A stretch of 64,000 nt of DNA from Cyanophora paradoxa CCMP329. Its lineage: Eukaryota; Plantae; Glaucophyta. The notes beneath the pieces were generated by a model, which worked only from the letters and a program-made list of their open reading frames with translations, was not told where the DNA came from and searched no databases. Of the stretch, positions 1 through 64,000 are shown in pieces (within the stretch, counting starts at the first letter, position 1; every line of letters starts with the position of its first letter). The stretch spans positions 1 to 64,000 of the forward strand of contig QPMI01000658.1 of NCBI GenBank assembly GCA_004431415.1, given 5' to 3'. The position numbers and the translations under genes were made by a program.

Positions 1-105
1 CGAAAGATCCCTTAGAAAGATCTTAGGAAAGATCTTAGACGATTCTCCAGCGCGCCCCTTGGATTCTCCGTTGGATTCTCCGCCCGGGCCCTGACGCCTC
101 GGCAG

Positions 106-3100
106 GTCGTGAGGCAGCTTCAGGCGCTGGCGGCGGAGGGGCGCCTCGCCCGGCCCCCGTCCCACGCCGCTGCCGCCGGCGCCGGCGCCGCCGGCCGCGC
201 CCAGTCCCACCCGCACGCGCATGTCCACTCGGGTGAGGCTTCTAAGCTTAGACCTCAGTCTCGCCTAGCCGATGCGCTCCGCAGGCTTGGGCCACGGCCA
301 CGCGTACGGCCGGTGGGCGGCGGCGGCGGCGGGCCGGGAGGGCGGGAAGAAGGCGGGGGGGGAGGAGGCGGAGGAGATCGCGCGGGGACTGGAGGGCCTC
401 GTGGCGCCCCTTCGGCAGCGGCGCGGCCGCCGCTTCTCCCTCTTCGGGCGGAGCGGACTCCCGCCCGACGCGCCCCGCGCCGGCGCTACGCCCTCGCCCT
501 CCCCTCCTCCTCCTCCAGAGGCTGAGGAGGCGGCGGGGCAGAGCCCGCCGCCGCTCACGAGCGCGCCGGTGCCGGTGCTGGCGCCGGGCTCCGCTCCGCC
601 CCTGGGAGGCATGGGCCCCCGCCGCGGCTCCCTTGCCAGGTACCCGCCCCTAGGCCTTGCCTCCGCCCGCCCCGTGCCCACACGCCTGAACGGCCCGCCC
701 CGCCCCGCCCGGCAGCATCGCGAGCTCGGACGCAGAGGCAGAATTCCCCCCCCTCCTGCACCCCTTCCCCGCCGCCCCCTCTACCCCCGCCGCCGGGCGA
801 CCGTTCTCCTCCGGGCCGACCCACGCGGCTCACCTGAGGGTGGGGGTACACGCCCCGAATACCGTTTTCAAGCGTACCCCGCACGTGCGCTGTACCCGTT
901 GCCGCCCGTCCGTCCGCCCCGCGCCCCGCGGTCGCTGAGGGCCGCTGCCGCTGCCGCTGCCGCAGGGGAGGCGTCGCGGGCCGCACCCGCGTACCCCGGC
1001 CGGCGGCTTTGAAGGGTACGAGCGCTCTCGCCCGCCTCGCCCGCCCCGCCTGCACGCCCGCCGACCGCCGCGCGCGCAGGGAGCCCCAGTTGCGGCCCGC
1101 GACGCCCGAATCGCCGGCCCTCGAGGGCAGCCCCTCGCCCGGGCCCGGGCCCGGGTCGGACCGCGAAGGCGCCATTGCAAGCCGCCCCTCTCGCTCCCCG
1201 GCGCCGGCCCCGCGGCCCGCGGCCGCCGCAGCCGCCGCTCCCCACGCGTCCTACGGCACTGCTATGCCCGCGCCCCGCTCCGCCCCGCATCGCCCTTCTC
1301 CCCTCGGCCCGTCGCCCTCCCGGCGCCCCCCTCCGAGGGGCGCGCCTCCGGATCGACCGCCCGTACCCCCGCCACGCCCCGCCCCTCCCCGGCACCGACG
1401 CCGCGGCGGCAGCATCCGCCGCCGGTTCCGCCGCCGCGCCGCCCCGTCCCGGCCCACGCGCTCGCGGCCCGCCCCGAGGACGAGAAAGAGGCGGCGCGGC
1501 GGCGGGCGGTGTGGCACGCGGCGGGGACCGCCGCGGTCGGCGCCGCCCTCGTCCTCCTCTTCAGGTCCGCGTTCTAAAGAAGGAAGCTTAAGCATCCAAG
1601 CATGTTTGTTATAAGCTTAAGCTTAAGGAAGCGTAAGCGTCAGCGCGCGTTCCGCGCTCTAAAGAAGGGAGCTTAAGCATCCAAGCATCTTAAGCTTAAG
1701 CTTAAGAAGAAGGAACCGACCAGGCCGCGGTCCGTGTCAGCGCGCGCCACGCGCCTTCCGGGACGGCTAGAGGGGACCGGTACCGTACCCCGCCCGCCTC
1801 CGATCACGACTCCACTGCGTGGCTAGTGCTCTCCGCTGCCTAAAATTACGCATCTCTCGCCTGAAATCTCTCCCTCGCCCCCCCCCCCCCCCCCCCCCCC
1901 CTCTCTCTCTCTCTCCTCCTCCTCAGCGACCCGCTGGTCGACGAAGCAAGCTTATTAATTATAAGCTTTAGCTTAAGCATCCAAGCATCTATCTTAAGCT
2001 TAAGCTTAAGCCCTCGTCCTCCTCTTCAGGTCCGCGTTCTTAAGCATCCAAGCATCTTAAGCTTAAGCTTAAAGCTTAAGGAAGCTTAAGAAGGAACCGA
2101 CCAGGCCATGGTCCGTGTCAGGGCGCGCTCCGAGCGCTCCGCGCCCTCCGGGACGGCTAGAGGGGACGCCGCCCGCCCGCCTCCGACTCCACTGCGTGGC
2201 TACCTCCCTCCGCCGCCTTCCTCGCCTAAAACCTCGCCCTCACCCCCCTCCTCCCCAGCGACCCGCTGGTGGACGTGATGGCGGCGGGGAGCGCGGCGGC
2301 GGGCGTCGGGCCCTTCGCCGCGGCCTTCGTCGCCGTGCCGCTCCTCACAGCCGCCCCGGAGTACACATTCGCCTACCAGGTCCGTTAGCGGAATGAAGTC
2401 TTTAATTTAGCTCAAGCTTAAGCTCTAGCTTAAGCTTGCTTAGCTTTTTTAACTTGATTCGACTTGAGCTAAAGCTAAGCTGAGTACACCTTCGCCTACG
2501 TAGCTTACGCTTGAGCTCGCTTGAATCTTTCGCGCAAGGTTACTTAGCTTGACTTGGAACTCTAGCTCAAGTTGACCACCTCAGATCTAATGAATGTTTT
2601 CCTCGCCTAGACAGATAGATCTTGTCTGACTCTCTCTCTCTCTCCCACTCGCCCCCCCTCAGGTGGCGCGCTCGGGGCGGCCGGCGAGCGCGTCGCTCGC
2701 CGTCGCGGCCCTCGTTGCCTCCGCCGTCGGCGCGCCCCCCGCCCCGCCCCGCCTCCCGCCCCGCTCCCTTGCCCGCGAAGGCTTCAGACCCCGCCTGCGC
2801 TTATAAATAAAGCTTTCCCCACCCCGCCCCGCCTCTAGATCTGCCCGGCGGCTTGGCTCGCGAGCCTGGCCTCGCGAGCCCTGGCCCCGCCATGCCCCGC
2901 CCGCGCCCCCGCCCCCTCCCCGCCCTTCCCTTACGCTTTCCTCGCCCCGCCCCCGCCCTGTCCCGTCCCCGCCCCGCCTCTCGTGGACCCCCCCCCCCCC
3001 TCCTCCTCCCCCCGGCCCCCCCGGCCCCTCCCGGCCCGGCCCGGCCCCCGCCAAGGAAGGCTCCTGACCCGCCTAGCGAAGGCTTCGCGAAAGCCAAATG

Positions 3101-4246
3101 CCACTCCGGCCTCCAGCACGCCCCGCCCCGCCCCGCCCCCTCCTCCTCCCCATCCTCCCCGCGGCGCCTGAAGCTCTCCTCGCCCGCAAAGCCCCCTCCC
3201 CCCCCTCTCCCCCCCCCTCCCCCCCCACCCCTCACGCCGGGGCGCCCCGCCCCCGGCCCCCTCCCCCGCCGTTCCCTTACGCTTTCCTCGCCCCGCCCCG
3301 CCCCGCGCGCCTCCTACCCGCCCCGCAACTACCCTCCCATACGCATCCCCCCCCCCCCCCTCCACCCCCGCGGCGCCTTAAGTTCTCCTCGCACGCGAAT
3401 CCTCCCACCCCCTCCCCCCTCTCCACCCCCTCACCCTCCTCCTCCGCGCGCCCCTCACGCCGGCGCGGCAGTGCACAACACGCTGCTGCTGGGGACGACC
3501 CTCGCCGTAGCCGCCGCCCGCTCCCTCCCTTGGGACTTCTCCCCGGAGGCAAGTACACATACCCCCCCCTCCAACCCCCCCCATCTTCTCCCCTCCTGCC
3601 CCCCAACATAGGCCCTCAGCTTCTACCCCTCGACCTCGGCATGGAAGGCCGCTAGCGCTGCTGCAATCTTGGCTCCGGCTCCGGCCCTGCCGTTCTAACC
3701 CCAAGCCTAAGCCTCGAGTCTCGAGCCTCGAGCTTGCCGTTTTCGAAGTTCTTCGTTTTGAAATTCCAATAACCGGGTCCCGGCCGGGGCAGGTTGCGGT
3801 GCTGCTGGCGGCGCAGGCGGCGTTCGTCCTCCTCGCCCGCCGCCGCTCCCTCTCCCCGCCCCGGTGCCCTCCCCACCCCACCCCACCCACCCCACCCCCC
3901 CCCACCCCCCCCCTCCCCCCCACCCCACCCCACCCCACCCCCCACCCTCCAACCCCACCCCCCACCCCCACCCCAACCCCGCCCCCCTTCATCTAAGAAT
4001 AAGGAAGGGCCAAGCGTCTAAGGAAGTAAGCATCGATTTCGAATGATATAATGGTATTAGGATCCTTTCCCACCCCCCGGGGGCCCTCCCCTCCCGTTCG
4101 ATCCCTCTTGGATCCCTTTGGTCGCTGACTTCGCCGGTGCACTTTGGGCCGTGGCGCGCAGGGCGCTGGCGTGCGGGGCGCTGCTGCCGGCCTCGCTGCT
4201 GCTCGCCGCCGCCCTCCGCGCCGCCGGCTGGGGCTCTCCCTACTAG
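106..4246 (+). CDS. 3' part of a spliced NCL/EF-CAX-like Ca2+/cation (Na+/Ca2+) exchanger gene; 5' end lies outside the window
   Basis: Manual splicing of exons ..-1564, 2259-2379, 2663-2729, 3472-3548, 3793-3863 and 4162-4246 gives VWHAAGTAAVGAALVLLFSDPLVDVMAAGSAAAGVGPFAAAFVAVPLLTAAPEYTFAYQVARSGRPASASLAVAALVASAVVHNTLLLGTTLAVAAARSLPWDFSPEVAVLLAAQ...LLPASLLLAAALRAAGWGSPY*. This follows the C-terminal pattern I recall for plant NCL proteins (DPLVD..PLATNSSE..ASL..NN..W.FS.E..YP.SL..GW). Splice phases are consistent. Upstream exons (106-232, 285-639 and parts of 716-1564) are low-complexity and less certain. Confidence 0.75.
3871..3985. repeat. Degenerate (CCCCA)n / poly-C tract in an intron, with G-quadruplex potential on the minus strand
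   Basis: Run of ccccacccca-type units, absent from the paralogous intron at about 7763-8140. Confidence 0.7.
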
Positions 4247-4621
4247 CTAGAGCTCCCCCCCCCAACCCCCCCTCCCCTCCCCTCTCTCCCCTTCCCCTGG
4301 GGCTCACCCCTGCTAGCGTTTCCCGAGCCCTGTACATACGACGAGAGCGACCCGAGGTTTTCCTTCCATCCTGCGTTCGAGTATTTATTGCCAGCGCTAC
4401 GAGCTTTCTGTTGAGCATGACGCCCGTCCGTCGACGTCATGCATTTTCTTCAGGCAATAGCGACCGATCGAAATTGATATCCGGAGCTCATACACGCCTG
4501 CCAGGCTGCGCATGATATAGCTACTACCGTAAACGTAGTTCTTATACCAGGATACTAGCTGCATCATGCCTGCAGCTGCATGTGCCATCGTCCGACGTCG
4601 ACGGTCGATGTTTCGGTGCAG

Positions 4622-5743
4622 TTACATCGCGAGGTCAGCGCCGAAGGCGTCGAGGCCATCCGCCTGCGCCATCTCATGGTCAGCGCCCTTAAACTTCCGG
4701 ATGCGGAATTTGAAACCCAGGCCTAAAGCTAGCGACGGCCGCGGGTCGCGGCCGCGGGCGTCCGGTCGCGAATTTCGAGGGGCGGCGCGCACGTGGCTGG
4801 CGTCGGCGGCGAGGTCGGCCTCCAGGGCGTCCAGCTCCGCCTCGCACTCGAGCTCGGCCTGAATGTGCGCCGAGGGGCGCGCGCGCGCGCACCGTCACGC
4901 GTACGTGCGAACGCGATCGCGAGCTCGGGCGGCCATTTATGTATTAATATTTATGTACTTAAACTAGCTTATGTGTACGTATATATGCCATTTCATGCGA
5001 TGGCTATATATAGACTGATTCGTTTTTCGTTTTCCATATGCATGCAAATGAAGATTTTGGTGCGCGCGCACCTCAAACTCGCCGGCGGCATCGAGCTCCT
5101 CGACGGCCTGTGTCTCTTCATCGAGCGAAGGATATCTGGCGCGCGCGATCGCAATCACGGCCATCAGCTAAACTCAAGCCTTGAAGGTTGACTGCACATA
5201 TATACACGTGCAACGCGCGCGGCCGCACCCGTAGTTGTACTTGCAGTACTCGCTGTCGATGTTGAAAGCTTGGGTTTCTCCATCGATCGCGGCAAGATCA
5301 AGCCGCTTGTAGGAGCACGCCTGAGTAGGGCAGCCTCTGAGCTCGATTGGATCGCGAGGCCACGCGTGTCGCAGGTCAGAAGTCGGTGAAAAGTTCAGTC
5401 ATTAAAATACTGCACTCACCCCAAGTTGTATCTTCCGAGGGGTCCGCCCTGCGCACACGCGCAGAAAACATGTACATCAACAAGAGCTCATGACCCATGA
5501 TCATCGTTATAAGCAACACTCGCGCAGACATGATTCCGCGCGGCTTATGTATCATGATCATCTCGAATGATCAAGACAATCGTGCTAATGTGCATTATCT
5601 AGGCAAACACCGCGCACCTGTCCACCATACTGCTCAAAACACTCGACCTGCGGGGTGTCGTGACCGTACATAGGTCCGATGGGATTGCCGTCCGGGCCGA
5701 TCGGGACAATCGGGAGACCGTTTTCGTCGTAGAGGAAAGACAT
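4622..5743 (-). CDS. Six-exon gene for a ~152-aa acidic protein of unknown function (not in the ORF track)
   Basis: Exons 5743-5618, 5448-5420, 5336-5229, 5135-5072, 4858-4793 and 4687-4622 have GT..AG introns with consistent phases. Translation: MSFLYDENGLPIVPIGPDGNPIGPMYGHDTPQVECFEQYGGQGGPLGRYNLGGCPTQACSYKRLDLAAIDGETQAFNIDSEYCKYNYGYPSLDEETQAVEELDAAGEFEAELECEAELDALEADLAADASHGADHEMAQADGLDAFGADLAM*. Confidence 0.6.
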
Positions 5744-6114
5744 CTTATCGATTCGACGTGCACAAATGTGGGCCTCTGAATATCGGGATTAGAAGCATAA
5801 GCGAGAGGGCGCCTCGAGCTCGATGCGTGCGCGGATATTTGCATACCGGAGGGCGTCTGGCGGCAAGGATAGCTAAGCCTGCAGCTGCAACTGGAATCCG
5901 AAAAGCTGACGACGTGTCGACTTTGCCGGGGTCTCCTCTTAGACTACAAGCCTACCACCGCCCTCCGATCGCGAGCCGGCTCCGACTCAAGACTCCGAGG
6001 ATCCATGCGCGAGCCCAGCGACTCTGGCAAAAAATTATTATATTTTTAACTTAGTCAAGTCGAGCTACCTTGTACCGGTACCGGTAGACAAAACCGGTTC
6101 AGACCAGGCCCCGG

Positions 6115-6161
6115 CCCGTCTAAGACCCGTCTAAGACCCGTCTAAGACCCGTCTAAGACCC
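6115..6161. repeat. 11-bp tandem repeat (CCCGTCTAAGA) x4
   Basis: Directly visible. Confidence 0.85.
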
Positions 6162-6334
6162 CGCGGCGCCCCGGACCTTAACTTAGTAACTAACTTCCGA
6201 CGGTCTAACTTCACCGTCACGTCGCGCCGTCAGTGGCCCGTCACGGCGTGCCGCTCGGACGGCCCGCGCGCTCCTCATGATCACCGTCAAGTACACCTCG
6301 CGGTGTACTGTACTCGAGTACACCTTCACCTATA

Positions 6335-6564
6335 CCGTGTAATACTTAATTACCGCGCTGACATAACTACTGCGCTACCATATTACTGCGCTCGAAAATT
6401 TTAGAACGCAGTAATTTGGTAGCGCAGTATTACCCCCTTTGCCAACAAATAATGCATTTTCGAGGCCGATGGAACGCAGTAATTTGGTAGCGCAGTAAAG
6501 CGCCTACCGTCGCAGAAAATTTGGAACGCAGTAATTTGTGGCGCAGTAAATAAGTATTACACGG
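6335..6564. mobile_element. 230-bp MITE with TA target-site duplication (Tc1/mariner/pogo-type)
   Basis: TA|CCGTGTAATACTTAATTACCGCGC ... GCGCAGTAAATAAGTATTACACGG|TA (22/24-nt TIR); internal repeats of GAACGCAGTAATTTG. Confidence 0.85.
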
Positions 6565-6877
6565 TAGCTGCGAGGTCCGTCAAGGTATCAAATTTTAGCT
6601 TAAGCTTCATGATCCGATGATCGATATCATTGCTGCTTCAATTGCAAGCTGAAGCTGATCATCTTCGGTTAATGAGCTAAGCATAAGCTTAATAACTCAA
6701 TTCTACTTCAGCCTGACTTGAGCTGAAGCTCACTCGCTTAGGCTTAAAGCTTCAGTTCCTTCCTAGCCCAGGCGTATATACGTACTCGAGCTCGCCCTCA
6801 GCTCACTGAGTCACGCTTAAGCGTCCTCGCCGCGCCAGCAGATCTTTCTTGTCTGACGCTTTCTCTTTCTACCTCAG

Positions 6878-8228
6878 GTGGCGCGCTCGGGGCGGCCGGC
6901 GAGCGCGTCGCTCGCCGTCGCGGCCCTCGTCGCCTCCGCCGTCGGCGCGCCCCGCCCCGCCCCGCCTCCCGCCCCCTTCCCCGCGCCCCGCCTCCCTAGG
7001 CCTAGAGCTTTGGACGTGCGCCCCCGCCGCCGGGCCGGGTCCTCCACCCTTCCCTTACGCTTTCCTCGCCCCGCCCCGCCCCCGCGCGCCTCCCATCCGC
7101 CCCGCAACTACCCTCCCCATATGCATCCGGATCCCTCATCCCTCTTCCCCTCCCCATACGCATCGATATCCCCCCCACACCCCCCCCCCTACACCCCCAC
7201 CCCCGCGGCGCCTTAAGTTCTCCTCGCACGCGAGTCCCCCCCCCCTCCCCCCTCCCCCCCCCCCCCCCCTTCCCCTCCACCTCCGCGCGCGCCTCACGCC
7301 CGCGCGGCAGTGCACAACACGCTGCTGCTGGGGACGACGCTCGCCGTCGCCGCCGCCCGCTCCCTCCCCTGGGACTTCTCCCCGGAGGCCCTGAGGTGAT
7401 CATGAGGATAAATCAGGATCTAACTGTGCACATGTAAGGATCGAAGGATCTTATAATCTAATTAACATCTAGGTATAAACAACATTAACTAAGGATCTAA
7501 GCATGTAATGTAATGTAAGCTAGAGGCGCGACAGCCGCCCCGGCCCCCGCCCTCCGTCTCCGCTGCTGCTACTGCAGCTGCTCGCGATCGCCGCCGTTCC
7601 CGCTCTCGCCTTCTCTAGTGAGATAGGCCCTGGGCCTCGAGCTCCCCACGGGCTTCGCTTTTAATGTTCGGGCCCGGCCCGGCCGGGGCAGGTGGCGGCG
7701 CTGCTGGCGGCGCAGGCGGCGTTCGTCCTCCTCGCCCGCCGCCGCTCCCTCTCCCCGCCCCGGTACGGTGCGCCCCCTATCATCCAAACATCCAAGCATC
7801 TAAGCGTCTAAGGTTTCTAATCTTTGGATATAAGAATCTCTCTCCCCTCTGTCGCCCTCCCCTTCGATCCCTCTTAAGCTTGGATCCCTTGGATCGAAGC
7901 CTAAGCGTCTAAGCGTCGAAGCTTCTAAGGAGCTAAGGCCTGACTCTAGACTCTAGGAACGGATCGCTGACTCTGACGGTGCACGCGCCGCGGCGGGGCG
8001 GCATCTAAGCGCCGAAGCGTCTAAGGATCTCTCATCTGCATATATGGATCTAAGGATCTCTCCCCGCCCGGGGGCACTCCCGTTCGTTCACTCTTGGTCC
8101 CTTCGGTCGCCGACTCTGTCGGTGCACGCGGAGCGGCGCGCAGGGCGCTGGCGTGCGGGGCGCTGCTGCCGGCCTCGCTGCTCCTCGCCGCCGCCCTCCG
8201 CGCCGCCGGCTGGGGCTCCCCCTACTAG
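6878..8228 (+). pseudogene. Second copy of the last four exons of the NCL-like exchanger (partial duplicate or alternative 3' exon set)
   Basis: Exons at about 6878-6944, 7311-7387, 7692-7762 and 8144-8228 are near-identical to 2663-2729, 3472-3548, 3793-3863 and 4162-4246, with intact splice sites and stop codon. Only a MITE-disrupted remnant of the preceding exon exists (about 6316-6575). Confidence 0.7.
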
Positions 8229-8919
8229 CGAGAGCTAGGCTGTGCGGCTCCCATCTTTTGCGAATAACCTCCCCGCGAGCCCCTGATCATGAGTATACAT
8301 AGCGCCTCCCCCGCCCTCCCTCTCCCCCTCCCCCCCCCCCCCCCCCCTTTCCCCAGCTAGCTCACTCATCAGCTGGAGCTCATCGTTTCTCCCCCGCCGC
8401 CCCTCCCCCTCTCCCCCCGTCCCCCTGGGGCTTCCCCTGCTAGCGTCCCCCGAGCCCTGTACATACGAGAGCGATCCGAGGTTTGCATCTCAGTCATACG
8501 TACGGGCTAGCATACATACATACGTCAGTCAGGAGCTCATCGTTCGCTGGTTTTGGTCATGCTTCGAATATCTAAGTGTTATGAATACGCCGTGACGGTC
8601 CGCGAAATTGCGAGAATCTACGAGCAAGAGCTAGACTGCGGACTAGCTATATAGCGACCGTCGGACACGAGAGGGAGCGAGACTACCGTATATCTAGAGC
8701 GGCCGGCACTTCGGATTCGACCTCAAATATATATTCAATTGCAAGGCTTCATGATCAAATACTAATTGCCGGGGTTTGGAGCTAAAGCTCACACAAAGGC
8801 ACAGTGATGTATAATTAGAAACGCTTCGAAGTCCTATCATGCTTGTGTACTTGGAAGTCTTTTTAGAAAACAGAGACCGTCGGACTGGATAGCGGCCTTG
8901 TAGGCCGTCGAGTTGCGAC

Positions 8920-9024
8920 CTAGTAGGGAATAACGACAGCCTGCGCGAGTTCGAACGTCGACGTCGACCGTTAAATTCATGATCAGCTTAATGCAATTTG
9001 AATAATTCGGCACGCGCAAGCACA

Positions 9025-9065
<41 letters not shown>

Positions 9066-10683
9066 GGTTGCTGCATGTATGCGTTGGATACGGGTGCAGG
9101 TGCGTATCCGTAGGAGTTCTGCATCTGAGGCTGCATGCTGACGACGGGCGCCGCGGGCGGTCCGTACATGTTGCCCTGATCAGGCAGCGTTAGCATCAGT
9201 CGAAGTTGTAATTTGCGAAAAATCCAGTTTCAAGAACCTTGCTCGGGTCGCCGACTGCAATGCCGTAGAGGGGGGCAGGGCTAGCTCCCTGGGGCACCTG
9301 TGCGGAGAGGGAGTGGGAGTAGAGGATCACGAAGCCGCAGCAGATGGCTCCGAGGAGCAGCCCGAAGGAGGCGTTCAGGGGCGCCAGTGCCAGGTCCGCG
9401 TCTTCCACGTACTTCCGAGAGCCCCCGATGAAGGTCCCGAGGGTGATGATGAAGGAAGCCACGGTGCAGCACTGGAGGCCGATTGACCCCCTCCACGCGT
9501 TGACGACGGCCGGGTTCTGCGAGGCGGGCCCTCCTTGTATTCCCGCGGACTTGGCGATGATGAAGCCCTCGAGGGCAACGGCGATGCCCGCGAGCACGCA
9601 GCCGATGATGCCGAACGCCAGGGCGGCCGTGTAGGCGTTCTTCAAGTCGCATATTTTGTTGCTGAGCTCGGATCCGGAGGCGCCGGCGACAGCGGCCACC
9701 GTTTGCGCCAAGGAACACGCATCGCTGTAGGATAATGAAATCCCATACGATTCCATCTTTGTCAGCCCTGCGCATGCGCGTGCGTGTCAGCTGCAGAGTC
9801 CCAGAGTGTGAAGGCCAATTTCGGAATTGAAATTTGCTGATAGATGCACGCACCCCATTTGGCCTCACTATCATTGAGAAGCCAGTACGGTGTGGCGAGC
9901 GCGATGATGATGAGGACAACCTGCACAACGCCCACCGAGAGGCGCTGCTTGGCTTGCTGATTGAAGGCCGCGGCGCCCGCTTGCTGGTGCTGGTAGTGCA
10001 CCAGGCCCATGCCGACGGCCAGCACCAATACGATCGGGACAACGATAACGGCGGCGCTGATGCCCTTTTGTTTGTTCCCGTCGACGTCGCTGGTGTACGT
10101 CACGGTACCAGAGGGCCCGTACGAACTCGAGCTCGCGGATGCGACGGTCACCGAACGTTTCGCGAATTCAGTAGTATACGAATACCCGGAATAATAGGAT
10201 ATGGTAAAGTATGCGGAGCAGCTTCCCGCGCTGCGCTCGTGATCGTTTAATTTATAGTCAGTAATAATCATCGTATACGCGCGCGCTATATATGGCAGGA
10301 TGTAACACATAATCTATAAATTAAATATGTACTTGCCTGGTCCCGCAAAGCTGTCGGTACTCCGAGCTCGTAATTGTCAATCGCTCGGGTGAAGATATCG
10401 ACGTCGATCTCCGAGCAGCCACACAGACACTCCCGACAAGCTCGGACGCTGTTGTTACCCACCGGTTGCACACAGCAAGCGACGCGGCGACTTCGCCTGA
10501 AGCTTGAGTCCAGTAAACATAGCAGGGCGAGTCCTCTTTGCACGTCGAAGAGGAGGAAGACGTGATCGTGAGCCCGTGCACGACCGCGAGGCTCATTGCG
10601 AGCAGGAACGCCATGCGCAGGAGTGCACGTGGCGCCACGCGCACAACTTGCATCTGATCCTGGACATGGATGGAGCGCTTCAT
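8920..10683 (-). CDS. Spliced membrane protein: signal peptide, small ectodomain, TM, claudin/amastin/PMP22-like four-TM domain, Pro/Gln-rich tail with polyQ
   Basis: ORF pieces 10321-10683, 9762-10310, 9196-9756 and 8837-9196 are separated by short introns. Signal-like MAFLLAMSLAVVHG; TM SAAVIVVPIVLVLAVGMGLV; LIIIALATPYW...KWGAC...C.LKNAYTAALAFGIIG; last exon AVVIPY*. Confidence 0.65.
9026..9064 (-). repeat. (CAG)n coding microsatellite, polyQ of about 13 residues
   Basis: Direct CTG run on the + strand inside the 8920-10683 gene. Confidence 0.9.
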
Positions 10684-11656
10684 GATGACTCAGTTAAGTC
10701 AAATGGCCCGCGCTGTGTTACGCCCGAGCTGTGCTATATACGCAGAGCAAACTGTGTATGTATAGCTGTGGTCAGAGTTTGTCAAGGTGTATACGTACAC
10801 CACTGAAAAAGCGCGCACACGTGCACGTCACGGCGTAGACGTCCGACTGGCACAAGGTCGTAGCTGGCTTTGCTAGATGCGCATGCAGCACTGCAGCTTG
10901 CTTAAGCTTCCAAGCCTGGCAAGCTTGCTTGGCAAGCGCCGCTAACGTTAGCTGTACTACTGCTGCTGTATACGTAGCCGACTACCGTACAGTACTAGCT
11001 GTAGTAGCTAACACGCCTGCGGAGAAGCCGGACGTGCTACGTTATACGTACGGGACGGTACGGCCTGAAATGGTTCGGCCACTGAGTCACGGTATACTAT
11101 GATAGAATAGGCCTAGGAGACCCGGGTCACCCGGCCCGAGTCAGTGTGACTCATCATGATCACTGAGTCAGTGACTCACACAGTGAGTGACCCGACTCGA
11201 GCTCGGCCCGGCGGCCGGCGCGGGCCGGGGAGTCCGAGTCTGTCCGACCGTCGGACGCCGGACCGAGGGTCCGACGACGAGTCGACGACTCGCGAGTCGC
11301 GACGGCCCGGTACCGCTGTTACCCAGTACTTGAATTATAAGTTTATAACTTAGTAACTCAATCTATCAGTACAGTATAATACAGTATATAAGCCAGGGCC
11401 GCGGGCTTCATGTTGGGCCCTAAGCTTGAGCGATCGTGCGAGATGAATTGAATGTCGCGATCGCGATCGCAAAACCGAATCGATATATAATCGAATATTC
11501 GTTGTGCATATAGAAATCCAAAAATGAATTAATGCATATTGGGGGTACAATAGATGGCCGGGCGGCTGCGGCGCAGAGAACAAATGTTCACAGTATTGGA
11601 GTAACATTCTGTTCTTTTTTAACGTTTTCACGTAAATAAAATATTCACAGTATTAG

Positions 11657-11912
11657 TGTCGCGTGCCGCGATTCCCTCGGATTAGGCTAGCCGGCAGTCT
11701 ATGCGTAGCCGCTAGCCCTAGTCTAGTGCTATCGAGCAGCTAGCTCTAGCACTCTCTGTATTCTGACTTAGCGCCGGGCGCGACTCCGTTTGGGGGTACG
11801 CGATCCCTGGACGGGTACACTTGTGAATAGACCACTTGTGCTCCCAGCTACAGCCCCAGCCCGTGCGTGACCGCACGGACGCTGCACCGGGTGGGAATCC
11901 TCTCATCCGACA
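11657..11912 (+). repeat. 5' LTR (256 bp)
   Basis: Exact direct repeat of 30087-30342; TG...CA ends with a 5-bp terminal inverted repeat. Confidence 0.97.
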
Positions 11913-12457
11913 GGCGCCATCTGCTCACGGAGCCAGAACCCCGATCATCAGCGACCCGTCATCAGCAACCGACCCAGCTCGGCGACCGCGGCTCAGCCGG
12001 CGCGCAGGTAGACCTCAGCAGAGGTCGTGGGTCGCTTCTCGCGCCCCGCCTGCGCCGCTCCGGGCTGATCCGCAGTTGGCGACCGAACATTCTGGAAAGA
12101 ACCAGAACTTAGTCCTGCGGATCCAGGAACGCGCGCGAATACCGAGGGATCCCCGTCCCGATCGGATCGTCGCCGTTTCCTGAGCGAGCTGCGTGCGAGC
12201 CCGTGGGATCATTCCTGATCGGTCGCTAGTCACTCGCCGCGACGCCAGCCTTCTCCGGCTGTTGCGATCGTGCTGGACAAGACGAAGAGCGATCGGATCG
12301 ACGGCTGAGGCGTGCGCGCCCGAGCTGTCTCCGGAATCGCCGCAGCCGAGCTAGTGAGCTTGCTCGCCGCTGCTGTGGACCACGACGGCCTCGGATCTCG
12401 AGCGAGGCACATTCTCTCACGGAAAAGCGTGGCATTACGTCGCCGCTTGACCTGAGA

Positions 12458-14034
12458 ATGTCCTCGGGGACCGGAGCCTCCGCGGAGTTCGTCGTCCGGG
12501 CCGCGCACGCGCGTGGCGCCGCCGACATGGACTCTATGAGCGGATCAAATGTTTTGCAATGGATCCAGAGCCTGCCGAAGCTGCCGCCGGGCAGCGATCA
12601 GCGCACGGTTCAGGACCACCTCCGCCAGTTCGAGAGCTGCGCGAGCATGAGCAAGGACTTGCTCAGTGTCTCGCCGACTGCACACATTGAAGTGCAGAAG
12701 CGAACTGGGTGGGCTCTTCTCGGCACGCTAGATCACGGGCACCCCGTGCGCCAGAACATCTCGCTGTTCCAGAGCGCCGAGCAGATCGACACTCGCGAGC
12801 TCGAGAAGCTGAAGGCGTACCGGGCCGAGCGTGCGCGCACGAGCACGGCGGACCCGCGAGACGTCGCGATCCTCGAGACGCTCGACGAGAAGATCGCGCA
12901 AGCCGAGGAGGGCTTGCAGCGGACCGCCCTCACGGTCACGTACACCGCGATCAGGCGCCGTCTCGAAGATGACGCCGAGATGCGGAACCCTGACCGGTAC
13001 AAGGCGCTCCTCGACCTGCCGCACGTGGGCGAGGCGCCGGAGGCGTTCTATCGCCGCGTCCTCGACTTGAGCATCATCCCGGAGTGCCGCGAGGCGCACG
13101 AGACACCGCTTATGGCACTCATGCGCCACGCGGGCCAGATGCTCAAGCGCCGCACTCGCAATCAGTGCCGCGACTTCGAAGACTCCGAGATTTCGGACAC
13201 CGATCGCCGGCACATGATGACGAACTTCTCCACGGCTCGGAAGATCTATGACGAGCTGTCGCAGAAGATCGCGGACCGCGAGATCACGGGACCCTCTGCG
13301 GTCATCGACCTGGTAACCAAGCGCACCAATGAACTGGGCGCCTGGGACGTCGATATCTCCAAAGTCCCCGGCTCGGCCCTAGTGCTGGGCTCGCGCGGGA
13401 CGCCGCTGCAGGCGCCCACGGCTGCCTCGCGCACGCCGCAGAGCGCGCCGCCGATCACGCACACGCCAGCTGTCCCCGTCGTCCCCTCGCGCTCGAACGC
13501 GGGCGCCGGCGCGGGCACGCGCATCATGCTCGCGACGACGGTGTCGGAAGCCGAGATCGCAGAGCTTGAGGCAAACGCGTACGGGTGGGACGCGGACGAC
13601 GCCGAGGATCAGAACGCCGAGGTCATCTCGTTCCTGCAGCTCATTGCTCGGGACGAGCCCCTCGTCGTAGTCCGCGCGCTCTACCCGTCGGCGTCCGCAC
13701 CGCCGCCCCGCCTTGACGACCCGGTCTATCAGCAGAAGATCAAAGACTTCCTGAAGGCCCGGGGTCTCCCCGAGAAGCCCCGGCGGCCGTGCCACTGCGG
13801 CGAGTCGCACTACTCGTTTGAGTGCCGGACCAACCCGCGGCCTCTGCCCGAGTGGTCGGCAATCAACCCGGCCAAGCGCCGCGGGCCAACGGGCGCAGGC
13901 ACCGGTGACCCGAAGCGCCGGTTCTACCCGCGCCGCAGGGTGGGAACGGCCGCTCGAGCCCCCCGCCCCAGCAAGCTGCAGGGCCCCGGGCGTGCTACAA
14001 CTGCGGCAAAACCGGCCACCTGGCCGCGTCCTGC
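12458..14034 (+). CDS. gag: Gag region: putative capsid plus two Zn knuckles
   Basis: First ATG ORF after the 5' UTR; atypical knuckle CHCGESHYSFEC at 13790-13825 and canonical CX2CX4HX4C CYNCGKTGHLAASC at 13993-14034 (in the -1 frame). The capsid assignment is positional inference. Confidence 0.75.
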
Positions 14035-17000
14035 CCGGCCCAGGCGCAGACGCTCGAGGCCGCGGTCCGCCGCGCGCTTGCAGAACACGCCGCCGCCGCT
14101 GCAGCCCCGCCCGTGCCGCCCGCGACGCCGGCGCCCTGGGCTGACCCCAACGCCTTCACGATCGCGCGCGCCATGCTCGAGCAGGCTGCCCGAAGCGGCG
14201 CCGCCGGCCCGTCCGCGACTGCACTGCTTCCCGCGCCGACCGGCGGCCACGGGTCGGGGCCCACGGCGGCCCCGGCGCCCGCCGAGCTTGGCAAGGAAAA
14301 GCACGTGTACCGTGTGCGCATCGTGCGCAGCGACGAGGCGTTGGTCGACGATACCTTCCGAGCCTTCACCGCAGCGGCCGCGGCGCACGCCGCCGCGCTG
14401 CAGGACCCCCGGACGGCCCCGCTCTCAACGCGGTCGCCGCAGCCGCCACCGCTTTCGCGATCGCAGTAGTGCAGCTGTCCGGGGAAAGCCGCCCAGACCT
14501 GTGCCCCACGGGAGCCGAGAGGCCGGCCCCCTGCGAGGCGCAGGACCTGTTGCCGACCCGCCCGGAGTCGGGCCTGGACGAGGGGGAGAAGAAGGTCGCG
14601 TTCGACGCAGTGGACGCCGCCCTCGAGGAAATCGCACTCCTCTTGGCGGCCGCCCCGGACCCAACGGAGGTCGAGGGCGCTGACGCAGCAGCGAAGGGTC
14701 CCGCGCCGACGCCCGTGCCGACTTCTTTCCCCGCCGAGCTCGCCGCCGGCATCGTGGACGCCGCCCTTGAGGAGGTCGCACTCCTCTTGGCGGCCGCCCC
14801 GGACCCAACGGAGGTCGAGGGCGCTGACGCAGAAGCGAAGGGTCCCGAGCCCGCGACGGAGCTCGCTCCCACCAAGTCGGTCCCGAGACCGCCGCCGCCG
14901 AGGCTCCGGCGGACCCCGCCGCCGGCGTGGGCTGCTGCCTGGGGTACTCCTCGGGGCCGAGACGGTAGCGAGCCTCGAGGTGACCGACGACGGCGCCTCC
15001 CTCGCCGACGAGGACGCGACCGTAGCGTCTAAGGAGACCCTGCGCCTCAACCGCGCTCGCCTCCTCAGCGCTAGCCCCGGCCTAGACCTCACTCACTTCG
15101 GAGCCGTTGAGTTAGAGCCGGTGAAGGGCCGCGAGCACGAGCTGGGGCCCGTTCCTCTCTGGAACGTGGACGCGCACAAGCTGAAGGGCGCCGCGTCGGT
15201 CCCGCTCGACCGCGCGGCGTTCCTGTACCCAGCGCCGTGCGAGACTCACTGCGGCTGCACTGTGAGCGAGGGGCTGATCGAGGTCCGGGACGAGCAGTGG
15301 TATGCCACTGCGTTCCGCTGCCCGGCCCGCACCCGCCAGACGCTCTCCTTCTTGCTTGCGGCGTTCTCTCAGCCGCTCGCCACCGAGAGCACGTACCTCG
15401 GCTCGCGGACCCTCCCCACTGCGTTCCTGCAGATGCTGGGGCATGACCCGCTGTCCCAGGACACGCTGGCTCACGCCTGGCCGACGCACTATTATGAAAT
15501 CATGAGCCTCACGCACCAGGCCTCTCGCGTCGCCGCGAAGTGGGCCGGGGCCACGCGTGGCCGCACGCCGAGGGCCTCACGCCCGAGGGTCGCCCCGCAG
15601 TCGAGCCCGACGCCCACAAGCTTACGAAGCTTGGGGACGAGTGCGTCGCTACCGCCGGCTGGCTGGAGCCATACCGCCGCCACTGGAGCATTGGCCAGCA
15701 CTCGCCCGTGGCGGCCTCTCTCGAGCCGCACGAGATGACAGTGTCGGGCCGCCGCCAGCTAATCGAGCTGAGCGAGCTGTTGCCGGCACAGGACCGCCTC
15801 CGCCTTGCGTGCGCCTCGACTGTTGCGGGCTATTTCCTGCACCGCGTCGACTACGGTGCCCCGGGCACCGCCGGCGCCGTCGAGAAGATCCTCGGCCGCT
15901 TCTTTAAGTTCGCCGAGCCGCTCATGGTGGACGCGCGGGTCGACGCCTATGGCTTCGCCCTGCTGGCCCTCGAGCACGCGATCCAGTGGAAGACCGTGGC
16001 TTGCATCGGCGGCCGCGCCGGTCCCCACGACGCCCACAAGAGCGCCGTTGCCCTGGCCGACGGGAACCCTCTTGTCCCCTCGGACTCGGAGTTCACGGAA
16101 GCCGTTCACTCGCTTGCCGTCCTGGCTGCCTCCGTTGAGGTTCCGATCCCGGGGCGGGCACGTCTCCGCTCGGATCGGGACGCCGAGGGATGGCTGCGGG
16201 CAGCGCTCGCGGAGCGTCTGACTGCGTACCGCGACGGCCGTGCCCCCGCCTTCCCGGTCGTGAGCGAGGGCGAGTCCCGCACGGTTGAACGCGTTCCGGT
16301 GGAGCCCCGCGTCGCCGCCGCCCGCGTTCTGCACCTCCGGGACCTGCACTTGTGCGACACCTGGCTGCACTGGCCGCGCCTGCACGGGGCAGAGCCTGGC
16401 ACGTGGAGGGTCGGCCGCGTGCGCCCGATCACGCGCACCACGCAGTTGCCCCTGCACGGCACGACGCGAGGCGGGCAGCTGCCCACGATCGTGCCTGAGG
16501 AGCTCTACGTGCTGAGCCAGCTCGGCCCGCGCCCGCCGCTCACCGCCCTGTGCGATGCAGCCTGGGCCCGCACGGTTCCCGGATCCGCCGGGGCCGCGGA
16601 GCTGCTCCGGTACATCGAGGGGGCCAAGGCGGGCGACCGGGCCCACCTCGTCATTCTATTCCGTAGGCTGCTGAAGAAGCGGGCCGGTTTCAATGACGAG
16701 GCTGTCAAGGACATGATCGCGCTCGTGGAGAAGTGGCGCACGGATGCAGGCAGCCGCACCCCCACTCCTCTCCACGACCTGCCCACCACGCCGAAGCCGG
16801 CGTCGGACACGACGGGCGCCTACACGGCGAAGGCCGTCAGCGCGACGATCAAGGAGGCTAAGGCCTGCCTGCCGCCGCGCCCGCCTGTGAAGGCGCTCTC
16901 GCCGAGGGACCCGCCAGCGCCGGCGCGGCCGGCGCCCGTTCCTGTCCCGCCGCCTGCACCGACGGCGAAGCTCGTGACCTTGCACGCCGCGGCAACATGG

Positions 17001-20000
17001 CCGCCGCTTGCGAGCCCGATGGCGCCGCGGCCCACCGCCGCTCCGACGCCGCCCGCCACTGAGCCCGCGCCTGTCGAGCCTCGCCTGAGCGAGCCGCTAC
17101 TCGACGTCGCGCGCGCGACCGCGCCGGCTCCCGGCAGGCCGCCCGTCGCGGCGAGCGTGGCCGCGGGGACGGGGTCGTGCGCGTCAGCACCCGTGGGCGC
17201 GGCTCGCAGGGGCCACGAACCCGCAGCGCCCGCCGTGGGCAGGCTGAGGGGGAAGACGCCGAGATGGGCGAGCGGGGCGACGGCGATGAGGCGCCCGAGG
17301 AAGCGCCGCCGCCGCCGCCGCCGTCGGCTATCGATGAGAACCTGAGCCAGCGGGCCCTGTACGAGGCTATGGGCGTGATGAGCGGCGTCCTCGCAGTGCC
17401 GGGGTGCCCGCCTCGGCTCTGTGAGGGAAACAGATCACCGAGTGGCCCATGACGGCCCGGTCTGATCTCGCCCACCGCTGGAGCATCCCCTTCGACGCAC
17501 TGAAGGGCACGTTCGAGGACCTGCGGGTCCCGCACCTCAAGGCGTTTCTCGCCAGCGAGAGGAGCACGCCAATCCAGAACCGCCTGGATGGGCCGCCCGT
17601 GCCGCACGAGGAGCCGCCGGAGGGCCGCGTCGCGCTCAGAGCCGATCGCACCGTTCGCCTCGCGCGGCTCAACGCGGCCGCGTTCGAGCTCTTCATGATC
17701 GCGCTGGGGCTCCGTGGCCCCGTCACGCCCCACTCCCACGATCTCCCGTTCCACCTGCATGAGTGGACGGAGCAGCAGTTGGAGCACTTCCTGACTCTGC
17801 GTTGGACGATCCCTGCCACGCGCCTGCCGCGGTGGACGCACGGGGGCCGCTTCAACCCGAGCGCGGCCGTCATCCCGCCGCAGTGGGCCCAGTACCTCTT
17901 GCGTGCTCACACCATGTTCCGCGCCGAGGCGGTTGGGACCACCGTTCCCTCCGCGGAACGCGCCGGCCTGGAGTTCCCGTACGGGGTTCGCTGGCTGCGC
18001 CGCCACCTGCAGCTAGGGACGCGCGCGCAGGAGGAAGCCGCCGAGAGCGACCCGCACAGGGGCTTGGCCCTGACCGCCCAGCGCGCGGCCTTCCAGGAGA
18101 AGGTCTTGCATGCCCTCGAGCGTCACGCTGCACGGCAGTCGTTCACGTTCGACGATGCGCTTGTGGGCACCTACATCGCCGATGAGCCTGAGCCCCGCCT
18201 CGAGCCGCTCGACATTGACCATGTCGAGAGCGAAGAGGAAGAGGGCGAGAAGGAAGAGGCGCCGGCTGCCATCCCTGCGGCGGCGCACAGGCCGTTCGAG
18301 CCGCACAAGGACTGGCAGCCGCGGCCGCTGTTCTCGTTGGCGGACCCGACGTACGCCAACGATCACAAGCTCTTGCGCGAGTACATGGACCGGAAACACG
18401 CGTTTTTCCGGCCCCTGGAATGCTATGAGCCAGGGTTCACTGAATGGGCAACGCTGCCCGCGATCAGCTACCCCTTGCGCTGGCAGCACGCCGGCGACGT
18501 TGACGAGTACAACGTCGACGTGCTCACGCTGCAGGACCAGCACATGGGCGAGCTGTGCTCAACTATGCTCAAGCGCGTCGGCCCCGCCGCGCGCGGCATA
18601 GTGAACTGGTTCTCGCTCGTAGGCCCGCCTCAGCGGCCGTTCGACGAGGATCCGGAGCTCTTCGACCTGCAGGGGCTTGCATTCCCGCACGCCGCCTGCG
18701 GCGTCAGCTTGGATATCGTGCAGTACCTCGCGGTCGGGACCCGTACCGCACAGTCTGCCGTCCCGACGTACACGGGCGCCTGGGATCTCACGCACGAGGG
18801 CACAGCCCACGCACCCGTGTGTTCGACCCTGGGCCAGGTCTCGCGGGTGCTGTATACCGCCTTCTTCCACGAAGGCGGCGGCGCGCGGAACGCCCGCCGC
18901 CGTACATGCCGCACCCCGAGCGCCCCACCCTGCACACCTCAGTCTTGGGCGGTAACATCGCCGACCCGAACGAGGAGGACGCCAGGACGCCGTTCGCGAC
19001 CCGCTTCGCGCGCGACGTCGCCGTGCTGGCCCTGCTGCGCCCGCTCGCCGACAAGCGCGTCGAGAACGTTGAGGGTCGCCTGCAGACGCGGCGCATCTAC
19101 GCGCCCCGCCTCGTGGCAGGCACGGCCACGCCCGCGCCGAACGCTGCCTGCGACAAGGACGTCGCAGGGGGCGCGCCGCACCAGCGCGAGAACAAGAAGC
19201 TGTGGCTCGCAGTGACGGTCGCCCAGCTTGCGAGCCAGCCCAAGAAGAGCCACGCGAACCCGCGGCTCGTCACCGCGTTCGGTTACGAGCTGCCGCCTTT
19301 CCCGAACTCACCTCCGGGGACGTGCCCTTGGGCGCCGATCCCGGCGGAAGAGGAAATCCTCGCGACGGCCATCGGTTTTACGCTGGCCTGGCACGCGCGC
19401 TTCTTCCAGCGTCACGCGCCGGGCAAGCACCTCCGCAGCCAGCACTGGGCTGATGACTTTCTGTCGGCTGCGGCCATGGACGTCGAGTCGGAACGCCCGG
19501 CTGACTACGTCCCCGAGATCGCTCGGGCGGTCGCCGATCACATGGATGACTTCAACAAGGTGTTGAACTCGTTCCGCTGCGTGGTGCCGGACGGTCTGAT
19601 GGTGTTCATTCACGAGGCCTTCCTGACTAAGCCGACGGCCAAGCCGGACCGCGGGTCCGACGTCTTGCCTCAGGGCAAGAAGGTCTTCGACGCGGACGCG
19701 AGGCCGACGTACCCGGACGGTCATCCCACGCTTGCGTGGAAGTTTGGCCCGAACAATGCGGTCGTGCCGGACCACGAGGGTCGTGCGGCGATCTGTGGGC
19801 GGATCCTGCTCGCGATGCTGCAGGGCTTCCAGTATCCCCGCATCCCGCTGCTCGCGCAGCGGGTGGACAACTGTGCGCCCCTGAACGCCGCCATGCCCCA
19901 GAACGTGGCCGAGGTCTTCAGGGCCCTCTTGCGCACTATGACGAGGGATGAGTGCGCCGACTCGGATGCCCGCGCGCTGGCGGACGGCATCCGCGCGTAC

Positions 20001-23000
20001 CTCACAAACATGCCGCACGGTCTCGGGTACCAGCGTCTTGAGCTCGGCTCGCCCCCGATGGCCGGCGCCGAGGACGCGTGGCCCGCCGGCGATGACCTTG
20101 GCGCCGGGGGCAAGAGTGGGATACAGCGCCACCTTGAGGCCGCCCGCGCCGCCGAGGAGCTGGAGAACTGTCCCGGGAACTTCCCGCTGGGGCTCATCTT
20201 TACCGATGAGGCTATACCCCTGCGGCCTCAGTTCGAGACGATGCTCCGTTCGCTCTACGCCGATCTGAATGTCGCGATCCGCCTCGCGCGCCCGATCGAC
20301 TGGGAGACGGACGACCCCGTGCTCCCCGACTGGGACGTTGAGGCTCTGCGCCCGGCGCTGATGTGGGACGCGGTCCAGAACAAGGGCGCCGCGCCCTCGG
20401 CCCGGCGCAGCCTGACTGCGACGGCGGCTGTCGATAAGGAGGCCGAAAGCCTTCTGGTTCGCACGCCGTACCAGCCGATCTACGAAGGAGCGGTCCGCGC
20501 GACGTGGGCGGGCGTGCGGTTCCAGCCGCCCTCAACCATCGTCGGCGGGCTCGCGGACGACCCCGCCGAGGCGGCGCCATCCGCCACCCCGTCGGCGCCC
20601 GCGCCGGCGCAGGCCGCTGCGCAGACCGCCGCGCCGCCGACGGCGCCGCAGCAGGCGCGGCCCCGGCGCAACGCGGGCCAGGCCGTTGGCCGAGGCGGCC
20701 GCGGGCAGGGTCACCAGCGGGGCGGCCGGCACCGCGGTCGCGACGGCCGAGGCCACCGTGACCGTGGCGGCGACCGCGGCGGTGGCCAGGCGCAACCCGC
20801 ACAACCCGCTGTCGACCCGAACGACCCGTTCGGGCTGGATGCGTTCCTCGCGCGGCAGCAGGGGTATGACCCCAAGACCATGCGCGTAACCGTCTCGGAC
20901 GGGAAGGTGAAGGTCGAGCGGATCGCCGAGAGCGCTCCGCCAGACCAAGCCCCGCCGGCTGAGACTCCCTCCCGGACCTTGATGCCGCCGCCCAGCTCGA
21001 GCCGCCAGGCCGAGGCAAGCTCGAGCCGCAGGACGACACGGCCAGTCGCGCGTCGCAGGCCCGCCGGACCCCTGAGCGGGCCTCGTCTCAGCGCCGCTCG
21101 CGCACACCCGAGCCGCGCCGAGCCCCGTCCAGTCGCCGCTCTCGCACCCAGACAGGCGCGAGACGCGGGGCCCCTCCACGCGCCGCGAGCGCTCCCCGGA
21201 GCCCCACCGGCAATCCCGGGCGCCGCCGCCGTCCCGCCGTTCGTTGGAACGCCGCGATCGCGAGGGCTCCCGACGCCCTTCGCCGGACCGCCGGGACCGC
21301 GAGGCCTCCCGCCGCCGCTCCCCGGACCGCCGTGATCGCTCGCCGCCGCGCCGCGACCGCAGCCCGCCGAGCCGACGGTCCACGGCTCGCGACACTCGCG
21401 GCAGGCGGAGCCCTCGCCGAGGCTCGCGGGAACGCCGCCGGAGCCGAACACCGTCCCGCTCTAGCTCCCGCTCGCGCTCGCGCGATCGGAGCCCGAGCCG
21501 GAGCCCCCGCCATGACGATAAGCGGCGCAAAAGCTCGAAGAAGGGCTCGCGCGACCGCGCCTCGCCGCGAGACCGCCGCAGCCCTCGCAGCAGCCAGTCC
21601 TCTCGCCGCCCGCCGGACCCGCCGCGCGGCGCCGTAGACGCTGCGTACAAGCGGCACGAGAACGACGCCCGCCTGCGAGGCTGCCCGCCCACATTGCGCG
21701 AGCTCTTCGACATGGTCTGGAAGGCGCAGTACGCTGAGATGCCAGACTCGCTCTCGGCGTCCGCGCGAGCTGAGCAGGCCACCGCGCTGGTCCTGATCAA
21801 GCTCCAGAACCAGATGGACGCTCAGTCCGCGTCGTCCTCGGCCCGCGCCGCCGCGCCACCATCGGGTGGGCAGCCGCCGACGGGCGGACGCAACGAGCGC
21901 CAGCAGCCCTTTCTAGAGGGGCCTGAGGGGCAGAGCGAGGCCGGTCCGCAGTCGGCGGCGCCGTCCAAGCCTGCGGAGGGTCGCGCCTCCATCTCTCAGG
22001 CCCAGGAGCGGTCATCGCGTGCGAGCCAGGCCGAGCCGCCGCGCGCAGACCAGTCGACGCCGGAGCAGCCGCGCGCCTCAGTGGCCGCGCCGCGCGCCTC
22101 CGCCGCCACGACTTTCAACCCCAGGCTGACGTCCCAGCAGGGGCCTCCTGCAGTTTGTGCGCGAGTGCTCGAGCTGCCGCGACGTGAAGATCCGGGGCCA
22201 AGGGGTCACGGAATTGGGGCTTTGGCTTCAAACAGTCGAGCGCCAGATCCGCACCGCCGCTAGCCACGCCGAGACGCGCGCCAAGCCCGGCGGCGCTCAG
22301 AAGGTCTCAGACGAAGCCTTCGCCCAGGCAAAGCAGGCCGCTCGGCGGGCCCTGGAAGACGTCTGCCGCGCCCTCCGGGCCGGCATCGATATGCAGATCA
22401 GCCTCTCCGCTGGGAGACGGGCATGATGATCTCGCTCCTCCCAGACGGGCCCCGTGCCGATCTCGAGGCTCTGCGGGCCACGCTCGATCGCACCAAAGAC
22501 TGGCGAGCCTTGCTTGAGCGCGAGCGCCAGCACGAGGCTCGCGTGGCAATGCAGGCCGCGGCAAAAGCCAACCCAAAGCCCTTCTTCGCGGTATACACCG
22601 TCGCAGAAGCGTCGTCACCCCGCGGGCACGAGGCCCGCGCGCCCTGTGACCTTCCCGCCCACTTGCATACGCCGGCGTCGGTCCGGGCCGCTGTGCCGGT
22701 GCCGGCGGACGAGAAGTACATCTCGATCCGCCGCGTCCAGACGGTCGTCCACGAGCCGCCCGCTCAAACAGTCGCGCCGCCGGCGCCAGCCGCGCCGCCC
22801 GCCCGGCCCCACCAAAGAGCCGCGAGCCTGCGCCGGCCTGGGCCCGCCGCCTGCTGCACAAGCTCGGGCCGCGCTCGACCGTGCTGGTCTTCAACTGGCT
22901 GTCGAACCCCGCGCAAATGCTGCAGGTCGATCCAAAGACCCTGGAGCCCGCCTTACGCGCGGTGCATCAGGCGATCATGGACCGCTACGGCATCTCGATG

Positions 23001-26000
23001 CGCAAAACGGGCTACAAGGCCCCGCCACGGCCGACTCGCGCGTGGTTCTCGGGTTCAGCGCCGACAGCGGCGTTCGCCCCGCAGAACGCGCTCGAGGCCG
23101 CCGCGATCATTTACCCCGAGGGCCTGACCTCCGACGAGGAAGCTCTCATGCCCGCGGGCCACGCCCTGGGCTCCAAAAACCGCCCGTCCCTCGCCGTGCC
23201 CCGCCCAGCAGAGGAGACGCCGCTGGGAACGCGCGCCGGCTATGACCCGCCCAGCGACGAGTTGCTCTACGCCAACCGCCACGGCCCGGGCCCGCGCAAG
23301 CGGACCAAGCCCTCGCCGTTGGCCGACCAGGCAGAGCAGCGCCGAGTCGCCGAGCGAGCCGCGGCTCGCCAGTCCCGGCCCCCATCCCCAACCGCAAGCG
23401 CAACGGACCTGTCGGGTCCACCCGCGCCGCCGGAACCAGAATTCCACGTCCGCCGCGCCCGACCTAGCTTCCCGCGCGACCGGGCCCTGGAATTCTTCCG
23501 GCCAAAGACACTGCACATTCACGGCAGCATTGCTATGCGCCTGCCGAACGGCCGCTCCGGCGCTGAACGGCCCGCTCGCATTGTTGTCGACACGGGCGCC
23601 CAGGGAACTGTAGTTCCCCAGGAAGTCCTCGACCGCCTGCCGCCCGACGAAGTCAATTACGTCGAGGGCCACACGATAGTCCGCGGTTTCATGGACCGGG
23701 ACAAAATTCGTTGTCGCCGCGCCGACGTAGTCTTCGTTCTGGGCTCGCTCCGCTTCTGCCGCCGCGTCTTCGTCGTCCCGCGCGGCGCCATGGGCGTTGA
23801 GCCGGACATTCTGCTCGGCCTGGACGCGATCCAGGCCGTCCACGGCCAGATCGACACGACGCTGTCCGGGTGGTGCCTCCGGGCCCGTGACCACCTGCAC
23901 CGCGAAGTCGTCGTCCCTTTTCGGCTCCGGACCAGCTTGGGATCCTGGTCCGAGTCCTGGGACCAGTAAAGCTCCCCGTCGGAGAGGCCCTCGTCCCATG
24001 CACGCTCAATGGGCAGGGCCCGGCAACGCGTGAGTTGCCGCACCTCTACGTCGAGCCGTCGCCGGAGTCCCCGCAAGCCTTGGGCGTACTCTGCCCTTAC
24101 CAGCTGCATAATCACCCGGGAGACAAAATGTTTCACGTGCGGTTGTGCAATCCTGGCCGGCAGCCGGTAACCCTGCCGCTAGGATCGGTAGTAGCGGTCG
24201 CTTCGGCGGTCGCCCTACCGCCTGGTGATTTTGAGTACGAACCTGAGCAAATGCCTTGTAGTGCGAGTGCATTGACAGACCTCTTGATTCGCCGGCTGCG
24301 AATCGTGCCTGCCAAACGCCGCACTGGACTCCGCCACTTTAATAGAAAAGCACGCATGCTTGGCGCGGCATATGAGCCCGCCAAAGACGTTGAGAAAATA
24401 ATCTCCACCCTACGTTCTGTCGTAGATGAGGCGGAAAAGCAGCGCGCTCTGTCTAGCGCAGCGCCTGCTGAGCCCGCCGACCCACCCCGCGCACCGCCCT
24501 ACGACGTCGACGATATAGTCGTCACGTTTGGCGAGCTGCCCTTCGACACAGCCGACCGGCCGTTGCAGGACCTTGATGCTATGAGCATCATTAGCCTCGA
24601 CGACGATGCTATGAGCACGTCGTCACGAAGCGCGTCCCCAACGCCGGCCCCGATCACAGGCCCCTCGGTCGACGAGTTCGTCGCCGCAGTCGAGGCAGTG
24701 TCCGTCCCCAGAGACGCCACCCTGCGCTCGACCTTCCCCGGTCTCTCCGAAAAAGCGGAGCGCGACTTGCTCGATGCAGTCCGCGCCATGCGCGGCGACG
24801 TTACGGTCCGCAAGGCCGCACCGGTCGCCGACGCCGAGGCCCCACCCAGAGTGTGGTCACAGCCTCGCTTTCGGCCCGGCCCGATGCCCCACCCCTACGA
24901 CTGCAGCACCCGACGCGAAGCCCGCTGAGGCACCGCGGCCGGTGCCTAATGCAGAGGAGGAGTGGCAAGAGCTGCTGAAGAAGATTCCTGAGCTCGGCTC
25001 TCACCCGTCAATCACGACGGCGCAGAAAGCCGAACTTCACGCGCTCCTGCGGCGCTACAAGGATGTCTTCGCAGACAAGGTCGAGGCCAAAGAGGGCACC
25101 AGCAACCTGCTCTATTACGAGCACGTGATCAAACTCACGACTCGCCTTCCGGTGTTCACGCCTCCGCGGCGTATGAACCCGCACGCCGAGGAACACGCCC
25201 GCAAGGAAATTCAGAAACTCCTTGAGCTTGGGCTGATCGAGCCCTCCCAAGCGGCATATGGCTCGCCGGTAGTGCTGGCCCCCAAAAAGGACGGCACTTG
25301 GCGTTTCTGTGTCGACTATCGGAGGCTGAATCAGATCACCGAGCGGGACGTGTTTCCCCTACCCCGCATAGACGACCAGCTCGAGCGCCTCCGCGGCTCG
25401 ATGGTCTTCTCGACTGCTGACGCGACTGCCGGCTTCTGGCAGCTGCCTCTGCACCCCGGCTCCCGAGCCTACACTGCATTTGTGGTCCCCTGGGGTCACT
25501 TTCAGTGGAAGGTTACGCCGTTTGGGGTCACGAACGGGCCCGCGGCATTCTCCCGCGCGATCACTGCGATCCTGGGCCCCTTGCTGACCACCTGCGTCGT
25601 CGCGTACATCGACGATATCACGGTCTTCTCACCGTCCATCGATCAGCACCTTCTAGACTTGAAGGCGCTCTTCGAGACGATCTCTAAGGCGAACCTGCGC
25701 CTGAAGCCGTCGAAGTGCCGCTTCTGCGTGCCTGAAATCGACCTTCTCGGCCACCGCATCTCCGCCGAAGGGATCCGCCAGGACCCTGCGAAGACCAAGG
25801 TGATCACGGACTGGCAGACGCCGAAGAACGCGGACGAGCTCCGCTCGTTCCTCGGCCTCGCCGGCTACTACCGCCGCTTTGTCGAGAACTTCTCCAAAGT
25901 GGTGCACGCCATGCAGCGCCTTCTATTGAAGGACGCCGTCTGGAGTTGGCCAGAGGACGGCCCCGCCGACCGCGCCTTTAAGGAGCTGAAAGAACTCCTG

Positions 26001-29000
26001 GGCCGCGATATTATATTGCGGTTCCCGGACTTCTCGAAGCCCTTCATTCTCCAGACGGACGCCAGCACCTACGCTATCGGCGCAATTCTGAGCCAGGCCG
26101 ACGACAAAGGCGTCGAGCGGCCGCTCGCGTTCATCAGCCGCACGCTGCTGCCGGCCGAGATGAACTACTCCGCTACGGAGCTGGAGTGCCTCGCAGTAGT
26201 CTGGGCCATTAAGTATTGGCGCCACTATCTGCTGGGCGGCCCCCAGTTCCTGGTGCGGACCGACCACCACGCCCTCCAGTGGCTGAAGACGCTGGACCCG
26301 ACGACGGGCCGCCTCGGTCGCTGGTCCCTGCTCTTGCAGGCCTACGACTTTGAGATCGTCTACCGCCCTGGCAAGCAGAACGGGGGTCCCGACGCGTGCT
26401 CGCGTCTCCCTAAGGACCACCCCGTCTGGCAGCCAGGCGGTGCAGACGGTTCCTCGTCCAAGCCCGCGGCCTACAAGGGCGCCGAAGGCTTCGGCATCCC
26501 GCAACATGCTGTAGGGGCTGAGCCTGAGGATCCCGACGTCCCGCTGGGCATCTTTAGGATGCAGCTGGGCCCGACCGAGCGGGCCCTGCGCCAGCTCGCC
26601 AACTCCGCCGGCTTCCGCGCGGAAGCCCCAGCCGAGGGTGGCCGAGCCGCTAGACGCCGAGCGCCCCGGGCGGCGCCTGCGAGCGCCCCCTCTTCCCGCC
26701 GGGCCGCTCCTCTTATGCAGAGGAGGAGTCGCGGCCCCCTGTGCCAGCCAGTGCTCCTGAGGCCGAGCCCGACGCCGGCGCCCCTGAAGCGCCCGCGCCC
26801 GAGCCTGAGGGTGAGGCTGGCGGTGCTGCGGAAACCGATTCCGACGCCGAGCCCCCGCCGCCAGAGCGCGCGCCGCGACGCCTGCCCCGCGAGCTCGCCA
26901 AGCTTGCTGCGTCGGCTGGGTTCGCTGAGGCCAAGGCCTCCGCCTCGGCTACTGACGCCGCCACGCGCAAGCGAGCGCGGGCCGCCCCAGAGCGCTTCGC
27001 GCCTCCCGCGCCAGAGTCGGTCTCGCCGCCCCGAAACGACGAGAGCCGGGCCCGGCGCCCGCTGTCGAGGAGCGCGAGGCTCCCTCGGACGCGGAGATGC
27101 CCGACGCCCCTGAGGGCGACCTGGGCGCCCCGGCCGCGCTGCTAGAGGACGCTCACGCAGAGGCCGAGGCCTCGGGCGAGATCGATGACGAGTCGCTGCC
27201 GGAAGGGCCTGTCCCCTCCGACGCCTGCGACGCTGACGGCTTCCCCCTCGCTCTTGCGGAGCGAGTCCCGAAGCGCTCGGAAACCGGGCCCCGTCGGTGG
27301 GGCGCCAAGGGATTTGCCGAGCCGCGGCCCCTGCATCCCGACGCGCTCTTCCCTCGCGGCCCCGCCTTGAGGCGGCAGCCTCGAGATGAGTACAACACGC
27401 GCCACTGGCGCTCCCCGGTCGACCCCTCGGATCGGCCGGTGCCGATTCATATTGAGTGGGAGCCGGAGGACCCTGAGGGCGAGCCGCCTCCCGGGCCTCC
27501 GCGCCGACGCTCGCTCTCCCGGAGACTGCTCGCCACCAGATCCGCGTTCGGCCGGTCCCCCCGGACCCCAAGCCAGCGCCGCGGGCTCGAGGTCGCCCCT
27601 CTGCCCGCGGGCAGGCTTCCGACGACGCCGCCCCGCTCGAGCCTGAGACGGTCGCCGCCGAGGCCGCTGCCCCGCAGCGGTGGGTAGAACTCGACCCTAG
27701 AGGCCGGGACGTTCGCCCGCCGTGCAAGCCGGTCTTCGTGGATACCGTCCTCGACGCGTGGGCCTGCGGACCCTCGCCAGCCGTCGATGGGGCGCTCCCC
27801 GACGCGCTGCGCCGTATGTTCCCGCCCGAGAAGCGCAAGCGTCTGCTCGCCGCTCAGAAGGAGGATTCCTTCTGCAAGAAGCTTCTCGCCTTCCACGCAG
27901 AGGGCGAGAATCCAACTGTCTGTACCCGCGGCTCGAGGCGCGACGCAGATCCCTGCTCGCCCAGCTGCGCTCACTGCCTGCGGGCCAAGGAGCGCTTTGC
28001 ACGCCTGGCCGGCGAGTTCAGCCTGGCCGACGACGGCGTCATCGAGCGCAACCCCTTGGTCCCTGCCGGCCGGTTCCTACCCGTCTTGCCGGACGCTTGG
28101 ATCGACAGGGTGCTCTACGCCTATCACGAGGGCTGGGCCCATCGAGGCGCGCCCGTGATAGCCCGTCGGATCGCCCTGCGGTTCTGGTGGCCTGGCATGT
28201 ACGCCTCCATCGCTCGCTTTGTGCGGTCGTGCCCGCACTGTCAGTTCGCGAAGGCCGCGAAGCCCCGCCGTACCGCCATTCAGGTGATACAGCCTTCGGG
28301 CAAGGGAGACCTGTGGCAGGTGGATATCTTCCACTTGGATATGCACGAAGACGGTTCGCGATACATCATCGCGTACGTCGACGCATACACCAAGTTCTGC
28401 TATATCTACCCGCTCTCCCGTATCTCCGGCGAGGCCTTGCTCGCCACCGCGATCGACTTCTATACGCACGAGGGCGTGCCCGCGCGCATCCTGACGGACC
28501 GCGGGTCCCAACTCGTTGGGGGCGCGTGGAACGCGTTCTTCAAGGAGAAGGGTACCCGGTTCGTGCACGCGGCCGCCTACCACCACGCCTCGAACGGCGG
28601 CGCCGAGCGCCTGGGCGGAGTCTACAAGACTCTCGCTTACGCCATGTGCCGTGAGCACAAGCGGCCGCTCTCTGACTGGCCTCTTTACAACGCCGATATC
28701 GTTCTCGCGTTGCGGACCACCGTGCACTCCGCCACCGGGTTCTCCCCGATGGTCTTGCACCGCGGTTCTGAAGTGCACCTGCCCTGCGAAGTGCGCTTCG
28801 GAGCCGGCGTCCGCTTCGTGAACCCCGACCACACGCACCCGGCTGATTACCTTCTCGCGATGACGCGAGCTGCCGCGAGCGCCGACGCTGCCTCGCGCGA
28901 GTACCGTCGGTTCTATCGGAACCGCATGGTTGCTCGCACCGGCAACCCGCCTCATCGTCGCCGCTTTGAGGTTGGCGACAAGGTATTGTGCTGGATGGGC

Positions 29001-29398
29001 GAACACAACAAAGGGCTGTACAATTCGTGGGTCGGGCCCTACACTGTGACTGGTGTTAACCCTGGCGGTTACACCTACACGGTCAAGGGGTCGGCTAAGC
29101 CCTACTCCGCCAAGGACGATGCCCGTACCCGTCCTCTGCGTGAGACTGTTGCCCACATCGACTGCATGCTTCCGTTCCGCACGCGTCTCTCCGAGTCTCA
29201 AGCCCGTCCCCGCGTTGGTCGGCCTCGGAAGACTGCTGTGAACGCCGACGAGCCGGCGATCGACCCCGCACTCGCGGACTCGCCCGCTCAAGAACAAAAT
29301 CCACCTCTCGCCCCTGACGTCGACGCCGAGGGCCCGAGCGGGCTGCCGAGGGCGACGAGGTTGAGATGGATGACGCGATTTTGGTCGACGACCTGTGA
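12458..29398 (+). CDS. Gag-cargo-Pol polyprotein of about 5,650 aa after joining about 21 single-base -1 shifts
   Basis: Successive ORF fragments join without stops when one base is restored at about 13929, 14408, 14883, 14930, 15548, 17237, 17426, 18894, 21026, 21148, 22120, 22142, 22412, 22803, 23920, 24888, 24893, 26695, 27059, 27491 and 29341. The joined frame ends ...EMDDAILVDDL* at TGA 29396-29398. Confidence 0.75.
14610..14851 (+). repeat. Internal coding duplication: about 98-bp unit, 144-bp period (VDAALEE[IV]ALLLAAAPDPTEVEGADA.AKGP x2)
   Basis: Near-identical copies start at 14610 and 14754. Confidence 0.9.
23510..23920 (+). CDS. Retropepsin-type aspartic protease domain
   Basis: IVVDTGA (DTG at 23589-23597) and DILLGLD motifs. 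Confidence 0.9.
25020..26410 (+). CDS. pol: Reverse transcriptase and RNase H (Ty3/Gypsy type)
   Basis: SPVVLAPKKDGTWRFCVDYRRLN, PLPRID, PFGVTNGPAAF, YIDD (25605-25616), FLGLAGYYRRF; RNase H motifs TDAS, ELECLAVVWA, TDH, DACSR. No frameshifts in this block. Confidence 0.98.
27830..29180 (+). CDS. Integrase: HHCC, DDE core and GPY/F motif; no chromodomain
   Basis: HEGWAH...CPHC; WQVDIF, LTDRGSQ, SNGGAERL; TGFSP; FEVGDKVL...WVGPYTV. Confidence 0.95.
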
Positions 29399-30074
29399 GA
29401 AGCTCGTCCCATTGCTGTTCCCTTTGCGATCGCTGTGCTTGCGCCGTGGGGCAGATTTCTTTGCCCGCTTTGCCTCAGCCCTGGCTTCCGAGGTGGGACG
29501 TGGGTTGGCTGGTGGCCAATCACGGGGCGCCATCTGGGCCTTTCGTTCCATTTTCTGGGATCTGGGCCCGTCGCTCGTGGAGAGTGGCTGGGTGTAGGCC
29601 TCCCGGGTGCCTGCGGGTCCGTGAGGGGCTCGAGGTTGCTGGCTGGGGGTGCACTCAGTCGTGCCCTATCCTTTCGTTGGGCCTGATGGGCGGCCCGGAT
29701 ACCTCCTCGCTGGTTTCTTCCCGAGGCGGTGAAACTTCCCATCCGTGCCACTCTCCTTCGGCTCTCGCCGTTGGAGCGAGTTTGGGCCAGCTTTTGGGGG
29801 TTTCGAGTTCTATGCTTTTCCATCTTTCGAGCTTGGCCTGGGTTGCCTAGGTACATGCACTATGCTGGTATCGGCTCCTATTTCGGTCGCGAGCTATGCT
29901 ACCTGGCATATCTGGTTGCTGACGACGGACATTCTACTTCGAGAGGAGTTCACTCGCCGCCGCCCTGTCGCTGCCGTGGTTGGTGCACACCCCGGCGGTG
30001 GGGTGGACGCCCCGTCGAGCATGCAGACTCGACGTTCGGCTTGGCGCGGTCCGGTGCGAGGACGCACCGTATGC

Positions 30075-30085
30075 AGAGTGAGGAG
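30075..30085 (+). other. Polypurine tract (plus-strand primer)
   Basis: AGAGTGAGGAG, one base upstream of the 3' LTR start at 30087. Confidence 0.75.
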
Positions 30086-30086
30086 T

Positions 30087-30342
30087 TGTCGCGTGCCGCG
30101 ATTCCCTCGGATTAGGCTAGCCGGCAGTCTATGCGTAGCCGCTAGCCCTAGTCTAGTGCTATCGAGCAGCTAGCTCTAGCACTCTCTGTATTCTGACTTA
30201 GCGCCGGGCGCGACTCCGTTTGGGGGTACGCGATCCCTGGACGGGTACACTTGTGAATAGACCACTTGTGCTCCCAGCTACAGCCCCAGCCCGTGCGTGA
30301 CCGCACGGACGCTGCACCGGGTGGGAATCCTCTCATCCGACA
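30087..30342 (+). repeat. 3' LTR (256 bp)
   Basis: Identical to 11657-11912 and followed by the ATTAG TSD. Confidence 0.97.
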
Positions 30343-31928
30343 ATTAGAGTATAACATTCTGTCTTTTTTTTATTAAGGGCTTGATTGTTCAAGCAAACGG
30401 GAGCTTTTTTTACTCATTCCACTATATATATCTGTTCATCGAGATATCTCCCCTCTTCCCGGAGAAGTTCCCCCCCTTGGAGCCCCTTCCCTCCTTCCCC
30501 CCTCCGGATCCCCCTCGAGCTCTCTCCGGATCTCGATCCGCTCCCGGCCCTCCGGATATCCGACGGCGTGAATTCGAAGGGCAAGGGCACCCTCTAGTAG
30601 ATGTTAGAATTTTCTAGATCTAGAGGGTGGCTGGCTACTAGGCTAGCGCTGGCCATATATATGCATGGGGGGGTGCGCATGCACGTGGGTGGCATGCAGG
30701 TCGCGATCGAGTCCGAGAACGCGTGCCGCAGTGCGCATGTGCGCACTGCGATATCGATACATAGGCCTAGCCGCGGCGCCGCGGCCGGAGTCCGAGATCT
30801 AGACCGCCGGATCGGACTCCGAGAACGCGTGCGCGCAGCGATATATAGGCCTAGGTTTGCTATCTAGCTATATATAGGGCTTTATATAGCTGGCGCTCGC
30901 GATCGCTGCAGGGTTGGGGCAAGTGGCCATATGCATGTATATGGGCGCGCGGCCGCGGGGGCCGCGGCCGGCGTCGGCGGGCTCGTGGGGATGCAGATCT
31001 CAAGGGGCTGCTCGCTGTGTTAACGTTATAATTAATATTATAATATAATTACGTATACCACCGACGTGGGCGCCGGGAGCCTGCAGCTGGCAGCTGCAGG
31101 GCCGGCGCCGGCCGGGGCCGGTCGGAGTGAATTCGAACCGCCGGCGCGGGCGCCGCGCGCGGGCAGCCTAGCTGTACTGCAGATGGCCATGCAGACGGCC
31201 ATGCGCCTGCCGCAGTGCAGAGCTACAACTTCGGAGGCCGCTCGAGGGCCGGCTATGACCAAGGCGGGTGAAATTTGGTGCCGCAGTGCTCCGGAGCTCC
31301 CCGCTCGGGGAGGCACCTAGGCGGCGTGCCGGGCCGGGGTGCTGATCGGCTCTCGAGGTCAGCCAATTGCAAGGGGGGGGCCTTGGGGAAGGAAGGGCCG
31401 GGGAGGGGCCGCGGGAGCCGGGCCGGGCCCGCCTGCACTGCGGCACCTTGGCCCCGCGCGCCGCGGCGGGGCCGGGTCGCGGGCGAAGGTCAGACGGTCG
31501 GCCCGACCGCGGCCCGCGCGCGATTGAGCAGCACCCACCCTTGGCCTAGGCCTCCGGATCCCTCGAGCTCGCCCCGGCCCGGGCCCGGGGCCCACCGAAC
31601 GCGACGCTCCGGTCCCGGCGCAAGAAATTAAATCATTCGAATTAATATTCTACATGCACATGTGATCGCGAGTACCGTGTACGTAGTGCACGCGTACGTG
31701 TACGCACAAGCTGTAATGATAATACGCAGCTTAGATATAAACCGGAGCCCGAGGACCTACTAGGCTATAGAGCTATATCTAGTTTTATCTACATCGGTAA
31801 ATCTAAGCGCCGCGGCGGCCGACGACGCGCTGAATCATGATCATGATCAGTGCATCTAACTTTAGTAAGCGGCATATTAGTTCACAATATTAGTTCCTTC
31901 ACGCTGACGTTCTGTTCGCGCTGACGGC

Positions 31929-32599
31929 CTACACCTTCACGTTGACTTGGGAGGGATCTGCAGAGCTGGACTCTGGGACCAGCATAACGCTGCGCACGGA
32001 ACGGAACCGAATGTGTATGTGAGTGAGAAGGGCATTCAAGTAGAAATACGGTCAAAAAGTGGAGAAATTTAATTTGCGCACGCGGGGACCCCTCCGTACA
32101 TGACGTCGACACGGCGCGCAGGAACGGCGTTGCCGTTAGAGAACGGCAGAATGAGAAAGACCTGCGCGCGCGTATAACAAAATCAGCCTCGAGCATCGAT
32201 AACTGTGCGAGCTTCGGAGTGCGCGTGATCATGATTATATATATGATTATAATTATGACGTCTAGCTATAGTACTGCATATGCAACGGACCTTTCCGTCC
32301 TTTATGGTCATGGAGAGGCCAGGCTGGGGGCCGCTCTCGACAATCTGCTTTTGACCAGGCCCCGGCGGGCCGGCCGGGCGGATGACAGGCGCGGCCGGCA
32401 TGCCATTGCTAGCGTACATCTGAACTACTGGTGCTGGTTGTTGCCACTGCACGGGCTGCGGTTGTTGCATAGGCTGCATCGACATAGGAGCGGCCATGGG
32501 CTGCGCCCCCTGGTTGACGGCAGCGCTCTGCTGTGTAATGTTCACGGTCTGCTTGCTGCCGCCTCCGCCGCAGCAGCAACAACAACATGGCGGGCACAT
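31929..32599 (-). CDS. Three-exon gene for a ~143-aa protein with an N-terminal Cys cluster and Gln/Pro-rich middle; function unknown
   Basis: Exons 32599-32291, 32161-32100 and 31989-31929 (GT-AG, consistent phases): MCPPCCCCCCGGGGSKQTVNITQQ...IKDGKVFLILPFSNGNAVPARRVDVIVMLVPESSSADPSQVNVKV*. Confidence 0.65.
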
Positions 32600-32987
32600 C
32601 GCAGGAGCGAATGTCGACGTCTATGTAGGTTCACGGTATCCGGCGTGGTGAGCGGTTAGTCGAACGAAGCTTAAGGGCCTAGACTCCTGCTCACTGTAAC
32701 TGCAGCTGCTTGTCCGCAGCTGGTCTAGAATCTAGATCTGGGGCCCTGCGTGCTTCGCGCGCGCAAGCTTGAAGCTTCGACTTGCAAGCTGGCGAGCTGA
32801 CTTCCAGTACTAGTGAAGCGCTGCCGCCAGTGCGCCGCTGCCGGAGAGTCTTACTAAGTTAGCGAGTCTGAGAGACTAGGCTAGCCAGTACAGTACTACC
32901 GTTACTACCGTACTAGCCGCAGGCTGCCCGCAGTGGCCTATTAGCCTAGTACCGTAGTACTGTCGGTCCAGTGTAGGACTCCGGGAG

Positions 32988-33356
32988 TAGGGCACTGGCC
33001 GGCGGGTCTAGAAGCTTGCACCGGGGCTGGCCCAAAATTCCGAAAGCTTGCACCGGGGCTGGCCCTAGCGGCTTGGCGGCTCCGAAATTTCGGCTGGCTT
33101 GCCAGCGGCTTGCCAGTTACTATGGTACCGGTGGCCAGCGCGGCTTGGTCTGGCTTGGTGCAGCTCGCGCTAACTTCACCTATGCTTCGTTCGCCGGCTC
33201 GATTGCGAGCCCCGGGCTTGCTGACTTGGCTGACAAGCCGGGGAAAACCGGCAAAACCCCTGGGCTGGCAAGCCGGGGTTTCGGCTGCCTAGCCCAGGCG
33301 CCCCCCGCCCAAATTGGCCGGCTAGCTAGCCGGCTTGGCCGCCGGCCAGTGCCCTA
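32988..33356. mobile_element. 369-bp hAT-type MITE
   Basis: Perfect 18-bp TIR TAGGGCACTGGCCGGCGG / CCGCCGGCCAGTGCCCTA and 8-bp TSD TCCGGGAG at 32980-32987 and 33357-33364. Confidence 0.92.
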
Positions 33357-33739
33357 TCCGGGAGGGCTTAAAGTAATGCGCGCACTTAATAAATGCGCCC
33401 CCAAATTAATGCGTTTTCCGCTGGCAAAACGCACTAATTCGCCAAAGAGTCGGGGGCGCATTAATAGCAGAACGCTAAGAAACTGCAGTCAGTAGGACTA
33501 AGTACCCCCCTAATGCAGGCGAGAAAGCGTAAAACGCATTGACTTGGGGACGCATTAATATATAATATCAATATCAGGCTCAGGCCGGCTCAGGCCCGGG
33601 CCGCCCGGCTGCCAGCAGTGGGCCCGGCGGGGCCGCGGGGCAGCGCCGGGCCGCCGCCGGGCCAGCGGCGCCGCGCGCTGCGGCGGCCGCAGCCGCTGAC
33701 TCATGATGAGTGAGCGCGCCGGCGCCGGCGAAAAAAGCA

Positions 33740-34136
33740 GACTGAGTAAAAAAAGGCTCCAGTTTGATTGAAAGCTCAAGGAGTTGAAAGAACGCTTATT
33801 TTGCGATTGATTCGTAAAAAACGTTTTTTCTACTTGAGCAAACTTGCAATCTTTTTATATGCTTCTTTTTAGAATTATACCTGACTTATTATTACTTGCT
33901 TCGAAAAAATGCGAGGTTTATTTAGTTAATATATTTAAAGAGAGAATTATAGCTTTGCTAGGTCGCTCGTCTCTGTACCCATATTGTACCCAATTTCGGA
34001 TTTAAGCAATTCAGTCCGTTTAATTCGTTTCATTCGCGATCGGACGATTCGTGTAATTCGCGATCGCGATCGCGATTCGCGATTCATAGCGCGCGACCGC
34101 TCAAGCTCGGGGCCCCAGCTTGAAACTGGGGACCTG
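33740..34136 (-). repeat. Diverged inverted copy of 11394-11651 plus 30348-30420, a transposon-end-like sequence beginning CAGG
   Basis: The reverse complement CAGGTCCCCAGTTTCAAGCTGGGGCCCCGAGCTTGAGCGGTCGCGCG matches CAGGGCCGCGGGCTTCATGTTGGGCCCTAAGCTTGAGCGATCGTGCG at 11394. A second block (CTTGA..TTCAA.CAAAC.GGAGC..TTTTTTACTCA) matches 30380-30417. Confidence 0.6.
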
Positions 34137-34832
34137 ACTAGTGAATCACTGTGAATGCGACCTTCAAAATAAAAAAGGCTATAATGGCCGTGAATCGGAC
34201 TAAATTGCCGAATCCGCCCGAATTCGGATTGCCGTTGCAATATCTTAAATTGCCGAATTCACACCGCGCCGGTCCGCGCGAATCACCCGGCCTTGTAATA
34301 TTAATTCAGAAAGTCACTACCCCTTTCGACACTGCCGTTGATTCAAATTACGTCAAAAAGGGCAAAATGTTTCCGAGTTCAAGTTTTAATAAACTAGCTG
34401 CAACCGTTGCAAATTGAAGCTTGAAGGTACTACGGTTCGTACTTTCAAGTTTCAAGTTTAGACCCGGTGACCGTACCGTTCCGTACGTACAGACGGTCCA
34501 GTAGTAGGACCAGTACTACTAACTTAGTACTAAGTAGCCTAGTAGTCTACTTGAGTCTAGACTCTAGAGTCTAGAGTCTAGACTCCGATCGCGAGCTCGA
34601 GGCTCTACAGTCTCAGTGAGTCGACAGAGTCCCCAGGTCCAGACTTTGACCCACCACAAAGTCGTACGGTATCTTCGACCCACCAGACTTGCCACTGTTG
34701 CCAGACTTGTATCAATCTAGAGAGCAGACTCGTCGGACATCGACAGTTGCAAGCAGCGCTAACCTGCGGCTGCATCCAGAAGCTCTCGCTAGACGGTTTA
34801 CAGACCCATATTACGCTTATAAGTATCGATCG

Positions 34833-35676
34833 ATGACGGCGGACGGCAAACCTGGGGCGGCTTCGAGTGGTAATGCGAATACGGTTGTGGACATTCCGTA
34901 CCAGCCCGCGCAAGGGGACGCTGCCGGCGGAGGAAAAGGTCTGCAGATTCCGTACGGCGGAGGCTCGCAACAAGACGCCGTGCGTATTCGTGCCCTCAGT
35001 GCCTAGCATATGAACCACGCTCACAAGACATGTATACGGCTACAGGTTGTCTACACGAGCTACGATTACCATGCCACGACGTCGACATCAGGCCTAGGAG
35101 GGATGGCGATGGTGGGGCCCGTCCCGATGACGGTGAACATGGATCAGTCGACGTCGCGAATCTCTGTCTGGTGTAAGGATCGCGGTTATGAGGAATCAAC
35201 CGTATCGGCGCTTGTGTTTGCCTTCGGTGCGCACGCGGCGCTATTGGTCCTCGCGCTAGCCTGACGTTCACCGGCAGGCTGGTGCTTCTGGTGTATCTGG
35301 TGGTGCGTGCCTGCATGCGCAGTGGCCTGTAGTTTACGTTAGTGGGACAGCTGCATCTGACGCTGGTTTCCCGTGTTTGATTTGCAGCGCGGGGTGGGGC
35401 TTCATCAAGTCGCAGAACAAGACAGCTCGCGGCTTTGGCATCGCTTCTGTCAGCCTCATGTTCCTTACGTTGGCTTTCGTCATTACCATCATCATCATAG
35501 CCATCGTGTACGTGGCGCAGCGTGCTCCCTGTAGTTCTGAACCATCTTTAATGAACTTCGCTTTTCCACGCAGTGTCTGGAGGAATCGGAATGATTCCTT
35601 GAACTCTTACTGTCGTTATGTTCGGGAGTGGAATTACGATCAATCCAGATACGTCGAGGTATATAGATGCTATTAG
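34833..35676 (+). CDS. Spliced small membrane protein (two hydrophobic segments), function unknown
   Basis: MTADGKPG...QQDA|VVYTSYDY...SALVFAF|GWCFWCIW|CAGWGFIKSQNKTARGFGIASVSLMFLTLAFVITIIIIAI|VWRNRND...YRCY*; short GT-AG introns separate the ORF-track fragments. Confidence 0.7.
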
Positions 35677-35875
35677 TAAGCTACCGGTACCGTAGAATTG
35701 CAAGTATTCGTATAGCCACGTGAACGCGAGAAGTAGTGATCATGAAGCCATAGCTAGGTCACTACTTCTCATGTCCTCTGTCCTCTAAATCTGTCAGCCG
35801 CACACAACTGTCCTCTAGACCTGTCAGCCGCCCGCCGGGATCAGCGCGATAACAGCGCGATAGCAGCTAGCGCCC

Positions 35876-36003
<128 letters not shown>

Positions 36004-36097
36004 CAACCACGCGCGATCGATATCGATATCAGATGTCGATGTAAATAAAACCATTAAGCAAGCAATTTGCAAGTACTTTCAGCTTGCGACTCTGATA

Positions 36098-39000
36098 TCC
36101 TACCCCTCTAGATCTAAATCTCTATAGCTAGCTCTATAGCTAGCTTAACTGTACGCGTACTTACATATACATGTACATGTAAATACTTCTTCCTCCCTCT
36201 TCCCGCACGGAAATCCACCCCGGCGCCGACGGCCTGGCCCTGGCCGCTTGATCTCGCGCGGGCCGCCGGGCCGTGCACGTGGCGTCGCCGGCCAGGACTG
36301 CTCTCGTGCACGTGCAGTTCGAGTTGTCGCCGCGCCCATCGATATCGGCCCGGCCCCCGCACGAACGGCTCCGGTCCGGGATCGAGCGCGCCGGCCGGGC
36401 GGCCGGTCGCGGGGATTCTATGGCCGGCGGGGCGGGGCGCTCCAGCCCCCCCCCCCCTCGCCCCCAACAACATCGCCCCCGCCATATGCATCGCACCCCG
36501 CCTGCAGGTCCCCGCCCCGGCCCGTCCCCGCCTGCCCCGTGTCCCCTCCACCTCACTGTCCTCGCCGCGCCGCGCAGAGCTCGCTCCCTCGCCCCGCATC
36601 CTTCGTTCGCCCTCTGCAGCGCGCCACCTCCCTCGCCGCCCCGGCCCCCTCCCTCCCGGATCCCCTTCAGGGCGTCCTCGATGCTTACCCCCGCCCTCCC
36701 CCTCCCCTCCCCGGACGTCGAGGCTAGGCGCAGCAGGCGGAGCCAGGTCGATCCGGAGCTCCCCGCGGTCGGCCAGCTGGTGCACCCGCGGGTCCTGGCG
36801 GCGCCGCCTATGGCTCCGCCCTCCCTGGCTCCGCCCCGTACCCCCCTGAGAATCCCGTACCACCGCGAGCCGGCGGTGCAGCGGGCGCTGCTGGAGGCGC
36901 TGGTGGCGGTCTCCAACGCGGCGCAGAGCTGCGAGCACCAGGCCCGCCTCCTCGCCGTTGTTCGCCGTACCCCCGCCCCGCTTCATCCCCCCGGCCTCAT
37001 CGGCCCGTTCGAGGCGCAGTGGAACGCCCCCGAGTTCACCTCCGCTCTCGGTGCGGCGCGGCGTATCCCCCCCCCCCCCCGTCCTCCGCGGGGGGTATGG
37101 GGGCGACAAGGCCGGCAGGGGACACGCTGCACCTGCTGGTGCACTTAAATTGCGAGTCCTGGCGGCGCCGCCCCCCGCCCGGGCGCCCGCTGCCAGGGCG
37201 CCCCCCTCGACTCCGCCCCCGCCCGACGTCCGCCGCACCAAGGACCACGTACCCCCACTCCCCGCCCCCCTGCCCGCCCGCGCCTGTACCCCCCGACCGA
37301 GCGGCGCCCACCGCAGATCGGCTTCCTCTCCCTCTTCGCGGCCGCCTTCAAGCGGGGCTCCGTACCCCCGTCCCTGGAGGAGCGCCAGGCGGGCGGGGGG
37401 GGGGGGGGAGGGGGGGGGGGCGGGTAACCTCGCCGCCCAGGGCCGCGCGGGGTACCCCTTCGGCCCTCACCTCGCGATCGGCGCCGTCCTGCCCCGGCAC
37501 GCGCCCCGTACCCCCGCCCCCTCCCCCCTTCTTGACACCCGCGCGCTCCGGCAGACGCTGTTGCTGCTGCCGCGGTCGCTGGCGGCGCTCTGGAGCCCCG
37601 AGGCGCGTGCCTTGCTCCCGGGGGCCCGCCCTCGCCCTGCGAGTTCGGCGTCCCCTCCGCAACAAAGCCGCCTCGGGTTCCGGCGCCGGCTTCCCGTGAG
37701 CCTCGCCGGCGCCCGAGGGGGCCGGGGAGGAGCGGCCGGGCTTCGGGGGCCCGCTGAAGGGCGGGAATGGGGGGGGGCGGGGGGGAGGGGGGGGGGGGGG
37801 GGGCGAGCCCCTCCTCGTCCACGAGCTCCGCCTCTGGGTTTAGGGGTCGGCCCCGTACCCCCCGGCCCGTTCCCTCCCCCCCCCCGGGCTCTGCGAGTCC
37901 GTCTCCTCTTCGGTCCGGCGTACCCCCCGCGGCCTTCATCCCCCTTCTCACCTTAGCGCAGGCGCGGGGGATGGGCGTCGCCGACGCTGTCGGCGCCGGC
38001 GCTGGCGGCGCTGCTGAGCCCCTCCGCCGTGCCCCTCGCCTCCGAGCGCGGCCTCCGCTCCCTCGCCCGACCCAGCCGCTCCCTCGCCCCACCCGGCCCC
38101 TCTCCCGACCCGGCAGCGCCGGCGCCGCCACGGCCACTGACGCCGCACGGAAGCCCGCCCCGGCGCCGACGGCCCCGCGCGCCCTGGCCGTGCGCGTCCC
38201 TTGCTAGGCTTTCTAAACTTCGACGTTTTGTTATTAATTGCAAGGGGGACGAAGACCGAAGGGCTTCTCCCAGCTTGCTTCCCGTTCCCTCGCTTCAGCC
38301 AAAAGTTTTCTATGAGGCCGTTTTCGAGGTCCAGTATGCAACAAAAATGGGGCTTATTCGCGTTCCGATTGGCTCGGTGAACCGGTCAGCCCTCGACTTT
38401 CGAGCGTCAGACTCGAGCTCGCGAGAGCTCTCTCGGCTCGGGAAAAGTGGTTTTCGAGGGGAAATTAAAACCAACTTCTCTCTCACTCCTCTAGCTATAG
38501 ATCTGGGCTCTCCGGGCCTCTAGATCTCCCTCGCGCGGCGCTGCGCTGTCACGCGGCGGTTTTGCATGGCAACCACTTCTCCCTAGCTGTCTCCTCTAAA
38601 TTTCCTCTTGCTCGCACGATAGCTACGCTGTTAACGTTCTGCCCGGCACCGCAAAACCGCTTTCGCCGCTGCCTGCGCCGCTGATCGCAGCCGAGCATGC
38701 GTGGCCGTCCAGACTGTAGTCTTTTGCTGCGCTCAGCGCTAGCAAGCCGGCGACATCGCGTGCGCCGCAGAACCGCGTGCGCCGGCCGAGCACGCCTGCT
38801 GGGCCGGGCGCTCTTGTTGCGCTCGGCACCCGGCCAGCAGACTAGTTCGCGCGCGTGCTGCGCACGACGTGCCGCTTGTGCGCTCAGTCGGCGCCCCGCG
38901 TGCGCCCCGCGTTTCGCCGCGCGCCTGCGTCCCCGCCGCCTGCCACCCGGCCAGCAGTCCAGCTCGGTTGCTGGGCGCCGGCACGGCGCGCCGCTGCACA

Positions 39001-39116
39001 CCGCTTGCCGCTCGTTACGGTTCTGCCGCGCGCATGTGCGTGCCACTAGGACTCTTTCACTAGATCCCGGTTCCCCCCTTGCACACCCGGCGCGAAAATC
39101 GCGGCCGGGCCACTAG
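36098..39116 (+). mobile_element. Possible non-autonomous Helitron-like insertion (3' end better supported than 5' end)
   Basis: GC hairpin CCCGGCGCGA-AAA-TCGCGGCCGGG at 39086-39109 followed by CTAG|T at 39113-39117. Candidate A|TC starts at 36098 or 36113. The interior is extremely GC-rich with a broken Pro/Arg-rich frame and no Rep/helicase motifs. Confidence 0.3.
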
Positions 39117-39238
39117 TATTCGAGTCCACCTCTACAATATTAATGCAATTGCAAGCGAGAGCGTTATTACTGTATGGCTGTGCTGGAATATTACTACCTA
39201 CGGGGGACTCGCCTTACCGTAGTCTCTCAAAAACAATT

Positions 39239-39448
39239 CCGCTGGAATAACAAATCATATAAGGCCGAAAAAGCTGGCAAAACAAAGCTCGCACTAAGTC
39301 TCTAATAATTGGCAGGCACTCCTCTACGGGTGGCTCGCCTCTAGATCTCGAAACCATCCGCTGGAATAACAAATCATATTAGGCCGAAACGCTGGCAAAG
39401 CAAAGCTCGCGCTAAATCTCGAATAACAGCTGTGTAGGCACTCCTCTA
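39239..39448. repeat. Two diverged tandem copies of a ~90-bp unit (period about 119 bp)
   Basis: CCGCTGGAATAACAAATCATAT.AGGCCGAAA..GCTGGCAAA.CAAAGCTCGC at 39239 and 39358. Confidence 0.8.
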
Positions 39449-39557
39449 GATCTACACGTGGGATACTCTACAATATTAATGCAAGCGAGAGTACTAGTAC
39501 TAGTACTAGTCTACATAAATACGCGGCGGGCGACATCATCCTCTGACGGAGACATGG

Positions 39558-42500
39558 TTAGGCCGGGACGACGACAACGTTGATGTTGCCGTCGGTCTGG
39601 CGCAACACGAGGTTCTCGCCGGGCGAAGGGACCAGTCCGGCGTCGCCTGCCGTACGCGTCGCAGCTGCGTTCTCCGGCGGCAGCGCGGAGGGGGTGAAGG
39701 CCGGCCGGCCGCGGCCCCCCGCGGCGCGCTCGGCGTCCGTCGGCACGACCTTGACGGACCTCGGTGCTCCAATGCCGCCCATCTCGTTGCAGAGATCCCA
39801 CTCGCTGCGGTGCAGGCGCCCGCTGGGTCTGCCCACCGCCCGACGGCTCTGCATGCGGTACACCATCACAGCGATTGCGCCGAGGACGATGGCGCCGCCA
39901 CCGATGCCGACGCACACGCCGACGATTACGGGGACGCTGCTCGGGGCACCGCCCGACGACTGCGCTGGCGTCGCGATCGTCCCCACCGGCAGGACGGTGC
40001 CCTGCGACGTGTCGACGATGACGTTCGACATGGACGTGATGGGCTTGCCGTTGATGACGAGGGCGTTGCTGCTGATCTTCGCCTGCAGCGCCTGTACGAA
40101 GGCGGCTGGCGTGATGATCGTCCCGGTGGCCGTGTTTAGCTTCACGATGCCGATGTCGAGCTGGATCGGCACGACCTGTAGCAAAGCCCTCCCCGACCCG
40201 GCACCGCAGCGGCTTCCTGCTCAGCGGTTGCGTTTGCAGTGCATCGACCGCAACGAAACAGTGCAGACGGACCCTTAATATAGGCCCGGTAGCTATTGTC
40301 GGCGTCGCTAAAAGCAGACTGGACTGCTGCGTCGGTGAGGTTGCCGATGAAGGCCTTGCACTCGGCCTGAGAGTTTGCCTGCATTGTGACTGTGAAGGTC
40401 GCCACTTCGGTCCGCTCCGGCGTCGGAGAGGGCATGGCGGGCGCTGTGGAGGCTGGAGTCGGCTGTATGAGAGGACTGGGCGACGGGCTGGGTGATAACA
40501 AAGGGGTGGACGTCGGTGCGGTTGCATTCGCCGACGGGCTAGGCAACGGAGACGGGCTGAGCGTTGGCACTGTTGCATCTGCCGACGGGCTTGGAGACGG
40601 CGACGGGCTGGGCGTTGGCACGGTCACATCTGCCGACGGGCTTGGAGACGGCGACGGGCTGGGCGTTGGCGCGGTTGCATCTGCCGACGGGCTTGGAGAC
40701 GGCGACGGGCTGGGCGTTGGCGCGGTTGCATCCGCTGACGGGCTTGGAGACGGCGACGGGCTGGGCGTTGGCGCGGTTGCATCTGCCGACGGGCTTGGAG
40801 ACGGCGACGGGCTGGGCGTTGGCGCAGTCGCATCTGCCGACGGGCTTGGAGACGGCGACGGGCTGGGCGTTGGCGCGGTTGCATCTGCCGACGGGCTTGG
40901 AGACGGCGACGGGCTGGGCGTTGGCACGGTCGCATCTGCCGACGGGCTTGGAGACGGCGACGGGCTGGGCGTCGGCGCAGTCGCATCTGCCGACGGGCTT
41001 GGAGACGGCGACGGGCTGGGCGTTGGCGCGGTTGCATCTGCCGACGGGCTTGGAGACGGCGACAGGCTGGGCGTTGGCACGGTCGCATCTGCCGACGGGC
41101 TTGGAGACGGCGACGGGCTGGGCGTTGGCGCGGTCGCATCTGCCGACGGGCTTGGAGACGGCGACGGGCTCGGCGACGGGCTCGACGACGGCTCAATATC
41201 CTCTTTCGTGACTAGGCCGGGCGGGTCCGGCGCTTTCGACACGGTTGCGTTGAATGTCAAGTTGCCGATCGCAGGTTCCTGCTTAAGGACGGATTGGAGC
41301 TGAGTGGCGAGCTCATTGACCCTGTTTACATCGGCCTGTTCTGCCGTTGTGCAGTTCACCCCGTTTGCCACGTCCTCGGCAGTGCAGTTGCTGGTTGTCG
41401 ACGTCGACGTCGACGTGTTCGCAACAATGAGAAACTCGAATATGGTGGTACCGGTGCCAGCGAGCAGTTGGCGACGGCGGCCTGCGTCCTGTACGATCTT
41501 TGCGATGCGAATTGAGCTCAGCGGAAGCTTGAGCGTCTCGGAGAGGAACTTTATGAAGGCGTCCGTCGCCAGGTTCCTGTCGGCAATAATATAAAGAGCT
41601 TAAGAGCAACGTTAACAACGTATAAGAACATATATAAAAGCTGCGCACAGGTCGCGCTCGTCCTTGATAGCCTGGCAGACGAACGCTGTGGAAATAGGCA
41701 CGCGTATGCGCAAGATCAGCGGCGGATCATGATCAAATACTTGGCGGGAACCGAAATTAAGGACGAAGGTCGCTTCTTTAAAAAAGCAGCATATATAGGG
41801 ATGGCATGGAGGCGGCGCGGAACATAAATTGCAAGCAGCGCACCGACGGCAATCGAAGGTTTGATCGTGATCGTGAGCTGCCCAATACCTGGCCATAGGT
41901 CACGGTCAAGTGATGCGATTCTAGATCTTCCGGGAGCGAATCAAACAGGTCGCACCGTCCTTGACCACGACATACATTGTGCGAGTTCCGGAGTCCCAAT
42001 AATGCATACCGCCGGTCGCGCTGCTAGCGCTAGCCGGCACGGGTATGTAGGGCTCGGGCGGCTTGACGAACACGCCCCCTCCAGCAACCCCCAACAATTG
42101 AACTACAGGGAACACTTTGATCTCGAACACATCGCCGCGCGTGTAGTTGATGGCAAGAACTGCGGGTCCGGAGGGTCAGAGAAGAGAGTGAACACCGGTA
42201 CCACAGTAGACAGAGAAATATATAGGCCATGGCCATGGACAGCGCACCAGTGGAGGTGGATGCGCTCAGCGGCGTGATGGTGAGAACCTGGGGGACAGCT
42301 TCGCTGAAGCTAATGTTGACGTACTTTGACGCCGGGACTCTGCGAACCAATATATCGATGAGAAGGGAAAGCATCATCATCAAATTAAAAGAAAGAAGGG
42401 GCGGACACGAGGTTGAACAAAGACGGCTTCATCCGGCAGTTGGGCACGCCAGGGCAAGCGCCCGTATAGGCCGGCCCCTGCACAATGTCCAGAGCAAGGT

Positions 42501-45500
42501 CCGAGCCGTGCGCGGCGTACACGCCGACGGGGCCGAGGCGGCGTGTGATTGCGCCCGAGTCGCTACTCTCGATACTGAGAGCAACGTGGTTGAGGGCGGC
42601 ACTCTTGCACCAGACCGTGTTGGCTGCCGCGACCTCCGTGCATCCTGTTCGCAGAATGCCCTGCACCGTCGGCGCCGAACGACTCCGCATGAAGGGCATC
42701 GTCAGCTCGGCCGTGAGGTTTCCACTGGCGACGAAGGCGACGTCGGCGGCCTGCGGGGCCAAAAAGGACTGGTGATTGCTGATGATGGAGCCGCCAGCGA
42801 CACCGGTGAGCGTGCCGTCCAGGTCCCGCAGGAGGCAGTGCTTCGGGCCGTCGCAGTCCAGATCGCCGCAAAGATCCGGTGTGCGAACCTCCTCTGGAGG
42901 TGGAGCGACGAACTGCGCCGAGGGAGGGAGAAGTACTCAGAGACCGACGCGTACGCCGACAGAGGGTCCGACGGTAATACCCACCATAAAAGCATCGTCC
43001 GCAACGGAGGTGCGCGCGACACCCGCGAACTCCATTGGAGAGCAGACGTTTATACTGCACGTGCCAGACAATCAGCTTCGGATCCCTGACAGCAAGAGAT
43101 CTAGAGTCAGAGTCTCGTACCTCGAGGGGCTGCTTGAAATTGCCCGGCTCTTCACACTATCGCGCACAGCAAGGTGTAAGCGTATGCGCAGGCGAGTCCA
43201 TGCAGGCAGAGGCGCTTGCGAACCCGCACGAGTCAGTCTCGAGGTAGTTCGCAAAGAAAACCGAGTTGAATTTAGTGACCCCCTTGGTGTGCATAGTGGT
43301 CGTTGAGACGACGCCCTCGGCCCCAGTGGGCCACGCCAGAGTATCGGCCAGCGGCCTTGTAAATGAAGGTACGAAGAGGCCCACTGTTGGGCGGTCCCAG
43401 CCGGCCGCGATGCCGGCAGGCATGTTCGACGGCGCTTGGCTGGCGTCCATCTCCATCGTGCAGTTGCGGTTGCCCGTGTGCCCGACGAAGCTCACGTTTG
43501 CGAGCTGTATCAATTTCCCGAATTTCAACTGCGGACGATCGCGAGTTCGGATGCGTCCGTATGCGTACACGCGCGGCGGGCAGAGACAAGCGCGTTCGCG
43601 GACGCGCGTGCGCACCACCGCGACGAGGCCGACCTTGTTGTCCACAAGGGAGAGGTCGCTGAAATACATCTCCGGCTCGTTGGCGGAGTTCGACACCGAT
43701 GAATACAAGCCTACCATGGCACCGGGCAGAAATTAATGCAGGCAGGCTAGCAAGCTTAAGCGCTAGAAAGAGAGGAGATCGAGGCGGACCGAAGTGCCAG
43801 TTCTTGTATGCAGCGAACCCCTGCTCGACAGTCAGCAGCAGGCGGCGCAGTACTAGTGCAGGAAGCAGCGGTCGCGCTGATGCGATACCTGCATCTTGGC
43901 GCATTTAGCTTGCGAGGCAGATCCCTGCCAATTAAGATTGAGGACGCCGATCAAGCTCGAGTGCGCGACATTGTCGGCGTAGAGGCCTGGATCCTTGTCG
44001 TTGCAGTCGGAGGGAACGAGACGGAAGCCGGTGCGCTCGCTGCCGGCGGCGACCTGCGAGCAGCGCTCAGCGTTGGCCATGGTGCAGGAGGATGCAGAGG
44101 CCGCACGTTGCGCGCAAAGCTGCCCACAGCCGACTGCTCAACGGAGAACGCGGCGTCGTCTGTGGACGACCGGGCGCCAAACTTGAGGTAAACCGCGAGG
44201 TTGTCTGTCACGCTGCACTTCACGCTCGATTTGATGATTATAGCCGAGTTCGAATTGTTGAAAATCGTGTTGTGCGACACGGTCGCGTTCGGAGCCACGC
44301 TCAGCGAGATCGCTTTGGAGAGGCCGTCGCGGAAGGAGCAGCGCGTGACTGTTGCAGCCCCACTGCGGAGGTCCTTGAGTTGCAGCGCAATCGAGGATGT
44401 CTCGAGGCCGAAGAAGGGCTGCCCTGATCCGCCGAAGGCGACCGAATCCAGGACAACAGACGCACTGGAGCCGGTGACGAGCACACCAGCGGAATTGGAG
44501 GCGCGGATTATTACATTTCGAGAAAGTATGCCGACTTCAGCACTGCCACCGCGCGAATGGTTATAAGAGCCAGAGGCCGAGAAATTTTTTAAAGCGAGCG
44601 CGCGGCTGCGCACCGCATGTCGAAGTTCTTCGTTATTCCAGGAGTGCTCCACGTGATCGGCGTCATTGTGCCTATATGGCGATACGAGAGCGCCCTGTCC
44701 AGAGTGAGCGTAGAGGTAGCACCGCTGACAGACACAGCGGTGACGACAGCCAGGTCGTAGAACGCGGGTTGCCAGTCGCTGGGAGATATGACGATTTCGG
44801 CGCCCACTGATCCGGTCCAGTCGCCGTCGACGGTGATGGCCGTAGCTCCAGCGGCGGCGTCCGCAGCAAGGCGCTGAGCGTCCCGCCCGGAAGATCGTGA
44901 GCGGAAGCTTAAGACGTACAGTTGCAAGTGAGAGAGCGATGCGCATGCGCCGCGCACCGTCCATGACCGGGCCTGGTTCGGGATCGGCGGCTGGCCGTAG
45001 ATTGCCAGAGTGCCGTAAACCGTGAGGCCGGGGTTCCCGATAGCGAGCGCCCTCCTCCGTCTCGCACCGCTCGCTGCAGATTCGAATTCAATGTCGACGC
45101 TTAGCGCGGCTCTGCGCGCATTGCATGGCGCTCGCACCGGAGCTTATGTTCAAGACGATCTCCGCTTTAGACAAGAACGGGCGCGTGCTGCTGTTACCAA
45201 TCGTCAGCTTGCCGAGCTCTTTGACCACTATGCTTTGCGCTCTGAGCGACACAGTCATGTTCTTGCCGTCCATGAAGGTGAGCCAGCCGTAGTTGTCGAC
45301 GGTGACAATGCCAAGCATGGGCGTCACGACGTCCACGGCGACGCCCTGGCCCCCAACGATCGTGACGTCCTGGCCCGCCGTGACCGAGCCGAACACGCTG
45401 GACCAGGGAACGAAGCCCCCGACGATAGGCGCAGGAGTGGGTGTCGCCCAGTTGTACGGAGGGCACCTGGGGACAACTTCAGTTGAGACAGCCCGCGCGC

Positions 45501-48500
45501 GGGGGAGGCCGGGGCTTGCCTGTCGCAGTCGCTGACGCCCTGAGGCCGGGGACACGCGTGCGCCAACAAATTGTACCAGGACGTCGGCTTGCCGAGCGAC
45601 GATCCGACGTCAAGCACCCACGAACCATCGGTGGCGCTGATGTTCGCGTTGGTACCACCGACGGTGCTGCCGAGGGCTTCGTCGGTGGTCACGGGCCGGA
45701 TCTCGACGTATGTTGTGGAGTCGGGACTTGCGCGAGACACGTGGATGTGGTCGTACAAAACCGCGGGGACCGACCACCTGCGCGGCTGTGAGCCGTGCAC
45801 ACCGGAACGCGGAGGCTGGGGCCGGCACACCAGTCCATGATAAGTCGGATCACCTCTCCAACCTGCGGCGGAATCCGAAGACCGGCCTCGGCGAGCCAGC
45901 AGCACGGCATTGGGAGGGGAGGCGCACGTTGAACAGGACCGTTCGGATGTTCAAGGACGTCGGCAACGCCACCGGGTTGTCGTTGATAGCACGGTCCTGG
46001 TTATTGTCCACCTGCGACGCGCACGCTCGGGGGTCCGCCGCAGCATGCATATGCTGGCGCGGCGTGCGCATGCGCTTGCGCACCTGGATCGCATAGGACT
46101 TGCCCACCTTGCCCTGCGCGTGCGGGTACGCGCGTTGAGAGTGAGAGGGGCCTGGGTATGGACCGTGCGAGCTCTAGAACGTTAACAGATTGCAAAGAAC
46201 GGACGAGGAAGAAATAATGCTGCTGCGCGGCGCCAGTGTAGGTAGGGCGGAGCTGCAGCTGCGCGCGGCACGTCGAGGAATCAGCGGCGGTACAAAGAAT
46301 CGACCAACTGCAAATTCAATACGGACGCACGTTCAAGCACGCGACAGAGATCACAGCATTTGTGCTGGGATCCGCGACGAGCAGATCATAGCACGTTGAG
46401 CCGCTACTGTAGACCGTCGTTGGGGCGAGAGACCTGCGAAGGGCACGCGCTTGCTTCCTTCGGCTCCTGTGCACGAACAGTAAAACACGCACTTGAACAC
46501 GACGCGCTGGAAGGTGGGACCCGTGCAGACAGAGCCGCTCACGAATGCCGCAGGCCGCGAGCACTCGCTGTAAGCATCGGTGAGGTTCGTCGTCTCTGCA
46601 CACAGTGCATAACGACGGTCAGCTGCAGATCTAGACCTGGCGGCGACAACGCATGCATGGCGAGGCATGCGCACCGACGACGGACGCATTCACAGTCCCC
46701 GTCAAAGTGCCGTCACGGTCAACGAGGACACCAAGCCCTGGTCTGCTCTCAGCGCAGAATCGAAGCAGCGCAGAAGACAGAAGGCGGACCGACGCCTGTA
46801 TAAGACTCGAACTGGGCCTTCGCTGTCACAGTGTTGAAGCTCAGAGCCTGAGTCCACACGTTGAAGCCGTCGCGCGCGATCGGCCTGCGTTGGAGGGCGA
46901 GATCAGGCCGGAGAGTACATGCACGGGATGGCAGCTGAACGCGCGTTTTGGTGCCGGCCCAGATGGCGACGGGCAGATTCTGGAACTCGACATTCGAGAG
47001 AGTCGAGCCGTACGACACAGTGACAGCCACGCCCGCTTGCGGCGTGAAACTGCTGCTGTGTGCACTCTTGCCGACAACGAGCATGTTCTCGAAGCGCAGA
47101 ATGTTGTCTCTCTCGGATGTGCCGACTGGGGTGACTGCAAAACAGACTCAACGGGAGGGGGCCGGGGCGACCGCGCGCGTGCGACGACATGTACAAGGCA
47201 CGCACCCGCGTCGAGGTCGTCGTCGTTCCACTTGCGGCCGGGGACGGGTGCCCAGTACTCGACGCCGAGCTTTTTGCAGTCGACAAGCTTGAAATTCTGG
47301 CCTGAAGGGTCACAAGCTCGACAAACGAGGGTGCGGGCCGGGAGCGCGCACGCTGTAGGTCGTCCACGCGACGGATTTGCTGTTGACGCAAGTATCCTGG
47401 ACCGCGTACGCCGTGAAGTTGGTCACCTTGTTCTGCAGCGCCGAGGAGGAGGGAGGAGTGCTCCCGCCTTGGGCGAGCTCCGAGTCAGTACTTGCTGCAC
47501 TCCAATGTATACGCTGCAGCGGACGCACATGCTTTGTCCGTAAGGTATTCAGTGCTAGGTGCCATGTTTTCGACGAAAAGGCCGTAAGCGACTTGCGAGT
47601 GGGCCTGCATTTACGTGAGGGCACGAGGCAAACGATGCATTTACACAGAGATTGTATGCGAACGGTATTGTTGGCAAACTCGGCAATGTACCCGAATTTC
47701 TGGCAGGTTGCGGAGCCTGCCACCAAATCCGGATTTGAGTTCCTGAAGATCGATTAGATACGAAGACATTACTCTGCACTATACTCGCGAATCGAATGGG
47801 AGCTTCACGCACACGTCCGAGAGCCAGAACCCATATTCGCCGCCGACTGCCACGTTGTTTCGGACGTAGTTCGTGGGGTGCAGCATCGAGAAGCCGGCCT
47901 GCCCGCGCGCCGTTCAGTACTAATTGGCATGCAGTGCTGCCGCGTATAATATGGCGTGCGGGTACGCGCCGGTGTCTCGTCGGGGCCACTAAGCGCCTGT
48001 GTGGTAATGAACCTCGCGGCCAGGTTGCCGTCAAACACGTTCCTGAGCGATCGCGTGAGCCGTCGGCGCCCGCACACGGCTGCTCTATAGGCTTAAGGGT
48101 TGGGGTTGCACTTCCGCTCGGTGCCGAATGCGGTAAAGAACGCGTGCCCCTCGATTTTATCTGCGCCGCAGGGGTGATCACGAGCGCGCGCGCAACGGCA
48201 GCGTCACAGAGCTCGAGGCCGCCGGGCGCGCTATAATTAACCTCTTTTTAATATTTTTAAAATGCACTATAACACATTATAGTAGTTCTATTAAAAACGT
48301 TCTTAAGAGAAAATAACGCACATGCGACGTTGCGGAGGATGCGGAGACCGCTGACGTTGTCGGCCGCCCCCACGGCCCGATTCCAGCTCTGGTGAATGGC
48401 GCAGCCCTGCCATGCGCGTTATAAATTACAGGGAGAGGCTGGCCGCGAGTCGGGCGCGAAGGACGGGCCTTGACGTAGGACTTGGACTGATCGCCCACCG

Positions 48501-51500
48501 TCCACACGGACATGGTGTACATGCCGGGATGGAAGGCGCAGATGCGCTGCTGACCCGTGTTGTAGAACTCGACATTCTCGATCTGCGCCCGGCATTCGTC
48601 TCTCCTGCCGGCAGCCGGGCGCACGGTGGACTTCCGCACCCGAGTGATGGATGCGGTCCCCGCGTTGGCGAGCGACTTGAAAGCAGCGCCAAAACGGTTC
48701 TGCTCAGAGCTGATCTTCTCGCCGCGGAACCTGCTCAACGCTCAGATCTCAAATGGCTCAGGTTGATGAGCGATGCGAGGCGATGGTTGATCACGCACAC
48801 AATGTTGCGGGTCAGGTACATAACTTCCGCCCGCCTGCACACAGCATTAAGCGTCTTGAAAACTGCATGCACGCTGGGGCACTCGAACTCGGGGGCTCAG
48901 AGATGGCGCGCACATATCGACAGTGTGGCTGCCGTACGTCTCGACCACGCCGAGATGCTTGAATTCGAGTGGCTTGCTTAGCGTAAGCGTCTTGCGGTCA
49001 GCGGAGATAGCTGTGATGTTCCGCTCTTCGCTTTCCTTGGTGCCATCAAAGCCAGTGCCGGCAATCTAGATAGGTGCGACCGGAGCGTCAGGTGGCGCAC
49101 AGCAGCAGCCCCAGCCCGCCCGCCTACCGCCAGCAGGCCGCCAACGTCCCAGTCGACGGCTTCGATGAGCGTGATTTGCAGTGCGCCAGCGGTCGCGGTC
49201 GCGGCGAGCTTTGTCCAGGGCAGCTTCGGCACGCCGTGCATGTCGACGACGCCTCCGCGCTGAGCTAGCACCTTGGCGCCATACTTCGGGAGCTGCGCAT
49301 GCCGCGGGCGTCGGCTTTCAGCCGCGGCCTCGGCCGGCGATCTCCGGCGCGCACCTCGGGCATTCCGGGGGACCCGTTCATCTGGATGATGCACTTGTGC
49401 GTGAACGGCGCCTCCTCCGTTCCAATTTGAAGCTTCGCTTTCGAATTGCGGAGCAAAATCCATTCCGCTTGGATCTGCGGGCAGGTGCCGTGAGCACGCG
49501 TCGCGGATTGTGGCAGCGGCCTTAAGCTCGGCCTTGGTGCAGACAAAGAAATCTTGCGTGTCCTCAACGACGAGAGTGCCTGTATTCGTACGGCACAGTC
49601 AGAGGCAGTTGCGCGGACAAACATCGCCAATCGAGCCCTATAGCTATCTATTCCGCTGCAGTTAGGACCTGCCTTCGATGAGGATGAGGCGGAGTACGGC
49701 CGGCTGCACGTCCATAAAGATAATCTGGCCCGCTAGAATGACCTGCGCAAGCGGGCAGTTGCCAAATCATGAGATCAGCCCGGCTGGCCAACATGCATGA
49801 AAGTACGCACCACGCTCTCGCCATCGGCCGGCGGGTCCAAGCCACCCCAGGTTGATTTACGACTCCACAAATCGGCGAAGACTTGCAGGCGAGGTCAGCT
49901 ACGCAAGGAGAACAAGGGCGGGCGAGCAGCTTACCGTAAGTCTGGCCTGGAGCAACTGTGGCGTACCCTTTGCCGGGGACGAGTACAGCTGGCGCCGCGG
50001 CCGTGCCGTTCGTGCAGCCGGAGCGTGCCCGGCAGACGATCACGGTGTCGTTTGCCTGCCGCCAGCGTTAGCGCAGACACAGCCGGCTGCACGCGAGCTA
50101 TATGTAGCCAGGGGTCGACTCACCGACTGGACGTCGCACGGAATTAGACAGTTTGTAAGCGTGATGCTTGTGGGCCAGGAGCCGTCGTAGCCGACAAGTC
50201 CGCTGCCTATCATCGTGATGCGCGTTCCGCCAGCGGTCGAGCCCCGCGAGGGACTGATCGAAGTAATCGTGGGCGCGCCCGCGGAGTTTGAGTAGGCGAA
50301 GCCAGGGTAGAAGGTGGTCGTGTTGGCGCCGACGCCTCCTCTCGCAGCCACAGATAATTTGATGGGGCAGTTGGCAGAGGAGTTGTACTCCGAATCGGTC
50401 GGCTTTAAAGATCCAGTCATGCAGATCTACCCAAGGCTCGAGATCAGAGCGAGCCTACAAAAAGTGCGCGAAGACAGATGTGTACCAGAGTGCTGGCGTT
50501 GCCCGAGCTGACGGGGCAGGAGATGCCGCAGACTGTCACGGTAGTGTTCACGTCGTCGAAGCCCGAGCCCACGAGGGTCAGCGACATCCCTGCCCAGCCG
50601 AGTCGTCAGCTCGGGCTCAGGGGTGCACGTGGATGGAAAATCGGGGGCGCAGCGTACCCCCCGCGAAAGGCGATGCGAGCGGGAAGGCGGAGGCGAGCTC
50701 CAGTAGGACATTGATCTTCCCGTCCGAGTATGCGCTAGGGAAGTACGCCAGACCGCGGAAGGGTAAGAGCAAGGCAAGGGCTTGGCCCGAGCCGGCTCTG
50801 GCCACCGGCTGCATGGTGAAGACGAGAGTTCCGGACAAGGCGGAGGAGGCAGTAAGAGGCGTCGATGCCGATCCGACATAGAGGAGGGCGTTGGCGACGA
50901 GGTACGTGTAGTTCGTGCCGAATTGCGAGCCCTTCAACGTCACCGTGTCGCCCGCACGAGCTTGTTTCGGCGCAATTGCTGCAGTGCTGTGGTCGACGAG
51001 CGGCGTGGAGAGATAATTGTAAGTAAACGTTGATGGAGTGTTGGCAGTGAGGCCGTTGACGGAGATCGATATGCTGAATACAAAGTTGGTGGAGATGTCA
51101 ACGGTTGCGGCAGTGGCGCCAGGCGATGCTGGCAAGATGAACGTCAGCTGCTTCGTCGTCGCCGACAGGACGCTTGCCGTCCTTTTGACGCCGACAGCGG
51201 CAGCTGGCGAAGTCCCTGTCATAGACACCACGGCTTTCTTGCTAAGGCCCTCGCCGTTGACGGTGAAGGTAGCCCCTCCAAACTGGCTGCCCACCATGGT
51301 GAGGGTGCCACTGGGCTGCAGGATGCCCGAGGGTTTTATGGTGAGCGAGTAGGTGAAATTTCTCGCGGGGCTCGGCTGCGAACGCGACACGGGTCCCCTC
51401 GTCGGCGGCGGTCAGCGCGGCGCGAGCGAGGCGGCCGAACCTGCAGTGCCAGGCCGATGTTGTCCATGGCCACCTGGATGGGCCACGAGCCAGCCTCGCC

Positions 51501-54500
51501 AGCGCCCAGCGTGCACGCGATGTACTCCTCTCTCGCATCCGTCACGACACACTGCGCGACGTGTGGGTCGGCGGCACCAAGTGCGAAGGCATGCCGAACG
51601 GTGTGCGCACCGGCGCAGTGCCGATCGTCACGGTAAAGCCTGCGCGCGCCAGCATATGTCAGTGACATTGGCGGAAACGAACCTTGCTCTAGAAGCTGAA
51701 GCCAGCTGGCCCTCGTTCACGCGCCTGCTTTCTCAAGTGTTGGAAACGTGCCGTAGATCGTCAGCAGGTCGCCATCCACCCCGCTGATGCACGAGGTCCG
51801 TCAGAAAGGGCGCGGAGGAACTAACATGCAACCTCTGCGGGCAGCACCTGTTGGAGGTGAAGTTCGTGATCTGCGGTATGCCAGCTGCTGTGATGTTGAC
51901 CTGGCAGGATGTGATCGCGTCCGAACAAATAAACCTCGAGCCCGTGATGCTGCGCGTATAGCTCAGATAAGTGTGATTGAGGCGTTGAACGGCACATAAG
52001 AGCGAACCGGCTGATGGTAAACATCCCAATGGCCGTCGAAGGGATGACAGGCGCCTGCGGGGTGCGCGGTGAGCGGCAAAAACGTGCCAACGTCCAGTAG
52101 CTATATATATAGTATATCTACGGCGCTCACCCTGCAGGCGATCTGATCCGCCAAAAAAAGGTTTACACCGCAGTACGCTAACACGCCGTTGTTTCCGGCA
52201 TCTGTGCCTATGAGGACCACGAGCGCGTCCGTCGGGGAGATGCCATCGAGGAAGACCTTTCGCGATCGATGCACTCGATCAGCTCAGGAACTCCCGCGTA
52301 ACTGTGGGGAAGATGCATATGCACCTGGTGCGAGATGTTCATGCGCAGATTAAGGCCGCCGTTGACGCTTGCCTTGCCCGAGTTGATGCTGAGAATCTCG
52401 GCCGCGTAACGGAATGTGAGCTGGGCGGTGTTGTTGGCCAGGCCGACTGTGGGGAAGTTGACGGACACGAGGCCGGGCCCCAGGATCGCGGCGTTTGCCA
52501 CGCATTCGATCGAGTGATCGTCCCACGCCGTGACGTTGCAGGCCGCATCGCCGAATTTCACGACAGGGTCCGTCGCGGCCAACAGCTGCCGCCGCTGGCC
52601 GGCCGGAAAGTTCGCGCCAGTGATCGTCACGATGCTGCCCAAGCTTCCAGCTGCTGGCGAAAGCGCGTACAGGACCGGCGTCTTTGCTGTAGGGCAATCT
52701 GAGCCAGCGTACAACGTTAACGAGGCTCATTCGCTCACTGACCTGGGTCGAATGCGAACGATACGCTCTGCGGGAAGGTGACGGAAACCGCCCCGAAGAC
52801 GGCCGATCCCATCGGGACGGCGACCCCGCTTCTCTTGATGGACGCCGACGGGAACAGCGTGCAGACGAAAGCGGACACGCTTGTCGAGTCTGTGACGCAC
52901 TGCGAGGTCGTTGTGGGGGAAGAAGAGGCGACGAGCGTGATCGAGTTCAGAGTTGAGGCGTTGGTAGGGAAGCCCGCGCCTGTGAGCGTGATTCGCTGGC
53001 CGCCGAACAACGATCCGCTGCTTGGCGAGATCGCGGTGACAGCCGTCGAGACTGTTAGAGTGACGGAGGAGGAAGCGATGCCGTAGTCAGGAACTGTGAC
53101 GGCGACGGGCAGCTGGGTGGAGCCAGCCGGCAGTGCGGTCTGCATGTCGCAGACTAGTGACGCGGCCGTAGAGGTTGGTCGTGCCACGCAGGGTAGGCCT
53201 CCGACCGTCGCGACTGCGTCGACGGCGCCCGAGTCCCCGCGCATGCCCCCAAAGTTCGTTCCGCTGATGGTGAACGTCAACAGCTCGCCGAAGTCTCCGC
53301 AGGTGGCAGGATTGATCGCCGTCACGGTGGGTGTCTTGGCTGCAGACAGTGTCAGCTGCTGCGCCTGAGGGGAGTACTAGCGGGCGTGTGTGAGCGCACC
53401 AGAGTCGATGACTAGCTTCGTGGCAACGTTGGCAGTTTGCCCAGCAAGGGCGACCGAGACCGTGTACCCGCCCGCATCAGCCGTCATGGCCGCTGCAAAG
53501 CGAGCGGCCAGTCAGGGGCAGAGGCGGTCCGGCGCTGCGGGCATCGCTTATAAATGAGCACACGAGTCTTGCAGACGAGCTTGCTGTAAGTACTGGATGC
53601 GACGGTGCAGACACTGCTGCCGATGAGGACGCTGACGTCGGAGAGGCGGAAAAGAGGCCCCATGGCCTCGCCAGTGATTGTGAGGGACGCCCCGCCCAGC
53701 GTGCCGGACGTCGTTGTGGACAGGCCCGTCGCCGCTGCCGAAGACCGTCGGGAAACAAAATTGCGAAGCCGGATGGAGGGGAAAGAAGCGGGCCGGCCGG
53801 ATAGGAAAAGGCAGAGATCTAGAGCGGGCAAGGGGCCATGGTTGCAGGCAAGGGGCCGTGGCAAGGTGGGGTGGTGGGAGAGAGGATGGGGAAGAGGGGA
53901 AGTCGCACCGAGGTTGTACGTAAACTGAAAGTTCCCAGTCGCATAGCCATATTTTAACACGGACAGCGTGATGCTGTAGGTACCCGCTGCAGCCTGCAGT
54001 GGAATGTCAGTTATCTGCAGGTGGCGTGCACACGGAGGGCCAACCTGCGGCGCGCTGCAGGCGACGCTGGTCTTGGAAGCGGTCGTGATCTAATCATGAG
54101 GAGTGGCAGTGAGCGAGTGCGATCAGCACACTTGCACGTGGAATGCGCAGGCCGCACGGTGCAGGGGACAGGCTCAGGGGTCGGGTAGGGTGTCGGCGAG
54201 GGCGTCGGCGTCGGTGTCGCCGCGGCGACAGGGGGGGTGGGCGAGGGCGAGGGCGAAGGGGTTGGCGTGGGCGTGTAAGTGACCGGCGGCTTGACGTTTT
54301 TCTGCGGCGCGAGGTCAGCTGGCGCTGGCGGTGGGGGCCTGCAGCTGGCCAGGCTCCAGACGTCGACGGTGGGCGTGCCAAGAACAGGTCAGTGTCGCCG
54401 TTAGGCGGGTCCCCGACATTGCAGCCGAGCTGCACGCAAGGGCCTCACGAAATAGCGAGATACGTATACGAGCGTACAGCTAGACGCACCAATGAGCTCT

Positions 54501-57500
54501 CCAGATCGAGCGACTCGTAGACCTGCGGGAAGATCAAGAAGGCATCGGCCGCTCGGCGCGGGGCAAAGTGCGTCGGCGCGCACGACGTAGAGGGTCTGAG
54601 TGGCGGGGTCTGCCGCAGTGCGCCACGCGGGCGAGGGCGTCGGCGGGAGACATATATATACGAGGCAGAGGGGGGCTGGCGCGGGCGCACTGAATGCGAC
54701 GCCCATGCCGTAGTAGTCGCTGGCGTCCCACACTAGGCACGTGAAATGGCCCACCATGTTCGTCAGCCCCGCTTTGACCCAGGCCGTCTCGAAGTCGTAG
54801 TAGTTCACCTTGAATGATATGAGGAAATTTGGTCAGAATACATATGGGCGACACGCCTAATTTGAAGGCGTAGAGTGCGCGGCTGCGCACCTCGTTGTAC
54901 CATGACTGCAGGGCTTCAAAGCCCTTGGTAAGGATATCGTCCGCATCGATGTCGGCGATCGACGCGACGCCATAGAAACCGCCTCGCTGCATGCGCAGGT
55001 TCTCGCCTGCACAACCCCGCCCGGTATCGATAAGCTCGCGGCCAGGCGCCGGTGCGGTGTGGAGAAATCACCGTAGCGCGTATTGGTGCCTACTTCATTG
55101 CTGTGCGGGGTACTGGTCAGGGCCAAGGCGAAGAGCGCGGCGGGGAGCGTGGATTGGGATCGCACCTGTGCTGCATCATCGACTCGTCACGAAGCTTCTC
55201 CGCCCAGCTGCAAATGCGCCGCCGTTAGAGTGCCGCGGCCCCCTCGCAATTGCAGCTGCGCATGCGCGCTGCAGGACACTCACTACTGAGCGAACGCAGC
55301 CGTTTTGTCGTGCCAAACGAGGCCCTTAGAGCCATGCACGGCGCGCAGTTTGTTGACGTAATTCTGCAAACGGCGGTCGCGGCGGTGAGCAGCGCCGACG
55401 CGACGCAAGCGGCGGGTGCAGGGCGCGAGCGTTGCTTGCCGTGAGCTCGATCTGCTGAGACGCCGTATAGTACGAGACGTAATTCTTCGGCGTCACCCAG
55501 GGCGCGCTGGGGTAGTATTTGTTCGTGTCATCCCAAGCCCAGGTGGTCAGAAGGTGGCGCCGACTGGGGTGCTGGAACGCAGAGGTCGCTGCCGCCGATG
55601 GCATGTGGTTGGGCAGCCACGGGACGCGCGCGACGCCTTCGGACTTCTCGTCAAAGGCTGATTTCGGCGCGTCGTAATCGCGGAGCATGTCTCCTTCGAG
55701 CTCGTCAGGCTGCGGTTTCAGCGGCCGGGCTATTCTGATAGTCGAGGGGTGCGGGACGCCAAATTCCCGGGCGAACGCGGTGTCGACACCAACGTTAACG
55801 GCGCGCTGCGCCGCGTGATCGGACTCTGCATCCCGACCCTCGCCAATTGCAAGCAGACGCCTCTGCGACGACGGGTAGTAGGGCGCGCCGTAGTCCGTCT
55901 GCATTGTCACTGAGACGTCGTAGATCGTGAGGTCGTCGACGAAAGAGCCCGCAAATGTGATCGTGTCGGCAGCCTTGCCGGACGTCTTGTCTGTCGAGCT
56001 GACGACGGGCGTAACATCTGCGGGCCACGTTGGCGAGGGACGAGAATGCCGGGGGGCGCGCGGACCGCCCGAGTAGTCAAAGCCGCAGGTGCTGTTGCTG
56101 AGCGCGTCGCGCGCACAGCCGGCTGGGATCCCGTTGGTGCGGACGGAGAGCTGCGGTCGGGTCTCTGCGGGCCGTTTTAAGCTTGGCTCACGGGCTACGC
56201 GTAAATCGCAAGCTGTGTTGGAGCGCCAGCGCACCGACGGTGGCGACAAACTCTCCGGGAAGCGTACTGTAAAACAGGCCACCAGGTGAAGTCTTGGACA
56301 CGCTGTAGGTTCCGCCGTCGGTGAGCGAGGAGAGGTACACTGTCGTAAGAGCGAGGTCGCCAGGCAGGTTCTGGAACTCGATCTGCAGGACCACGAGTCG
56401 GCGAAGAGGAAATAAATGTTTATAAGCGCGAAATTGCAGCTGACGTCGAAGATTTGCGTGAAGCAGGGGCCGGTGCGGTTCACAGCGACCTTGAGACCCT
56501 TGGCTTCGAAGGCAGCCACGACTTGCGCGGCGGTCGACTCGATGTCGATCGGGTTTGTCGTGTAGCCGCCCGCCGAGAAGCTGATCTGGCCGCCAACGAA
56601 GCTTGTGGCGGCGTCGGTCGAAGACGTCGCGGTGATGCCCGCCGGCGGGGTGACGGAGAGAGTGCCCCCGGCCTGGCACGTTTTCAGGTTGATGATGAAA
56701 TCGTTGCCGCTCTTCGCGACTGAAGAGCCCTGAACCCATCGCTTGGGGTACCTGTACGTTGCCTGCGTCAAAGGGGCGCGCGCACATGCGGTGCACTAGT
56801 ATTAAGCGATCGAGAGCGTCTATGCGCACGCCGACACGGAAAATTCATCAATCCAATAATCCCCGCTTGGACGAGTGCAGGAAACGCTGCATGGCTCTGT
56901 GCGCAGGTCAAACCGATCGATATCGAAGCCGATCGCGGCTGAAATATCATGATCAATACAAGAAGCCGCTCACGATCAAAAAGGATAGCGGTGATGAGAG
57001 GCGAATATCCGAGTGCGTTCTTCAGTTGCTTGTCGAGATCGGTGCACTGCCGGCAAGAAAATCACGGAGTAAGCTTGAAGTCACGTCGAGGAAGCTTAAG
57101 CTTTCGGGATCGAAAGTACCGTATAATGCCAATTGCCGTCATTGATTATACCGCCCCAGGAGGCGATCTTTGCACTGTTGACGTCCGCGGTATTCAGCGG
57201 GATGTTGAACTGCGCATGCCACGATAATTAAATATAAGACGATCGAAGTCACAGAAGGAACTCGTGCGAGCTCCCTCTCAATTCGAGTGCAAAGCACGCA
57301 CCTCAACGCTCCGCCAAGAGCCCCCGACTTGTACTGCGGGCAAAAGATTAATGACGCTTGTGTATTGCAATTGCAAAGGCGCCTCGTATTCGTAGCTGCA
57401 TGCACAGGCGCACTTTTCATGTTCGATATCGACCCCGATGGCACCTGTGATGCATGCACGTGAGAATTTGAAGCCACAGCACGTGTGTGCATGTAAACCA

Positions 57501-60500
57501 CTCGCCTTGTAGGCCATGCACATGAGTGGGTATATGCTGGTGTTGAAGGAGACGGCGCCGTTCGACGACTCGAAGAGGCGCGTCTGAAGGGCGAGGCAAG
57601 CGTCAGCAGCGCGCCAAATTCGAACGCGAACCCGGAACGCGGAGGAGGAGACGCGCCGACTGGGAGTTGATGTGCAGGGACTTCGAGCCCTTGTACGGCG
57701 CGGTCGTCACTTTCTGCGGTTGTGCACATGAGAAATGCACGAGCTTCGCGAACGGTAATGGTTCCAGATCTCCACCTCGGCAACACCGCCCAAGTTGCGG
57801 ATGGTCATCGGCGTATTCTCAGTTTTCGGGTGGATCGTCGTAACATCGTCCTCGAGGCCGTCGTGGATCTGCAGCGCGCGGTGGTCATGATCAGCCGCCG
57901 GGTGCACTTGTACATGTGCGCTACTATGAAAACCAATTGCAAGGCAGCACGCACAAAGAACTCGTGCAGATACAGTTCGTCCGAAACGGAGTAGGCGCTG
58001 CCTCCCCCGGTCGCGCTCGAGATCGAGTAGTCCGTGACGTACCTGCGAATTGCGATTGTTTATGAGCATGATCACCCCCTCGTTCCAAAAAGGCAGAGAG
58101 AAGGCGCGCACTCAATAGCCGTCTGCATCTGCGCCGCAGTGGAGCTGACGGGCAGCGCGTAGCTCCGGCTGCCGTACGTGACGGTCATGTTGCTGGAAGA
58201 AGTGCCGCTGAGAGTAATCTTGCGGACATCGCCCGCTGGCGCGTCCCAAACGACAACTCTCTGCTCAGATCATATATATATAGCACGTAAGCCAGAGGGG
58301 ACAGAGCGTGGCGCGGGCCGCCGACCTGGCGCTCGTCGACACCGGCAGACGAGCCTGCCCTGTTCAGAGTCGTGTTGCCCATCAGCATTCCGATGTTGTG
58401 GTGCCCATTTCCTCCGGTATTTGCGCAGTAGCTCTCGAAGTACAGCTTGTCGCCGGCGTTGAGAGTGTACCTGCTCGTTTTCTGCGCTGCGCATCAGCGA
58501 TGTGCGTGAACGCGAGCACAGAAGAGCTGCCTGGGATCCGTATTTCCAATAGTCGCGGGAGCTCGAGTAGTCAGGGACGAATGCGACCTTGGCGATGCTG
58601 CCGGGCGAATCGCCCATCCACAGCTCCCCGGCGTTGTCAGTGTCTGCGAGAGCGTTACGCCACTGCGGCGCGGGCGAGAGGGCACAGAGTGCTTGCCCAG
58701 AAAGAACGTGTAGGCCGACGTTTTCGGCGCGACGAACCAGCCGCTGAAGCGCTCCGTGTAAACGTTCTGGGGGATGGAGGGTCGCGATTACGACTGGACA
58801 ATTGCAAAGAGAGGCAACGTGGCCGCACGCTGGTATCCGGCGTCGCGACGCGAGCCACCTGGACTTGCAGCAGGTCGGGCGAGCCGGGGAACGCTGGGCT
58901 CGCCTTCAGGCTTGCGATGGAGTTGATTCCATACCACCTGCCGACGGGAATGATCAGTGATCATTAAGGTAGCGCCAAAGCTTCGCGATCGATGCTCGCG
59001 ATCGCCGCACGCCTCTCCAAGCGGAACCCTCGAGGGCCAGAGAAGTGCGTGCTGCTGGTGCCCGCAGCCGACGTGCCGGGCCGCGTCTGGCACACAATCA
59101 CCTCATAGCTCGAGAAGACGACGGGACAAGCGACGCCCGCGACAGTGACAGAGTTCAAGCTGGCCACGGGAGAGAAGCTGGAGCCCGCGATCTGCACAGG
59201 AGGTCAGGCTAGCGGCACGCGATCGCGAGAGCGAGCGCAGGAAGGTCGCGGACCGTCAAGAGGAGCCCTCCAGCGGTGGAAGAGAGGCTTCCGGAGATCG
59301 ACTGGACGAGGGGGACGATCTGCGGAGCAGTGAAAGTGAGCTACTCGCGCGCGCGAGGGGCGCGGCGGGCTGAAACCCGCCTGGAAACTGTAGAGCACGC
59401 CGTTCGCGTCGGGCAACAGGAATGACGGGCCGATTGTCGCTTGTCCACCTTCATCATGAGCCCGAATGGTTATGTTGTAGGAGCCTTGCGATGCGAATCG
59501 ATATCGGACCCGAGCAGCGTGAGCCCGCGGACCGGGCGCCACAGTTTCGTATGTGGGCGGGGGGTGCACCGGCGGATGCAAGCCCCACCCTGGCTTTCAT
59601 CGAGCTGCGCCAAGCTTGAGTGTCAGCTCAAGAGCTGGAAGGCCCCTTCAAATGGGGGAGGGGAAATAATGAGGACGACAGCGGCCGCGGACCTTCTGTA
59701 CGTATTTTCTTGGACGCTGTTCTCTGCAACCGCAATGCTTCGTGATCAGCGCGGGAATCGAAGGCGCGCGTGGATGCAGAGCGAAAAAGGGTGGCTCGCC
59801 AAACATGTAGAAATCCTTGTTCGGTGCCGTTCTGAGGCGACGCGCGCGTGGCCGCTGGCGTCGGCGGGGGAAACAGCTCCGCGGCAACGGCAACGGGGAA
59901 AAGCCCACAACCAAAAGCGCACAGATTGGTGAGCGACATGAACCCGTCGTTTACTTTGATTTCAAGCTTCCTGTTCTCAAGATCCGCCCTGTTCGCGTGC
60001 GCAGCCGAAGTCGGAATTCGCGATCAGCGGGTCATGATCATGATCAGAGCGCTCGCGGTCGCACCTCCAAAAGAAATGAGTTCCGCCGGCGCCGTTCTTC
60101 AATTCGAACTGCTCTTTTATGTGAGCATTGACGATGCTTCGAGTTGGGAGGGAGGCGGTGGCCGCGCTTAAGTACCATCATAATGTCGCCGAGCATGCCG
60201 GCGGGAGGGTTGAGAAACGACACGCTTGGCGTTTTGGCTGCCAATGCATATGCATGGGAAGCTGCGCAAGCGAGAGAAGACAGGCACCGCATGCGCACAT
60301 GCCAGGTACTGAAAGGCGCCCGCCTTGGTCGTGTACGAGCTCGAGGTCAGTGAACCAATAGCGAGGAGCAGCTTGGCAGCGGCGGCGGGGCCTTGGTCCA
60401 CGATGACCGTCACGGCTAGGGCCTGCCCGCATGCATGTGCGAATGAGGCCCAGGTCACTCGCTGCGCATGCCCGAGGCCGAGCGCCGCGGCGCGCCGCGC

Positions 60501-61084
60501 ACCGCAGTCTCGCCTGCGGCGCTGGCAGGCGTGTGGCAATAGATTTTCGTCGTCGTCGTCACGGCCGTATCCTGCGGGTTTTCGTTTTAATTTCCCCACA
60601 TCCACACCCGAGCTATCCGTCACCGATACCGAATAGCGCACGCCCCGCATGGCAAATGCGCACCACGGCGCACTCATCGCCGGTGGGGCCGCCAATGAGG
60701 ACGGCGTCCATGCTGAGCGTCGCAATCGGACGCGCGGGCGTAAGATTTGACAACGGAATGGTCAACTCACTCGGCGCCTGCACCTCGTGAAGGAGCCGTC
60801 GTAGGCAGAGAAACCGGTCCCCGTAATTGTGAGGAGCGTGCCACCTGCTATGGACCCAACTGCAACGGAGCCTGACATTGTAGATGCCGTGACGGTCGTA
60901 ATGGCTGGCGAGAACAAGTTGCGATTGTGGAGGGCAGTTAGAGCATGTCGGGTGCATGCATCCGTACAAATATTCGAATTCAATATGCACTTGGCGCGGC
61001 CGTGGACGTCGACGCGGAGAACGCCAGGATGACGCAAAGCCCGATCGCGACCAGCTGCAGAAGCGCCATGTGCATGCGGCTCAT
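39558..61084 (-). CDS. Very large multi-exon fibrocystin-L (PKHD1L1)-like type-I membrane protein: signal peptide, IPT/TIG repeats, PA14, inserted CAP domain, two G8 domains, beta-helix repeats, Ser-Pro stalk, TM, cytoplasmic tail
   Basis: Signal [18 protein letters not shown]; repeated TIG starts ([50 protein letters not shown]); PA14-like RFSGWFVAP; G8-like [16 protein letters not shown]...[10 protein letters not shown]...[11 protein letters not shown] and [11 protein letters not shown]; [16 protein letters not shown]; [11 protein letters not shown]; [26 protein letters not shown]; stop at 39558. Dozens of mostly 50-100-bp introns; the exon map is not fully resolved and the start could be 61084, 61075 or 61069. 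Confidence 0.9.
40510..41190 (-). repeat. Coding 51-bp tandem repeat, about 12 copies of [17 protein letters not shown]
   Basis: Visible in the DNA and in ORF 40142..41371. Confidence 0.95.
54285..55460 (-). other. CAP/SCP/PR-1 domain exons inside the fibrocystin-L-like gene
   Basis: Spliced motifs [72 protein letters not shown]. Confidence 0.85.
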
Positions 61085-61680
61085 GTGTACGGATGGCGCT
61101 CGGCTTGCACTTGAACGTACGCGTACGCGTGGCCGTACGCGTGCCCCATCCGTCATAACCAGCGTTCTGGATGCCATGGGCACGGCCACTAAACAGCCCG
61201 GCCTGGCGCCTGGCGGGCACTGGCAGTGACCGCGACCCACAGCGCTGCAACTGCAGTGCAGGTGCAAATGCAGTGTCAACTCGGACTCGGGGAGTCAACT
61301 GCAGTGCAGCCTGTGCAGGTGTATATGCGAGTATCCTGCTGTGAGCTCGAGGCTGTGTCGCCGCTGTGACCGTGACGCACCGTGGTCCGTGGCACGCGCT
61401 ATTACGTCTACCGGAGTAGTATCATAGTATATACGTACGTAAGACGTTTTACGTACTAGTACTACGCGATACGGTAGTACTGTAAAGCAGGAATTCGAAG
61501 TCGGGAGACTCGGCCCCGAGTCGGGACTCGGGACTCCGGGACCCGGGAGTCGCGATCGAGTCGGGAGTCGGGACTCGGGACTCCGCTACAAGTTATTTGG
61601 AACCGTGTGGCTTTCCGCCATAGTAACTTTTCAAGTTTCCCAGCCTAGAAACTCGGGCCTTAACTTATAATTACGGCGTC

Positions 61681-61941
61681 CCGTGTAACACATAAATACT
61701 GGACTCACTTAATTAACAGAGTCCCAAATTAACAGACCGAAATTCTGACATAGTCTGTTAATTTGGGACTCTGCTAATTTGCCGCTGTCAGTTTTACCAT
61801 TCAATCTACCCCGCCAACATTACCGCCCCATACAAGCCCAAATGTTTCAGTCTGTTAATTTGGGACTCTGTTATTTCGCCTAAAGGAGGGCCAGATTTTA
61901 TAACCTGTTAATGAACGGGCTGTTATTTTAGTGTTACACGG
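61681..61941. mobile_element. 261-bp MITE with CCGTGTAACAC termini; related ends to the 6335 MITE
   Basis: TIR CCGTGTAACAC...GTGTTACACGG|TA; internal inverted repeats AGTCCCAAATTAACAGAC. The left flank is TC rather than TA. Confidence 0.8.
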
Positions 61942-62344
61942 TAGTACTACGGTACTCGCGATCGGAGGCTTGGACTCGGGAGTCGGGAGCTCGGATAATG
62001 GTATGATAGTACTACCGTACTACTACGGTACTCGCGATCGGATCGGAGGCTCGGATCCAGAGGCTGCGCATGCGGACCCGTGAGCTCGAGGCTGTTAACG
62101 TTCCGAAGTTCCAAACTTCAGGCCGGGCTTCCAGTCTCCCGGGGCCCAGACTCTGAGACTCCCGCCGTCTCCCGGATCCGGACTCCGGACCGGAGTCCCC
62201 GGGCCCAGCGCTAGCCGGCTCAGAGCCTCGCCGAGTTGGCTCGGCCCTAGCTATAGCCTATAGGCCTTAGCTGCAGCCTGGCAGGCCGCTCCAGTCTCCC
62301 AGATCGTCCCAGACTCCCAGGCTCCGGATCATGGTCCATTGATA

Positions 62345-62575
62345 ATTAACAGGTTATAAAATCCGGCCCTCCCTTAGGCGAAATAACAGAGTCCCAAATT
62401 AACAGACTGTGAAAATTCGGGCTTGTATGGGGCGGTAATATTGGGGGGTAGGTTGTATGGGTCGACTGAACGGCAGCGAATTAGCAGTCCCAAATTAACA
62501 GACTATGTCAAAATTTCGGTCTGTTAATTTGAGACTCTGTTATTTAAGTGAGCCCAGTAATTATGTGTTCTACGG
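62345..62575 (-). mobile_element. Truncated inverted copy of the 61681 MITE
   Basis: Reverse-complement match to about 61681-61912 with scattered differences. Confidence 0.8.
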
Positions 62576-62588
62576 TACGTAAGCACTA

Positions 62589-62888
62589 CGTAGTTAAAAC
62601 ATGATGGTGATGTCACGCTTTGCATGATGTCAGGTTAATTTCGAAGTAATTTCGAGTCTCTACGTAGCTATATAGCGCGGGCGCTAATTCTTTACGATTA
62701 GCGCCCGTCATCGGAAGCTACGTTCTTACGATTTCTAGTGAAACAGCCAATGGGATGCCAGTGCCGGATGGGTACGCAAAGTATCAGCACACTACGAGCT
62801 CGGAGGCTAGTCGGAGCAAGCGACACCCAGACGGCACTTACATCATGATGGCATCACACTTTTTTCCCCACAGTTAATTTTCACTACG
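62589..62888. mobile_element. Possible 300-bp MITE with short TIRs and TA TSD
   Basis: TA|CGTAGTTAAAA ... TTTTCACTACG|TA. Confidence 0.4.
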
Positions 62889-62921
62889 TATACGTAGCTA
62901 TAGTGGGCGACAGCGAAACAC

Positions 62922-62997
62922 AGCCTATGTCAAAATCTCGGTCTGTTAATTTGGGACTCTGTTAATAAAGTGCGAACAGTATTTAGGTGTTACACGG
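62922..62997 (-). mobile_element. Terminal fragment of a third copy of the 61681 MITE family
   Basis: CTATGTCAAAAT.TCGGTCTGTTAATTTGGGACTCTGTT...GTGTTACACGG|TA. Confidence 0.75.
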
Positions 62998-63663
62998 TAT
63001 TTATAATATATTAACGTACGGTGCTGGTAAGCGTGCGCACGGTACTGGCGAGCCAGGGATTTGCACCCATTGGTCGATTTCCATGTGGTATATCATTCGT
63101 CGGAGTGCTTTAATTGTTTTTACAAAAAACGATTTTTTGAACACAGGTTCTGAATGTGTGTAGTAAGTGTTGCATGCTGGCCGGGAGCCTGGCCCATTAA
63201 TATTAATATTGCTGGGCCATTGCTGGCCCCCATTGCATATTGCTGGGGCTTCCGGGACTCGGGAGGACCGGGCCCGGACTCCGGGAATCCGGATCATCGG
63301 ATCTGGGATCTGGATTCTGGATCCCACGGATATATCTCGATTCCGGGATTTTCTTTCAAGTGCTAGTACTGACTCAGTGATCGGTCGGTTTGCAGTGAAC
63401 CTCACAGTTAAAACCCCGCATCGCATTAATAGACCTCATCGATAATCAAAGCAATTTACGATCGATTCCTTACCAATGCCCGATAGGAATCGTAAATTGC
63501 TCACTTTTCATCAACCCTCGATCAAAAACCATGACCCCCTACCTATGCCTCTCATATATATCTATCGACTTTATTGATAAATCACATTTTCTCTCTTTAC
63601 CCATGACCCCCTCCCTGTGGTTTTACTGTGAAAATGAATGAAATCAATTATATTTGAATTCAA

Positions 63664-64000
63664 TTACAACTGGTGACGCGGATCCGGACCCTCAGAAAGG
63701 GGAGAGTGGTCATAAACGTAAGGGATAATGTAATTCTCCGCATCTTCTTCAGTAATCGATAGAGCTTTGAAACGGTCACCATCGATTTCAACCTTGATGA
63801 AGAAAGAAGGATACGGGAAGGTCTTCTGCTTTGCCCAGCTCACCTCGTAGATCGCCACACCTCTTTTCTGTGTATTGCTCAGTCGTAAATCGCGTTAAAA
63901 CTGAATATGAAGCTTACCATATTATCCTCACGCTCGAAGATGGGCAGAGGCTTGAGAAGGAGATGGCAGTTCTTCTTGAAATTCTTGAATGCCTCGACAC
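63664..64000 (-). CDS. 3' end of a spliced gene running off the window; product unknown
   Basis: ..VEAFKNFKKNCHLLLKPLPIFEREDNM | 50-bp GTAAG..CAG intron (63917-63868) | KRGVAIYEVSWAKQ...DPRHQL*. Lower GC than the other host genes. Confidence 0.55.

Follow-up and report, generated by a model that had tools for sequence, protein, structure and literature searches.

Transcription, reverse transcription, and packaging are believed to set an upper bound on how large a retrotransposon can be (PMC6431247). Among the elements described in that source, Ogre of legumes is a Gypsy-type element called giant that carries extra coding sequence; its size lies mostly in LTRs of 1.9-6.5 kb, and its extras are one or two separate ORFs (PMC6431247). 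Burro (GYPSM1), found in planarian flatworms, exceeds 30 kb, of which up to 25 kb is internal region, and encodes a single huge polyprotein that opens with Gag and CCHC knuckles. Between Gag and the protease, ORF1 of Burro, which is 4,873 aa long (5,140 aa in Dugesia tigrina), includes in-frame accessory domains. The extras described are MATH, BIR, BCL2-like, SUMO-like, env-like, and dUTPase-like domains, and added sequence also lies between the protease and the reverse transcriptase (RT) (PMC6431247). A giant architecture with in-frame sequence from Gag to the protease is therefore not new.

An 18.7-kb Ty3/Gypsy-type element of the glaucophyte alga Cyanophora paradoxa occupies, at full length, positions 11657-30342 of the window (the whole 64,000-nucleotide stretch of DNA that was analyzed); all features given below lie on the + strand. 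As in Burro, its predicted polyprotein opens with Gag and CCHC knuckles, carries thousands of in-frame extra residues between Gag and the protease, and has added sequence between the protease and the RT. It differs from Burro in its algal host, in its smaller size with LTRs of only 256 bp, and in its ORF of ~5,650 aa, which is longer than either Burro ORF cited above. The Burro-type accessory domains were absent from the element when 16 pieces were searched against Pfam up to E=5. No planarian protein is among the 240 RT matches listed, and Burro is compared here by description only. An earlier note had contrasted this locus with known giants. The contrast holds for Ogre as described in PMC6431247, which has neither such short LTRs nor its extra sequence in frame, but it is incomplete with respect to Burro, where in-frame accessory domains provide a precedent.

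Ordinary Ty3/Gypsy elements (Metaviridae; 17.6/297-like and fungal) resemble the Cyanophora element in their LTR ends, 5-bp duplication, protease-RT-RNase H-integrase order, and HHCC/DDE integrase with a GPY/F module, and their RTs are 43-50% identical to its RT. However, the polyprotein of the element is three to four times the length of theirs and its linkers are expanded (~330 aa between protease and RT and ~400 aa between RNase H and integrase). The element also has no chromodomain (the chromovirus hallmark, PF00385, was not found by Pfam in the integrase piece), and its RT belongs to a Cyanophora-only clade. The best explanation, held with high confidence, is that the locus is a recent full-length copy of a multi-copy giant Ty3/Gypsy family, that the breaks in its frame are very probably assembly errors, and that it is predicted to encode a polyprotein of ~5,650 residues. 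If so, none of the retrotransposon polyproteins cited in PMC6431247 would match it in length, and the size limits would have been passed in a unicellular alga, as in planarians, by an element that is young and multi-copy, has short LTRs, and carries 17 kb in one ORF.

Ends and domains of the element

The 5' LTR (11657-11912) and the 3' LTR (30087-30342) are 256 bp each and 100% identical. The TG...CA termini were read directly, as was the target-site duplication ATTAG on both flanks (11652-11656 and 30343-30347). The identical LTRs and perfect duplication reported in the earlier note are both present, and its description of a giant, full-length, recently inserted Ty3/Gypsy-type element whose size is almost wholly coding is upheld. 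The LTR identity may partly reflect cross-mapped correction in a polished multi-copy repeat. An untranslated leader (11913-12457) runs from the 5' LTR to the start of the ORF. The stretch directly 3' of the 5' LTR, which starts GGCGCCATCTGC, is a candidate primer-binding site; it contains no TGG, a search for self-priming complements gave none above 8 nt, and no tRNA gene lies within the 64-kb window. The 3' untranslated region (29399-30086) ends in a purine-rich tract, AGAGTGAGGAG, that abuts the 3' LTR.

Gag (12458-14034) comprises a capsid-like part, which has no Pfam match, and two zinc knuckles (zf-CCHC E=3.4e-7 at 13987-14040). The first knuckle (13790-13825) is a variant, CX1CX3HX4C, and the second (13993-14034) is CX2CX4HX4C. 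Both are retained in family B (gene models P0254 and P0262), a diverged sister family that stays colinear with the element from its start codon as far as 19721, with 40-60% amino-acid identity. The aspartic protease (23568-23825) carries VDTGAQ at 23586, with DTG at 23589-23597; its Asp_protease_2 match (E=5.6e-5) is slightly below the Pfam cut-off (24.2 vs 24.3 bits). It is followed by a conserved domain (23990-24400) that is homologous in diverged Cyanophora families (41-49% identity to P0004, P0139, and P0140) and has no Pfam match and a mean AF2 pLDDT of 38.5; a guess that this domain is dUTPase-like was not confirmed. RT, with YIDD at 25605-25616, and RNase H occupy 25281-26345 (RVT_1 E=3.6e-35, RT_RNaseH E=2.9e-40), and the catalytic D/E/D residues of RNase H were found by motif search. 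A low-complexity linker assigned by composition (26500-27700), rich in Ala, Pro, and Glu, leads from RNase H to the integrase (28089-29042), which consists of an HHCC finger, a DDE core, and a GPY/F module (Integrase_H2C2 E=5.4e-14, rve E=1.6e-12). All four variants listed in the linker are synonymous in the assigned frame.

The domain order given by Pfam and motif coordinates, Gag-protease-RT-RNase H-integrase, is that of Ty3/Gypsy. The catalytic motifs are intact, as had been claimed: the knuckles, VDTGAQ, YIDD, the D/E/D of RNase H, and the HHCC and D,D,E of the integrase are all in place, and Pfam agrees. The earlier note called the element probably active, which overstates the case, as only its youth and intactness suggest that it may be.

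The reading frame and its breaks

The coding frame is not continuous in the window as assembled. The longest literal open frame on the + strand of the window is 943 aa, the coding frame changes ~20 times along the element, with repeated switches visible in codon-position GC, and at least 13 frame switches are needed to cross it without a stop. The statement in the earlier note that about 17 kb can be read as one frame is thus incorrect for the literal sequence, which needs ~21 single-base corrections. With 21 one-base gaps allowed for, the ORF is stop-free from the ATG at 12458 to the stop at 29396-29398 (12458-29398; codon bias, short-read contigs, and stop-free frame), and its length, (16,941+21)/3 = 5,654 codons, bears out the earlier figure of ~5,650 aa. 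Ten gaps were seen directly (14881, 14952, 15546, 18892, 22801, 24844, 24891, 27028, 27517, and 29332) and 11 are inferred near 13988, 14407, 17109, 17426, 20967, 21077, 22141 (two), 22403, 23916, and 26652. The start of the ORF, MSSGTGASAE, is common to the sister-family models P0254, P0262, and P0134, and its stop is common to gene models P0131 and P0137. Along the frame, third-position GC is 0.85-0.9 and second-position GC 0.45-0.5, and 14 of the 17 variants listed within the ORF are synonymous (p=4.7e-5).

The direct evidence on the gaps comes from short-read contigs built from three independent DNA runs, with years including 2012 and 2024. These contigs differ from the window by 28 indels, and in each of the 12 listed the contigs have one more C or G than the window at a C or G homopolymer run, with no over-calls among them. 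Ten of the 12 sites lie inside the ORF and, except for 29332, within ~40 nt of a frame change predicted by a codon-bias model that was made independently of the contigs (for 29332 the closest event of the model is ~250 nt away). The gaps per contig (2, 3, 8, 1, 2, 2, 1, and 1) equal the predictions of the model. Because the bases that the short-read contigs add at such sites are invariably C or G within homopolymer runs, the frame breaks are very probably errors of the long-read assembly. The assembly behind identical gene models is described in PMC6704402 as PacBio RSII/Canu/Quiver with Illumina correction.

Alternatively, this copy could be dead, the ~21 frameshifts being real deletions and the intact short-read sequence coming from other copies. 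The Logan short-read contigs merge all copies and lose rare variants, so that the extra bases are not assignable to this copy. However, every listed difference is an under-call of one base in a C or G run, and only three full-depth substitutions are listed across the same 19.4 kb as the 28 indels, a pattern of sequencing error and not of decay. The LTRs are also identical. Frame jumps are required in gene models from other contigs too, at different places, which points to the same type of error spread over the copies. Some of the window's breaks are absent from models on other contigs: P0121 reads through the break at 18892, and P0131 reads through 27028-29332 and then ends at the same stop. 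A dead copy is thus highly improbable.

The accessory region between nucleocapsid and protease

The interval between the nucleocapsid and the protease is ~3,170 residues long, and ~3,185 codons separate knuckle 2 from the DTG of the protease, in agreement with the ~3,100 aa estimated earlier. No stops occur in this region (~52 are expected by composition), and its codon bias is strong. It begins with an Ala/Pro-rich stretch (14035-14952) in which a 48-residue unit occurs twice (DNA repeat 14593-14718 / 14737-14862). Accessory block 1 (14953-16874, ~640 aa) is a conserved orphan, 47-60% identical to family B, without a Pfam, PDB, or Atlas match. By composition, a Pro-rich and Arg/Gly/Glu-rich linker (16875-17424) separates it from accessory block 2 (17425-20400, ~990 aa), a second conserved orphan that is 46-47% identical to family B up to 19721 and 46% identical to P0261 at 20178-20396. 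Block 2 likewise has no Pfam, PDB, or Atlas match, and its mean AF2 pLDDT of 28.8 is too low to assign a fold. Composition also defines an RGG/RG-rich box of 33 aa (20688-20786) and an Arg/Ser-rich stretch of 152 aa (21154-21609; 60% R+S), which holds a 39-nt tandem repeat at 21235-21339. The pre-protease block (21814-23567), again an orphan with no Pfam match, is 54-58% identical to the subfamily model P0137. The region therefore contains at least three conserved orphan blocks parted by Pro-rich, RGG, and Arg/Ser-rich linkers, and more than half of the ~5,650-residue polyprotein is conserved sequence without known relatives. No convincing membrane helix was found.

The element could be intact and yet not express one polyprotein, the accessory products instead arising from spliced messages, by internal initiation, or by regulated separation from Pol, as in complex retroviruses. 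An 18-kb message and a 620-kDa product would be extreme, and the Arg/Ser-rich stretch recalls, by composition only, the tails of splicing factors. Nevertheless, after correction for the gaps the codon-biased frame crosses all junctions without a stop, a single family B gene model of 2,303 aa joins Gag and the accessory blocks, and Burro as described in PMC6431247 is a precedent for such polyproteins. Separate expression is rather unlikely on this evidence.

When 1.84 billion proteins were searched exhaustively, the accessory region turned up only in C. paradoxa; all 16 matches are gene models of this species that map to the element, and no free-standing host paralogue was seen. This bears on the origin of the region, which could be an old host-gene capture, carried as cargo without a role in the cycle of the element. 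LTR elements are known to capture host sequence (PMC6431247), and the region bears no retroelement hallmark. Against such a capture stand the lack of a host paralogue among the matches, the in-frame and colinear position of the region in family B, and its divergence, which is about as fast as that of Gag (42-43% identity to family B). Passive cargo is accordingly improbable.

It is possible, although the balance is against it, that the accessory region comprises several undescribed folds or families kept by a glaucophyte-specific Gypsy lineage for its own replication. Its products may, with low confidence and on composition alone (RGG, Arg/Ser), bind, export, or package the exceptionally long RNA of the element, or deal with the host. 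If so, an RNA-handling or host-interaction module would make it possible for a 17-kb LTR-retrotransposon genome with a single ORF to be expressed, packaged, and copied. About 2,400 residues of the orphan protein sequence are conserved and non-repetitive, and a mobile element is their sole known home, which makes them a good subject for studying the extra functions of retroelements.

Copies, lineage, and proposed cycle

Gene models of the accessory region occur on 17 C. paradoxa contigs, and on eight of these pol models lie no more than three gene numbers away. The copies are 96-100% identical over the aligned parts, except for one at 81%. Since the region at 14.1-23.5 kb is present in these copies and in the diverged sister family, it is not a nested one-off insertion. 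The named best RT matches are all Ty3/Gypsy-type pol proteins. In an RT tree of 47 rows, the RT of the window falls among Ty3/Gypsy RTs and forms one clade with 16 C. paradoxa RTs (SH-aLRT 100, long stem); the tree assigns it to no named clade. A literature search found no published description of the family, which is consistent with the earlier suggestion of a possibly undescribed lineage. The genome also holds smaller Gypsy families (gene models P0161, P0162, and P0215) that belong to this RT clade and are 45-56% identical in RT; their models have ~490-590 residues ahead of the protease, which matches a Gag of ordinary size. As judged from gene models, the giant accessory part seems restricted to a subclade with the element's family and family B.

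The element would presumably replicate as other Ty3/Gypsy elements do. Transcription would start in the 5' LTR, and the entire ORF would be translated as one Gag-accessory-protease-RT-RNase H-integrase polyprotein. The element's own protease would cleave this product and free the accessory part as extra proteins. Reverse transcription would take place inside Gag particles, and the integrase would insert the copy, leading to the 5-bp duplication.

On LTR elements, PMC6704402 gives only their share of the C. paradoxa genome, 1.77%. The published C. paradoxa gene set splits the family into dozens of spurious models with false introns over homopolymer errors, so that the species is credited with too many genes and too many "orphan" genes.

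Element anatomy and coding frame

The 18,686-bp element at 11657-30342 on the forward strand is a Ty3/Gypsy-type LTR retrotransposon. It is bounded by two direct repeats of 256 nt each that are 100% identical, start with TG and finish with CA. The pentamer ATTAG lies immediately outside both LTRs and the 3' LTR is directly preceded by a purine-rich tract (AGAGTGAGGAG). The Pfam domains along the element are, in order, a zinc knuckle (E=3.4e-7, matched only after reading in the right frame), aspartic protease (E=5.6e-5, slightly below the curated cut-off), RVT_1 (E=3.6e-35), RT_RNaseH (E=2.9e-40), Integrase_H2C2 (E=5.4e-14) and rve (E=1.6e-12); Pfam finds no chromodomain in the element. The protease DTG (23589), the RT YIDD (25605), the RNase H D/E/D and the integrase HH-CC and D,D,E motifs are all intact. 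Thus, the identical LTRs, perfect target site duplication and intact catalytic motifs claimed in an earlier note are all present. The insertion site (11594-11656 and 30343-30370) sits within a small local duplication, and a roughly 28-nt motif (CACAGTATTrGAGTA..ACATTCTGT.CTTTTTT) lies 57 nt before the element and recurs across the target site. The GC content of the flanks is 0.45-0.54 compared to about 0.7 in the element.

The longest forward-strand open frame in the literal sequence of the window is 943 aa. The GC content by codon position (third position about 0.85-0.9, second about 0.45-0.5) indicates forward-strand coding from about 12.4 to 29.4 kb, with a coding phase that shifts repeatedly, and at least 13 frame switches are required to cross this region without a stop. 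Introns were rejected as an explanation for these shifts, which are abrupt, leave the periodicity without gaps and coincide with one-base differences in the reads. Among the 24 public runs listed for one organism, 20 contain 93-94% of the words sampled from 14000-23999. Short-read contigs from three DNA runs (one from 2012 and two from 2024) carry one-base insertions relative to the window, most of them at full depth: 12 are listed (14881, 14952, 15546, 18892, 22801, 24844, 24891, 27028, 27517, 29332, 29795 and 29839) and there are 16 further ones. In all 12 listed cases, the inserted base is C or G and borders a C/G run. Across the same 19.4 kb, only three full-depth substitutions are found among those listed. 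A codon-usage Viterbi pass, run on the element without the short-read contig data, predicts a slip no more than about 40 nt from nine of the ten listed in-ORF insertions (the slip nearest to 29332 is about 250 nt away) and adds 11 missing bases beyond these; for every stretch, its count matches the number of gaps in the contigs (2, 3, 8, 1, 2, 2, 1 and 1). Gene models on other contigs cross the breaks of the window uninterrupted. Together, the one-base C/G insertions, the agreement of the Viterbi pass, the scarcity of substitutions and the read-through gene models argue that the frame breaks are very probably homopolymer under-calls of the assembly, with the reservation that the short-read contigs pool copies and do not represent this copy alone. 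The assembly that yielded the identical gene models is described in PMC6704402 as built from PacBio RSII data using Canu and Quiver and then corrected by Illumina majority.

When the pieces are read in their respective frames, no stop interrupts the stretch between the ATG at 12458 and the stop codon at 29396-29398, and adding the 21 missing bases gives a predicted ORF of 5,654 codons. The single frame of about 17 kb proposed in the earlier note is therefore correct in substance once the missing bases are allowed for, but not in the literal sequence. The start, MSSGTGASAE, is common to the element and three diverged gene models, and its stop also ends gene models P0131 and P0137. Synonymous third-position changes make up 14 of the 17 listed in-ORF variants (p=4.7e-5; 21 further variant rows lie beyond those listed), including all four of those listed in the low-complexity linker between RNase H and integrase. 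Low-complexity sequence accounts for 1,011 of 5,647 polyprotein residues (about 18%). A presumed RNA run yields only a 373-nt exact contig (29356-29728) and low-complexity scraps, which have no bearing on expression. The predicted introns in gene models of this retrotransposon family overlie one-base assembly errors. The public gene set splits the family into dozens of models (P0001-P0008, P0121-P0128 and P0130-P0143), which inflates the gene and orphan counts of the C. paradoxa gene set.

The accessory part of the polyprotein and its relatives

About 3,185 codons separate the end of the second knuckle (14034) from the protease DTG (23589), close to the 3,100 aa first estimated. This accessory part contains no stops, compared to about 52 expected from base composition. 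Three blocks (14953-16874, 17425 to about 20400, and 21814-23567) look globular. The linkers that separate them include an Ala/Pro-rich stretch with a twice-repeated 48-residue unit, Pro-rich linkers, an RGG box of 33 residues (20688-20786) and an Arg/Ser-rich stretch of 152 residues (21154-21609; 60% Arg+Ser). The RGG and Arg/Ser-rich composition prompts the guess that the predicted accessory proteins may have an RNA-handling or host-interaction role.

Pfam gives no match to the accessory part, either with raw ORFs or with 16 in-frame pieces searched to E=5. The ESM Atlas gives no usable match for P0121 (a gene model that covers the second block) or for 15546-16850, and the recognition scores, 1526 and 1607, are at the level seen for unrecognised proteins. 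A PDB sequence search with four pieces returned just two chance-level rows (E=0.078 and 0.65). The blocks show no internal repeat and no counterpart elsewhere within the window, and a search for an env-like membrane helix found merely weak Ala-rich windows and nothing convincing. AlphaFold2 models of the piece 23915-24844 alone and of P0121 with a seven-row alignment have mean pLDDT values of 38.5 and 28.8, respectively, and are thus too poor for a fold search. The domain that follows the protease might be dUTPase-like, a guess from its motif pattern.

The possibility that the accessory part is a one-off insertion was checked and refuted, as it is present on 17 contigs and is colinear in a sister family. 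A word-based search with 18894-20900 recovered eight proteins, all of which are gene models from a single EukProt genome. With P0121, which spans 17264-20876, as the query, an exhaustive HMMER search of 1.84 billion representatives recovered 16 proteins and nothing else; all 13 that were checked are named Cyanophora paradoxa and the remaining three bear the same 'tig' names. On eight of the 17 contigs with accessory-part gene models, pol models lie at most three gene numbers away. Where they align, the copies match the window at 96-100% identity, except for one at 81%, and most of the apparent differences are false introns by which the gene finder skips frame breaks. In any given run, the depth of the accessory contigs, as an uncalibrated value, is about half to 0.8 of that of the gag/RT contigs.

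The sister family, family B, includes P0254 (1,795 aa) and P0262 (2,303 aa), which align colinearly with the window between the start codon and 19721. It is 42-43% identical to the window in Gag and 40-60% identical in the accessory blocks. Aromatic, Pro and Cys positions are conserved in the manner expected of folded domains. In contrast, the family B pol models P0132 and P0133 are 90-97% identical to the window in RT and 84% identical in integrase. Family B thus shows a mosaic pattern: either its two halves differ strongly in evolutionary rate or pol was exchanged by recombination. The similar pol beside such diverged Gag and accessory sequences suggests recombination between the two families.

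Lineage and known giant elements

A quick maximum-likelihood tree was built from 47 RT-RNase H rows hand-picked from the matches, comprising the window, all 16 of the longer mapped C. paradoxa models, and 30 named or metagenomic rows. The window and the 16 models form one clade (SH-aLRT 100) with a long stem, set apart from the rows of plants, fungi and animals. In distant members of this clade (RT 45-56% identical), the protease lies about 490-590 residues from the start of the gene model, which suggests that only one Cyanophora subclade has the giant form.

The passages of PMC6431247 on giant elements attribute the size of Ogre largely to long LTRs. The same passages describe planarian Burro/GYPSM1, whose ORF1 (4,873 aa; 5,140 aa in Dugesia tigrina) opens with Gag and CCHC knuckles, with accessory domains encoded in frame ahead of the protease. 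The Cyanophora element likewise has in-frame accessory sequence before the protease, and Burro/GYPSM1, as so described, is a precedent for this architecture. Unlike Burro, the Cyanophora element has no recognisable accessory domain, has short LTRs and a somewhat longer ORF, and resides in a glaucophyte. The earlier interpretation is largely right in that this giant Gypsy lineage is young and multi-copy and owes its extra size to conserved coding sequence, but "new system" overstates the case, and the claim of activity is likewise overstated. Literature searches on Cyanophora and LTR or Gypsy retrotransposons turned up no description of this family. The genome paper, PMC6704402, puts LTR elements at 1.77% of the C. 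paradoxa genome with 'little or no expansion'.

Other features of the window

Segments 2657-4281 and 6872-8236 form a segmental duplication of about 1.5 kb, spaced by about 3.9-4.2 kb, that abounds in poly-C and CCCCA-like low-complexity runs and whose pieces are 85-97% identical. A tandem array of a 51-nt unit (40379-41290; about 13 or more copies in overlapping register) falls within long open frames on both strands. Open frames on the reverse strand at 43951-45087 and 50617-51411 have matches to Beta_helix (E=7e-9) and IPT/TIG (E=4e-6) and are probably exons of genes for host surface or secreted proteins. Two 94-nt inverted repeats at 61677-62579, which are 91% complementary and separated by 715 nt, lie in AT-richer surroundings close to an 80-nt direct repeat (62498/62920) and may represent a small DNA transposon or MITE.

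Follow-up and report, generated by a model that had tools for sequence, protein, structure and literature searches.

The window analysed here, 64,000 nt of contig QPMI01000658.1 from the glaucophyte Cyanophora paradoxa CCMP329, contains a long stretch of complex coding sequence behind the nucleocapsid of a retrotransposon, raising the question of whether this stretch is a genuine protein domain and, if so, what it does for the element that carries it. The first-pass annotation proposed a folded accessory domain, for example anti-silencing or particle-related. We find that the region, referred to below as block 1, is a genuine accessory domain of a giant gypsy element, orphan and under selection, with context favouring a particle- or RNA-related function over others only modestly.

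The carrier element

Block 1 lies inside a Ty3/gypsy LTR retrotransposon of 18.7 kb (11657–30342), with Pfam matches to a CCHC knuckle, aspartic protease, RT, RNase H and integrase giving the domain order Gag-PR-RT-RH-IN. The main features of the carrier are:

11657..11912, + strand: 5' LTR, with TG...CA ends; target-site duplication ATTAG just upstream (11652–11656)
12458..13393, + strand: Gag N-terminal region, from the ORF1 start codon; capsid-like by position alone, no Pfam match, 131/312 identical to a diverged second family (family B)
13987..14037, + strand: CCHC zinc knuckle (nucleocapsid); Pfam zf-CCHC, E 5e-7
23568..23853, + strand: aspartic protease, in the ORF1 frame; Pfam Asp_protease_2, E 7e-5
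25281..26345, + strand: reverse transcriptase and RNase H (Pfam); best PDB match Ty3 RT, E 1e-84
28089..28583, + strand: integrase zinc-binding and core domains; Pfam Integrase_H2C2 and rve
30087..30342, + strand: 3' LTR, 100% identical to the 5' LTR; ATTAG directly after

The LTRs, of 256 nt each, start with TG and end with CA, and their complete identity together with the ATTAG on both flanks points to a recent insertion and a young element. Among solved reverse transcriptases, Ty3 RT scores 288 bits against the RT of the element, the next enzyme 173 and retroviral RT ~104, a comparison of bit scores rather than a tree. With respect to the chromoviruses, Pfam gives no chromo match in the integrase ORF, whose short tail past 29332 reads as 22 acidic residues.

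An inverted repeat with arms of 83 nt (11391–11473 and 34057–34139; 72% complementary) brackets the LTR element, and since these arms enclose it, they suggest that it landed in an older terminal-inverted-repeat element of ~4 kb. Elsewhere in the window, blocks at 2657–4341 and 6872–8468 are duplicated ~4 kb apart with 80–97% identity, a 51-nt unit forms a tandem array (40379–41290), and nested, MITE-like inverted repeats of 76–94 nt with ~90% complementarity lie at 61677–62999. Exons on the minus strand (~42500–61400) carry TIG, G8 and beta-helix Pfam matches and presumably belong to one large fibrocystin-like host gene.

Block 1 lies in a single long reading frame

In the window, block 1 is split over two frames, with the two pieces and their surroundings arranged as follows:

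14472..15021, + strand: acidic linker (20.6% D+E) with a 144-nt-spaced duplication inside; last ~85 aa strongly conserved between families
15022..15549, + strand: N-terminal piece of block 1, 176 aa; contains the longest motifs shared unchanged by the two families; poorly modelled
15546..15550, + strand: G homopolymer, one base short in the assembly; artefactual frame break
15549..16763, + strand: C-terminal piece of block 1, 405 aa; helical core that includes a strand-helix-strand unit (~15768–16355) and a four-helix bundle bearing a conserved basic patch (~16518–16745), both predicted
16764..17108, + strand: Pro-rich linker (27% P); poorly conserved, 24/110 identical

An assembly error accounts for the frame break near 15546: contigs from 4/4 runs carry one more G and 7 of the 18 related gene models read in frame across the junction; most of the other models bypass it by a short predicted intron or miss that part. 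Comparison of contigs and window yields 33 indels, and all 12 of those listed are a single base absent from a C or G run. Contig pieces supply 2, 3, 8 and 1 extra bases between 13413 and 23774, and with these 14 bases restored the frame from 12458 to the stop at 23969 measures 11,526 nt, or 3,842 codons, with all block frames in agreement; this length is a hand tally in which 14661–14803 and 23774–23910 fall outside the listed contig pieces. Block 1 is coding and in frame with the Gag start, with four relatives (P0009, P0012, P0017, and P0019) uninterrupted from the Gag start through block 1, and Gag, block 1, a second cargo block (block 2), and the protease likely form one ORF1 of ~3,840 aa.

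Homopolymer errors conceal giant ORFs of this kind, which gene models break by false introns. Such splitting may be one reason why LTRs were scored at only 1.77% of the C. paradoxa genome in the genome paper, which reports them as totals (PMC6704402).

Composition of block 1

Part of what the first-pass annotation had read from the letters was confirmed. A complex coding region of ~580 aa follows the nucleocapsid, at 15022–16763, and contains all three of the motifs that had been quoted from it (PCETHCGC, HAWPTHYY, and LHLCDTWLHW); its codons are GC3-biased as described (GC3 of 0.86 against a GC2 of 0.51–0.53), and the acidic and Pro-rich stretches said to bound it are the two linkers listed above. 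Block 1 comprises 2.3–2.5% W, 4.2–4.5% H, 1.2–2.3% C, and 6.4–8.5% F+Y+W, such that its description as rich in Trp, His, Cys, and aromatics is correct relative to the linkers, but not relative to RT-RH (10.6% F+Y+W) and the integrase (12.5%). The absence of a TM segment was also correctly noted, with maximum 19-residue hydropathy values of 0.86 and 1.31 for the window pieces, and 1.71 and 1.37 for the relatives P0009 and P0012, and neither a convincing TM segment nor a conserved hydrophobic stretch in any of these sequences. Basic and acidic residues nearly balance (61 K+R against 64 D+E in P0009), leaving block 1 with little net charge.

Relatives of block 1

Protein searches returned 18 related gene models on 18 differently named contigs, one of which is possibly the locus of the window itself. 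Sixteen of these models, on distinct contigs, constitute family A and are near-identical or close to the window copy, with all 9 listed members of the near-identical set having EukProt Cyanophora paradoxa accessions, and with P0009 identical to the window pieces at 168/176 and 369/405 residues. P0012 and P0019 form the diverged family B, in which Gag, block 1, and block 2 follow the same order as in family A. A profile of block 1 searched against 1.84 billion protein representatives gave 7 matches, all sister copies within the 18-model set, with no host paralogue among them in a library that includes Cyanophora proteins. Neither Pfam nor this search yielded a family for block 1 or a homologue outside the Cyanophora genome, consistent with the first reading that no family could be recognised, and metagenome, phage, and Atlas searches with block 1 added nothing usable.

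Contig joints at 15194–15294 show two distinct depths that add up, hinting, as a lead only, at a third family, as such joints can also stem from repeats. In P0017 the Gag start resembles that of the window copy and the nucleocapsid that of P0009, and the knuckle region of family B is unlike that of family A in a comparison of P0012 with P0019; together these observations suggest recombination between subfamilies.

Conservation and predicted structure

Between the two families, represented by P0009 and P0012, block 1 is identical at 302/580 residues with 9 gapped positions, and is thus better kept than the capsid region (131/312), the upstream linker (70/230), and the downstream linker (24/110). 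The window pieces are identical to family B at 301/571 residues, with aromatic residues and Gly preferentially retained (W/Y/F kept at 28/41 positions) and the longest identical runs found in its N-terminal and middle portions. Of 1,500 neutral simulations at equal divergence, none remained stop-free (mean of 6–11 stops), none kept as many W/Y/F residues as observed, and one had mismatches as conservative as those observed, under a simple simulation model specific to this analysis and distinct from dN/dS. Block 1 is under purifying selection, and the neutral evolution among copies that would have spoken against the first-pass proposal is not seen.

Cysteines fare differently, with 3/9 retained in family B. 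PCETHCGC and LHLCDTWLHW were considered as a conserved metal site, which is ruled out by the diverged family lacking these motifs. A Cys/His zinc-binding domain, raised by matches to Pfam zf_VAL1_N below the cut-off (E 0.14 and 0.042), was similarly rejected, with family B keeping only a His-Cys pair around PCETHCGC.

The best conserved part between families is the ~85 aa just upstream of block 1 (~14900–15021; 59/85 identical), and because this segment is even better conserved than block 1 itself, the conserved unit may start near 14900. The stretch is acidic and Ser-rich, and contigs of relatives match its DNA; it may serve as a signal in the RNA or as a region of cleavage, or may stem from recent exchange.

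AlphaFold models of block 1 are of low confidence (mean pLDDT of 44.4 and 46.5), with 356/580 residues below a pLDDT of 50 and 101/580 at 70–90; disorder throughout, the other outcome that would have counted against a folded domain, is not seen in them. The models show regular secondary structure, mostly helical, and predict that block 1 is soluble and largely helical, with the basic patch of the C-terminal bundle retained by both families. Fold comparison with these weak models (pLDDT 44–46) gave no match for block 1; for a MAIN/VANC-like fold, as in VANC and plant mobile domain anti-silencing factors, Pfam gives no match, and the models available for comparison are the same weak ones. The proposal of a folded accessory domain under selection is supported by the identity between families, the retention of W/Y/F and Gly, and the predicted secondary structure.

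A candidate −1 frameshift after the protease

One frame change is left uncorrected by the contigs, just past the protease, where the following feature is found:

23915..23969, + strand: candidate programmed −1 frameshift, with a C CCT TTT heptamer in register (23915–23921), a 6-nt spacer, an 8-bp hairpin, and the ORF1 stop (23967–23969)

Because the contig covering this region (23910–24974) has two gaps only, at 24844 and 24891, the shift after the protease seems real, though the heptamer lies 5–11 nt from the end of this contig, the sole one listed that covers it. The element contains four canonical slippery heptamers, of which only that at 23915 is in register, so that the change of frame coincides with a heptamer of the X XXY YYZ type. 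The hairpin, 6 nt past the heptamer, has a folding energy of −13.6 kcal/mol, with z-scores of −0.4 to −2.3 depending on the segment folded, so that its stability is not clearly above that of shuffles. A programmed −1 ribosomal frameshift is probable at this site, and would leave block 1 and the protease at Gag level and RT-RH-IN at a lower level. The candidate site sits after the protease rather than before it.

What block 1 might do

Our favoured reading, held tentatively, is that block 1 is a soluble factor, released by the protease, whose target is the RNA or the particle of the element itself. The frameshift after the protease would limit RT-RH-IN, with ORF1 (Gag, block 1, block 2, and protease) made in full; the element's protease would then cut in the flanking low-complexity linkers, releasing a block 1 protein of ~63 kDa; and, most speculatively, this protein might bind, export, or package the 18-kb genomic RNA as an auxiliary to the nucleocapsid. 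This reading is favoured because of the position directly after the nucleocapsid, the likely abundance and solubility of the product, the conserved basic patch, and the unusual length of the genome, with a precedent in CERV of Cer1, which exports unspliced genomic RNA (PMC10309623). The near-neutral net charge, unlike that of a typical RNA chaperone, counts against it.

A role in counter-defence is conceivable but somewhat unlikely: like VANC of VANDAL, released block 1 would move into the nucleus and there free its own family from CpG methylation or from silencing by small RNAs. Methylation in C. paradoxa reaches 32% of CpG and covers most repeats (PMC12344493), and the family is young and multi-copy despite this methylation, as seen from the identical LTRs and the 16 family A models on distinct contigs; the basic patch could serve as a nuclear signal, and counteraction of silencing has been reported for TE accessory proteins (PMC13547354). 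However, block 1 matches no Pfam family in sequence, a late Gag-level product is not an obvious place for a chromatin factor, and conservation above capsid level would suit an arms race less well than a core function. We consider it unlikely that block 1 is a diverged enzyme, for example one modifying or degrading nucleic acids, with a known fold masked by shallow alignments. Enzymes are rarely needed at Gag level, which counts against this possibility, as does the lack of a recognisable catalytic motif or profile match. Whilst the size of block 1 and its conserved polar clusters (H273-R274-x-D276, D303, D307, E317-H318, and D336-x-H338-K339 in the numbering of alignment A2) would suit an enzyme, and helicase, exonuclease, and demethylase domains are known in LTR elements (PMC6338049, PMC9289625), these residues are not outstanding between two lineages at 53% identity, with D kept at 12/28, E at 20/36, and H at 14/25 positions.

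Two further possibilities appear highly improbable. In Burro, an in-frame env-like region separates gag from pol (PMC6431247), and an Env-like or cell-to-cell transfer protein could occupy the equivalent position between Gag and protease here; block 1, however, has no conserved hydrophobic segment, keeps few of its cysteines, and is predicted to be mostly helical and soluble, and it was rejected as an Env-like protein for want of a TM segment and conserved cysteines. A neutral passenger, whether a fragment captured from a host gene or disordered sequence serving as filler, would agree with the many residues of very low pLDDT, but is opposed by a frame that stays open and changes conservatively in both families, and by the absence of a host paralogue among the 7 profile matches. 

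A bolder reading, possible though doubtful, is that block 1 is a new fold released at capsid stoichiometry from a 3,800-residue Gag polyprotein, keeping an 18-kb element active in a CpG-methylating glaucophyte through anti-silencing or a larger particle. Block 1 would then be the LTR-encoded equivalent, in the earliest-branching plant lineage, of VANC or Rev, and the mark of a clade of giant gypsy elements that comprises several families and is laden with cargo.

Comparison with known elements

The element resembles Ty3 (Metaviridae) in its PR-RT-RH-IN order, TG...CA LTRs, 5-bp target duplication, and RT, but its nucleocapsid and protease are set apart by ~3,000 additional residues. Ty3 itself, at ~5.4 kb, has a +1 shift before the protease. 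In layout it is most like planarian Burro (GYPSM1), a giant Ty3/gypsy element with a multi-thousand-residue ORF1 (4,873 aa) in which Gag and CCHC knuckles come first and additional domains follow in the same frame, ahead of the protease (PMC6431247). In contrast to the extras of Burro, which are recognisable (MATH, BIR, ankyrin, BCL2, SUMO-like, and env-like) within an internal region of up to 25 kb, the cargo of the Cyanophora element is orphan and without TM segments, and the element has 256-nt LTRs, a glaucophyte host, and a probable −1 frameshift after the protease.

CERV of C. elegans Cer1 offers, by analogy, a functional model for the favoured reading, as a novel protein of a gypsy-type element needed to handle unspliced genomic RNA, but is made from spliced mRNA (PMC10309623); no similarity in sequence or fold between CERV and block 1 came up in the library searches. 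The additional ORFs of plant elements (Ogre, Athila, Grande, and Retand) are likewise family-wide, conserved like core proteins, without homologues outside the element, and of unknown function, but are separate ORFs lying mostly between pol and the 3' LTR (PMC7264820), whereas block 1 is fused in frame in ORF1. VANC of the VANDAL DNA transposons is also an accessory protein in a repeat-methylating host, but is dicot-specific and MAIN-related (PMC13547354), and has no match to block 1. The papers covered by the literature searches contained no description of the Cyanophora element or of a cargo-laden giant gypsy clade.

Significance and further cargo in ORF1

LTR elements need only Gag and Pol, and a domain of 580 aa that is more strongly conserved between families than the capsid region therefore points to a life-cycle step off the standard list. 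Block 1 therefore bears on how reverse-transcribing elements manage genomes far over 10 kb, and on how elements remain active in hosts that methylate repeats. With a culturable host, a young multi-copy family, and linkers bounding the domain, block 1 can be directly expressed and its structure solved.

Block 1 is followed in ORF1 by a second cargo block:

17425..20333, + strand: cargo block 2, ~960 aa, a conserved orphan; 45–46% identical to P0019 (family B), no Pfam match, no similarity to block 1

Further downstream, ORF1 contains a long Arg/Ser-repeat (SR-like) segment (~21300–21600) of possible relevance to RNA handling, and another complex, codon-biased stretch before the protease (~22400–23100), with no Pfam match, is a possible third, small cargo block.

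Follow-up and report, generated by a model that had tools for sequence, protein, structure and literature searches.

An unrecognised in-frame segment of the Gag-side polyprotein of a Ty3/gypsy-type retrotransposon in Cyanophora paradoxa

The element and its first open reading frame

The window, a 64-kb stretch of Cyanophora paradoxa DNA, contains an LTR retrotransposon of the Ty3/gypsy type, 18,686 bp long (11657-30342; all features given here lie on the + strand). The 5′ LTR (11657-11912) and the 3′ LTR (30087-30342) are both 256 bp long, begin with TG, end in CA and are 100% identical; a 5-bp target-site duplication, ATTAG, is found at 11652-11656, before the 5′ LTR, and again at 30343-30347, after the 3′ LTR. 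The interior of the element (11913-30086) measures 18,174 bp, with a purine-rich run just upstream of the 3′ LTR. Reverse transcriptase and RNase H are encoded at 25281-26345 (Pfam RVT_1, E=3.6e-35; RT_RNaseH, E=2.9e-40) and an integrase with an H2C2 zinc finger and an rve core at 28089-28583 (Pfam); the pol frame reaches its stop at 29396-29398, beyond a gap at 29332. An aspartic protease, with its D-T-G at about 23589-23597, lies upstream of these domains, at 23568-23825, and was matched in Pfam and NCBIfam (Asp_protease_2, E=6e-05, just under its Pfam cut-off; gag-asp_proteas, E=4.5e-04; NCBIfam clan AA, E=0.0026). The order of the Pfam domains, protease (PR), reverse transcriptase (RT), RNase H and integrase (IN), fits Ty3/gypsy, and a chromodomain was absent from the Pfam matches. 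Near-identical gene models of the element are present on 12 differently named contigs. The element is a young LTR retrotransposon of the Ty3/gypsy type.

The first open reading frame, ORF1, starts with the Gag part (12458-13924), an ATG-started ORF of 489 stop-free codons; the protein P0025 begins with the same residues. A non-canonical Cys/His knuckle is seen in the translation of this part (about 13790-13825, hand-derived coordinates), and a canonical CCHC zinc knuckle, that of the nucleocapsid (13987-14037; Pfam zf-CCHC, E=4.1e-07, residues 21-37 of the piece 13927-14409), appears only in the frame beyond a one-base gap after 13926. As no gag or capsid family of Pfam matched the Gag part, the capsid part was assigned from its position. 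When 14 one-base gaps are taken as frame steps, ORF1 runs as a single frame of 3,827 codons from the ATG at 12458 to a TAA at 23967; over 12458-23966 the coding phase has no stops, the other two phases having 67 and 71. Its product consists, in order, of Gag, the two zinc knuckles, a stretch of about 3,100 residues that lacks a Pfam family, an RGG box, an RS-rich stretch and, as the final domain, the protease. The unrecognised coding sequence between knuckle and protease amounts to about 9.4 kb, and its pieces gave only chance-level rows in Pfam at E<=1.

The subject of this study, block 2 (about 17324-20549), belongs to this unrecognised part. It is adjoined upstream, in the same ORF, by block 1 (14953-16950, the right end being approximate), a stop-free stretch of about 650 residues that has no family at E<=1. 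Block 2 itself is made of block 2a (17324-18225), about 300 residues in the read-through translation, which follow a poly-Pro/acidic linker and match no family; a Glu-rich acidic linker (18226-18258, hand-derived coordinates); and block 2b (18259-20549), about 760 stop-free residues, also without a family. The RGG box, an Arg-Gly-rich sequence seen in the translation, lies just 3′ of block 2 (20688-20786, hand-derived coordinates), followed by an Arg/Ser-rich, RS-like stretch of low complexity (20997-21627; disorder-type residues 0.77-0.95 per 100) and by a small helical segment (21619-21819). ORF1 further contains linkers of low complexity and a tandem duplication of 144 nt.

Homopolymer gaps and apparent frame changes

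In an earlier note on this DNA, block 2 was described as two long ORF pieces that meet at 18893/18894. The window does show an ATG-started ORF at 17449-19215 overlapped by one at 18555-21335 in another frame, and the GC3 phase places a switch of the coding frame at about 18870-18900, consistent with that junction. The switch and the complex character of the sequence were thus correctly seen, but the two pieces are in truth one frame: the window lacks a C after 18892, in a run of C (18892-18893), hence the break. Short-read contigs from three DNA runs (X1, X2 and X16), compared with the window, carry the extra C in all cases, and P0004, P0007, P0008, P0014 and P0026 read straight past this position.

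The note had also put the start of the block, at 17330, on a GGGAAAC shift signal and suggested that block 2 may be less abundant than Gag. The heptamer actually lies at 17425-17431; it is in slippery phase and falls exactly inside the 25 nt that the two frames of the window share, as expected if block 2 were entered by a programmed −1 frameshift. We give this reading next to no credence. An extra G after 17424, at the head of the GGG (17424-17431), turns the run into GGGG in every covering short-read contig of all three runs; gene models of other copies, P0008, P0014 (1,131 aa) and P0026 (1,882 aa), pass 17424 without a change of frame; and the RNA fold predicted downstream is no better than those of shuffled sequences (z=−0.7). 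Between 16350 and 23900, nine one-base insertions are found in every covering X1 and X2 contig, and eight of them also in X16, which does not cover the ninth, at 17129; the whole element has at least 12 further ones. Each of the 21 listed places opens a homopolymer run of the base that is inserted. P0025 carries the wrong-frame text of the window, and the copies therefore differ in these gaps. Homopolymer gaps in the assembly account for both the GGGAAAC “shift” and the frame break at 18893/18894. Given these gaps, block 2 is shown to be continuous with Gag upstream and with the protease downstream, and is therefore made by every ribosome that makes Gag, in Gag amounts; the lower stoichiometry has to be abandoned.

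A further −1 frame change is met at the end of ORF1 (23915-23969), where a CCCTTTT heptamer (23915-23921) lies in phase inside a 76-nt overlap; P0026, from another contig, also terminates at the ORF1 stop, the TAA at 23967-23969. The downstream fold is again no better than shuffles (z=−1.0), and the change may reflect a predicted −1 frameshift or a further homopolymer gap. Since this, the only frame change that may be real, lies downstream of the protease, such a frameshift would lower the dose of RT and IN, not that of block 2. In GC-rich long-read assemblies, homopolymer gaps can mimic programmed frameshift sites in perfect phase, because they hit the very runs of which X XXY YYZ heptamers are composed.

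Coding character, relatives and probable role of block 2

Block 2 is genuine protein-coding sequence. Of its 1,201 codons none is a stop in the coding phase, as compared with 21 and 25 stops in the other two phases. Because the protease lies downstream in this ORF, selection would remove a stop or frame shift within the block whatever its role, so that the open frame by itself says little about function. The GC content by codon position (0.70/0.48-0.50/0.86-0.87) matches that of the gag, RT and IN parts of the element, and this composition, like the frame, runs across both borders of the block. A separate nested element, the possibility that the note itself had raised against its reading, is thereby ruled out, also by the flanks, which lack terminal repeats and a target duplication and share just three GC-rich matches, 22-30 nt long and of 73-86% identity. 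The residues are as first described, rich in Trp (2.0-2.5%), Pro (8.1-9.6%) and Phe (4.0-4.6%), with the one short acidic linker. The region was rightly called unrecognised, and free of helicase, nuclease, methyltransferase and envelope motifs: scans of four libraries (Pfam, NCBIfam, PHROGs and PADLOC) gave no family at E<=1, PDB sequences gave no match, and no membrane helix was found, as no stretch of 19 residues is hydrophobic enough (best Kyte-Doolittle mean 1.30). Two AlphaFold models reached a pLDDT of only 30-35, and a function of block 2 is therefore something that we infer.

The lack of a domain, motif or confident fold would be expected if block 2 were expanded filler that has no sequence-specific role and is kept open only for the protease downstream and, thereby, for pol. 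The linkers and the 144-nt tandem duplication show that the precursor has grown by expansion, and block 2a shows 36 differences from P0026 in 242 residues (15%). The protease differs at none of 151, so that part of the block evolves fast or is mosaic. Block 2b, however, shares 97% of its residues with P0026 (24 differences in 749), and the four third-position changes by which a minor contig departs within 19109-19160, a small sample, are all synonymous. The codon-position GC pattern has the same strength as that of RT and IN, and the sequence is complex and aromatic-rich, not of low complexity. We therefore regard mere filler as improbable, also in view of a diverged paralogue, P0024 (251 aa), which has two collinear matches to the polyprotein: the best-kept stretch of block 2b (20181-20396; 47% identity over 75 residues, E=3e-13; HMMER E=6.7e-07) and the small helical segment (37% over 67 residues, E=4e-09). 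P0024 has no counterpart of the RGG/RS stretch that separates the two.

P0024 was one of 15 proteins found by HMMER among 1.84 billion representatives, the other 14 being near-identical copies and P0024 the one paralogue, 46% identical; all four of the matches that were looked up are gene models of Cyanophora paradoxa. Nothing was found among viral or metagenome contigs, and no relative beyond Cyanophora paradoxa was detected in the collections searched. These results bear on the alternative that block 2 is a captured gene, a host or viral fragment gained by an ancestor of the family through transduction or recombination and now carried in frame, any function being that of the donor. Other LTR elements of protists and animals hold acquired domains between Gag and protease, according to the available parts of the reports (PMC5408684; PMC6431247; bioRxiv 10.64898/2026.05.21.726589), and P0024 could in principle be a host gene instead of a fragment of another element. 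No donor, however, is among the 15 proteins or the viral and metagenome contigs; the codon-position composition is that of the core genes of the element; block 2 is present, at even depth, in all copies seen; and the matches of P0024, to two distinct parts of the polyprotein in unchanged order, are more easily understood with a related element than with a donor. Capture of a gene thus appears unlikely.

A search with language-model features placed a cluster of pPIWI_RE proteins at the top (score 0.89, scores under 0.9 being a lead only), with 172 of 256 features shared and seven of the ten best named matches in one family or clan; block 2b would then be a remote Argonaute-like relative of these prokaryotic proteins, with an N-terminal X domain and a MID domain. 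The recognition value was 1107, against the 2300 attained by 91 of 100 known-family proteins; PF13111, PF18157, PF13032 and PF02171 were all absent at E<=1 from a Pfam scan of the piece; and PADLOC was empty and HMMER returned no prokaryotic protein. Such a kinship is very improbable.

We favour, with a probability of about 0.6, the view that block 2 is an in-frame segment of ORF1 that is likely to be released by the protease as one or two accessory proteins serving the particle or the element RNA. It is translated within the Gag-side precursor, the element's own protease would cut it out, and the released product or products would act as accessory components of the particle or ribonucleoprotein, a role for which the only pointers are the Gag-side place of the block and, behind it, the RGG box and the Arg/Ser-rich tail. 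A bolder version, in which the approximately 3,100 residues, block 2 included, are new folds, or proteins acquired from unknown viruses, that selection has maintained in a glaucophyte retroelement lineage, the element being an algal counterpart of the planarian “tinkerer” Burro, possibly with an Argonaute-like or RNA-handling module beside its RGG/RS tail, seems doubtful to us.

Comparison with known elements

In the available text of the Cyanophora paradoxa genome paper, LTR elements make up only 1.77% of the genome and there is “little or no expansion” of repeats. No giant Gag-side LTR polyprotein of glaucophytes was found in the literature consulted, and PMC12344493 and PMC6704402, in the parts available, do not describe this retrotransposon family. 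About 3,100 residues that have no relative in 1.84 billion representatives, carried by a young, multi-copy element of 18.7 kb, make a compact source of possibly new domains, and the element bears on the upper size of retroelement precursors.

The element shares with other Ty3/gypsy (Metaviridae-type) elements the TG..CA LTRs, the 5-bp duplication, the CCHC knuckle of Gag, the order PR-RT-RNase H-IN and an integrase with H2C2 and rve parts; it is unlike them in the 9.4 kb of coding sequence between knuckle and protease and in having neither a Pfam gag family nor a chromodomain. In alpharetrovirus-type gag-pro, the protease is the last part of the Gag frame, hence as abundant as Gag, and Pol follows by a −1 shift. 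The protease has the same place here, at the end of the Gag frame, with the −1 shift to pol only predicted, at 23915; no sequence kinship is claimed.

LTR elements with accessory coding sequence include bdelloid elements with an ORF3 (PMC5408684), plant elements with additional ORFs (PMC7264820) and methyltransferase carriers (bioRxiv 10.64898/2026.05.21.726589). As far as the accessible portions of these reports go, they resemble our element in coding beyond gag and pol that is kept across the copies of a family; in bdelloids and plants, however, the additions mostly form ORFs of their own, placed after pol and before the 3′ LTR, or the additions are recognisable enzymes, whereas block 2 is on the Gag side, in frame and unmatched.

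Giant Gag-side polyproteins of LTR retrotransposons are already known from planarians, where Burro/GYPSM1 are giant gypsy-like elements, multi-copy and recently active (PMC6431247, here and below as given in the available parts of that paper). About half of the extra residues of Burro have recognisable motifs (AIR1, MATH, BIR, ankyrin, BCL2-like, midasin and env-like), and its interior reaches 25 kb, an internal region above 20 kb being the criterion for a giant (PMC6431247). Our element differs in that none of the extra residues matches any Pfam family, BIR, ankyrin, MATH, AIR1, BCL2-like and env-like motifs being absent, in its interior of 18.2 kb, under the 20-kb mark, and in its host, a glaucophyte alga. 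In Burro, ORF1 encodes 4,873-5,140 aa, a typical Gag with CCHC knuckles and then thousands of in-frame extra residues before pol (PMC6431247); our element, with an ORF1 of about 3,840 aa, likewise has Gag followed by thousands of in-frame residues and is multi-copy and recently active. Likened by architecture, not by sequence comparison, the giant polyprotein of planarian Burro/GYPSM1 would be its closest analogue.

Block 2 inside an LTR retrotransposon

Block 2, the orphan coding region at about 17324-20549, sits inside a complete LTR retrotransposon of 18,686 bp. The element is delimited by direct repeats of 256 bp (11657-11912 and 30087-30342) that are 100% identical and have TG...CA termini, and ATTAG is found on each side of it; judging by the identity of both LTRs, the insertion is recent. 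The Pfam matches follow the order aspartic protease, RVT_1, RNase H and integrase (H2C2 and rve), which is the arrangement of Ty3/gypsy, and by its parts the element belongs to the Ty3/gypsy type. Its GC content is 0.67-0.75, in a window that is GC-rich. Around block 2 we found neither termini nor a duplication of its own, so that it does not form a separate nested element, and positions 17330 and 20545, proposed in an earlier note based on the sequence alone, are good limits of the complex sequence.

Elsewhere in the window, long ORFs of both strands contain a tandem array with a 51-nt unit (40379-41290; 64-100% alike in 13 registers of a 300-nt reference). Several direct repeats of 84-150 nt, with 85-97% identity and about 3.8-4.2 kb apart, are found at 2657-4281 and 6872-8236, which suggests that a block of about 4 kb with abundant C runs has been duplicated.

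Homopolymer gaps and the frame of block 2

GC by codon position indicates coding along nearly the entire interior of the element, with many frame changes, a surprising abundance given that its two LTRs are identical. For three DNA runs, X1 (2012), X16 (2019) and X2 (2024), Logan contigs were aligned to the element. Over its length the contigs differ from the window by 27 one-base indels, and all 12 of those listed are insertions of G or C. Ten of these 12 insertions were present at the whole depth of the contigs in each of the three runs; in X2 the insertion was found at 52-97% of that run's own depth at 14881, 24844, 24891, 29332 and 29839, and at 29795 it reached partial depth (25-69%) in all three runs. 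A second comparison, restricted to 16350-23900 and to contigs at least 97% alike, gave nine insertions (after 17129, 17424, 18892, 21030, 21146, 22118, 22139, 22411 and 22801), eight of which were seen in all three runs, position 17129 being outside the coverage of X16. These insertions were present at all depth, except that after 22801 (84% in X2, 89% in X16). Each of the 21 listed insertions sits where a run of the inserted base begins, as is characteristic of homopolymer under-calling. Relative to the short-read contigs of the three runs, the window is short of one G or C at 21 places or more between 13926 and 29839. Joints in the DNA contigs at about 17303-17323, anchored by about 21 letters within a GCC repeat, were treated as repeat artefacts.

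Gene models of other copies bear this out. P0014 (1,131 aa) and P0026 (1,882 aa) cross 17424 and 18892 without a break, P0020 and P0026 cross 22118, 22139 and 22411 in frame, and P0026 also crosses 22801, whereas P0025 (3,082 aa) keeps the wrong-frame text of the window at 17129, 18892, 21030 and 22118, the breaks being bridged by predicted introns. Thus, the copies in that proteome's assembly differ in homopolymer runs, and such differences between copies fit consensus error better than biology. As described in the available part of the source, the long-read assembly of the species was built from PacBio RSII reads, with Quiver polishing and majority-rule short-read correction, and 18.5% of reads had an ambiguous placement (PMC6704402). 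We infer that homopolymer errors persist in the repeats of an assembly made in this way. Other repeats of the assembly probably carry gaps of the same type, and their frame breaks are therefore not readable as decay or recoding.

The earlier note had described block 2 as two ORF pieces meeting at 18893/18894, entered through a shift at GGGAAAC and possibly made at lower stoichiometry than Gag. Both ORFs are present (17449-19215 and 18555-21335), and GC by codon position places a switch in coding between about 18870, in one frame, and about 18900, in the next, in agreement with the junction proposed. The junction is no true break, given the insertion after 18892 in the contigs and the models that run across it. 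Likewise, the heptamer exists (17425-17431, in perfect phase, within a 25-nt overlap), but the real sequence at this place reads GGGG; there is therefore no shift at 17425, and every ribosome that makes Gag makes block 2, which removes the proposed difference in stoichiometry. That block 2 is a frameshift-regulated unit is accordingly exceedingly improbable. The observation was real, yet the frame structure it described is an assembly artefact.

When 14 gaps between 13926 and 22801 were taken as frame steps, with an X at each and no letters added, the frame from the ATG at 12458 to the TAA at 23967 had no stop in 3,827 codons (67 and 71 in the other phases). This corrected frame holds a canonical CCHC knuckle (13987-14037, E=4e-07) and the protease (23568-23825). 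Block 2 is translated in frame with Gag, as an orphan part of a giant Gag-side polyprotein. The precursor begins with Gag and two knuckles, followed by an Ala-rich stretch with a 144-nt tandem duplication, block 1, a Pro-rich, basic/acidic linker, block 2a (about 17324-18225), an acidic run, block 2b (ending at about 20549), an RGG box, an Arg/Ser-rich stretch, a short helical segment, block 3 and the protease; coordinates marked 'about' were derived by hand, with a possible error of a few bases. The duplication (14593-14862; 48 codons, 86% identity) lies in an Ala/Glu-rich part past the zinc knuckles. About 55 codons upstream of the canonical CCHC, at 13790-13825, is a non-canonical Cys/His knuckle, C-x-C-x3-H-x4-C, that has no Pfam match. 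The RGG box and the long Arg/Ser-rich stretch together occupy 20688-21627, and the latter resembles splicing-factor RS regions, here inside a retrotransposon precursor.

One of the frame changes may be genuine. ORF1 ends with the stop at 23967, the following frame is open from 23891, and CCCTTTT lies in phase at 23915, inside the 76-nt overlap; past this point the pol pieces are open up to a stop at 29396. The change at 23915 may be one more homopolymer gap: CCC and TTTT are themselves homopolymers, and the downstream fold does not rise above shuffles (z=-1.0), the RNA fold 3' of the 17425 heptamer being likewise no better than shuffles. A protein search with the PR-RT spacer gave two matches, neither of which spans 23915. 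P0026, a model from a different contig that reads six assessable gap sites correctly, stops at the same place as ORF1, and this favours a true frame change, with a predicted -1 frameshift between protease and RT. We consider a real frame change roughly three times as probable as a gap.

Relatives, constraint and possible role of block 2

Block 2 was rightly called unrecognised, as no family was found at E<=1 in Pfam, PADLOC, NCBIfam or PHROGs. Word-seeded protein searches gave 10 and 6 matches, corresponding to 11 distinct proteins, all of the same family; all 13 proteins obtained from these and the PR-RT spacer searches are EukProt gene models. HMMER with 18894-20546 against 1.84 billion representatives found 15 proteins, none outside the element family: 14 fragments 86-100% identical and P0024, a paralogue at 46%. 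The four records looked up (P0006, P0008, P0014 and P0024) are all from Cyanophora paradoxa, as are three of four further members of their clusters, the fourth, P0027, having no accession or name. Near-identical models are found on 12 differently named contigs, and block 2 was present in all copies seen. P0024 aligns collinearly with two distinct portions of the precursor. One is the final part of block 2b (47% over 75 residues, E=3e-13), the other the helical segment past the RS stretch (37% over 67 residues, E=4e-09); about 65 residues lie between them in P0024, as against about 410 in the window element, and the RGG box and RS stretch are absent there. Both portions have thus been kept in a diverged relative, the RGG/RS stretch being the variable region. 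The contig depth of X1 (at 90% likeness or more) was 100-139 at 12134-12767, 24814-26081 and 27984-28617, about twice the 57 of the cargo; this suggests that what related families have in common is parts of gag, RT and IN, and not the cargo.

Searches further afield found no relative among PDB sequences (E<=10; one chance row per search), no confirmed relative among viral contigs, and none among metagenome contigs, whether the query was the block 2b/P0024 alignment or P0026. That block 2 is an acquired gene we regard as unlikely; its GC1/2/3 values (0.70/0.48-0.50/0.86-0.87) equal those of gag, RT and IN. No membrane-type segment was found in block 2. BLASTP among 14 frame pieces revealed no internal duplication, nor a match elsewhere in the window, and hhalign, comparing the block 2b alignment with blocks 1 and 2a, returned probabilities of 0.25 and 0.09, a poor test with an alignment of Neff 1.

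Block 2 could also be a functionless spacer, and the openness of the ORF alone is no proof that its sequence matters, because the same ORF goes on to encode the protease. All four variants of a minor X16 contig (19109-19160) are synonymous third-position changes, and relative to P0026 differences were counted at 24 of 749 residues in block 2b, 36 of 242 in block 2a and none of 151 in the protease, in what is a small sample for constraint. We hold the spacer reading to be improbable. An Argonaute-like module in block 2b is very improbable: a language-model search of the ESM Atlas linked it to a pPIWI_RE cluster at 0.89, a weak lead of low recognition that has no support in Pfam or PADLOC. AlphaFold2 gave unusable models for P0008 alone (mean pLDDT 34.9) and for block 2b with a 9-row alignment of the query and eight near-identical or partial rows (30.2), and the ESM Atlas no usable match for P0008.

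For block 2 as an in-frame part of the precursor, position and neighbours, and these only, suggest a role. The protease at the precursor's end would cut block 2 out as one protein or as two, with a likely domain border at the acidic run, and the products would serve as accessory particle or ribonucleoprotein components, perhaps with the RGG/RS tail. In X21, a run guessed to be RNA, a 373-nt contig matches 29356-29728, between integrase and 3' LTR, without mismatch (depth 3.4); nothing comparable was found over the coding part, the other X21 matches being of low complexity, plus an LTR-like contig with 13 mismatches.

Comparison with known elements

In a limited literature search we came across no description of this element family. 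In the available text of the sources, the ORFs or enzymes added to other LTR elements lie in a different place or are of a different kind (PMC5408684, PMC7264820, bioRxiv 10.64898/2026.05.21.726589). The nearest architecture, in the part of the review consulted, is that of Burro/GYPSM1 of planarians, whose ORF1 (4,873-5,140 aa) starts with a Gag bearing CCHC knuckles and has many extra domains (PMC6431247). The C. paradoxa element differs from Burro/GYPSM1 in lacking recognisable extra domains and in having an alga as host, and its interior, at 18.2 kb, lies under the 20-kb mark of that review (PMC6431247).

Follow-up and report, generated by a model that had tools for sequence, protein, structure and literature searches.

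A putative cationic RGG/RS arm in the gag-pol polyprotein of a long Ty3/Gypsy retrotransposon from Cyanophora paradoxa

An intact Ty3/Gypsy retrotransposon occupies positions 11657-30342 (18,686 bp, + strand) of the window, which is the whole 64,000-nt stretch of Cyanophora paradoxa DNA analyzed here, and it encodes, as in-frame parts of gag-pol, an RGG tract followed by an SR-protein-like RS tract of ~198 residues. We tentatively read these two tracts as a probably disordered, cationic, phosphorylation-tunable arm that may bind and condense the long genomic RNA of the element.

The element, whose internal region spans 18.2 kb, is bounded by a pair of 256-bp LTRs with TGT..ACA ends, which are identical at 256/256 bases between the 5' and 3' copies, and the target-site duplication ATTAG is present on both sides (11652-11656 and 30343-30347). 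Pfam domains follow one another along it in the order zf-CCHC, Asp_protease_2, RVT_1, RT_RNaseH, Integrase_H2C2, and rve, with the Asp_protease_2 match scoring below the Pfam cut-off and a DTGA motif being present. By its LTRs, its target-site duplication, and its gag(CCHC)-PR-RT-RNaseH-IN order, the element belongs to the Ty3/Gypsy group (Metaviridae), which bears out the claim of the initial annotation that the tracts are retrotransposon-encoded; the arginine-rich strings quoted in that annotation were likewise found on the + strand where it had placed them. Inspection of the bases beside the 5' LTR, which read GGCGCCATCTGC, revealed no tRNA-type primer binding site (TGG...). The integrase carries a basic GRPRK motif at 29217-29231. 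The parts of the element are as follows.

11657..11912, + strand: 5' LTR (TG..CA, 256 bp)
12458..13926, + strand: beginning of the gag-pol ORF (window frame f1, with its Met at 12458; the P0018 gene model begins at the same Met)
13790-13825, + strand: knuckle-like CHCGESHYSFEC, inside 12458..13926
13993..14034, + strand: canonical CCHC zinc knuckle CYNCGKTGHLAASC of the nucleocapsid (PF00098, E 5.1e-07)
14411..22700, + strand: orphan region of ~2,900 codons from nucleocapsid to protease, without known family
23568..23831, + strand: aspartic protease (DTGA at 23589)
25281..26345, + strand: reverse transcriptase and RNase H (YIDD at 25605)
28089..28583, + strand: integrase zinc-binding domain and catalytic core (Pfam)
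29396-29398, + strand: stop of the gag-pol ORF (frame f1)
30087..30342, + strand: 3' LTR, with a purine-rich tract immediately upstream

The RGG and RS pieces fall into three different frames in the window as given, where the ORFs run from 18504 to 21332 (f2), from 20963 to 21634 (f1), and from 21076 to 22260 (f0). The module had been read as one frame, and this reading fails in the window as it stands but holds once 1-nt gaps are allowed for. Contigs from 4/4 DNA runs contain one more C or G behind positions 17129, 17424, 18892, 21030, 21146, 22118, 22139, and 22411, and all eight of these places (8/8 within 17100-22700) were seen at full depth in each of the four runs. Another 12 extra-base places came from the contigs of runs X1 and X2, and each of the 20 immediately precedes a run of 2-5 identical letters. 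When the frame is shifted by -1 at each place, 14/14 segments from 12458 to 22700 contain 0 stops (random-frame probability, 5e-6), whereas the same 14 segments contain 47 stops under a +1 shift and 53 under no shift. Between extra-base places, the path through the orphan region (14411..22700) runs f2, f1, f0, f2, f1, f0, f2, f1, f0, f2, f1, f0, and 9/9 later segments are compatible with a path finishing at the stop at 29396. From 21147 to 22118, f0 alone is stop-free (3 stops in f1 and 7 in f2). Moreover, P0005, a gene model from another copy, is continuous across 17424 and 18892, and P0010, a gene model from a variant copy, is continuous across 21030 and 21146. Because the contig-defined path is stop-free, the RGG and RS tracts lie in one gag-pol ORF of ~5,650 codons; the GC3 of the RS tract (0.84) is close to that of pol (0.80), and codon use likewise matches.

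The three-frame split is a product of the assembly of the window, with the pattern of long-read consensus error, and not of decay of this copy, since the differences are all missing C/G residues at homopolymers, substitutions are few, and the LTRs are identical. Only 3 full-depth substitutions (16748, 21401, and 23207) separate the contigs from the window. An excerpt of the published C. paradoxa genome report describes uncovered areas of the assembly as filled with uncorrected PacBio sequence (PMC6704402), and the window probably derives from this assembly. It is very improbable that the window is correct as given, with a frameshifted copy whose RS text is untranslated or read in another frame: such a state would fit the placement of the three pieces in three frames, as well as the f1 frame that is also open over 20963-21634, but it conflicts with the extra base found at 8/8 places in 4/4 runs and with the homopolymer-bound, substitution-poor differences beside identical LTRs. 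A truly frameshifted copy in the window would still leave the frame intact in the main form of the family. The 1-nt gaps at C/G runs break the ORF into more than 20 pieces and led automatic gene models (P0001-P0004 and P0013) to splice out the RS tract. Caution over such gaps is needed whenever repeats in this assembly are read by frame.

The module and its flanks comprise the following features, given in window frames.

20178..20396, + strand: block A, conserved and located upstream of the module (46% identity with P0017 residues 8-81)
20688..20786, + strand: RGG/RG tract GRGGRGQGHQRGGRHRGRDGRGHRDRGGDRGGG (frame f2, 33 residues)
20835..20921, + strand: predicted small helix plus beta-hairpin island DPFGLDAFLARQQGYDPKTMRVTVSDGKVKVERIAES between the RGG and RS tracts (pLDDT 68-75, single sequence)
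21031..21146, + strand: first part of the RS tract (…RRTPERASSQRRSRTPEPRRAPSSRRSR; frame f1)
21147..21627, + strand: main RS tract (~160 residues; frame f0)
21625..21852, + strand: block B, three helices directly 3' of the RS tract (37% identity with P0017 residues 146-212; pLDDT 74-85)

RGG/RG motifs are classed as di- or tri-RGG, with spacers of 0-4 residues. The RGG tract holds 4 RGG and 7 RG in its 33 residues, and RGGDRGG (spacer of 1) together with two further RGG gives it the at least two RGG with spacers of 0-4 residues that define the motif. Its pLDDT is 50-56 (AlphaFold2, single sequence). An apparent 28-residue deletion of the tract in P0010 has flanks that resemble a frame-shifted reading, and it was not counted as length variation.

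The RS tract (21031-21627) consists of 35% Arg, 21% Ser, 14% Pro, and 8% Asp, with Asp and Glu together making up ~13%, and it contains 35 RS/SR dipeptides, 10 SP, 8 RSP, and 27 RD/RE pairs. RRSRTP occurs at ~21095 (f1) and a second time at ~21440 (f0), and the RSPDRRDR repeats and SRSSSRSRSRDRSPSRSPR are both in f0. In the best 50-residue window, 54% of residues lie in RS/SR dipeptides and Arg plus Ser reach 70%, which places the tract within the usual definition of an RS domain (at least 50 residues, with >40% RS content). Across 6,342 six-frame windows of 200 residues in the 64 kb, the tract ranks top (29 dipeptides, f0) against a background mean of 5.2 RS/SR (sd 3.6); out-of-frame, stop-containing windows reach 25-26, and by composition alone the RS tract exceeds chance only moderately, so that it is frame continuity that sets the tract above chance. 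The local G+C content is 75%, and DNA of this composition yields Arg-rich text in any frame. Two tandem repeats, of 39 nt (21235-21339) and of 21 nt (21328-21374), also lie in frame within the tract, both with periods that are multiples of 3, and at position 21401 the window has G (Gly) where the contigs have A (Asp).

Nowhere on the gag side is positive charge higher than in the RS tract, whose net charge is +49 over ~198 residues, 50 of which are Ser or Thr. Ranked by charge, the top four 60-residue windows of the gag side all fall in this tract (+12 to +20); the RGG region comes next (+10), and the zinc-knuckle region reaches only +6. The pLDDT of the RS tract is 43-52 (AlphaFold2, no alignments) and the tract is predicted to be disordered, on a score that in alignment-free AlphaFold2 does not separate disorder from orphan sequence. 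The RNA strand at the tract shows no unusual structure (z +0.56; 73/100 shuffles fold at least as well), so that nothing in its folding suggests retention of the stretch as a structured RNA element; an Rfam search of the stretch gave 0 matches.

Both tracts are placed within the ~2,900 codons that separate the zinc knuckle from the protease and lie ~2,200 codons downstream of the knuckle, and hence they do not form part of an extended nucleocapsid. No Pfam family covers them in 11 correct-frame segments (E <= 0.5) or in 10 ORFs (E <= 0.01), in keeping with the earlier view that they are not standard Gypsy parts, and RRM_1 or any other RNA-recognition domain was absent from the same segments and ORFs. 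Sub-threshold Pfam hits were noise only (HCNGP, 0.052; zf_VAL1_N, 0.06). A PDB sequence search returned 0 matches at E <= 1, and the ESM Atlas returned no usable match. When the translated segment 18894-20561 was compared by phmmer with 1.84e9 representatives, 15 matches were obtained, of which 14 were same-species copies (85-100% identical) and the remaining one was P0017 (46%), the gene model tig00000658_g2911 and the only diverged relative found; residues 168-323 of the f0 segment, used as query in a word-based search, matched 4 sequences, all of them same-species copies. P0017 used as a query, at near and longer lengths, recovered no further relatives, and the ~2,900-codon stretch has no relatives outside C. 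paradoxa among the 1.84e9 representatives. Between blocks A and B, P0017 has 64 residues as compared with ~407 here, a spacing which suggests, with the caveat that automatic modeling of this gene may have passed over some sequence, that the module could be a recent and dispensable insert.

Among the other copies, P0018 is identical to the RS tract, and P0010 is 34/36 identical with an in-frame 2-codon gap. Conservation of the RS frame, the check proposed at the outset, thus holds in P0018 and P0010 but not in the diverged P0017 gene model; identity among such near-identical copies carries no measure of purifying selection. The initial annotation would have been contradicted by an RS frame that is not conserved among copies or by translation of another frame, and P0018, P0010, and the continuity of gag-pol speak against both. 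In each run, a single contig of 5.4-6.2 kb with one substitution covers the region, and 7 assembly contigs carry 8 named gene models between them. The contig depth of the element (~1,650 versus 32-121 for unrelated contigs in X2; 57 versus 2-5 in X1) hints at tens of copies, depth not being a copy number. The family is young, multi-copy, and nearly invariant. According to a passage of the genome report, LTR elements make up 1.77% of this glaucophyte genome (PMC6704402).

In the reading that we tentatively favor, translation of the polyprotein would yield an RGG box and an RS tract that provide most of the positive charge of the gag side, and this arm would bind RNA non-specifically and neutralize its charge as particles assemble. 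The charge of the arm could be lowered by host SRPK/CLK- or CDK-type kinases, which would prevent premature or non-specific RNA binding. Nuclear-speckle-type mixed-charge domains fit the ~13% Asp and Glu (RD/RE) as well as an RNA-condensing arm does. We regard as rather doubtful the more specific proposal of a retrotransposon-encoded SR-like module, regulated by SR kinases, that would package, export, or splice-protect a giant 18-kb RNA in an intron-dense host.

This RNA-condensing scheme would follow the described working of the C-terminal domain (CTD) in the core protein of hepatitis B virus (HBV) and of the GR boxes of foamy-virus Gag. The HBV core CTD is only tens of residues long, far shorter than the RS tract. 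According to excerpts of two reports, it is an SRPK substrate whose phosphorylation state tunes RNA binding (PMC6317823, PMC3219723). Like this CTD, the RS tract is Arg/Ser(/Pro)-rich, cationic, predicted to be disordered, furnished with SP and RS sites, and carried by a reverse-transcribing element on its structural side; unlike the CTD, with which it has no sequence homology, it has 13% acidic residues and lies mid-polyprotein between two orphan helical blocks instead of being fused C-terminally to a recognized capsid domain. Excerpted text on foamy-virus Gag states that its GR boxes mediate RNA encapsidation (PMC4198681). The element resembles foamy viruses in having a Gly-Arg-rich tract in a Gag-side protein, but foamy Gag has GR boxes in place of a Cys-His motif, whereas the element retains its CCHC knuckle, with the RGG tract ~2,200 codons beyond it. 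SR proteins combine N-terminal RRM(s) with an RS domain that is at least 50 residues long and has >40% RS content, and RD/RE pairs occur in the U1-70K type. The RS tract is like SR and SR-related proteins in length, RS content, and RD/RE pairs but differs in that no correct-frame segment encodes an RRM, PWI, or other such domain, and, since the module sits in a retrotransposon polyprotein, it is not a member of the SR protein family.

Other roles for the module can be weighed against the same evidence. Neutral low-complexity growth, by which replication slippage in GC-rich DNA would have produced a tolerated disordered spacer with no sequence-specific role, is possible, if doubtful. It would account for the tandem repeats, the 75% G+C, the Arg-rich text in all frames, the lack of the module in the diverged P0017 gene model, and the character of the entire 2,900-codon insert, which is orphan and full of Ala/Pro/Arg-rich linkers; it sits less easily with a tract that is the charge extreme of the gag side, that has been kept open in the reading frame of a nearly invariant, actively transposing family, and that is enriched in Ser and Asp beyond what GC pressure alone would give. 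Unlikely, in our estimate, is a role in nuclear import or sub-nuclear targeting, in which the RS tract would act as a transportin-SR-type import and speckle-targeting signal, carrying the pre-integration complex, or else the protein of the Gag side, into a nucleus whose envelope may not break down. RS domains are known import and speckle signals, and the Gag or integrase of retroviruses and retrotransposons needs import signals; the RS content and RD/RE pairs described above would suit this role, and the gag side has no other obvious basic import signal. Import signals are, however, usually short, so that 200 residues plus an RGG box far exceed the need, and the integrase has a basic motif of its own. 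Nuclear Gag is common, as stated in an excerpt of PMC6042332.

A role in RNA processing, as originally proposed, in which the module would protect the 18-kb genomic RNA from splicing or bring in export machinery, appears still less probable. The RGG box beside the RS tract resembles viral splicing and export regulators such as herpesvirus ICP27. A single ORF that requires no intron spans the entire coding region, so the full-length RNA has to remain unspliced for translation, and the host does have the dense short introns that the proposal presupposed (9.2 per gene, with a mean of 86 bp, in excerpted text of Price et al. 2019, PMC6704402). However, a protein segment made in the cytoplasm midway along a polyprotein of 5,650 residues would be an awkward source of a nuclear regulator, and Pfam detects no RRM or other specific RNA-recognition domain.

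Our full-text literature search revealed, among the matches listed, no description of an LTR retrotransposon that encodes an RS domain. If the SR-like module reading is true, this would mark the first description of an RS domain in the polyprotein of an LTR retrotransposon, and it would offer a natural test of whether capsid-side cationic charge has to scale with the length of the genome. Should the module act on RNA, the retroelement would have acquired or grown a kinase-tunable SR-like domain instead of borrowing host SR proteins, and the element's unusual length (internal region of 18.2 kb, ~5,650-codon ORF) would be tied to extra polycationic charge. An excerpt of a review gives internal regions of up to 25 kb for Burro of planarians and 11-13 kb for Ogre of plants, and describes extra in-frame domains (MATH, BCL-2, SUMO-like, and env-like) between gag and protease in Burro (PMC6431247). 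The element shares a very long internal region with both and an extra gag-protease stretch with Burro; unlike Burro, it has a glaucophyte host and carries RGG and RS low-complexity tracts in place of any recognizable captured domain.

Among the runs listed as containing the stretch, none is recorded as RNA. Candidate joints were rejected as introns, as their sides were 20-31 nt in GC-rich low-complexity sequence or the joints were present in DNA runs. Two presumed-RNA runs (X21 and X24) gave 33-37-nt low-complexity touches inside the element, diverged LTR-like pieces, and one exact 373-nt contig at 29356-29728, outside the RS region.

The strings quoted for the RGG and RS tracts in the initial annotation, which had described an RGG tract and an RS domain of ~200 residues, perhaps shielding, exporting, or condensing the element RNA, were all found in the window. 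As the window stands, these tracts occupy three different frames (f0, f1, and f2):

20688-20786, + strand: RGG tract, frame f2
21031-21146, + strand: first RS piece, with RRSRTP, frame f1
21147-21627, + strand: main RS tract, frame f0

The main RS tract continues stop-free in f0 into a protein-like helical block, f0 being the sole open frame in 21147-22118. Contigs assembled from publicly available DNA runs of this organism, aligned to the element, carry one additional C or G relative to the window behind 17129, 17424, 18892, 21030, 21146, 22118, 22139, and 22411 (four of four runs, full depth, within 17100-22700), as well as an A in place of the window's G at 21401 (again four of four runs within 17100-22700). 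At least 12 further such places, namely 13926, 14410, 14881, 14952, 15546, 24844, 24891, 27028, 27517, 29332, 29795, and 29839, came from sequencing runs X1 and X2. All 20 known places directly precede a run of 2-5 same letters, and among the differences listed, only three (16748, 21401, and 23207) are full-depth substitutions. Judged from these alignments, the missing bases are as expected if a long-read consensus under-called homopolymers. We rejected decay of this copy as the cause of the frame breaks, because its LTRs are still identical and the differences follow the homopolymer pattern. According to the assembly description in PMC6704402, PacBio RSII reads were processed with Canu, Quiver, and majority-rule Illumina correction, and areas lacking cover stayed PacBio sequence; the window probably derives from that assembly. 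Across the element (11657-30342), the missing C or G at homopolymer starts leaves a single ORF cut into over 20 frame pieces, and other repeats of the same assembly may share such breaks.

Continuity was examined under three rules for the window frame at every such place: a shift of -1, a shift of +1, or none. The -1 shifts left 0 stops in 14 segments from Met 12458 to 22700 (3,409 codons), whereas the same segments contained 47 stops with +1 shifts and 53 without shifts; were each segment's frame random, all 14 would be open by chance with a probability of 5e-6. Downstream, nine of nine segments fit a frame path reaching the stop at 29396, which includes three inferred frame changes without a listed place (near 22.7-23.0 kb, 23.9 kb, and 26.7-26.9 kb). 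The 18 known and 3 inferred places together would yield an ORF of ~5,653 codons. Gene models of other copies lend support independent of the run contigs: P0005 reads uninterrupted across the 17424 and 18892 junctions, and P0010, from a variant copy (~95% identical) on another contig, does so across 21030 and 21146, with 34 of 36 positions identical to the f1 piece and one in-frame 2-codon gap. Predicted introns in five further models (P0001-P0004 and P0013) skip the RS tract, which we read as the gene predictor dodging frame breaks. That the window's three frames are real as given is highly improbable. A 429-codon stop-free frame lies antisense to the RGG-RS region (20532-21821, - strand); we rejected it as a gene, since open frames on both strands, as seen here, are to be expected at 75% G+C.

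The tracts belong to an element with the following domains, those in the coding region being Pfam matches:

11657-30342, + strand: complete LTR retrotransposon, 18,686 bp
13993-14034, + strand: CCHC zinc knuckle
23589, + strand: aspartic protease (DTGA)
25605, + strand: reverse transcriptase (YIDD), then RNase H, integrase zinc-binding domain, and integrase core

Because knuckle, protease, reverse transcriptase, RNase H, and integrase domains come in that sequence, the element is a Ty3/Gypsy member. Its LTRs, each 256 bp long, match one another at 256 of 256 positions, start with TGT, finish with ACA, and are flanked on both sides by a 5-bp duplication, ATTAG. Just 3' of the 5' LTR, 11913-11940 reads GGCGCCATCTGC, which lacks the TGG usually found at a tRNA primer binding site. 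The ~8.5 kb from knuckle to protease, which hold the RGG and RS tracts, matched zero Pfam families, and the element matched zero Rfam families. Directly past the knuckle, a 126-nt direct repeat (14593-14718 and 14737-14862, 86% identical, 144 nt apart) encodes two acidic Ala/Leu-rich units (…VDAALEE[IV]ALLLAAAPDPTEVEGADA…). A second Arg-Gly-rich patch at 17132-17266 (+ strand, f1; RRGERGRGDG…TRGRGSQGPRTRSARRG), in the true frame only from the 17129 place to the 17424 place, is followed by an acidic/proline run. In the integrase C-terminal region, Pfam detected no chromodomain, and 29217-29231 (+ strand) encodes RPRVGRPRKT, with an AT-hook-like GRP core. The sole exact RNA-type piece on the element is a 373-nt contig from the putative RNA run X21 (depth 3.4) at 29356-29728, the end of the internal region before the 3' LTR.

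The RS tract (~198 residues) comprises 35% R, 21% S, 14% P, 8% D, and 4.5% E, with 35 RS/SR dipeptides, 27 RD/DR/RE/ER dipeptides, 10 SP, and 8 RSP; RS/SR dipeptides make up 54% of residues in its best 50-residue window. It carries 50 Ser/Thr residues and a net charge of +49. Of all 60-residue windows along the gag side, the four with the highest positive charge (+12 to +20) fall in this tract, followed by the RGG region (+10), with the zinc-knuckle region reaching only +6. The tract holds tandem repeats with periods of 39 and 21 nt, both multiples of three, and its GC3 (0.84) and Arg/Ser/Asp codon choice agree with pol. The RGG tract contains 4 RGG and 7 RG in 33 residues, including RGGDRGG. 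In single-sequence AlphaFold2 models, pLDDT is 43-52 in the RS tract, 74-85 in a three-helix block directly after it (21625-21852), and 68-75 in a small helix-hairpin island separating RGG from RS; the tracts are predicted to be disordered. RNA of the RS tract folds no better than shuffled sequence (z +0.56). While the tract ranks first in RS/SR dipeptides among 6,342 six-frame 200-residue windows, stop-containing out-of-frame windows hold up to 25-26, and composition by itself would not convince. Frame continuity, not composition, carries the case.

The nearest proteins are EukProt gene models of Cyanophora paradoxa (tig…_g….t1). Eight named models on seven contigs of the assembly, together with one 3.3-6.2 kb contig per DNA run that spans the region and, besides the 1-nt places, departs from the window only once, establish a multi-copy, nearly invariant family. 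Near-invariant copies and identical LTRs point to recent activity; with copies so alike, conservation of the RS frame among them is not measurable. A phmmer search of 1.84 billion representatives with the upstream orphan domain (18894-20561) matched 15 proteins, comprising 14 same-species copies and P0017, a diverged Cyanophora gene model with 46% identity to the query; searches with P0017 added no further relatives. P0017, an automatic model read as protein only, aligns at 20178-20396 and 21619-21819, blocks that flank the RGG-island-RS module, with 64 residues between them versus ~407 in the element. If this model is correct, the module would be a lineage-specific insert into a linker.

The tracts are thus an in-frame, extremely cationic polyprotein part of a recently active element, upstream of its protease. 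They contain no RRM or other known domain, and since SR proteins have an RRM, the element protein is not an SR protein. The anatomy is solid; function we infer by analogy. We tentatively favor a role in which the tracts would supply non-specific RNA binding for the ~18.4 kb genomic RNA and neutralize it through their positive charge, with Ser phosphorylation as a possible switch. This likens them to the hepatitis B core C-terminal domain, whose RNA-binding and charge role is described in PMC6317823 and PMC3219723 as tuned by phosphorylation with SRPK, and to the foamy-virus GR boxes, an RNA-binding precedent described in PMC4198681.

Neutral low-complexity growth in 75% G+C DNA is a somewhat doubtful origin for the tracts. 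A nuclear import or speckle targeting signal, with which the RD/RE-rich mixed charge of the RS tract agrees well, appears unlikely, and action in splicing or export of the element RNA, the idea originally put forward, quite improbable; its premise of dense short introns in the host is borne out by the 9.2 per gene stated in PMC6704402. Among the papers listed by full-text literature searches, none describes an LTR retrotransposon that encodes an RS domain. Burro, according to PMC6431247, is a giant Gypsy with additional in-frame domains between gag and protease, these being recognizable captured domains.

Outside the element, 40379-41290 is a tandem array with a 51-nt unit (at least 13 overlapping 300-nt copies at 51-nt spacing, 64-90% identical to the reference copy). 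Four direct-repeat pairs (100-150 nt, 85-97% identical, 3.8-4.2 kb apart) link 2657-4254 with 6872-8236 in a region of 70-74% G+C, and may stem from segmental duplication or be another repeat present in two copies.

Follow-up and report, generated by a model that had tools for sequence, protein, structure and literature searches.

The window analysed here, a 64,000-nucleotide stretch of the genome of the glaucophyte alga Cyanophora paradoxa, contains a Ty3/Gypsy LTR retrotransposon of 18.7 kb with an internal region of 18.2 kb. The element is delimited by two LTRs and carries the following domains and reading frames:

11657 to 11912, plus strand: 5' LTR of 256 bp, TG...CA, identical to the 3' LTR at 256/256 positions; ATTAG target duplication at 11652-11656
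22650 to 23969, plus strand: zero-frame ORF with the protease (PR), window frame 0, 439 codons from stop to stop, ending at TAA 23967-69
23568 to 23831, plus strand: retropepsin (aspartyl protease) domain; PF13650 E 7.2e-5, PF13975 E 5.6e-4, DTGA and ILLGLDA motifs
23891 to 24928, plus strand: -1 frame ORF, window frame 2, as assembled; in reads it extends into the reverse transcriptase
25281 to 25760, plus strand: reverse transcriptase (RT), RVT_1 E 3.6e-35
26028 to 26345, plus strand: RNase H, RT_RNaseH E 2.9e-40
28089 to 28583, plus strand: integrase (IN) zinc-binding and catalytic core domains; Integrase_H2C2 E 7.2e-14, rve E 2e-12
30087 to 30342, plus strand: 3' LTR, identical to the 5' LTR; ATTAG target duplication at 30343-30347

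As in other Metaviridae, the identical 256-bp LTRs have TG...CA ends and are bordered by a 5-bp ATTAG duplication, and the Pfam matches in the sequence follow the order PR-RT-RNase H-IN. Judged by its identical LTRs and the presence of the 5-bp target duplication, this Ty3/Gypsy copy is young. Sibling gene models are located on at least nine other contigs. The match of the protease to PF13650 scores 23.9 bits, slightly below the cut-off of 24.3. The region ahead of the protease is very large, spanning about 11.7 kb, and no Pfam family at all was matched by the seven ORFs between 12230 and 23127, a recognisable Gag (capsid or zinc knuckle) included, a weak negative given that the frames there are unreliable.

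The boundary between protease and reverse transcriptase is formed by two overlapping ORFs. The upstream, protease-containing ORF overlaps by 79 nt (23891-23969) with a -1-frame ORF that has no start of its own; the latter is open from 23891, behind a TGA at 23888-90, and reads ...PFSAPDQLG.... Inside the overlap and in zero-frame phase lies a canonical X XXY YYZ heptamer, the zero-frame codons GTC CCT TTT in the translated window providing C CCU UUU. Beyond it, the zero frame continues as ...REVVVPFRLRTSLGSWSESWDQ up to its stop codon. The features around this site are:

23907 to 24057, plus strand: 151-nt block that appears identical in the main family and the sibling lineages, from contig joins and depth
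23915 to 23921, plus strand: slippery heptamer C CCU UUU, in protease-frame phase, unchanged in the contigs of seven runs
23922 to 23927, plus strand: 6-nt spacer CGGCTC, from sequence reading
23922 to 24057, plus strand: multibranch RNA structure of 136 nt, as predicted by folding, with CGGCUC/GAGCCG as its closing pairing and with ends that match the invariant block
23928 to 23952, plus strand: hairpin with a perfect 8-bp stem (23928-35/23945-52) and a 9-nt loop, from sequence reading and folding
23939 to 24232, plus strand: conserved beta-rich domain of no known family, directly after the shift site; P0009 with 37% identity, E 3.9e-4; tblastn 7.7e-9

The initial annotation had placed CCCTTTT at 23915-23921, followed by a 6-nt spacer, a perfect 8-bp stem and a zero-frame TAA at 23967-69, and all of these are present at these positions. 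The two peptides it quoted for the alternative outcomes, VPFSAPDQLG in the -1 frame and ...SWSESWDQ in the zero frame, are likewise correct on translation. Only five canonical XXXYYYZ heptamers occur in the entire 18.2-kb internal region, and the probability of finding one in phase within the 79-nt overlap (about 24 in-phase positions) ranges from about 0.7% at the element rate to 2% at the window rate. Readthrough of the TAA at 23967 is ruled out by the many frame-0 stops ahead of RT. As for base composition, GC3 periodicity is weak, but the codon position with the lowest GC changes from window phase 1 to window phase 0 around 23800-23950 and changes back around 24850, a pattern consistent with the frame change.

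The accuracy of the window was assessed against contigs from seven independent sequencing runs, whose library, and with it their accuracy, is not on record; they were used in two sets (X1, X2, X3 and X5; X5, X14, X17 and X20). None of the runs found to contain the stretch is registered as RNA. Over 23745-24057, the contigs of X1, X2, X3, X5, X14, X17 and X20 show zero substitutions and zero indels relative to the window. The distinction between T4 and T5, which the initial annotation had proposed to check in accurate reads and sibling copies, is thereby settled: T4 is found in the contigs of all seven runs, without the extra base that would bring PR and RT into one frame. The contigs of X1, X2, X3 and X5 also show no difference over the wider interval 23400-24843, beyond which two C runs in the window depart from them:

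24845 to 24847, plus strand: C run short by one base in the window (assembly error); X1, X2 and X3 add a C behind 24844 at full depth, X5 does so at 1458/1536.8
24892 to 24895, plus strand: C run short by one base in the window (assembly error); a C is added behind 24891 in 4/4 runs, and the sibling models P0012 and P0005 read through

Since both Cs are absent from the window and present in the run contigs, the second break is an assembly error, and the frame change at the overlap is the only true one between PR and RT. The earlier statement that the -1 frame continues towards RT fails for the window as assembled, in which two bases are missing and the frame meets a stop at 24926-28; with the two Cs restored it is borne out, the frame running unbroken into RT. 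Sibling model P0001 contains linker, RT, RNase H and IN within 1682 aa, and P0012 and P0005 are continuous past the C-run sites. The other breaks, where the initial annotation had seen no canonical heptamer, are assembly indels at least in part: the run contigs show two of them, and a sibling gene model points to a further four. In this copy, assembly error is the probable cause of most breaks apart from the one between PR and RT. The protease/RT frame change is real and no such error, and this break, unlike most of the others, is biology.

Comparison with sibling lineages that are 13-16% divergent on both sides of the site revealed zero indels over 23600-24300. The differences number 53 in 337 nt upstream and 28 in 218 nt, or 25 in 174 nt, downstream. 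Codon positions were counted for the 40 listed differences out of 81. Of the 17 differences listed upstream, 14 fall at third positions of frame 0 and 13 are synonymous; of the 23 listed downstream, 19 fall at third positions of the -1 frame and 20 are synonymous. The binomial p values for the two sides are 4.7e-5 and 1.7e-6. As read from these sequence differences, both flanks are under purifying selection, each in its own frame, with the frame change conserved. Diverged relatives have accordingly kept both the signal and the frame change, together with coding constraint in the respective frames.

The region immediately around the heptamer appears to behave differently from its flanks. The divergent and the main contigs both end at 23936, and the next contig extends from 23907 to 24057/24060 with 0 differences and a depth approximating the sum of the lineages, so that the identity of this block among lineages is deduced from contig merging and depth sums rather than from base-by-base reading. 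Over 23907-24057, 0 differences stand against about 19-24 expected. The 151-nt block contains the heptamer, the stem and the predicted 136-nt structure. An apparently invariant island of this kind amid about 15% divergence points to a probable functional RNA that exceeds the usual hairpin in size. Recombination or gene conversion may equally have produced the invariance.

The hairpin itself is formed by the arms CGGACCAG (23928-35) and CTGGTCCG (23945-52), which enclose the loop CTTGGGATC (23936-44). It can be extended to 12 bp with one bulge (23923-27/23952-56), and a competing pairing joins the arm at 23945-51 with 23960-66. Perfect stems of at least 8 bp at a distance of 5-9 nt downstream occur at 83 of 18027 positions. 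The folding energy of the hairpin is modest for GC-rich sequence: taken as 27 nt it lies in the 2.1% tail, taken as 36 nt in the 3.2% tail. Of 200 shuffles, 11 fold equally well, and a 40-nt segment at the hairpin reaches only the 20% tail by energy. The predicted 136-nt structure has an energy of -63.3 kcal/mol (z -2.19), which is equalled by 6 of 200 shuffles, and within an invariant block no covariation is possible. A search of 23700-24200 against Rfam returned no match at E up to 1.

Directly behind the shift site, the -1 frame encodes the beta-rich domain shared with P0009. Neither this post-shift domain nor P0009 matched any Pfam family at E up to 10. A HMMER search with the 345-aa -1 ORF against 1.84 billion representatives gave four matches, of which only P0009 covers the first 215 residues, and among the same representatives no protein was found that fuses PR in frame with the post-shift domain. 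A metagenome scan with the domain produced 264 pattern matches, none of which was confirmed. The AlphaFold2 model, based on a two-sequence alignment, is all-beta with a mean pLDDT of 48.4, too poor for a fold search. In the ESM Atlas, the domain leads to unnamed clusters, the nearest named ones being retropepsins (0.75-0.79), which serve as a lead only. A dUTPase-like identity was also considered and is without support. For genome annotation it matters that existing sibling gene models bridge the breaks by invented introns and leave out the post-shift domain entirely.

PR and RT thus lie in different frames, and we consider it likely that the C CCU UUU heptamer at 23915-23921, a predicted site from its sequence context, directs a programmed -1 ribosomal frameshift. 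This core reading of the initial annotation is supported by the read contigs, the conserved frame change and the two-sided coding constraint. According to the proposed mechanism, ribosomes translating the PR-containing ORF would hold tRNA-Pro on CCU in the P site and tRNA-Phe on UUU in the A site, while the hairpin that begins 6 nt further on, and probably belongs to the larger 136-nt structure, would resist unwinding. Some of the ribosomes would thereupon shift back by one base, onto CCC and UUU, and read ...VVVPF-SAPDQLG..., followed by the beta-rich domain, RT, RNase H and integrase, adding about 1,800 further residues. Ribosomes that do not slip would terminate at the TAA 15 codons on. In this manner, the shift may hold RT/IN at a low proportion of the upstream product that contains the protease, comparable to Gag-Pro/Pol of Rous sarcoma virus (RSV) and to pro/pol of MMTV/HTLV. 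Slippage of this kind is an established means, familiar from retroviruses, by which polymerase is kept scarcer than structural protein.

Four other explanations of the frame change were weighed against this reading. In the first, some transcripts would be spliced near the PR/RT boundary into one frame by an Ogre-like intron, without ribosomal slippage. Around the site, 194 GT...AG pairs of a suitable length class are available, and gene predictors did span the break by introns in sibling models, but these predicted introns vary between models, and no good splice consensus is found among the 80 of the 194 candidate pairs listed. Moreover, the ORFs overlap by 79 nt rather than being separated by a non-coding, stop-rich spacer, and the presence of a heptamer in phase would have to be accidental. 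The sequence after the overlap is conserved as a domain shared with P0009 and changes synonymously in the -1 frame, and is therefore coding rather than intronic. We regard splicing as very unlikely.

No likelier is the view that the family is defective and non-autonomous, being propagated in trans, and that a one-base frameshift mutation became fixed in it, with heptamer and stem present by chance. Identical LTRs are often found on broken elements, the direction of the frame change is that of a one-base loss, and the hairpin energy is unremarkable. Against this, lineages 13-16% apart share the frame change with zero indels, and their substitutions are dominated by synonymous changes in frame 0 before the site and in the -1 frame after it, which implies that both halves are under selection with the break in place. 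In addition, no in-frame variant has a share of at least 2% in four runs, and the in-phase heptamer would arise by chance in only about 0.7-2% of cases.

Some retroelements express pol separately, and the second ORF could correspondingly be translated on its own, through internal initiation or termination-reinitiation after the TAA, without a protease fusion. Such a route is scarcely probable here: the -1 frame has no ATG from 23891 to the start of the conserved domain at 23939, its first ATG falling within the domain, and the TAA lies downstream of the domain start, so that reinitiation behind it would lose conserved residues. Finally, a sequence or assembly error, with T5 or C4 as the true sequence and PR and RT in frame, can be dismissed as next to impossible. 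In its favour, one-base losses are proven for the C runs of the window 0.9 kb downstream and probable at four further places in pol, always in one direction; against it, the seven-run contigs match the window base for base over 23745-24057 yet correct the two C-run sites.

A programmed -1 shift at C CCU UUU would provide a testable recoding signal in glaucophytes. Its mechanism is textbook, and the gain lies in breadth and annotation rather than in principle. Among the titles listed, a literature search found no papers joining glaucophytes, frameshifting and retrotransposons.

A further candidate site lies upstream, as read from the window sequence only:

17425 to 17431, plus strand: another canonical heptamer in phase, G GGA AAC, situated at an ORF overlap upstream

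This heptamer is in the phase of frame 2, and a -1 frame opens right there after a TGA. Between 17425 and 22650, the window as assembled contains three frame changes and one in-frame stop. The putative three nested products have nominal sizes of 1,670, 3,840 and 5,650 aa, as set by the window frames upstream of PR as assembled. It is conceivable, although we would lean against it on present sequence evidence, that two -1 shifts, at G GGA AAC 17425 and at C CCU UUU 23915, give rise to three nested polyproteins, the second shift being driven by the invariant 136-nt RNA domain. If true, an 18.7-kb Ty3/Gypsy element of a glaucophyte would have evolved the betaretrovirus gag/pro/pol strategy on its own, and its protease would be preceded by some 3,800 residues of unknown protein.

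The proposed arrangement can be compared with several known systems, the cited sources being drawn on in excerpt. Among them are the alpharetroviruses RSV and ASLV, in which PR is part of Gag according to the excerpt of PMC12789967. The element would resemble their Gag-Pro/Pol: PR is encoded in the upstream frame, and RT-IN would be reached through a -1 shift at an X XXY YYZ heptamer that is followed by a structure. Their heptamer is a different one, however, and the element described here is an algal Ty3/Gypsy retrotransposon with about 11.7 kb before PR that lacks a recognisable gag domain and with a possible further site upstream.

Both analogies offered by the initial annotation, the flavivirus Y CCU UUU site and the two -1 shifts of MMTV and HTLV, agree with the excerpted sources (PMC11797035 and PMC12789967, respectively). 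In MMTV, MPMV and HTLV, the pro/pol shift is the second of two and takes place just before the pro stop to give a PR-RT fusion (excerpts of PMC12789967 and PMC7075266); the counterpart of the first site here would be G GGA AAC at 17425. The double shift is only a candidate in the present element, in contrast, and from 17425 to PR the reading frames of the window are interrupted. The West Nile virus shift site is C_CCU_UUU itself, and in NS1' of West Nile and Japanese encephalitis virus this heptamer is closely followed by structured RNA (PMC11797035, in excerpt). These are unrelated RNA viruses, the resemblance is confined to the slippery sequence, and no Rfam family matches here.

Among plant elements, an intron between PROT and RT has been described for some groups of LTR retrotransposons, and the Ogre polyprotein is split at the same point, PROT/RT (PMC6317226, in excerpt). 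In Ogre, an intron of about 274 bp, removed by splicing, lies between the ORFs, whereas a 79-nt overlap with a slippery heptamer is found here, in a glaucophyte host. In Skipper of Dictyostelium, PR is located in ORF2 together with RT, as stated in the excerpt of PMC5006619. A survey of animal elements, covering Ty3/Gypsy and other LTR retrotransposons (Gao et al. 2003, as cited in the excerpt of PMC5009743), likewise records a pol in the -1 frame together with classical heptamers for 28 of the 51 examined. According to the same excerpt, the shift in those elements takes place between gag and pol, while in the glaucophyte element the protease remains in the upstream frame.

The frame change lies within an LTR retrotransposon of 18.7 kb, whose LTRs are 100% identical, start with TG and finish with CA, with a 5-bp duplication (ATTAG) on both sides of the pair. 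The domain order PR-RT-RH-IN identifies the element as Ty3/Gypsy, and its size is far above that usual for this group. At least nine other contigs carry sibling gene models, which are EukProt entries under Cyanophora paradoxa, so that this glaucophyte alga, or a species close to it, is the most likely source of the window.

Features of the element and its frame changes
11657-11912: 5' LTR, 256 bp
17425-17431: candidate second -1 frameshift site, G GGA AAC, in phase with window frame 2 (...LCEGNRSPSGP, then stop)
23568-23831: retropepsin (PR), Pfam
23915-23921: slippery heptamer CCCTTTT
between heptamer and stem: spacer CGGCTC
23928-23935: stem 5' arm, CGGACCAG
between the stem arms: loop of 9 nt
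23945-23952: stem 3' arm, CTGGTCCG
23967-23969: zero-frame stop TAA
24845-24847: C run, 3 in the window, one C short (proven by contigs of four runs)
24892-24895: C run, 4 in the window, one C short (proven by contigs of four runs)
25281-26345: RT and RNase H, Pfam
28089-28583: integrase, Pfam
30087-30342: 3' LTR, 256 bp

All bases quoted in the initial annotation, which had proposed a programmed -1 frameshift between protease and RT, are present: the heptamer, the spacer, both stem arms and the TAA. The heptamer is also in the phase it described, matching the protease frame (codons GTC CCT TTT). Because the -1 frame opens at 23891, the zero and -1 frames overlap by 79 nt; the zero frame ends in ...VVVPFRLRTSLGSWSESWDQ before its stop, and the -1 frame reads ...PFSAPDQLG...

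Canonical XXXYYYZ heptamers occur only five times within the 18.2-kb internal region, and by our own arithmetic the probability that one falls in phase inside the overlap by chance is about 0.7-2%. Perfect stems of at least 8 bp with a 5-9-nt spacer are found at 83 of 18,027 positions. The 27-nt hairpin has a predicted energy of -13.6 kcal/mol (2.1% tail) and its 12-bp extension -17.9 kcal/mol (3.2% tail); as good a fold as the hairpin's arises in 11 of 200 shuffles, the 40-nt window there reaches only a 20% tail, and 23945-23951 has a rival pairing with 23960-23966. By folding energy the hairpin is thus just moderately unusual in its 70% GC surroundings, and the strength of the observation lies in the heptamer, the stem on its own not being strong.

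The anatomy, the sequence accuracy, the conservation and the selection pattern are shown directly; beyond that, we consider it likely that -1 slippage takes place at this heptamer. The tRNA-Pro and tRNA-Phe would slip in tandem from CCU UUU to CCC UUU, promoted by downstream RNA structure, so that a minority of ribosomes would produce a PR-domain-RT-RH-IN fusion while the remainder would terminate at the TAA.

Diverged sibling copies were compared with the window over 23600-24300 using contigs of the sequencing runs X5, X14, X17 and X20, accepting likeness down to 80%. The diverged contigs differ at 53 of 337 nt over 23600-23936, at 28 of 218 nt over 24031-24248 and at 25 of 174 nt over 24028-24201. 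No contig of the four runs, diverged lineages included, has an indel in 23600-24300, and the diverged lineages therefore share the same frame change. The codon-position count covers the listed 40 of 81 differences. Upstream, 14 of 17 fall at frame-0 third positions (binomial p 4.7e-5) and 13 are synonymous; downstream, 19 of 23 fall at -1-frame third positions (p 1.7e-6) and 20 are synonymous. The same 40 differences show no third-position excess in other frames. This bias on each side indicates that the two halves, with the break already between them, evolved as protein-coding sequence in their respective frames. An intron joining the PR and RT frames, in the way that splicing joins the two ORFs of Ogre (excerpt of PMC6317226), is consequently very improbable, since the ORFs overlap and the sequence after the overlap is coding. 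A fixed mutation in a defective family deserves equally little credence, because it conflicts with the selection seen on either side of the break in the different lineages. The lineage of 24028-24201 (depth 202-235) is present in X5 and X20 and absent from X14 and X17, so the runs carry different sets of sibling copies.

Around the heptamer itself, main-family and diverged contigs alike stop at 23936, and the next contig starts at 23907, overlapping them by 30 nt, and continues free of differences as far as 24057 or 24060; flanking divergence predicts 19-24 over 23907-24057. The depth of this contig is close to what the lineages add up to (1481.8 + 108.6 + 81 versus 1675 in X14). We read this merging of contigs, as distinct from a base-by-base reading, as identity of the lineages over 23907-24057. 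The invariant block begins 8 nt 5' of the heptamer, holds the spacer, hairpin and stop codon, and reaches 88 nt past the dual-coding overlap. Folding of 23922-24057 in isolation predicts a multibranch structure with CGGCUC/GAGCCG as its closing helix, and the ends of this predicted fold match those of the block (-63.3 kcal/mol, z -2.19; 6 of 200 shuffles as good).

A domain made up of the first ~100 residues in the -1 frame (23939-24232) shows 36-37% identity to P0009 (E 3.9e-4), a protein of 225 aa that comes from an unrelated assembly and is the domain's only match among 1.84 billion representatives; none of these is an in-frame fusion of PR with the domain. Pfam returned no match for it, and a low-confidence model (pLDDT 48) is all-beta, with no named look-alike found. 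This beta-rich domain sits between protease and RT. No ATG precedes it in the -1 frame, so it is reachable only by ribosomes from the protease frame. Independent initiation or reinitiation of the second ORF is a shade less credible than the intron or the fixed mutation, given the missing ATG and a conserved domain that begins upstream of the TAA.

The reality of the frame change needed checking because the assembly carries homopolymer errors. Logan contigs of runs X1 (2012), X2 (2019), and X3 and X5 (2024) were compared over 23400-25400. From 23400 to 24843 all four equal the window at every base, C3T4 run included, with no fifth T, and an assembly error at the site can practically be dismissed. 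All four have an extra C behind 24844 and another behind 24891; X1-X3 have them at full depth, X5 at 1458 of 1536.8. The continuation of the -1 frame towards RT fails as assembled, with a stop at 24926-24928 that the initial annotation overlooked, but holds in the real sequence, where the two Cs carry window frame 2 via frame 1 into the RT frame, frame 0. Across this stretch, sibling models P0012 and P0005 are uninterrupted. Together, contig agreement and the restored Cs leave exactly one true PR/RT frame change, at the heptamer overlap. Sibling model P0001 (1682 residues) runs from linker through RT and RNase H to integrase; against it the window has four further jumps (near 26642-26696, 27031, 27474-27519 and 29339), all in the lost-base direction and probably more assembly errors. 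Short C runs in the assembly are prone to losing one base (contigs prove two cases, and P0001 suggests four more), and sibling gene models span such breaks with invented introns.

Upstream of the protease, ~11 kb of open frames (12230-23500) without a Pfam domain include an arginine/serine-rich part near 21300-21600; a Pfam search of the 11.7 kb upstream of the protease found no domain. Here, 17425-17431 looks like a second -1 site. Directly at 17425, behind a TGA, the -1 frame becomes open, with the protein-like reading GKQITEWPMTARSDLAHRWSIPFDALKG..., and the fold downstream of the site does not stand out (z -0.52). Two of the element's five heptamers are in phase at ORF overlaps, which makes a candidate two-shift layout plausible. 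As assembled, three frame changes and one stop separate 17425 from the protease ORF, so the nested products of 1,670, 3,840 and 5,650 aa proposed in the initial annotation are putative.

Outside the element, a 51-nt unit forms a tandem array at 40379-41290 (13 overlapping 300-nt copies at 51-nt steps, 64-100% identity to the reference copy). C-rich low-complexity segments at 2657-4281 and 6872-8236 recur 3.8-4.2 kb apart at 85-97% identity, which suggests a block duplication upstream of the element.

Among LTR retroelements, -1 frameshifting is common: Gao et al. (2003; cited in an excerpt of PMC5009743) placed pol in the -1 frame in 28 of 51 animal elements. In some plant groups a GAG-PROT ORF is accompanied by a second one for the other domains (PMC6317226, in part). 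According to an excerpt of PMC12789967, Rous sarcoma virus has the same layout, an upstream-frame PR with a shift into RT, while in MMTV, MPMV and HTLV the pro/pol shift is the second one. West Nile virus uses the same heptamer, C_CCU_UUU (excerpt of PMC11797035). The proposed PR/RT -1 frameshift would therefore be a known kind of mechanism in a further element; less usual here are the host lineage, the element size, the 151-nt invariant island and the possible second site.
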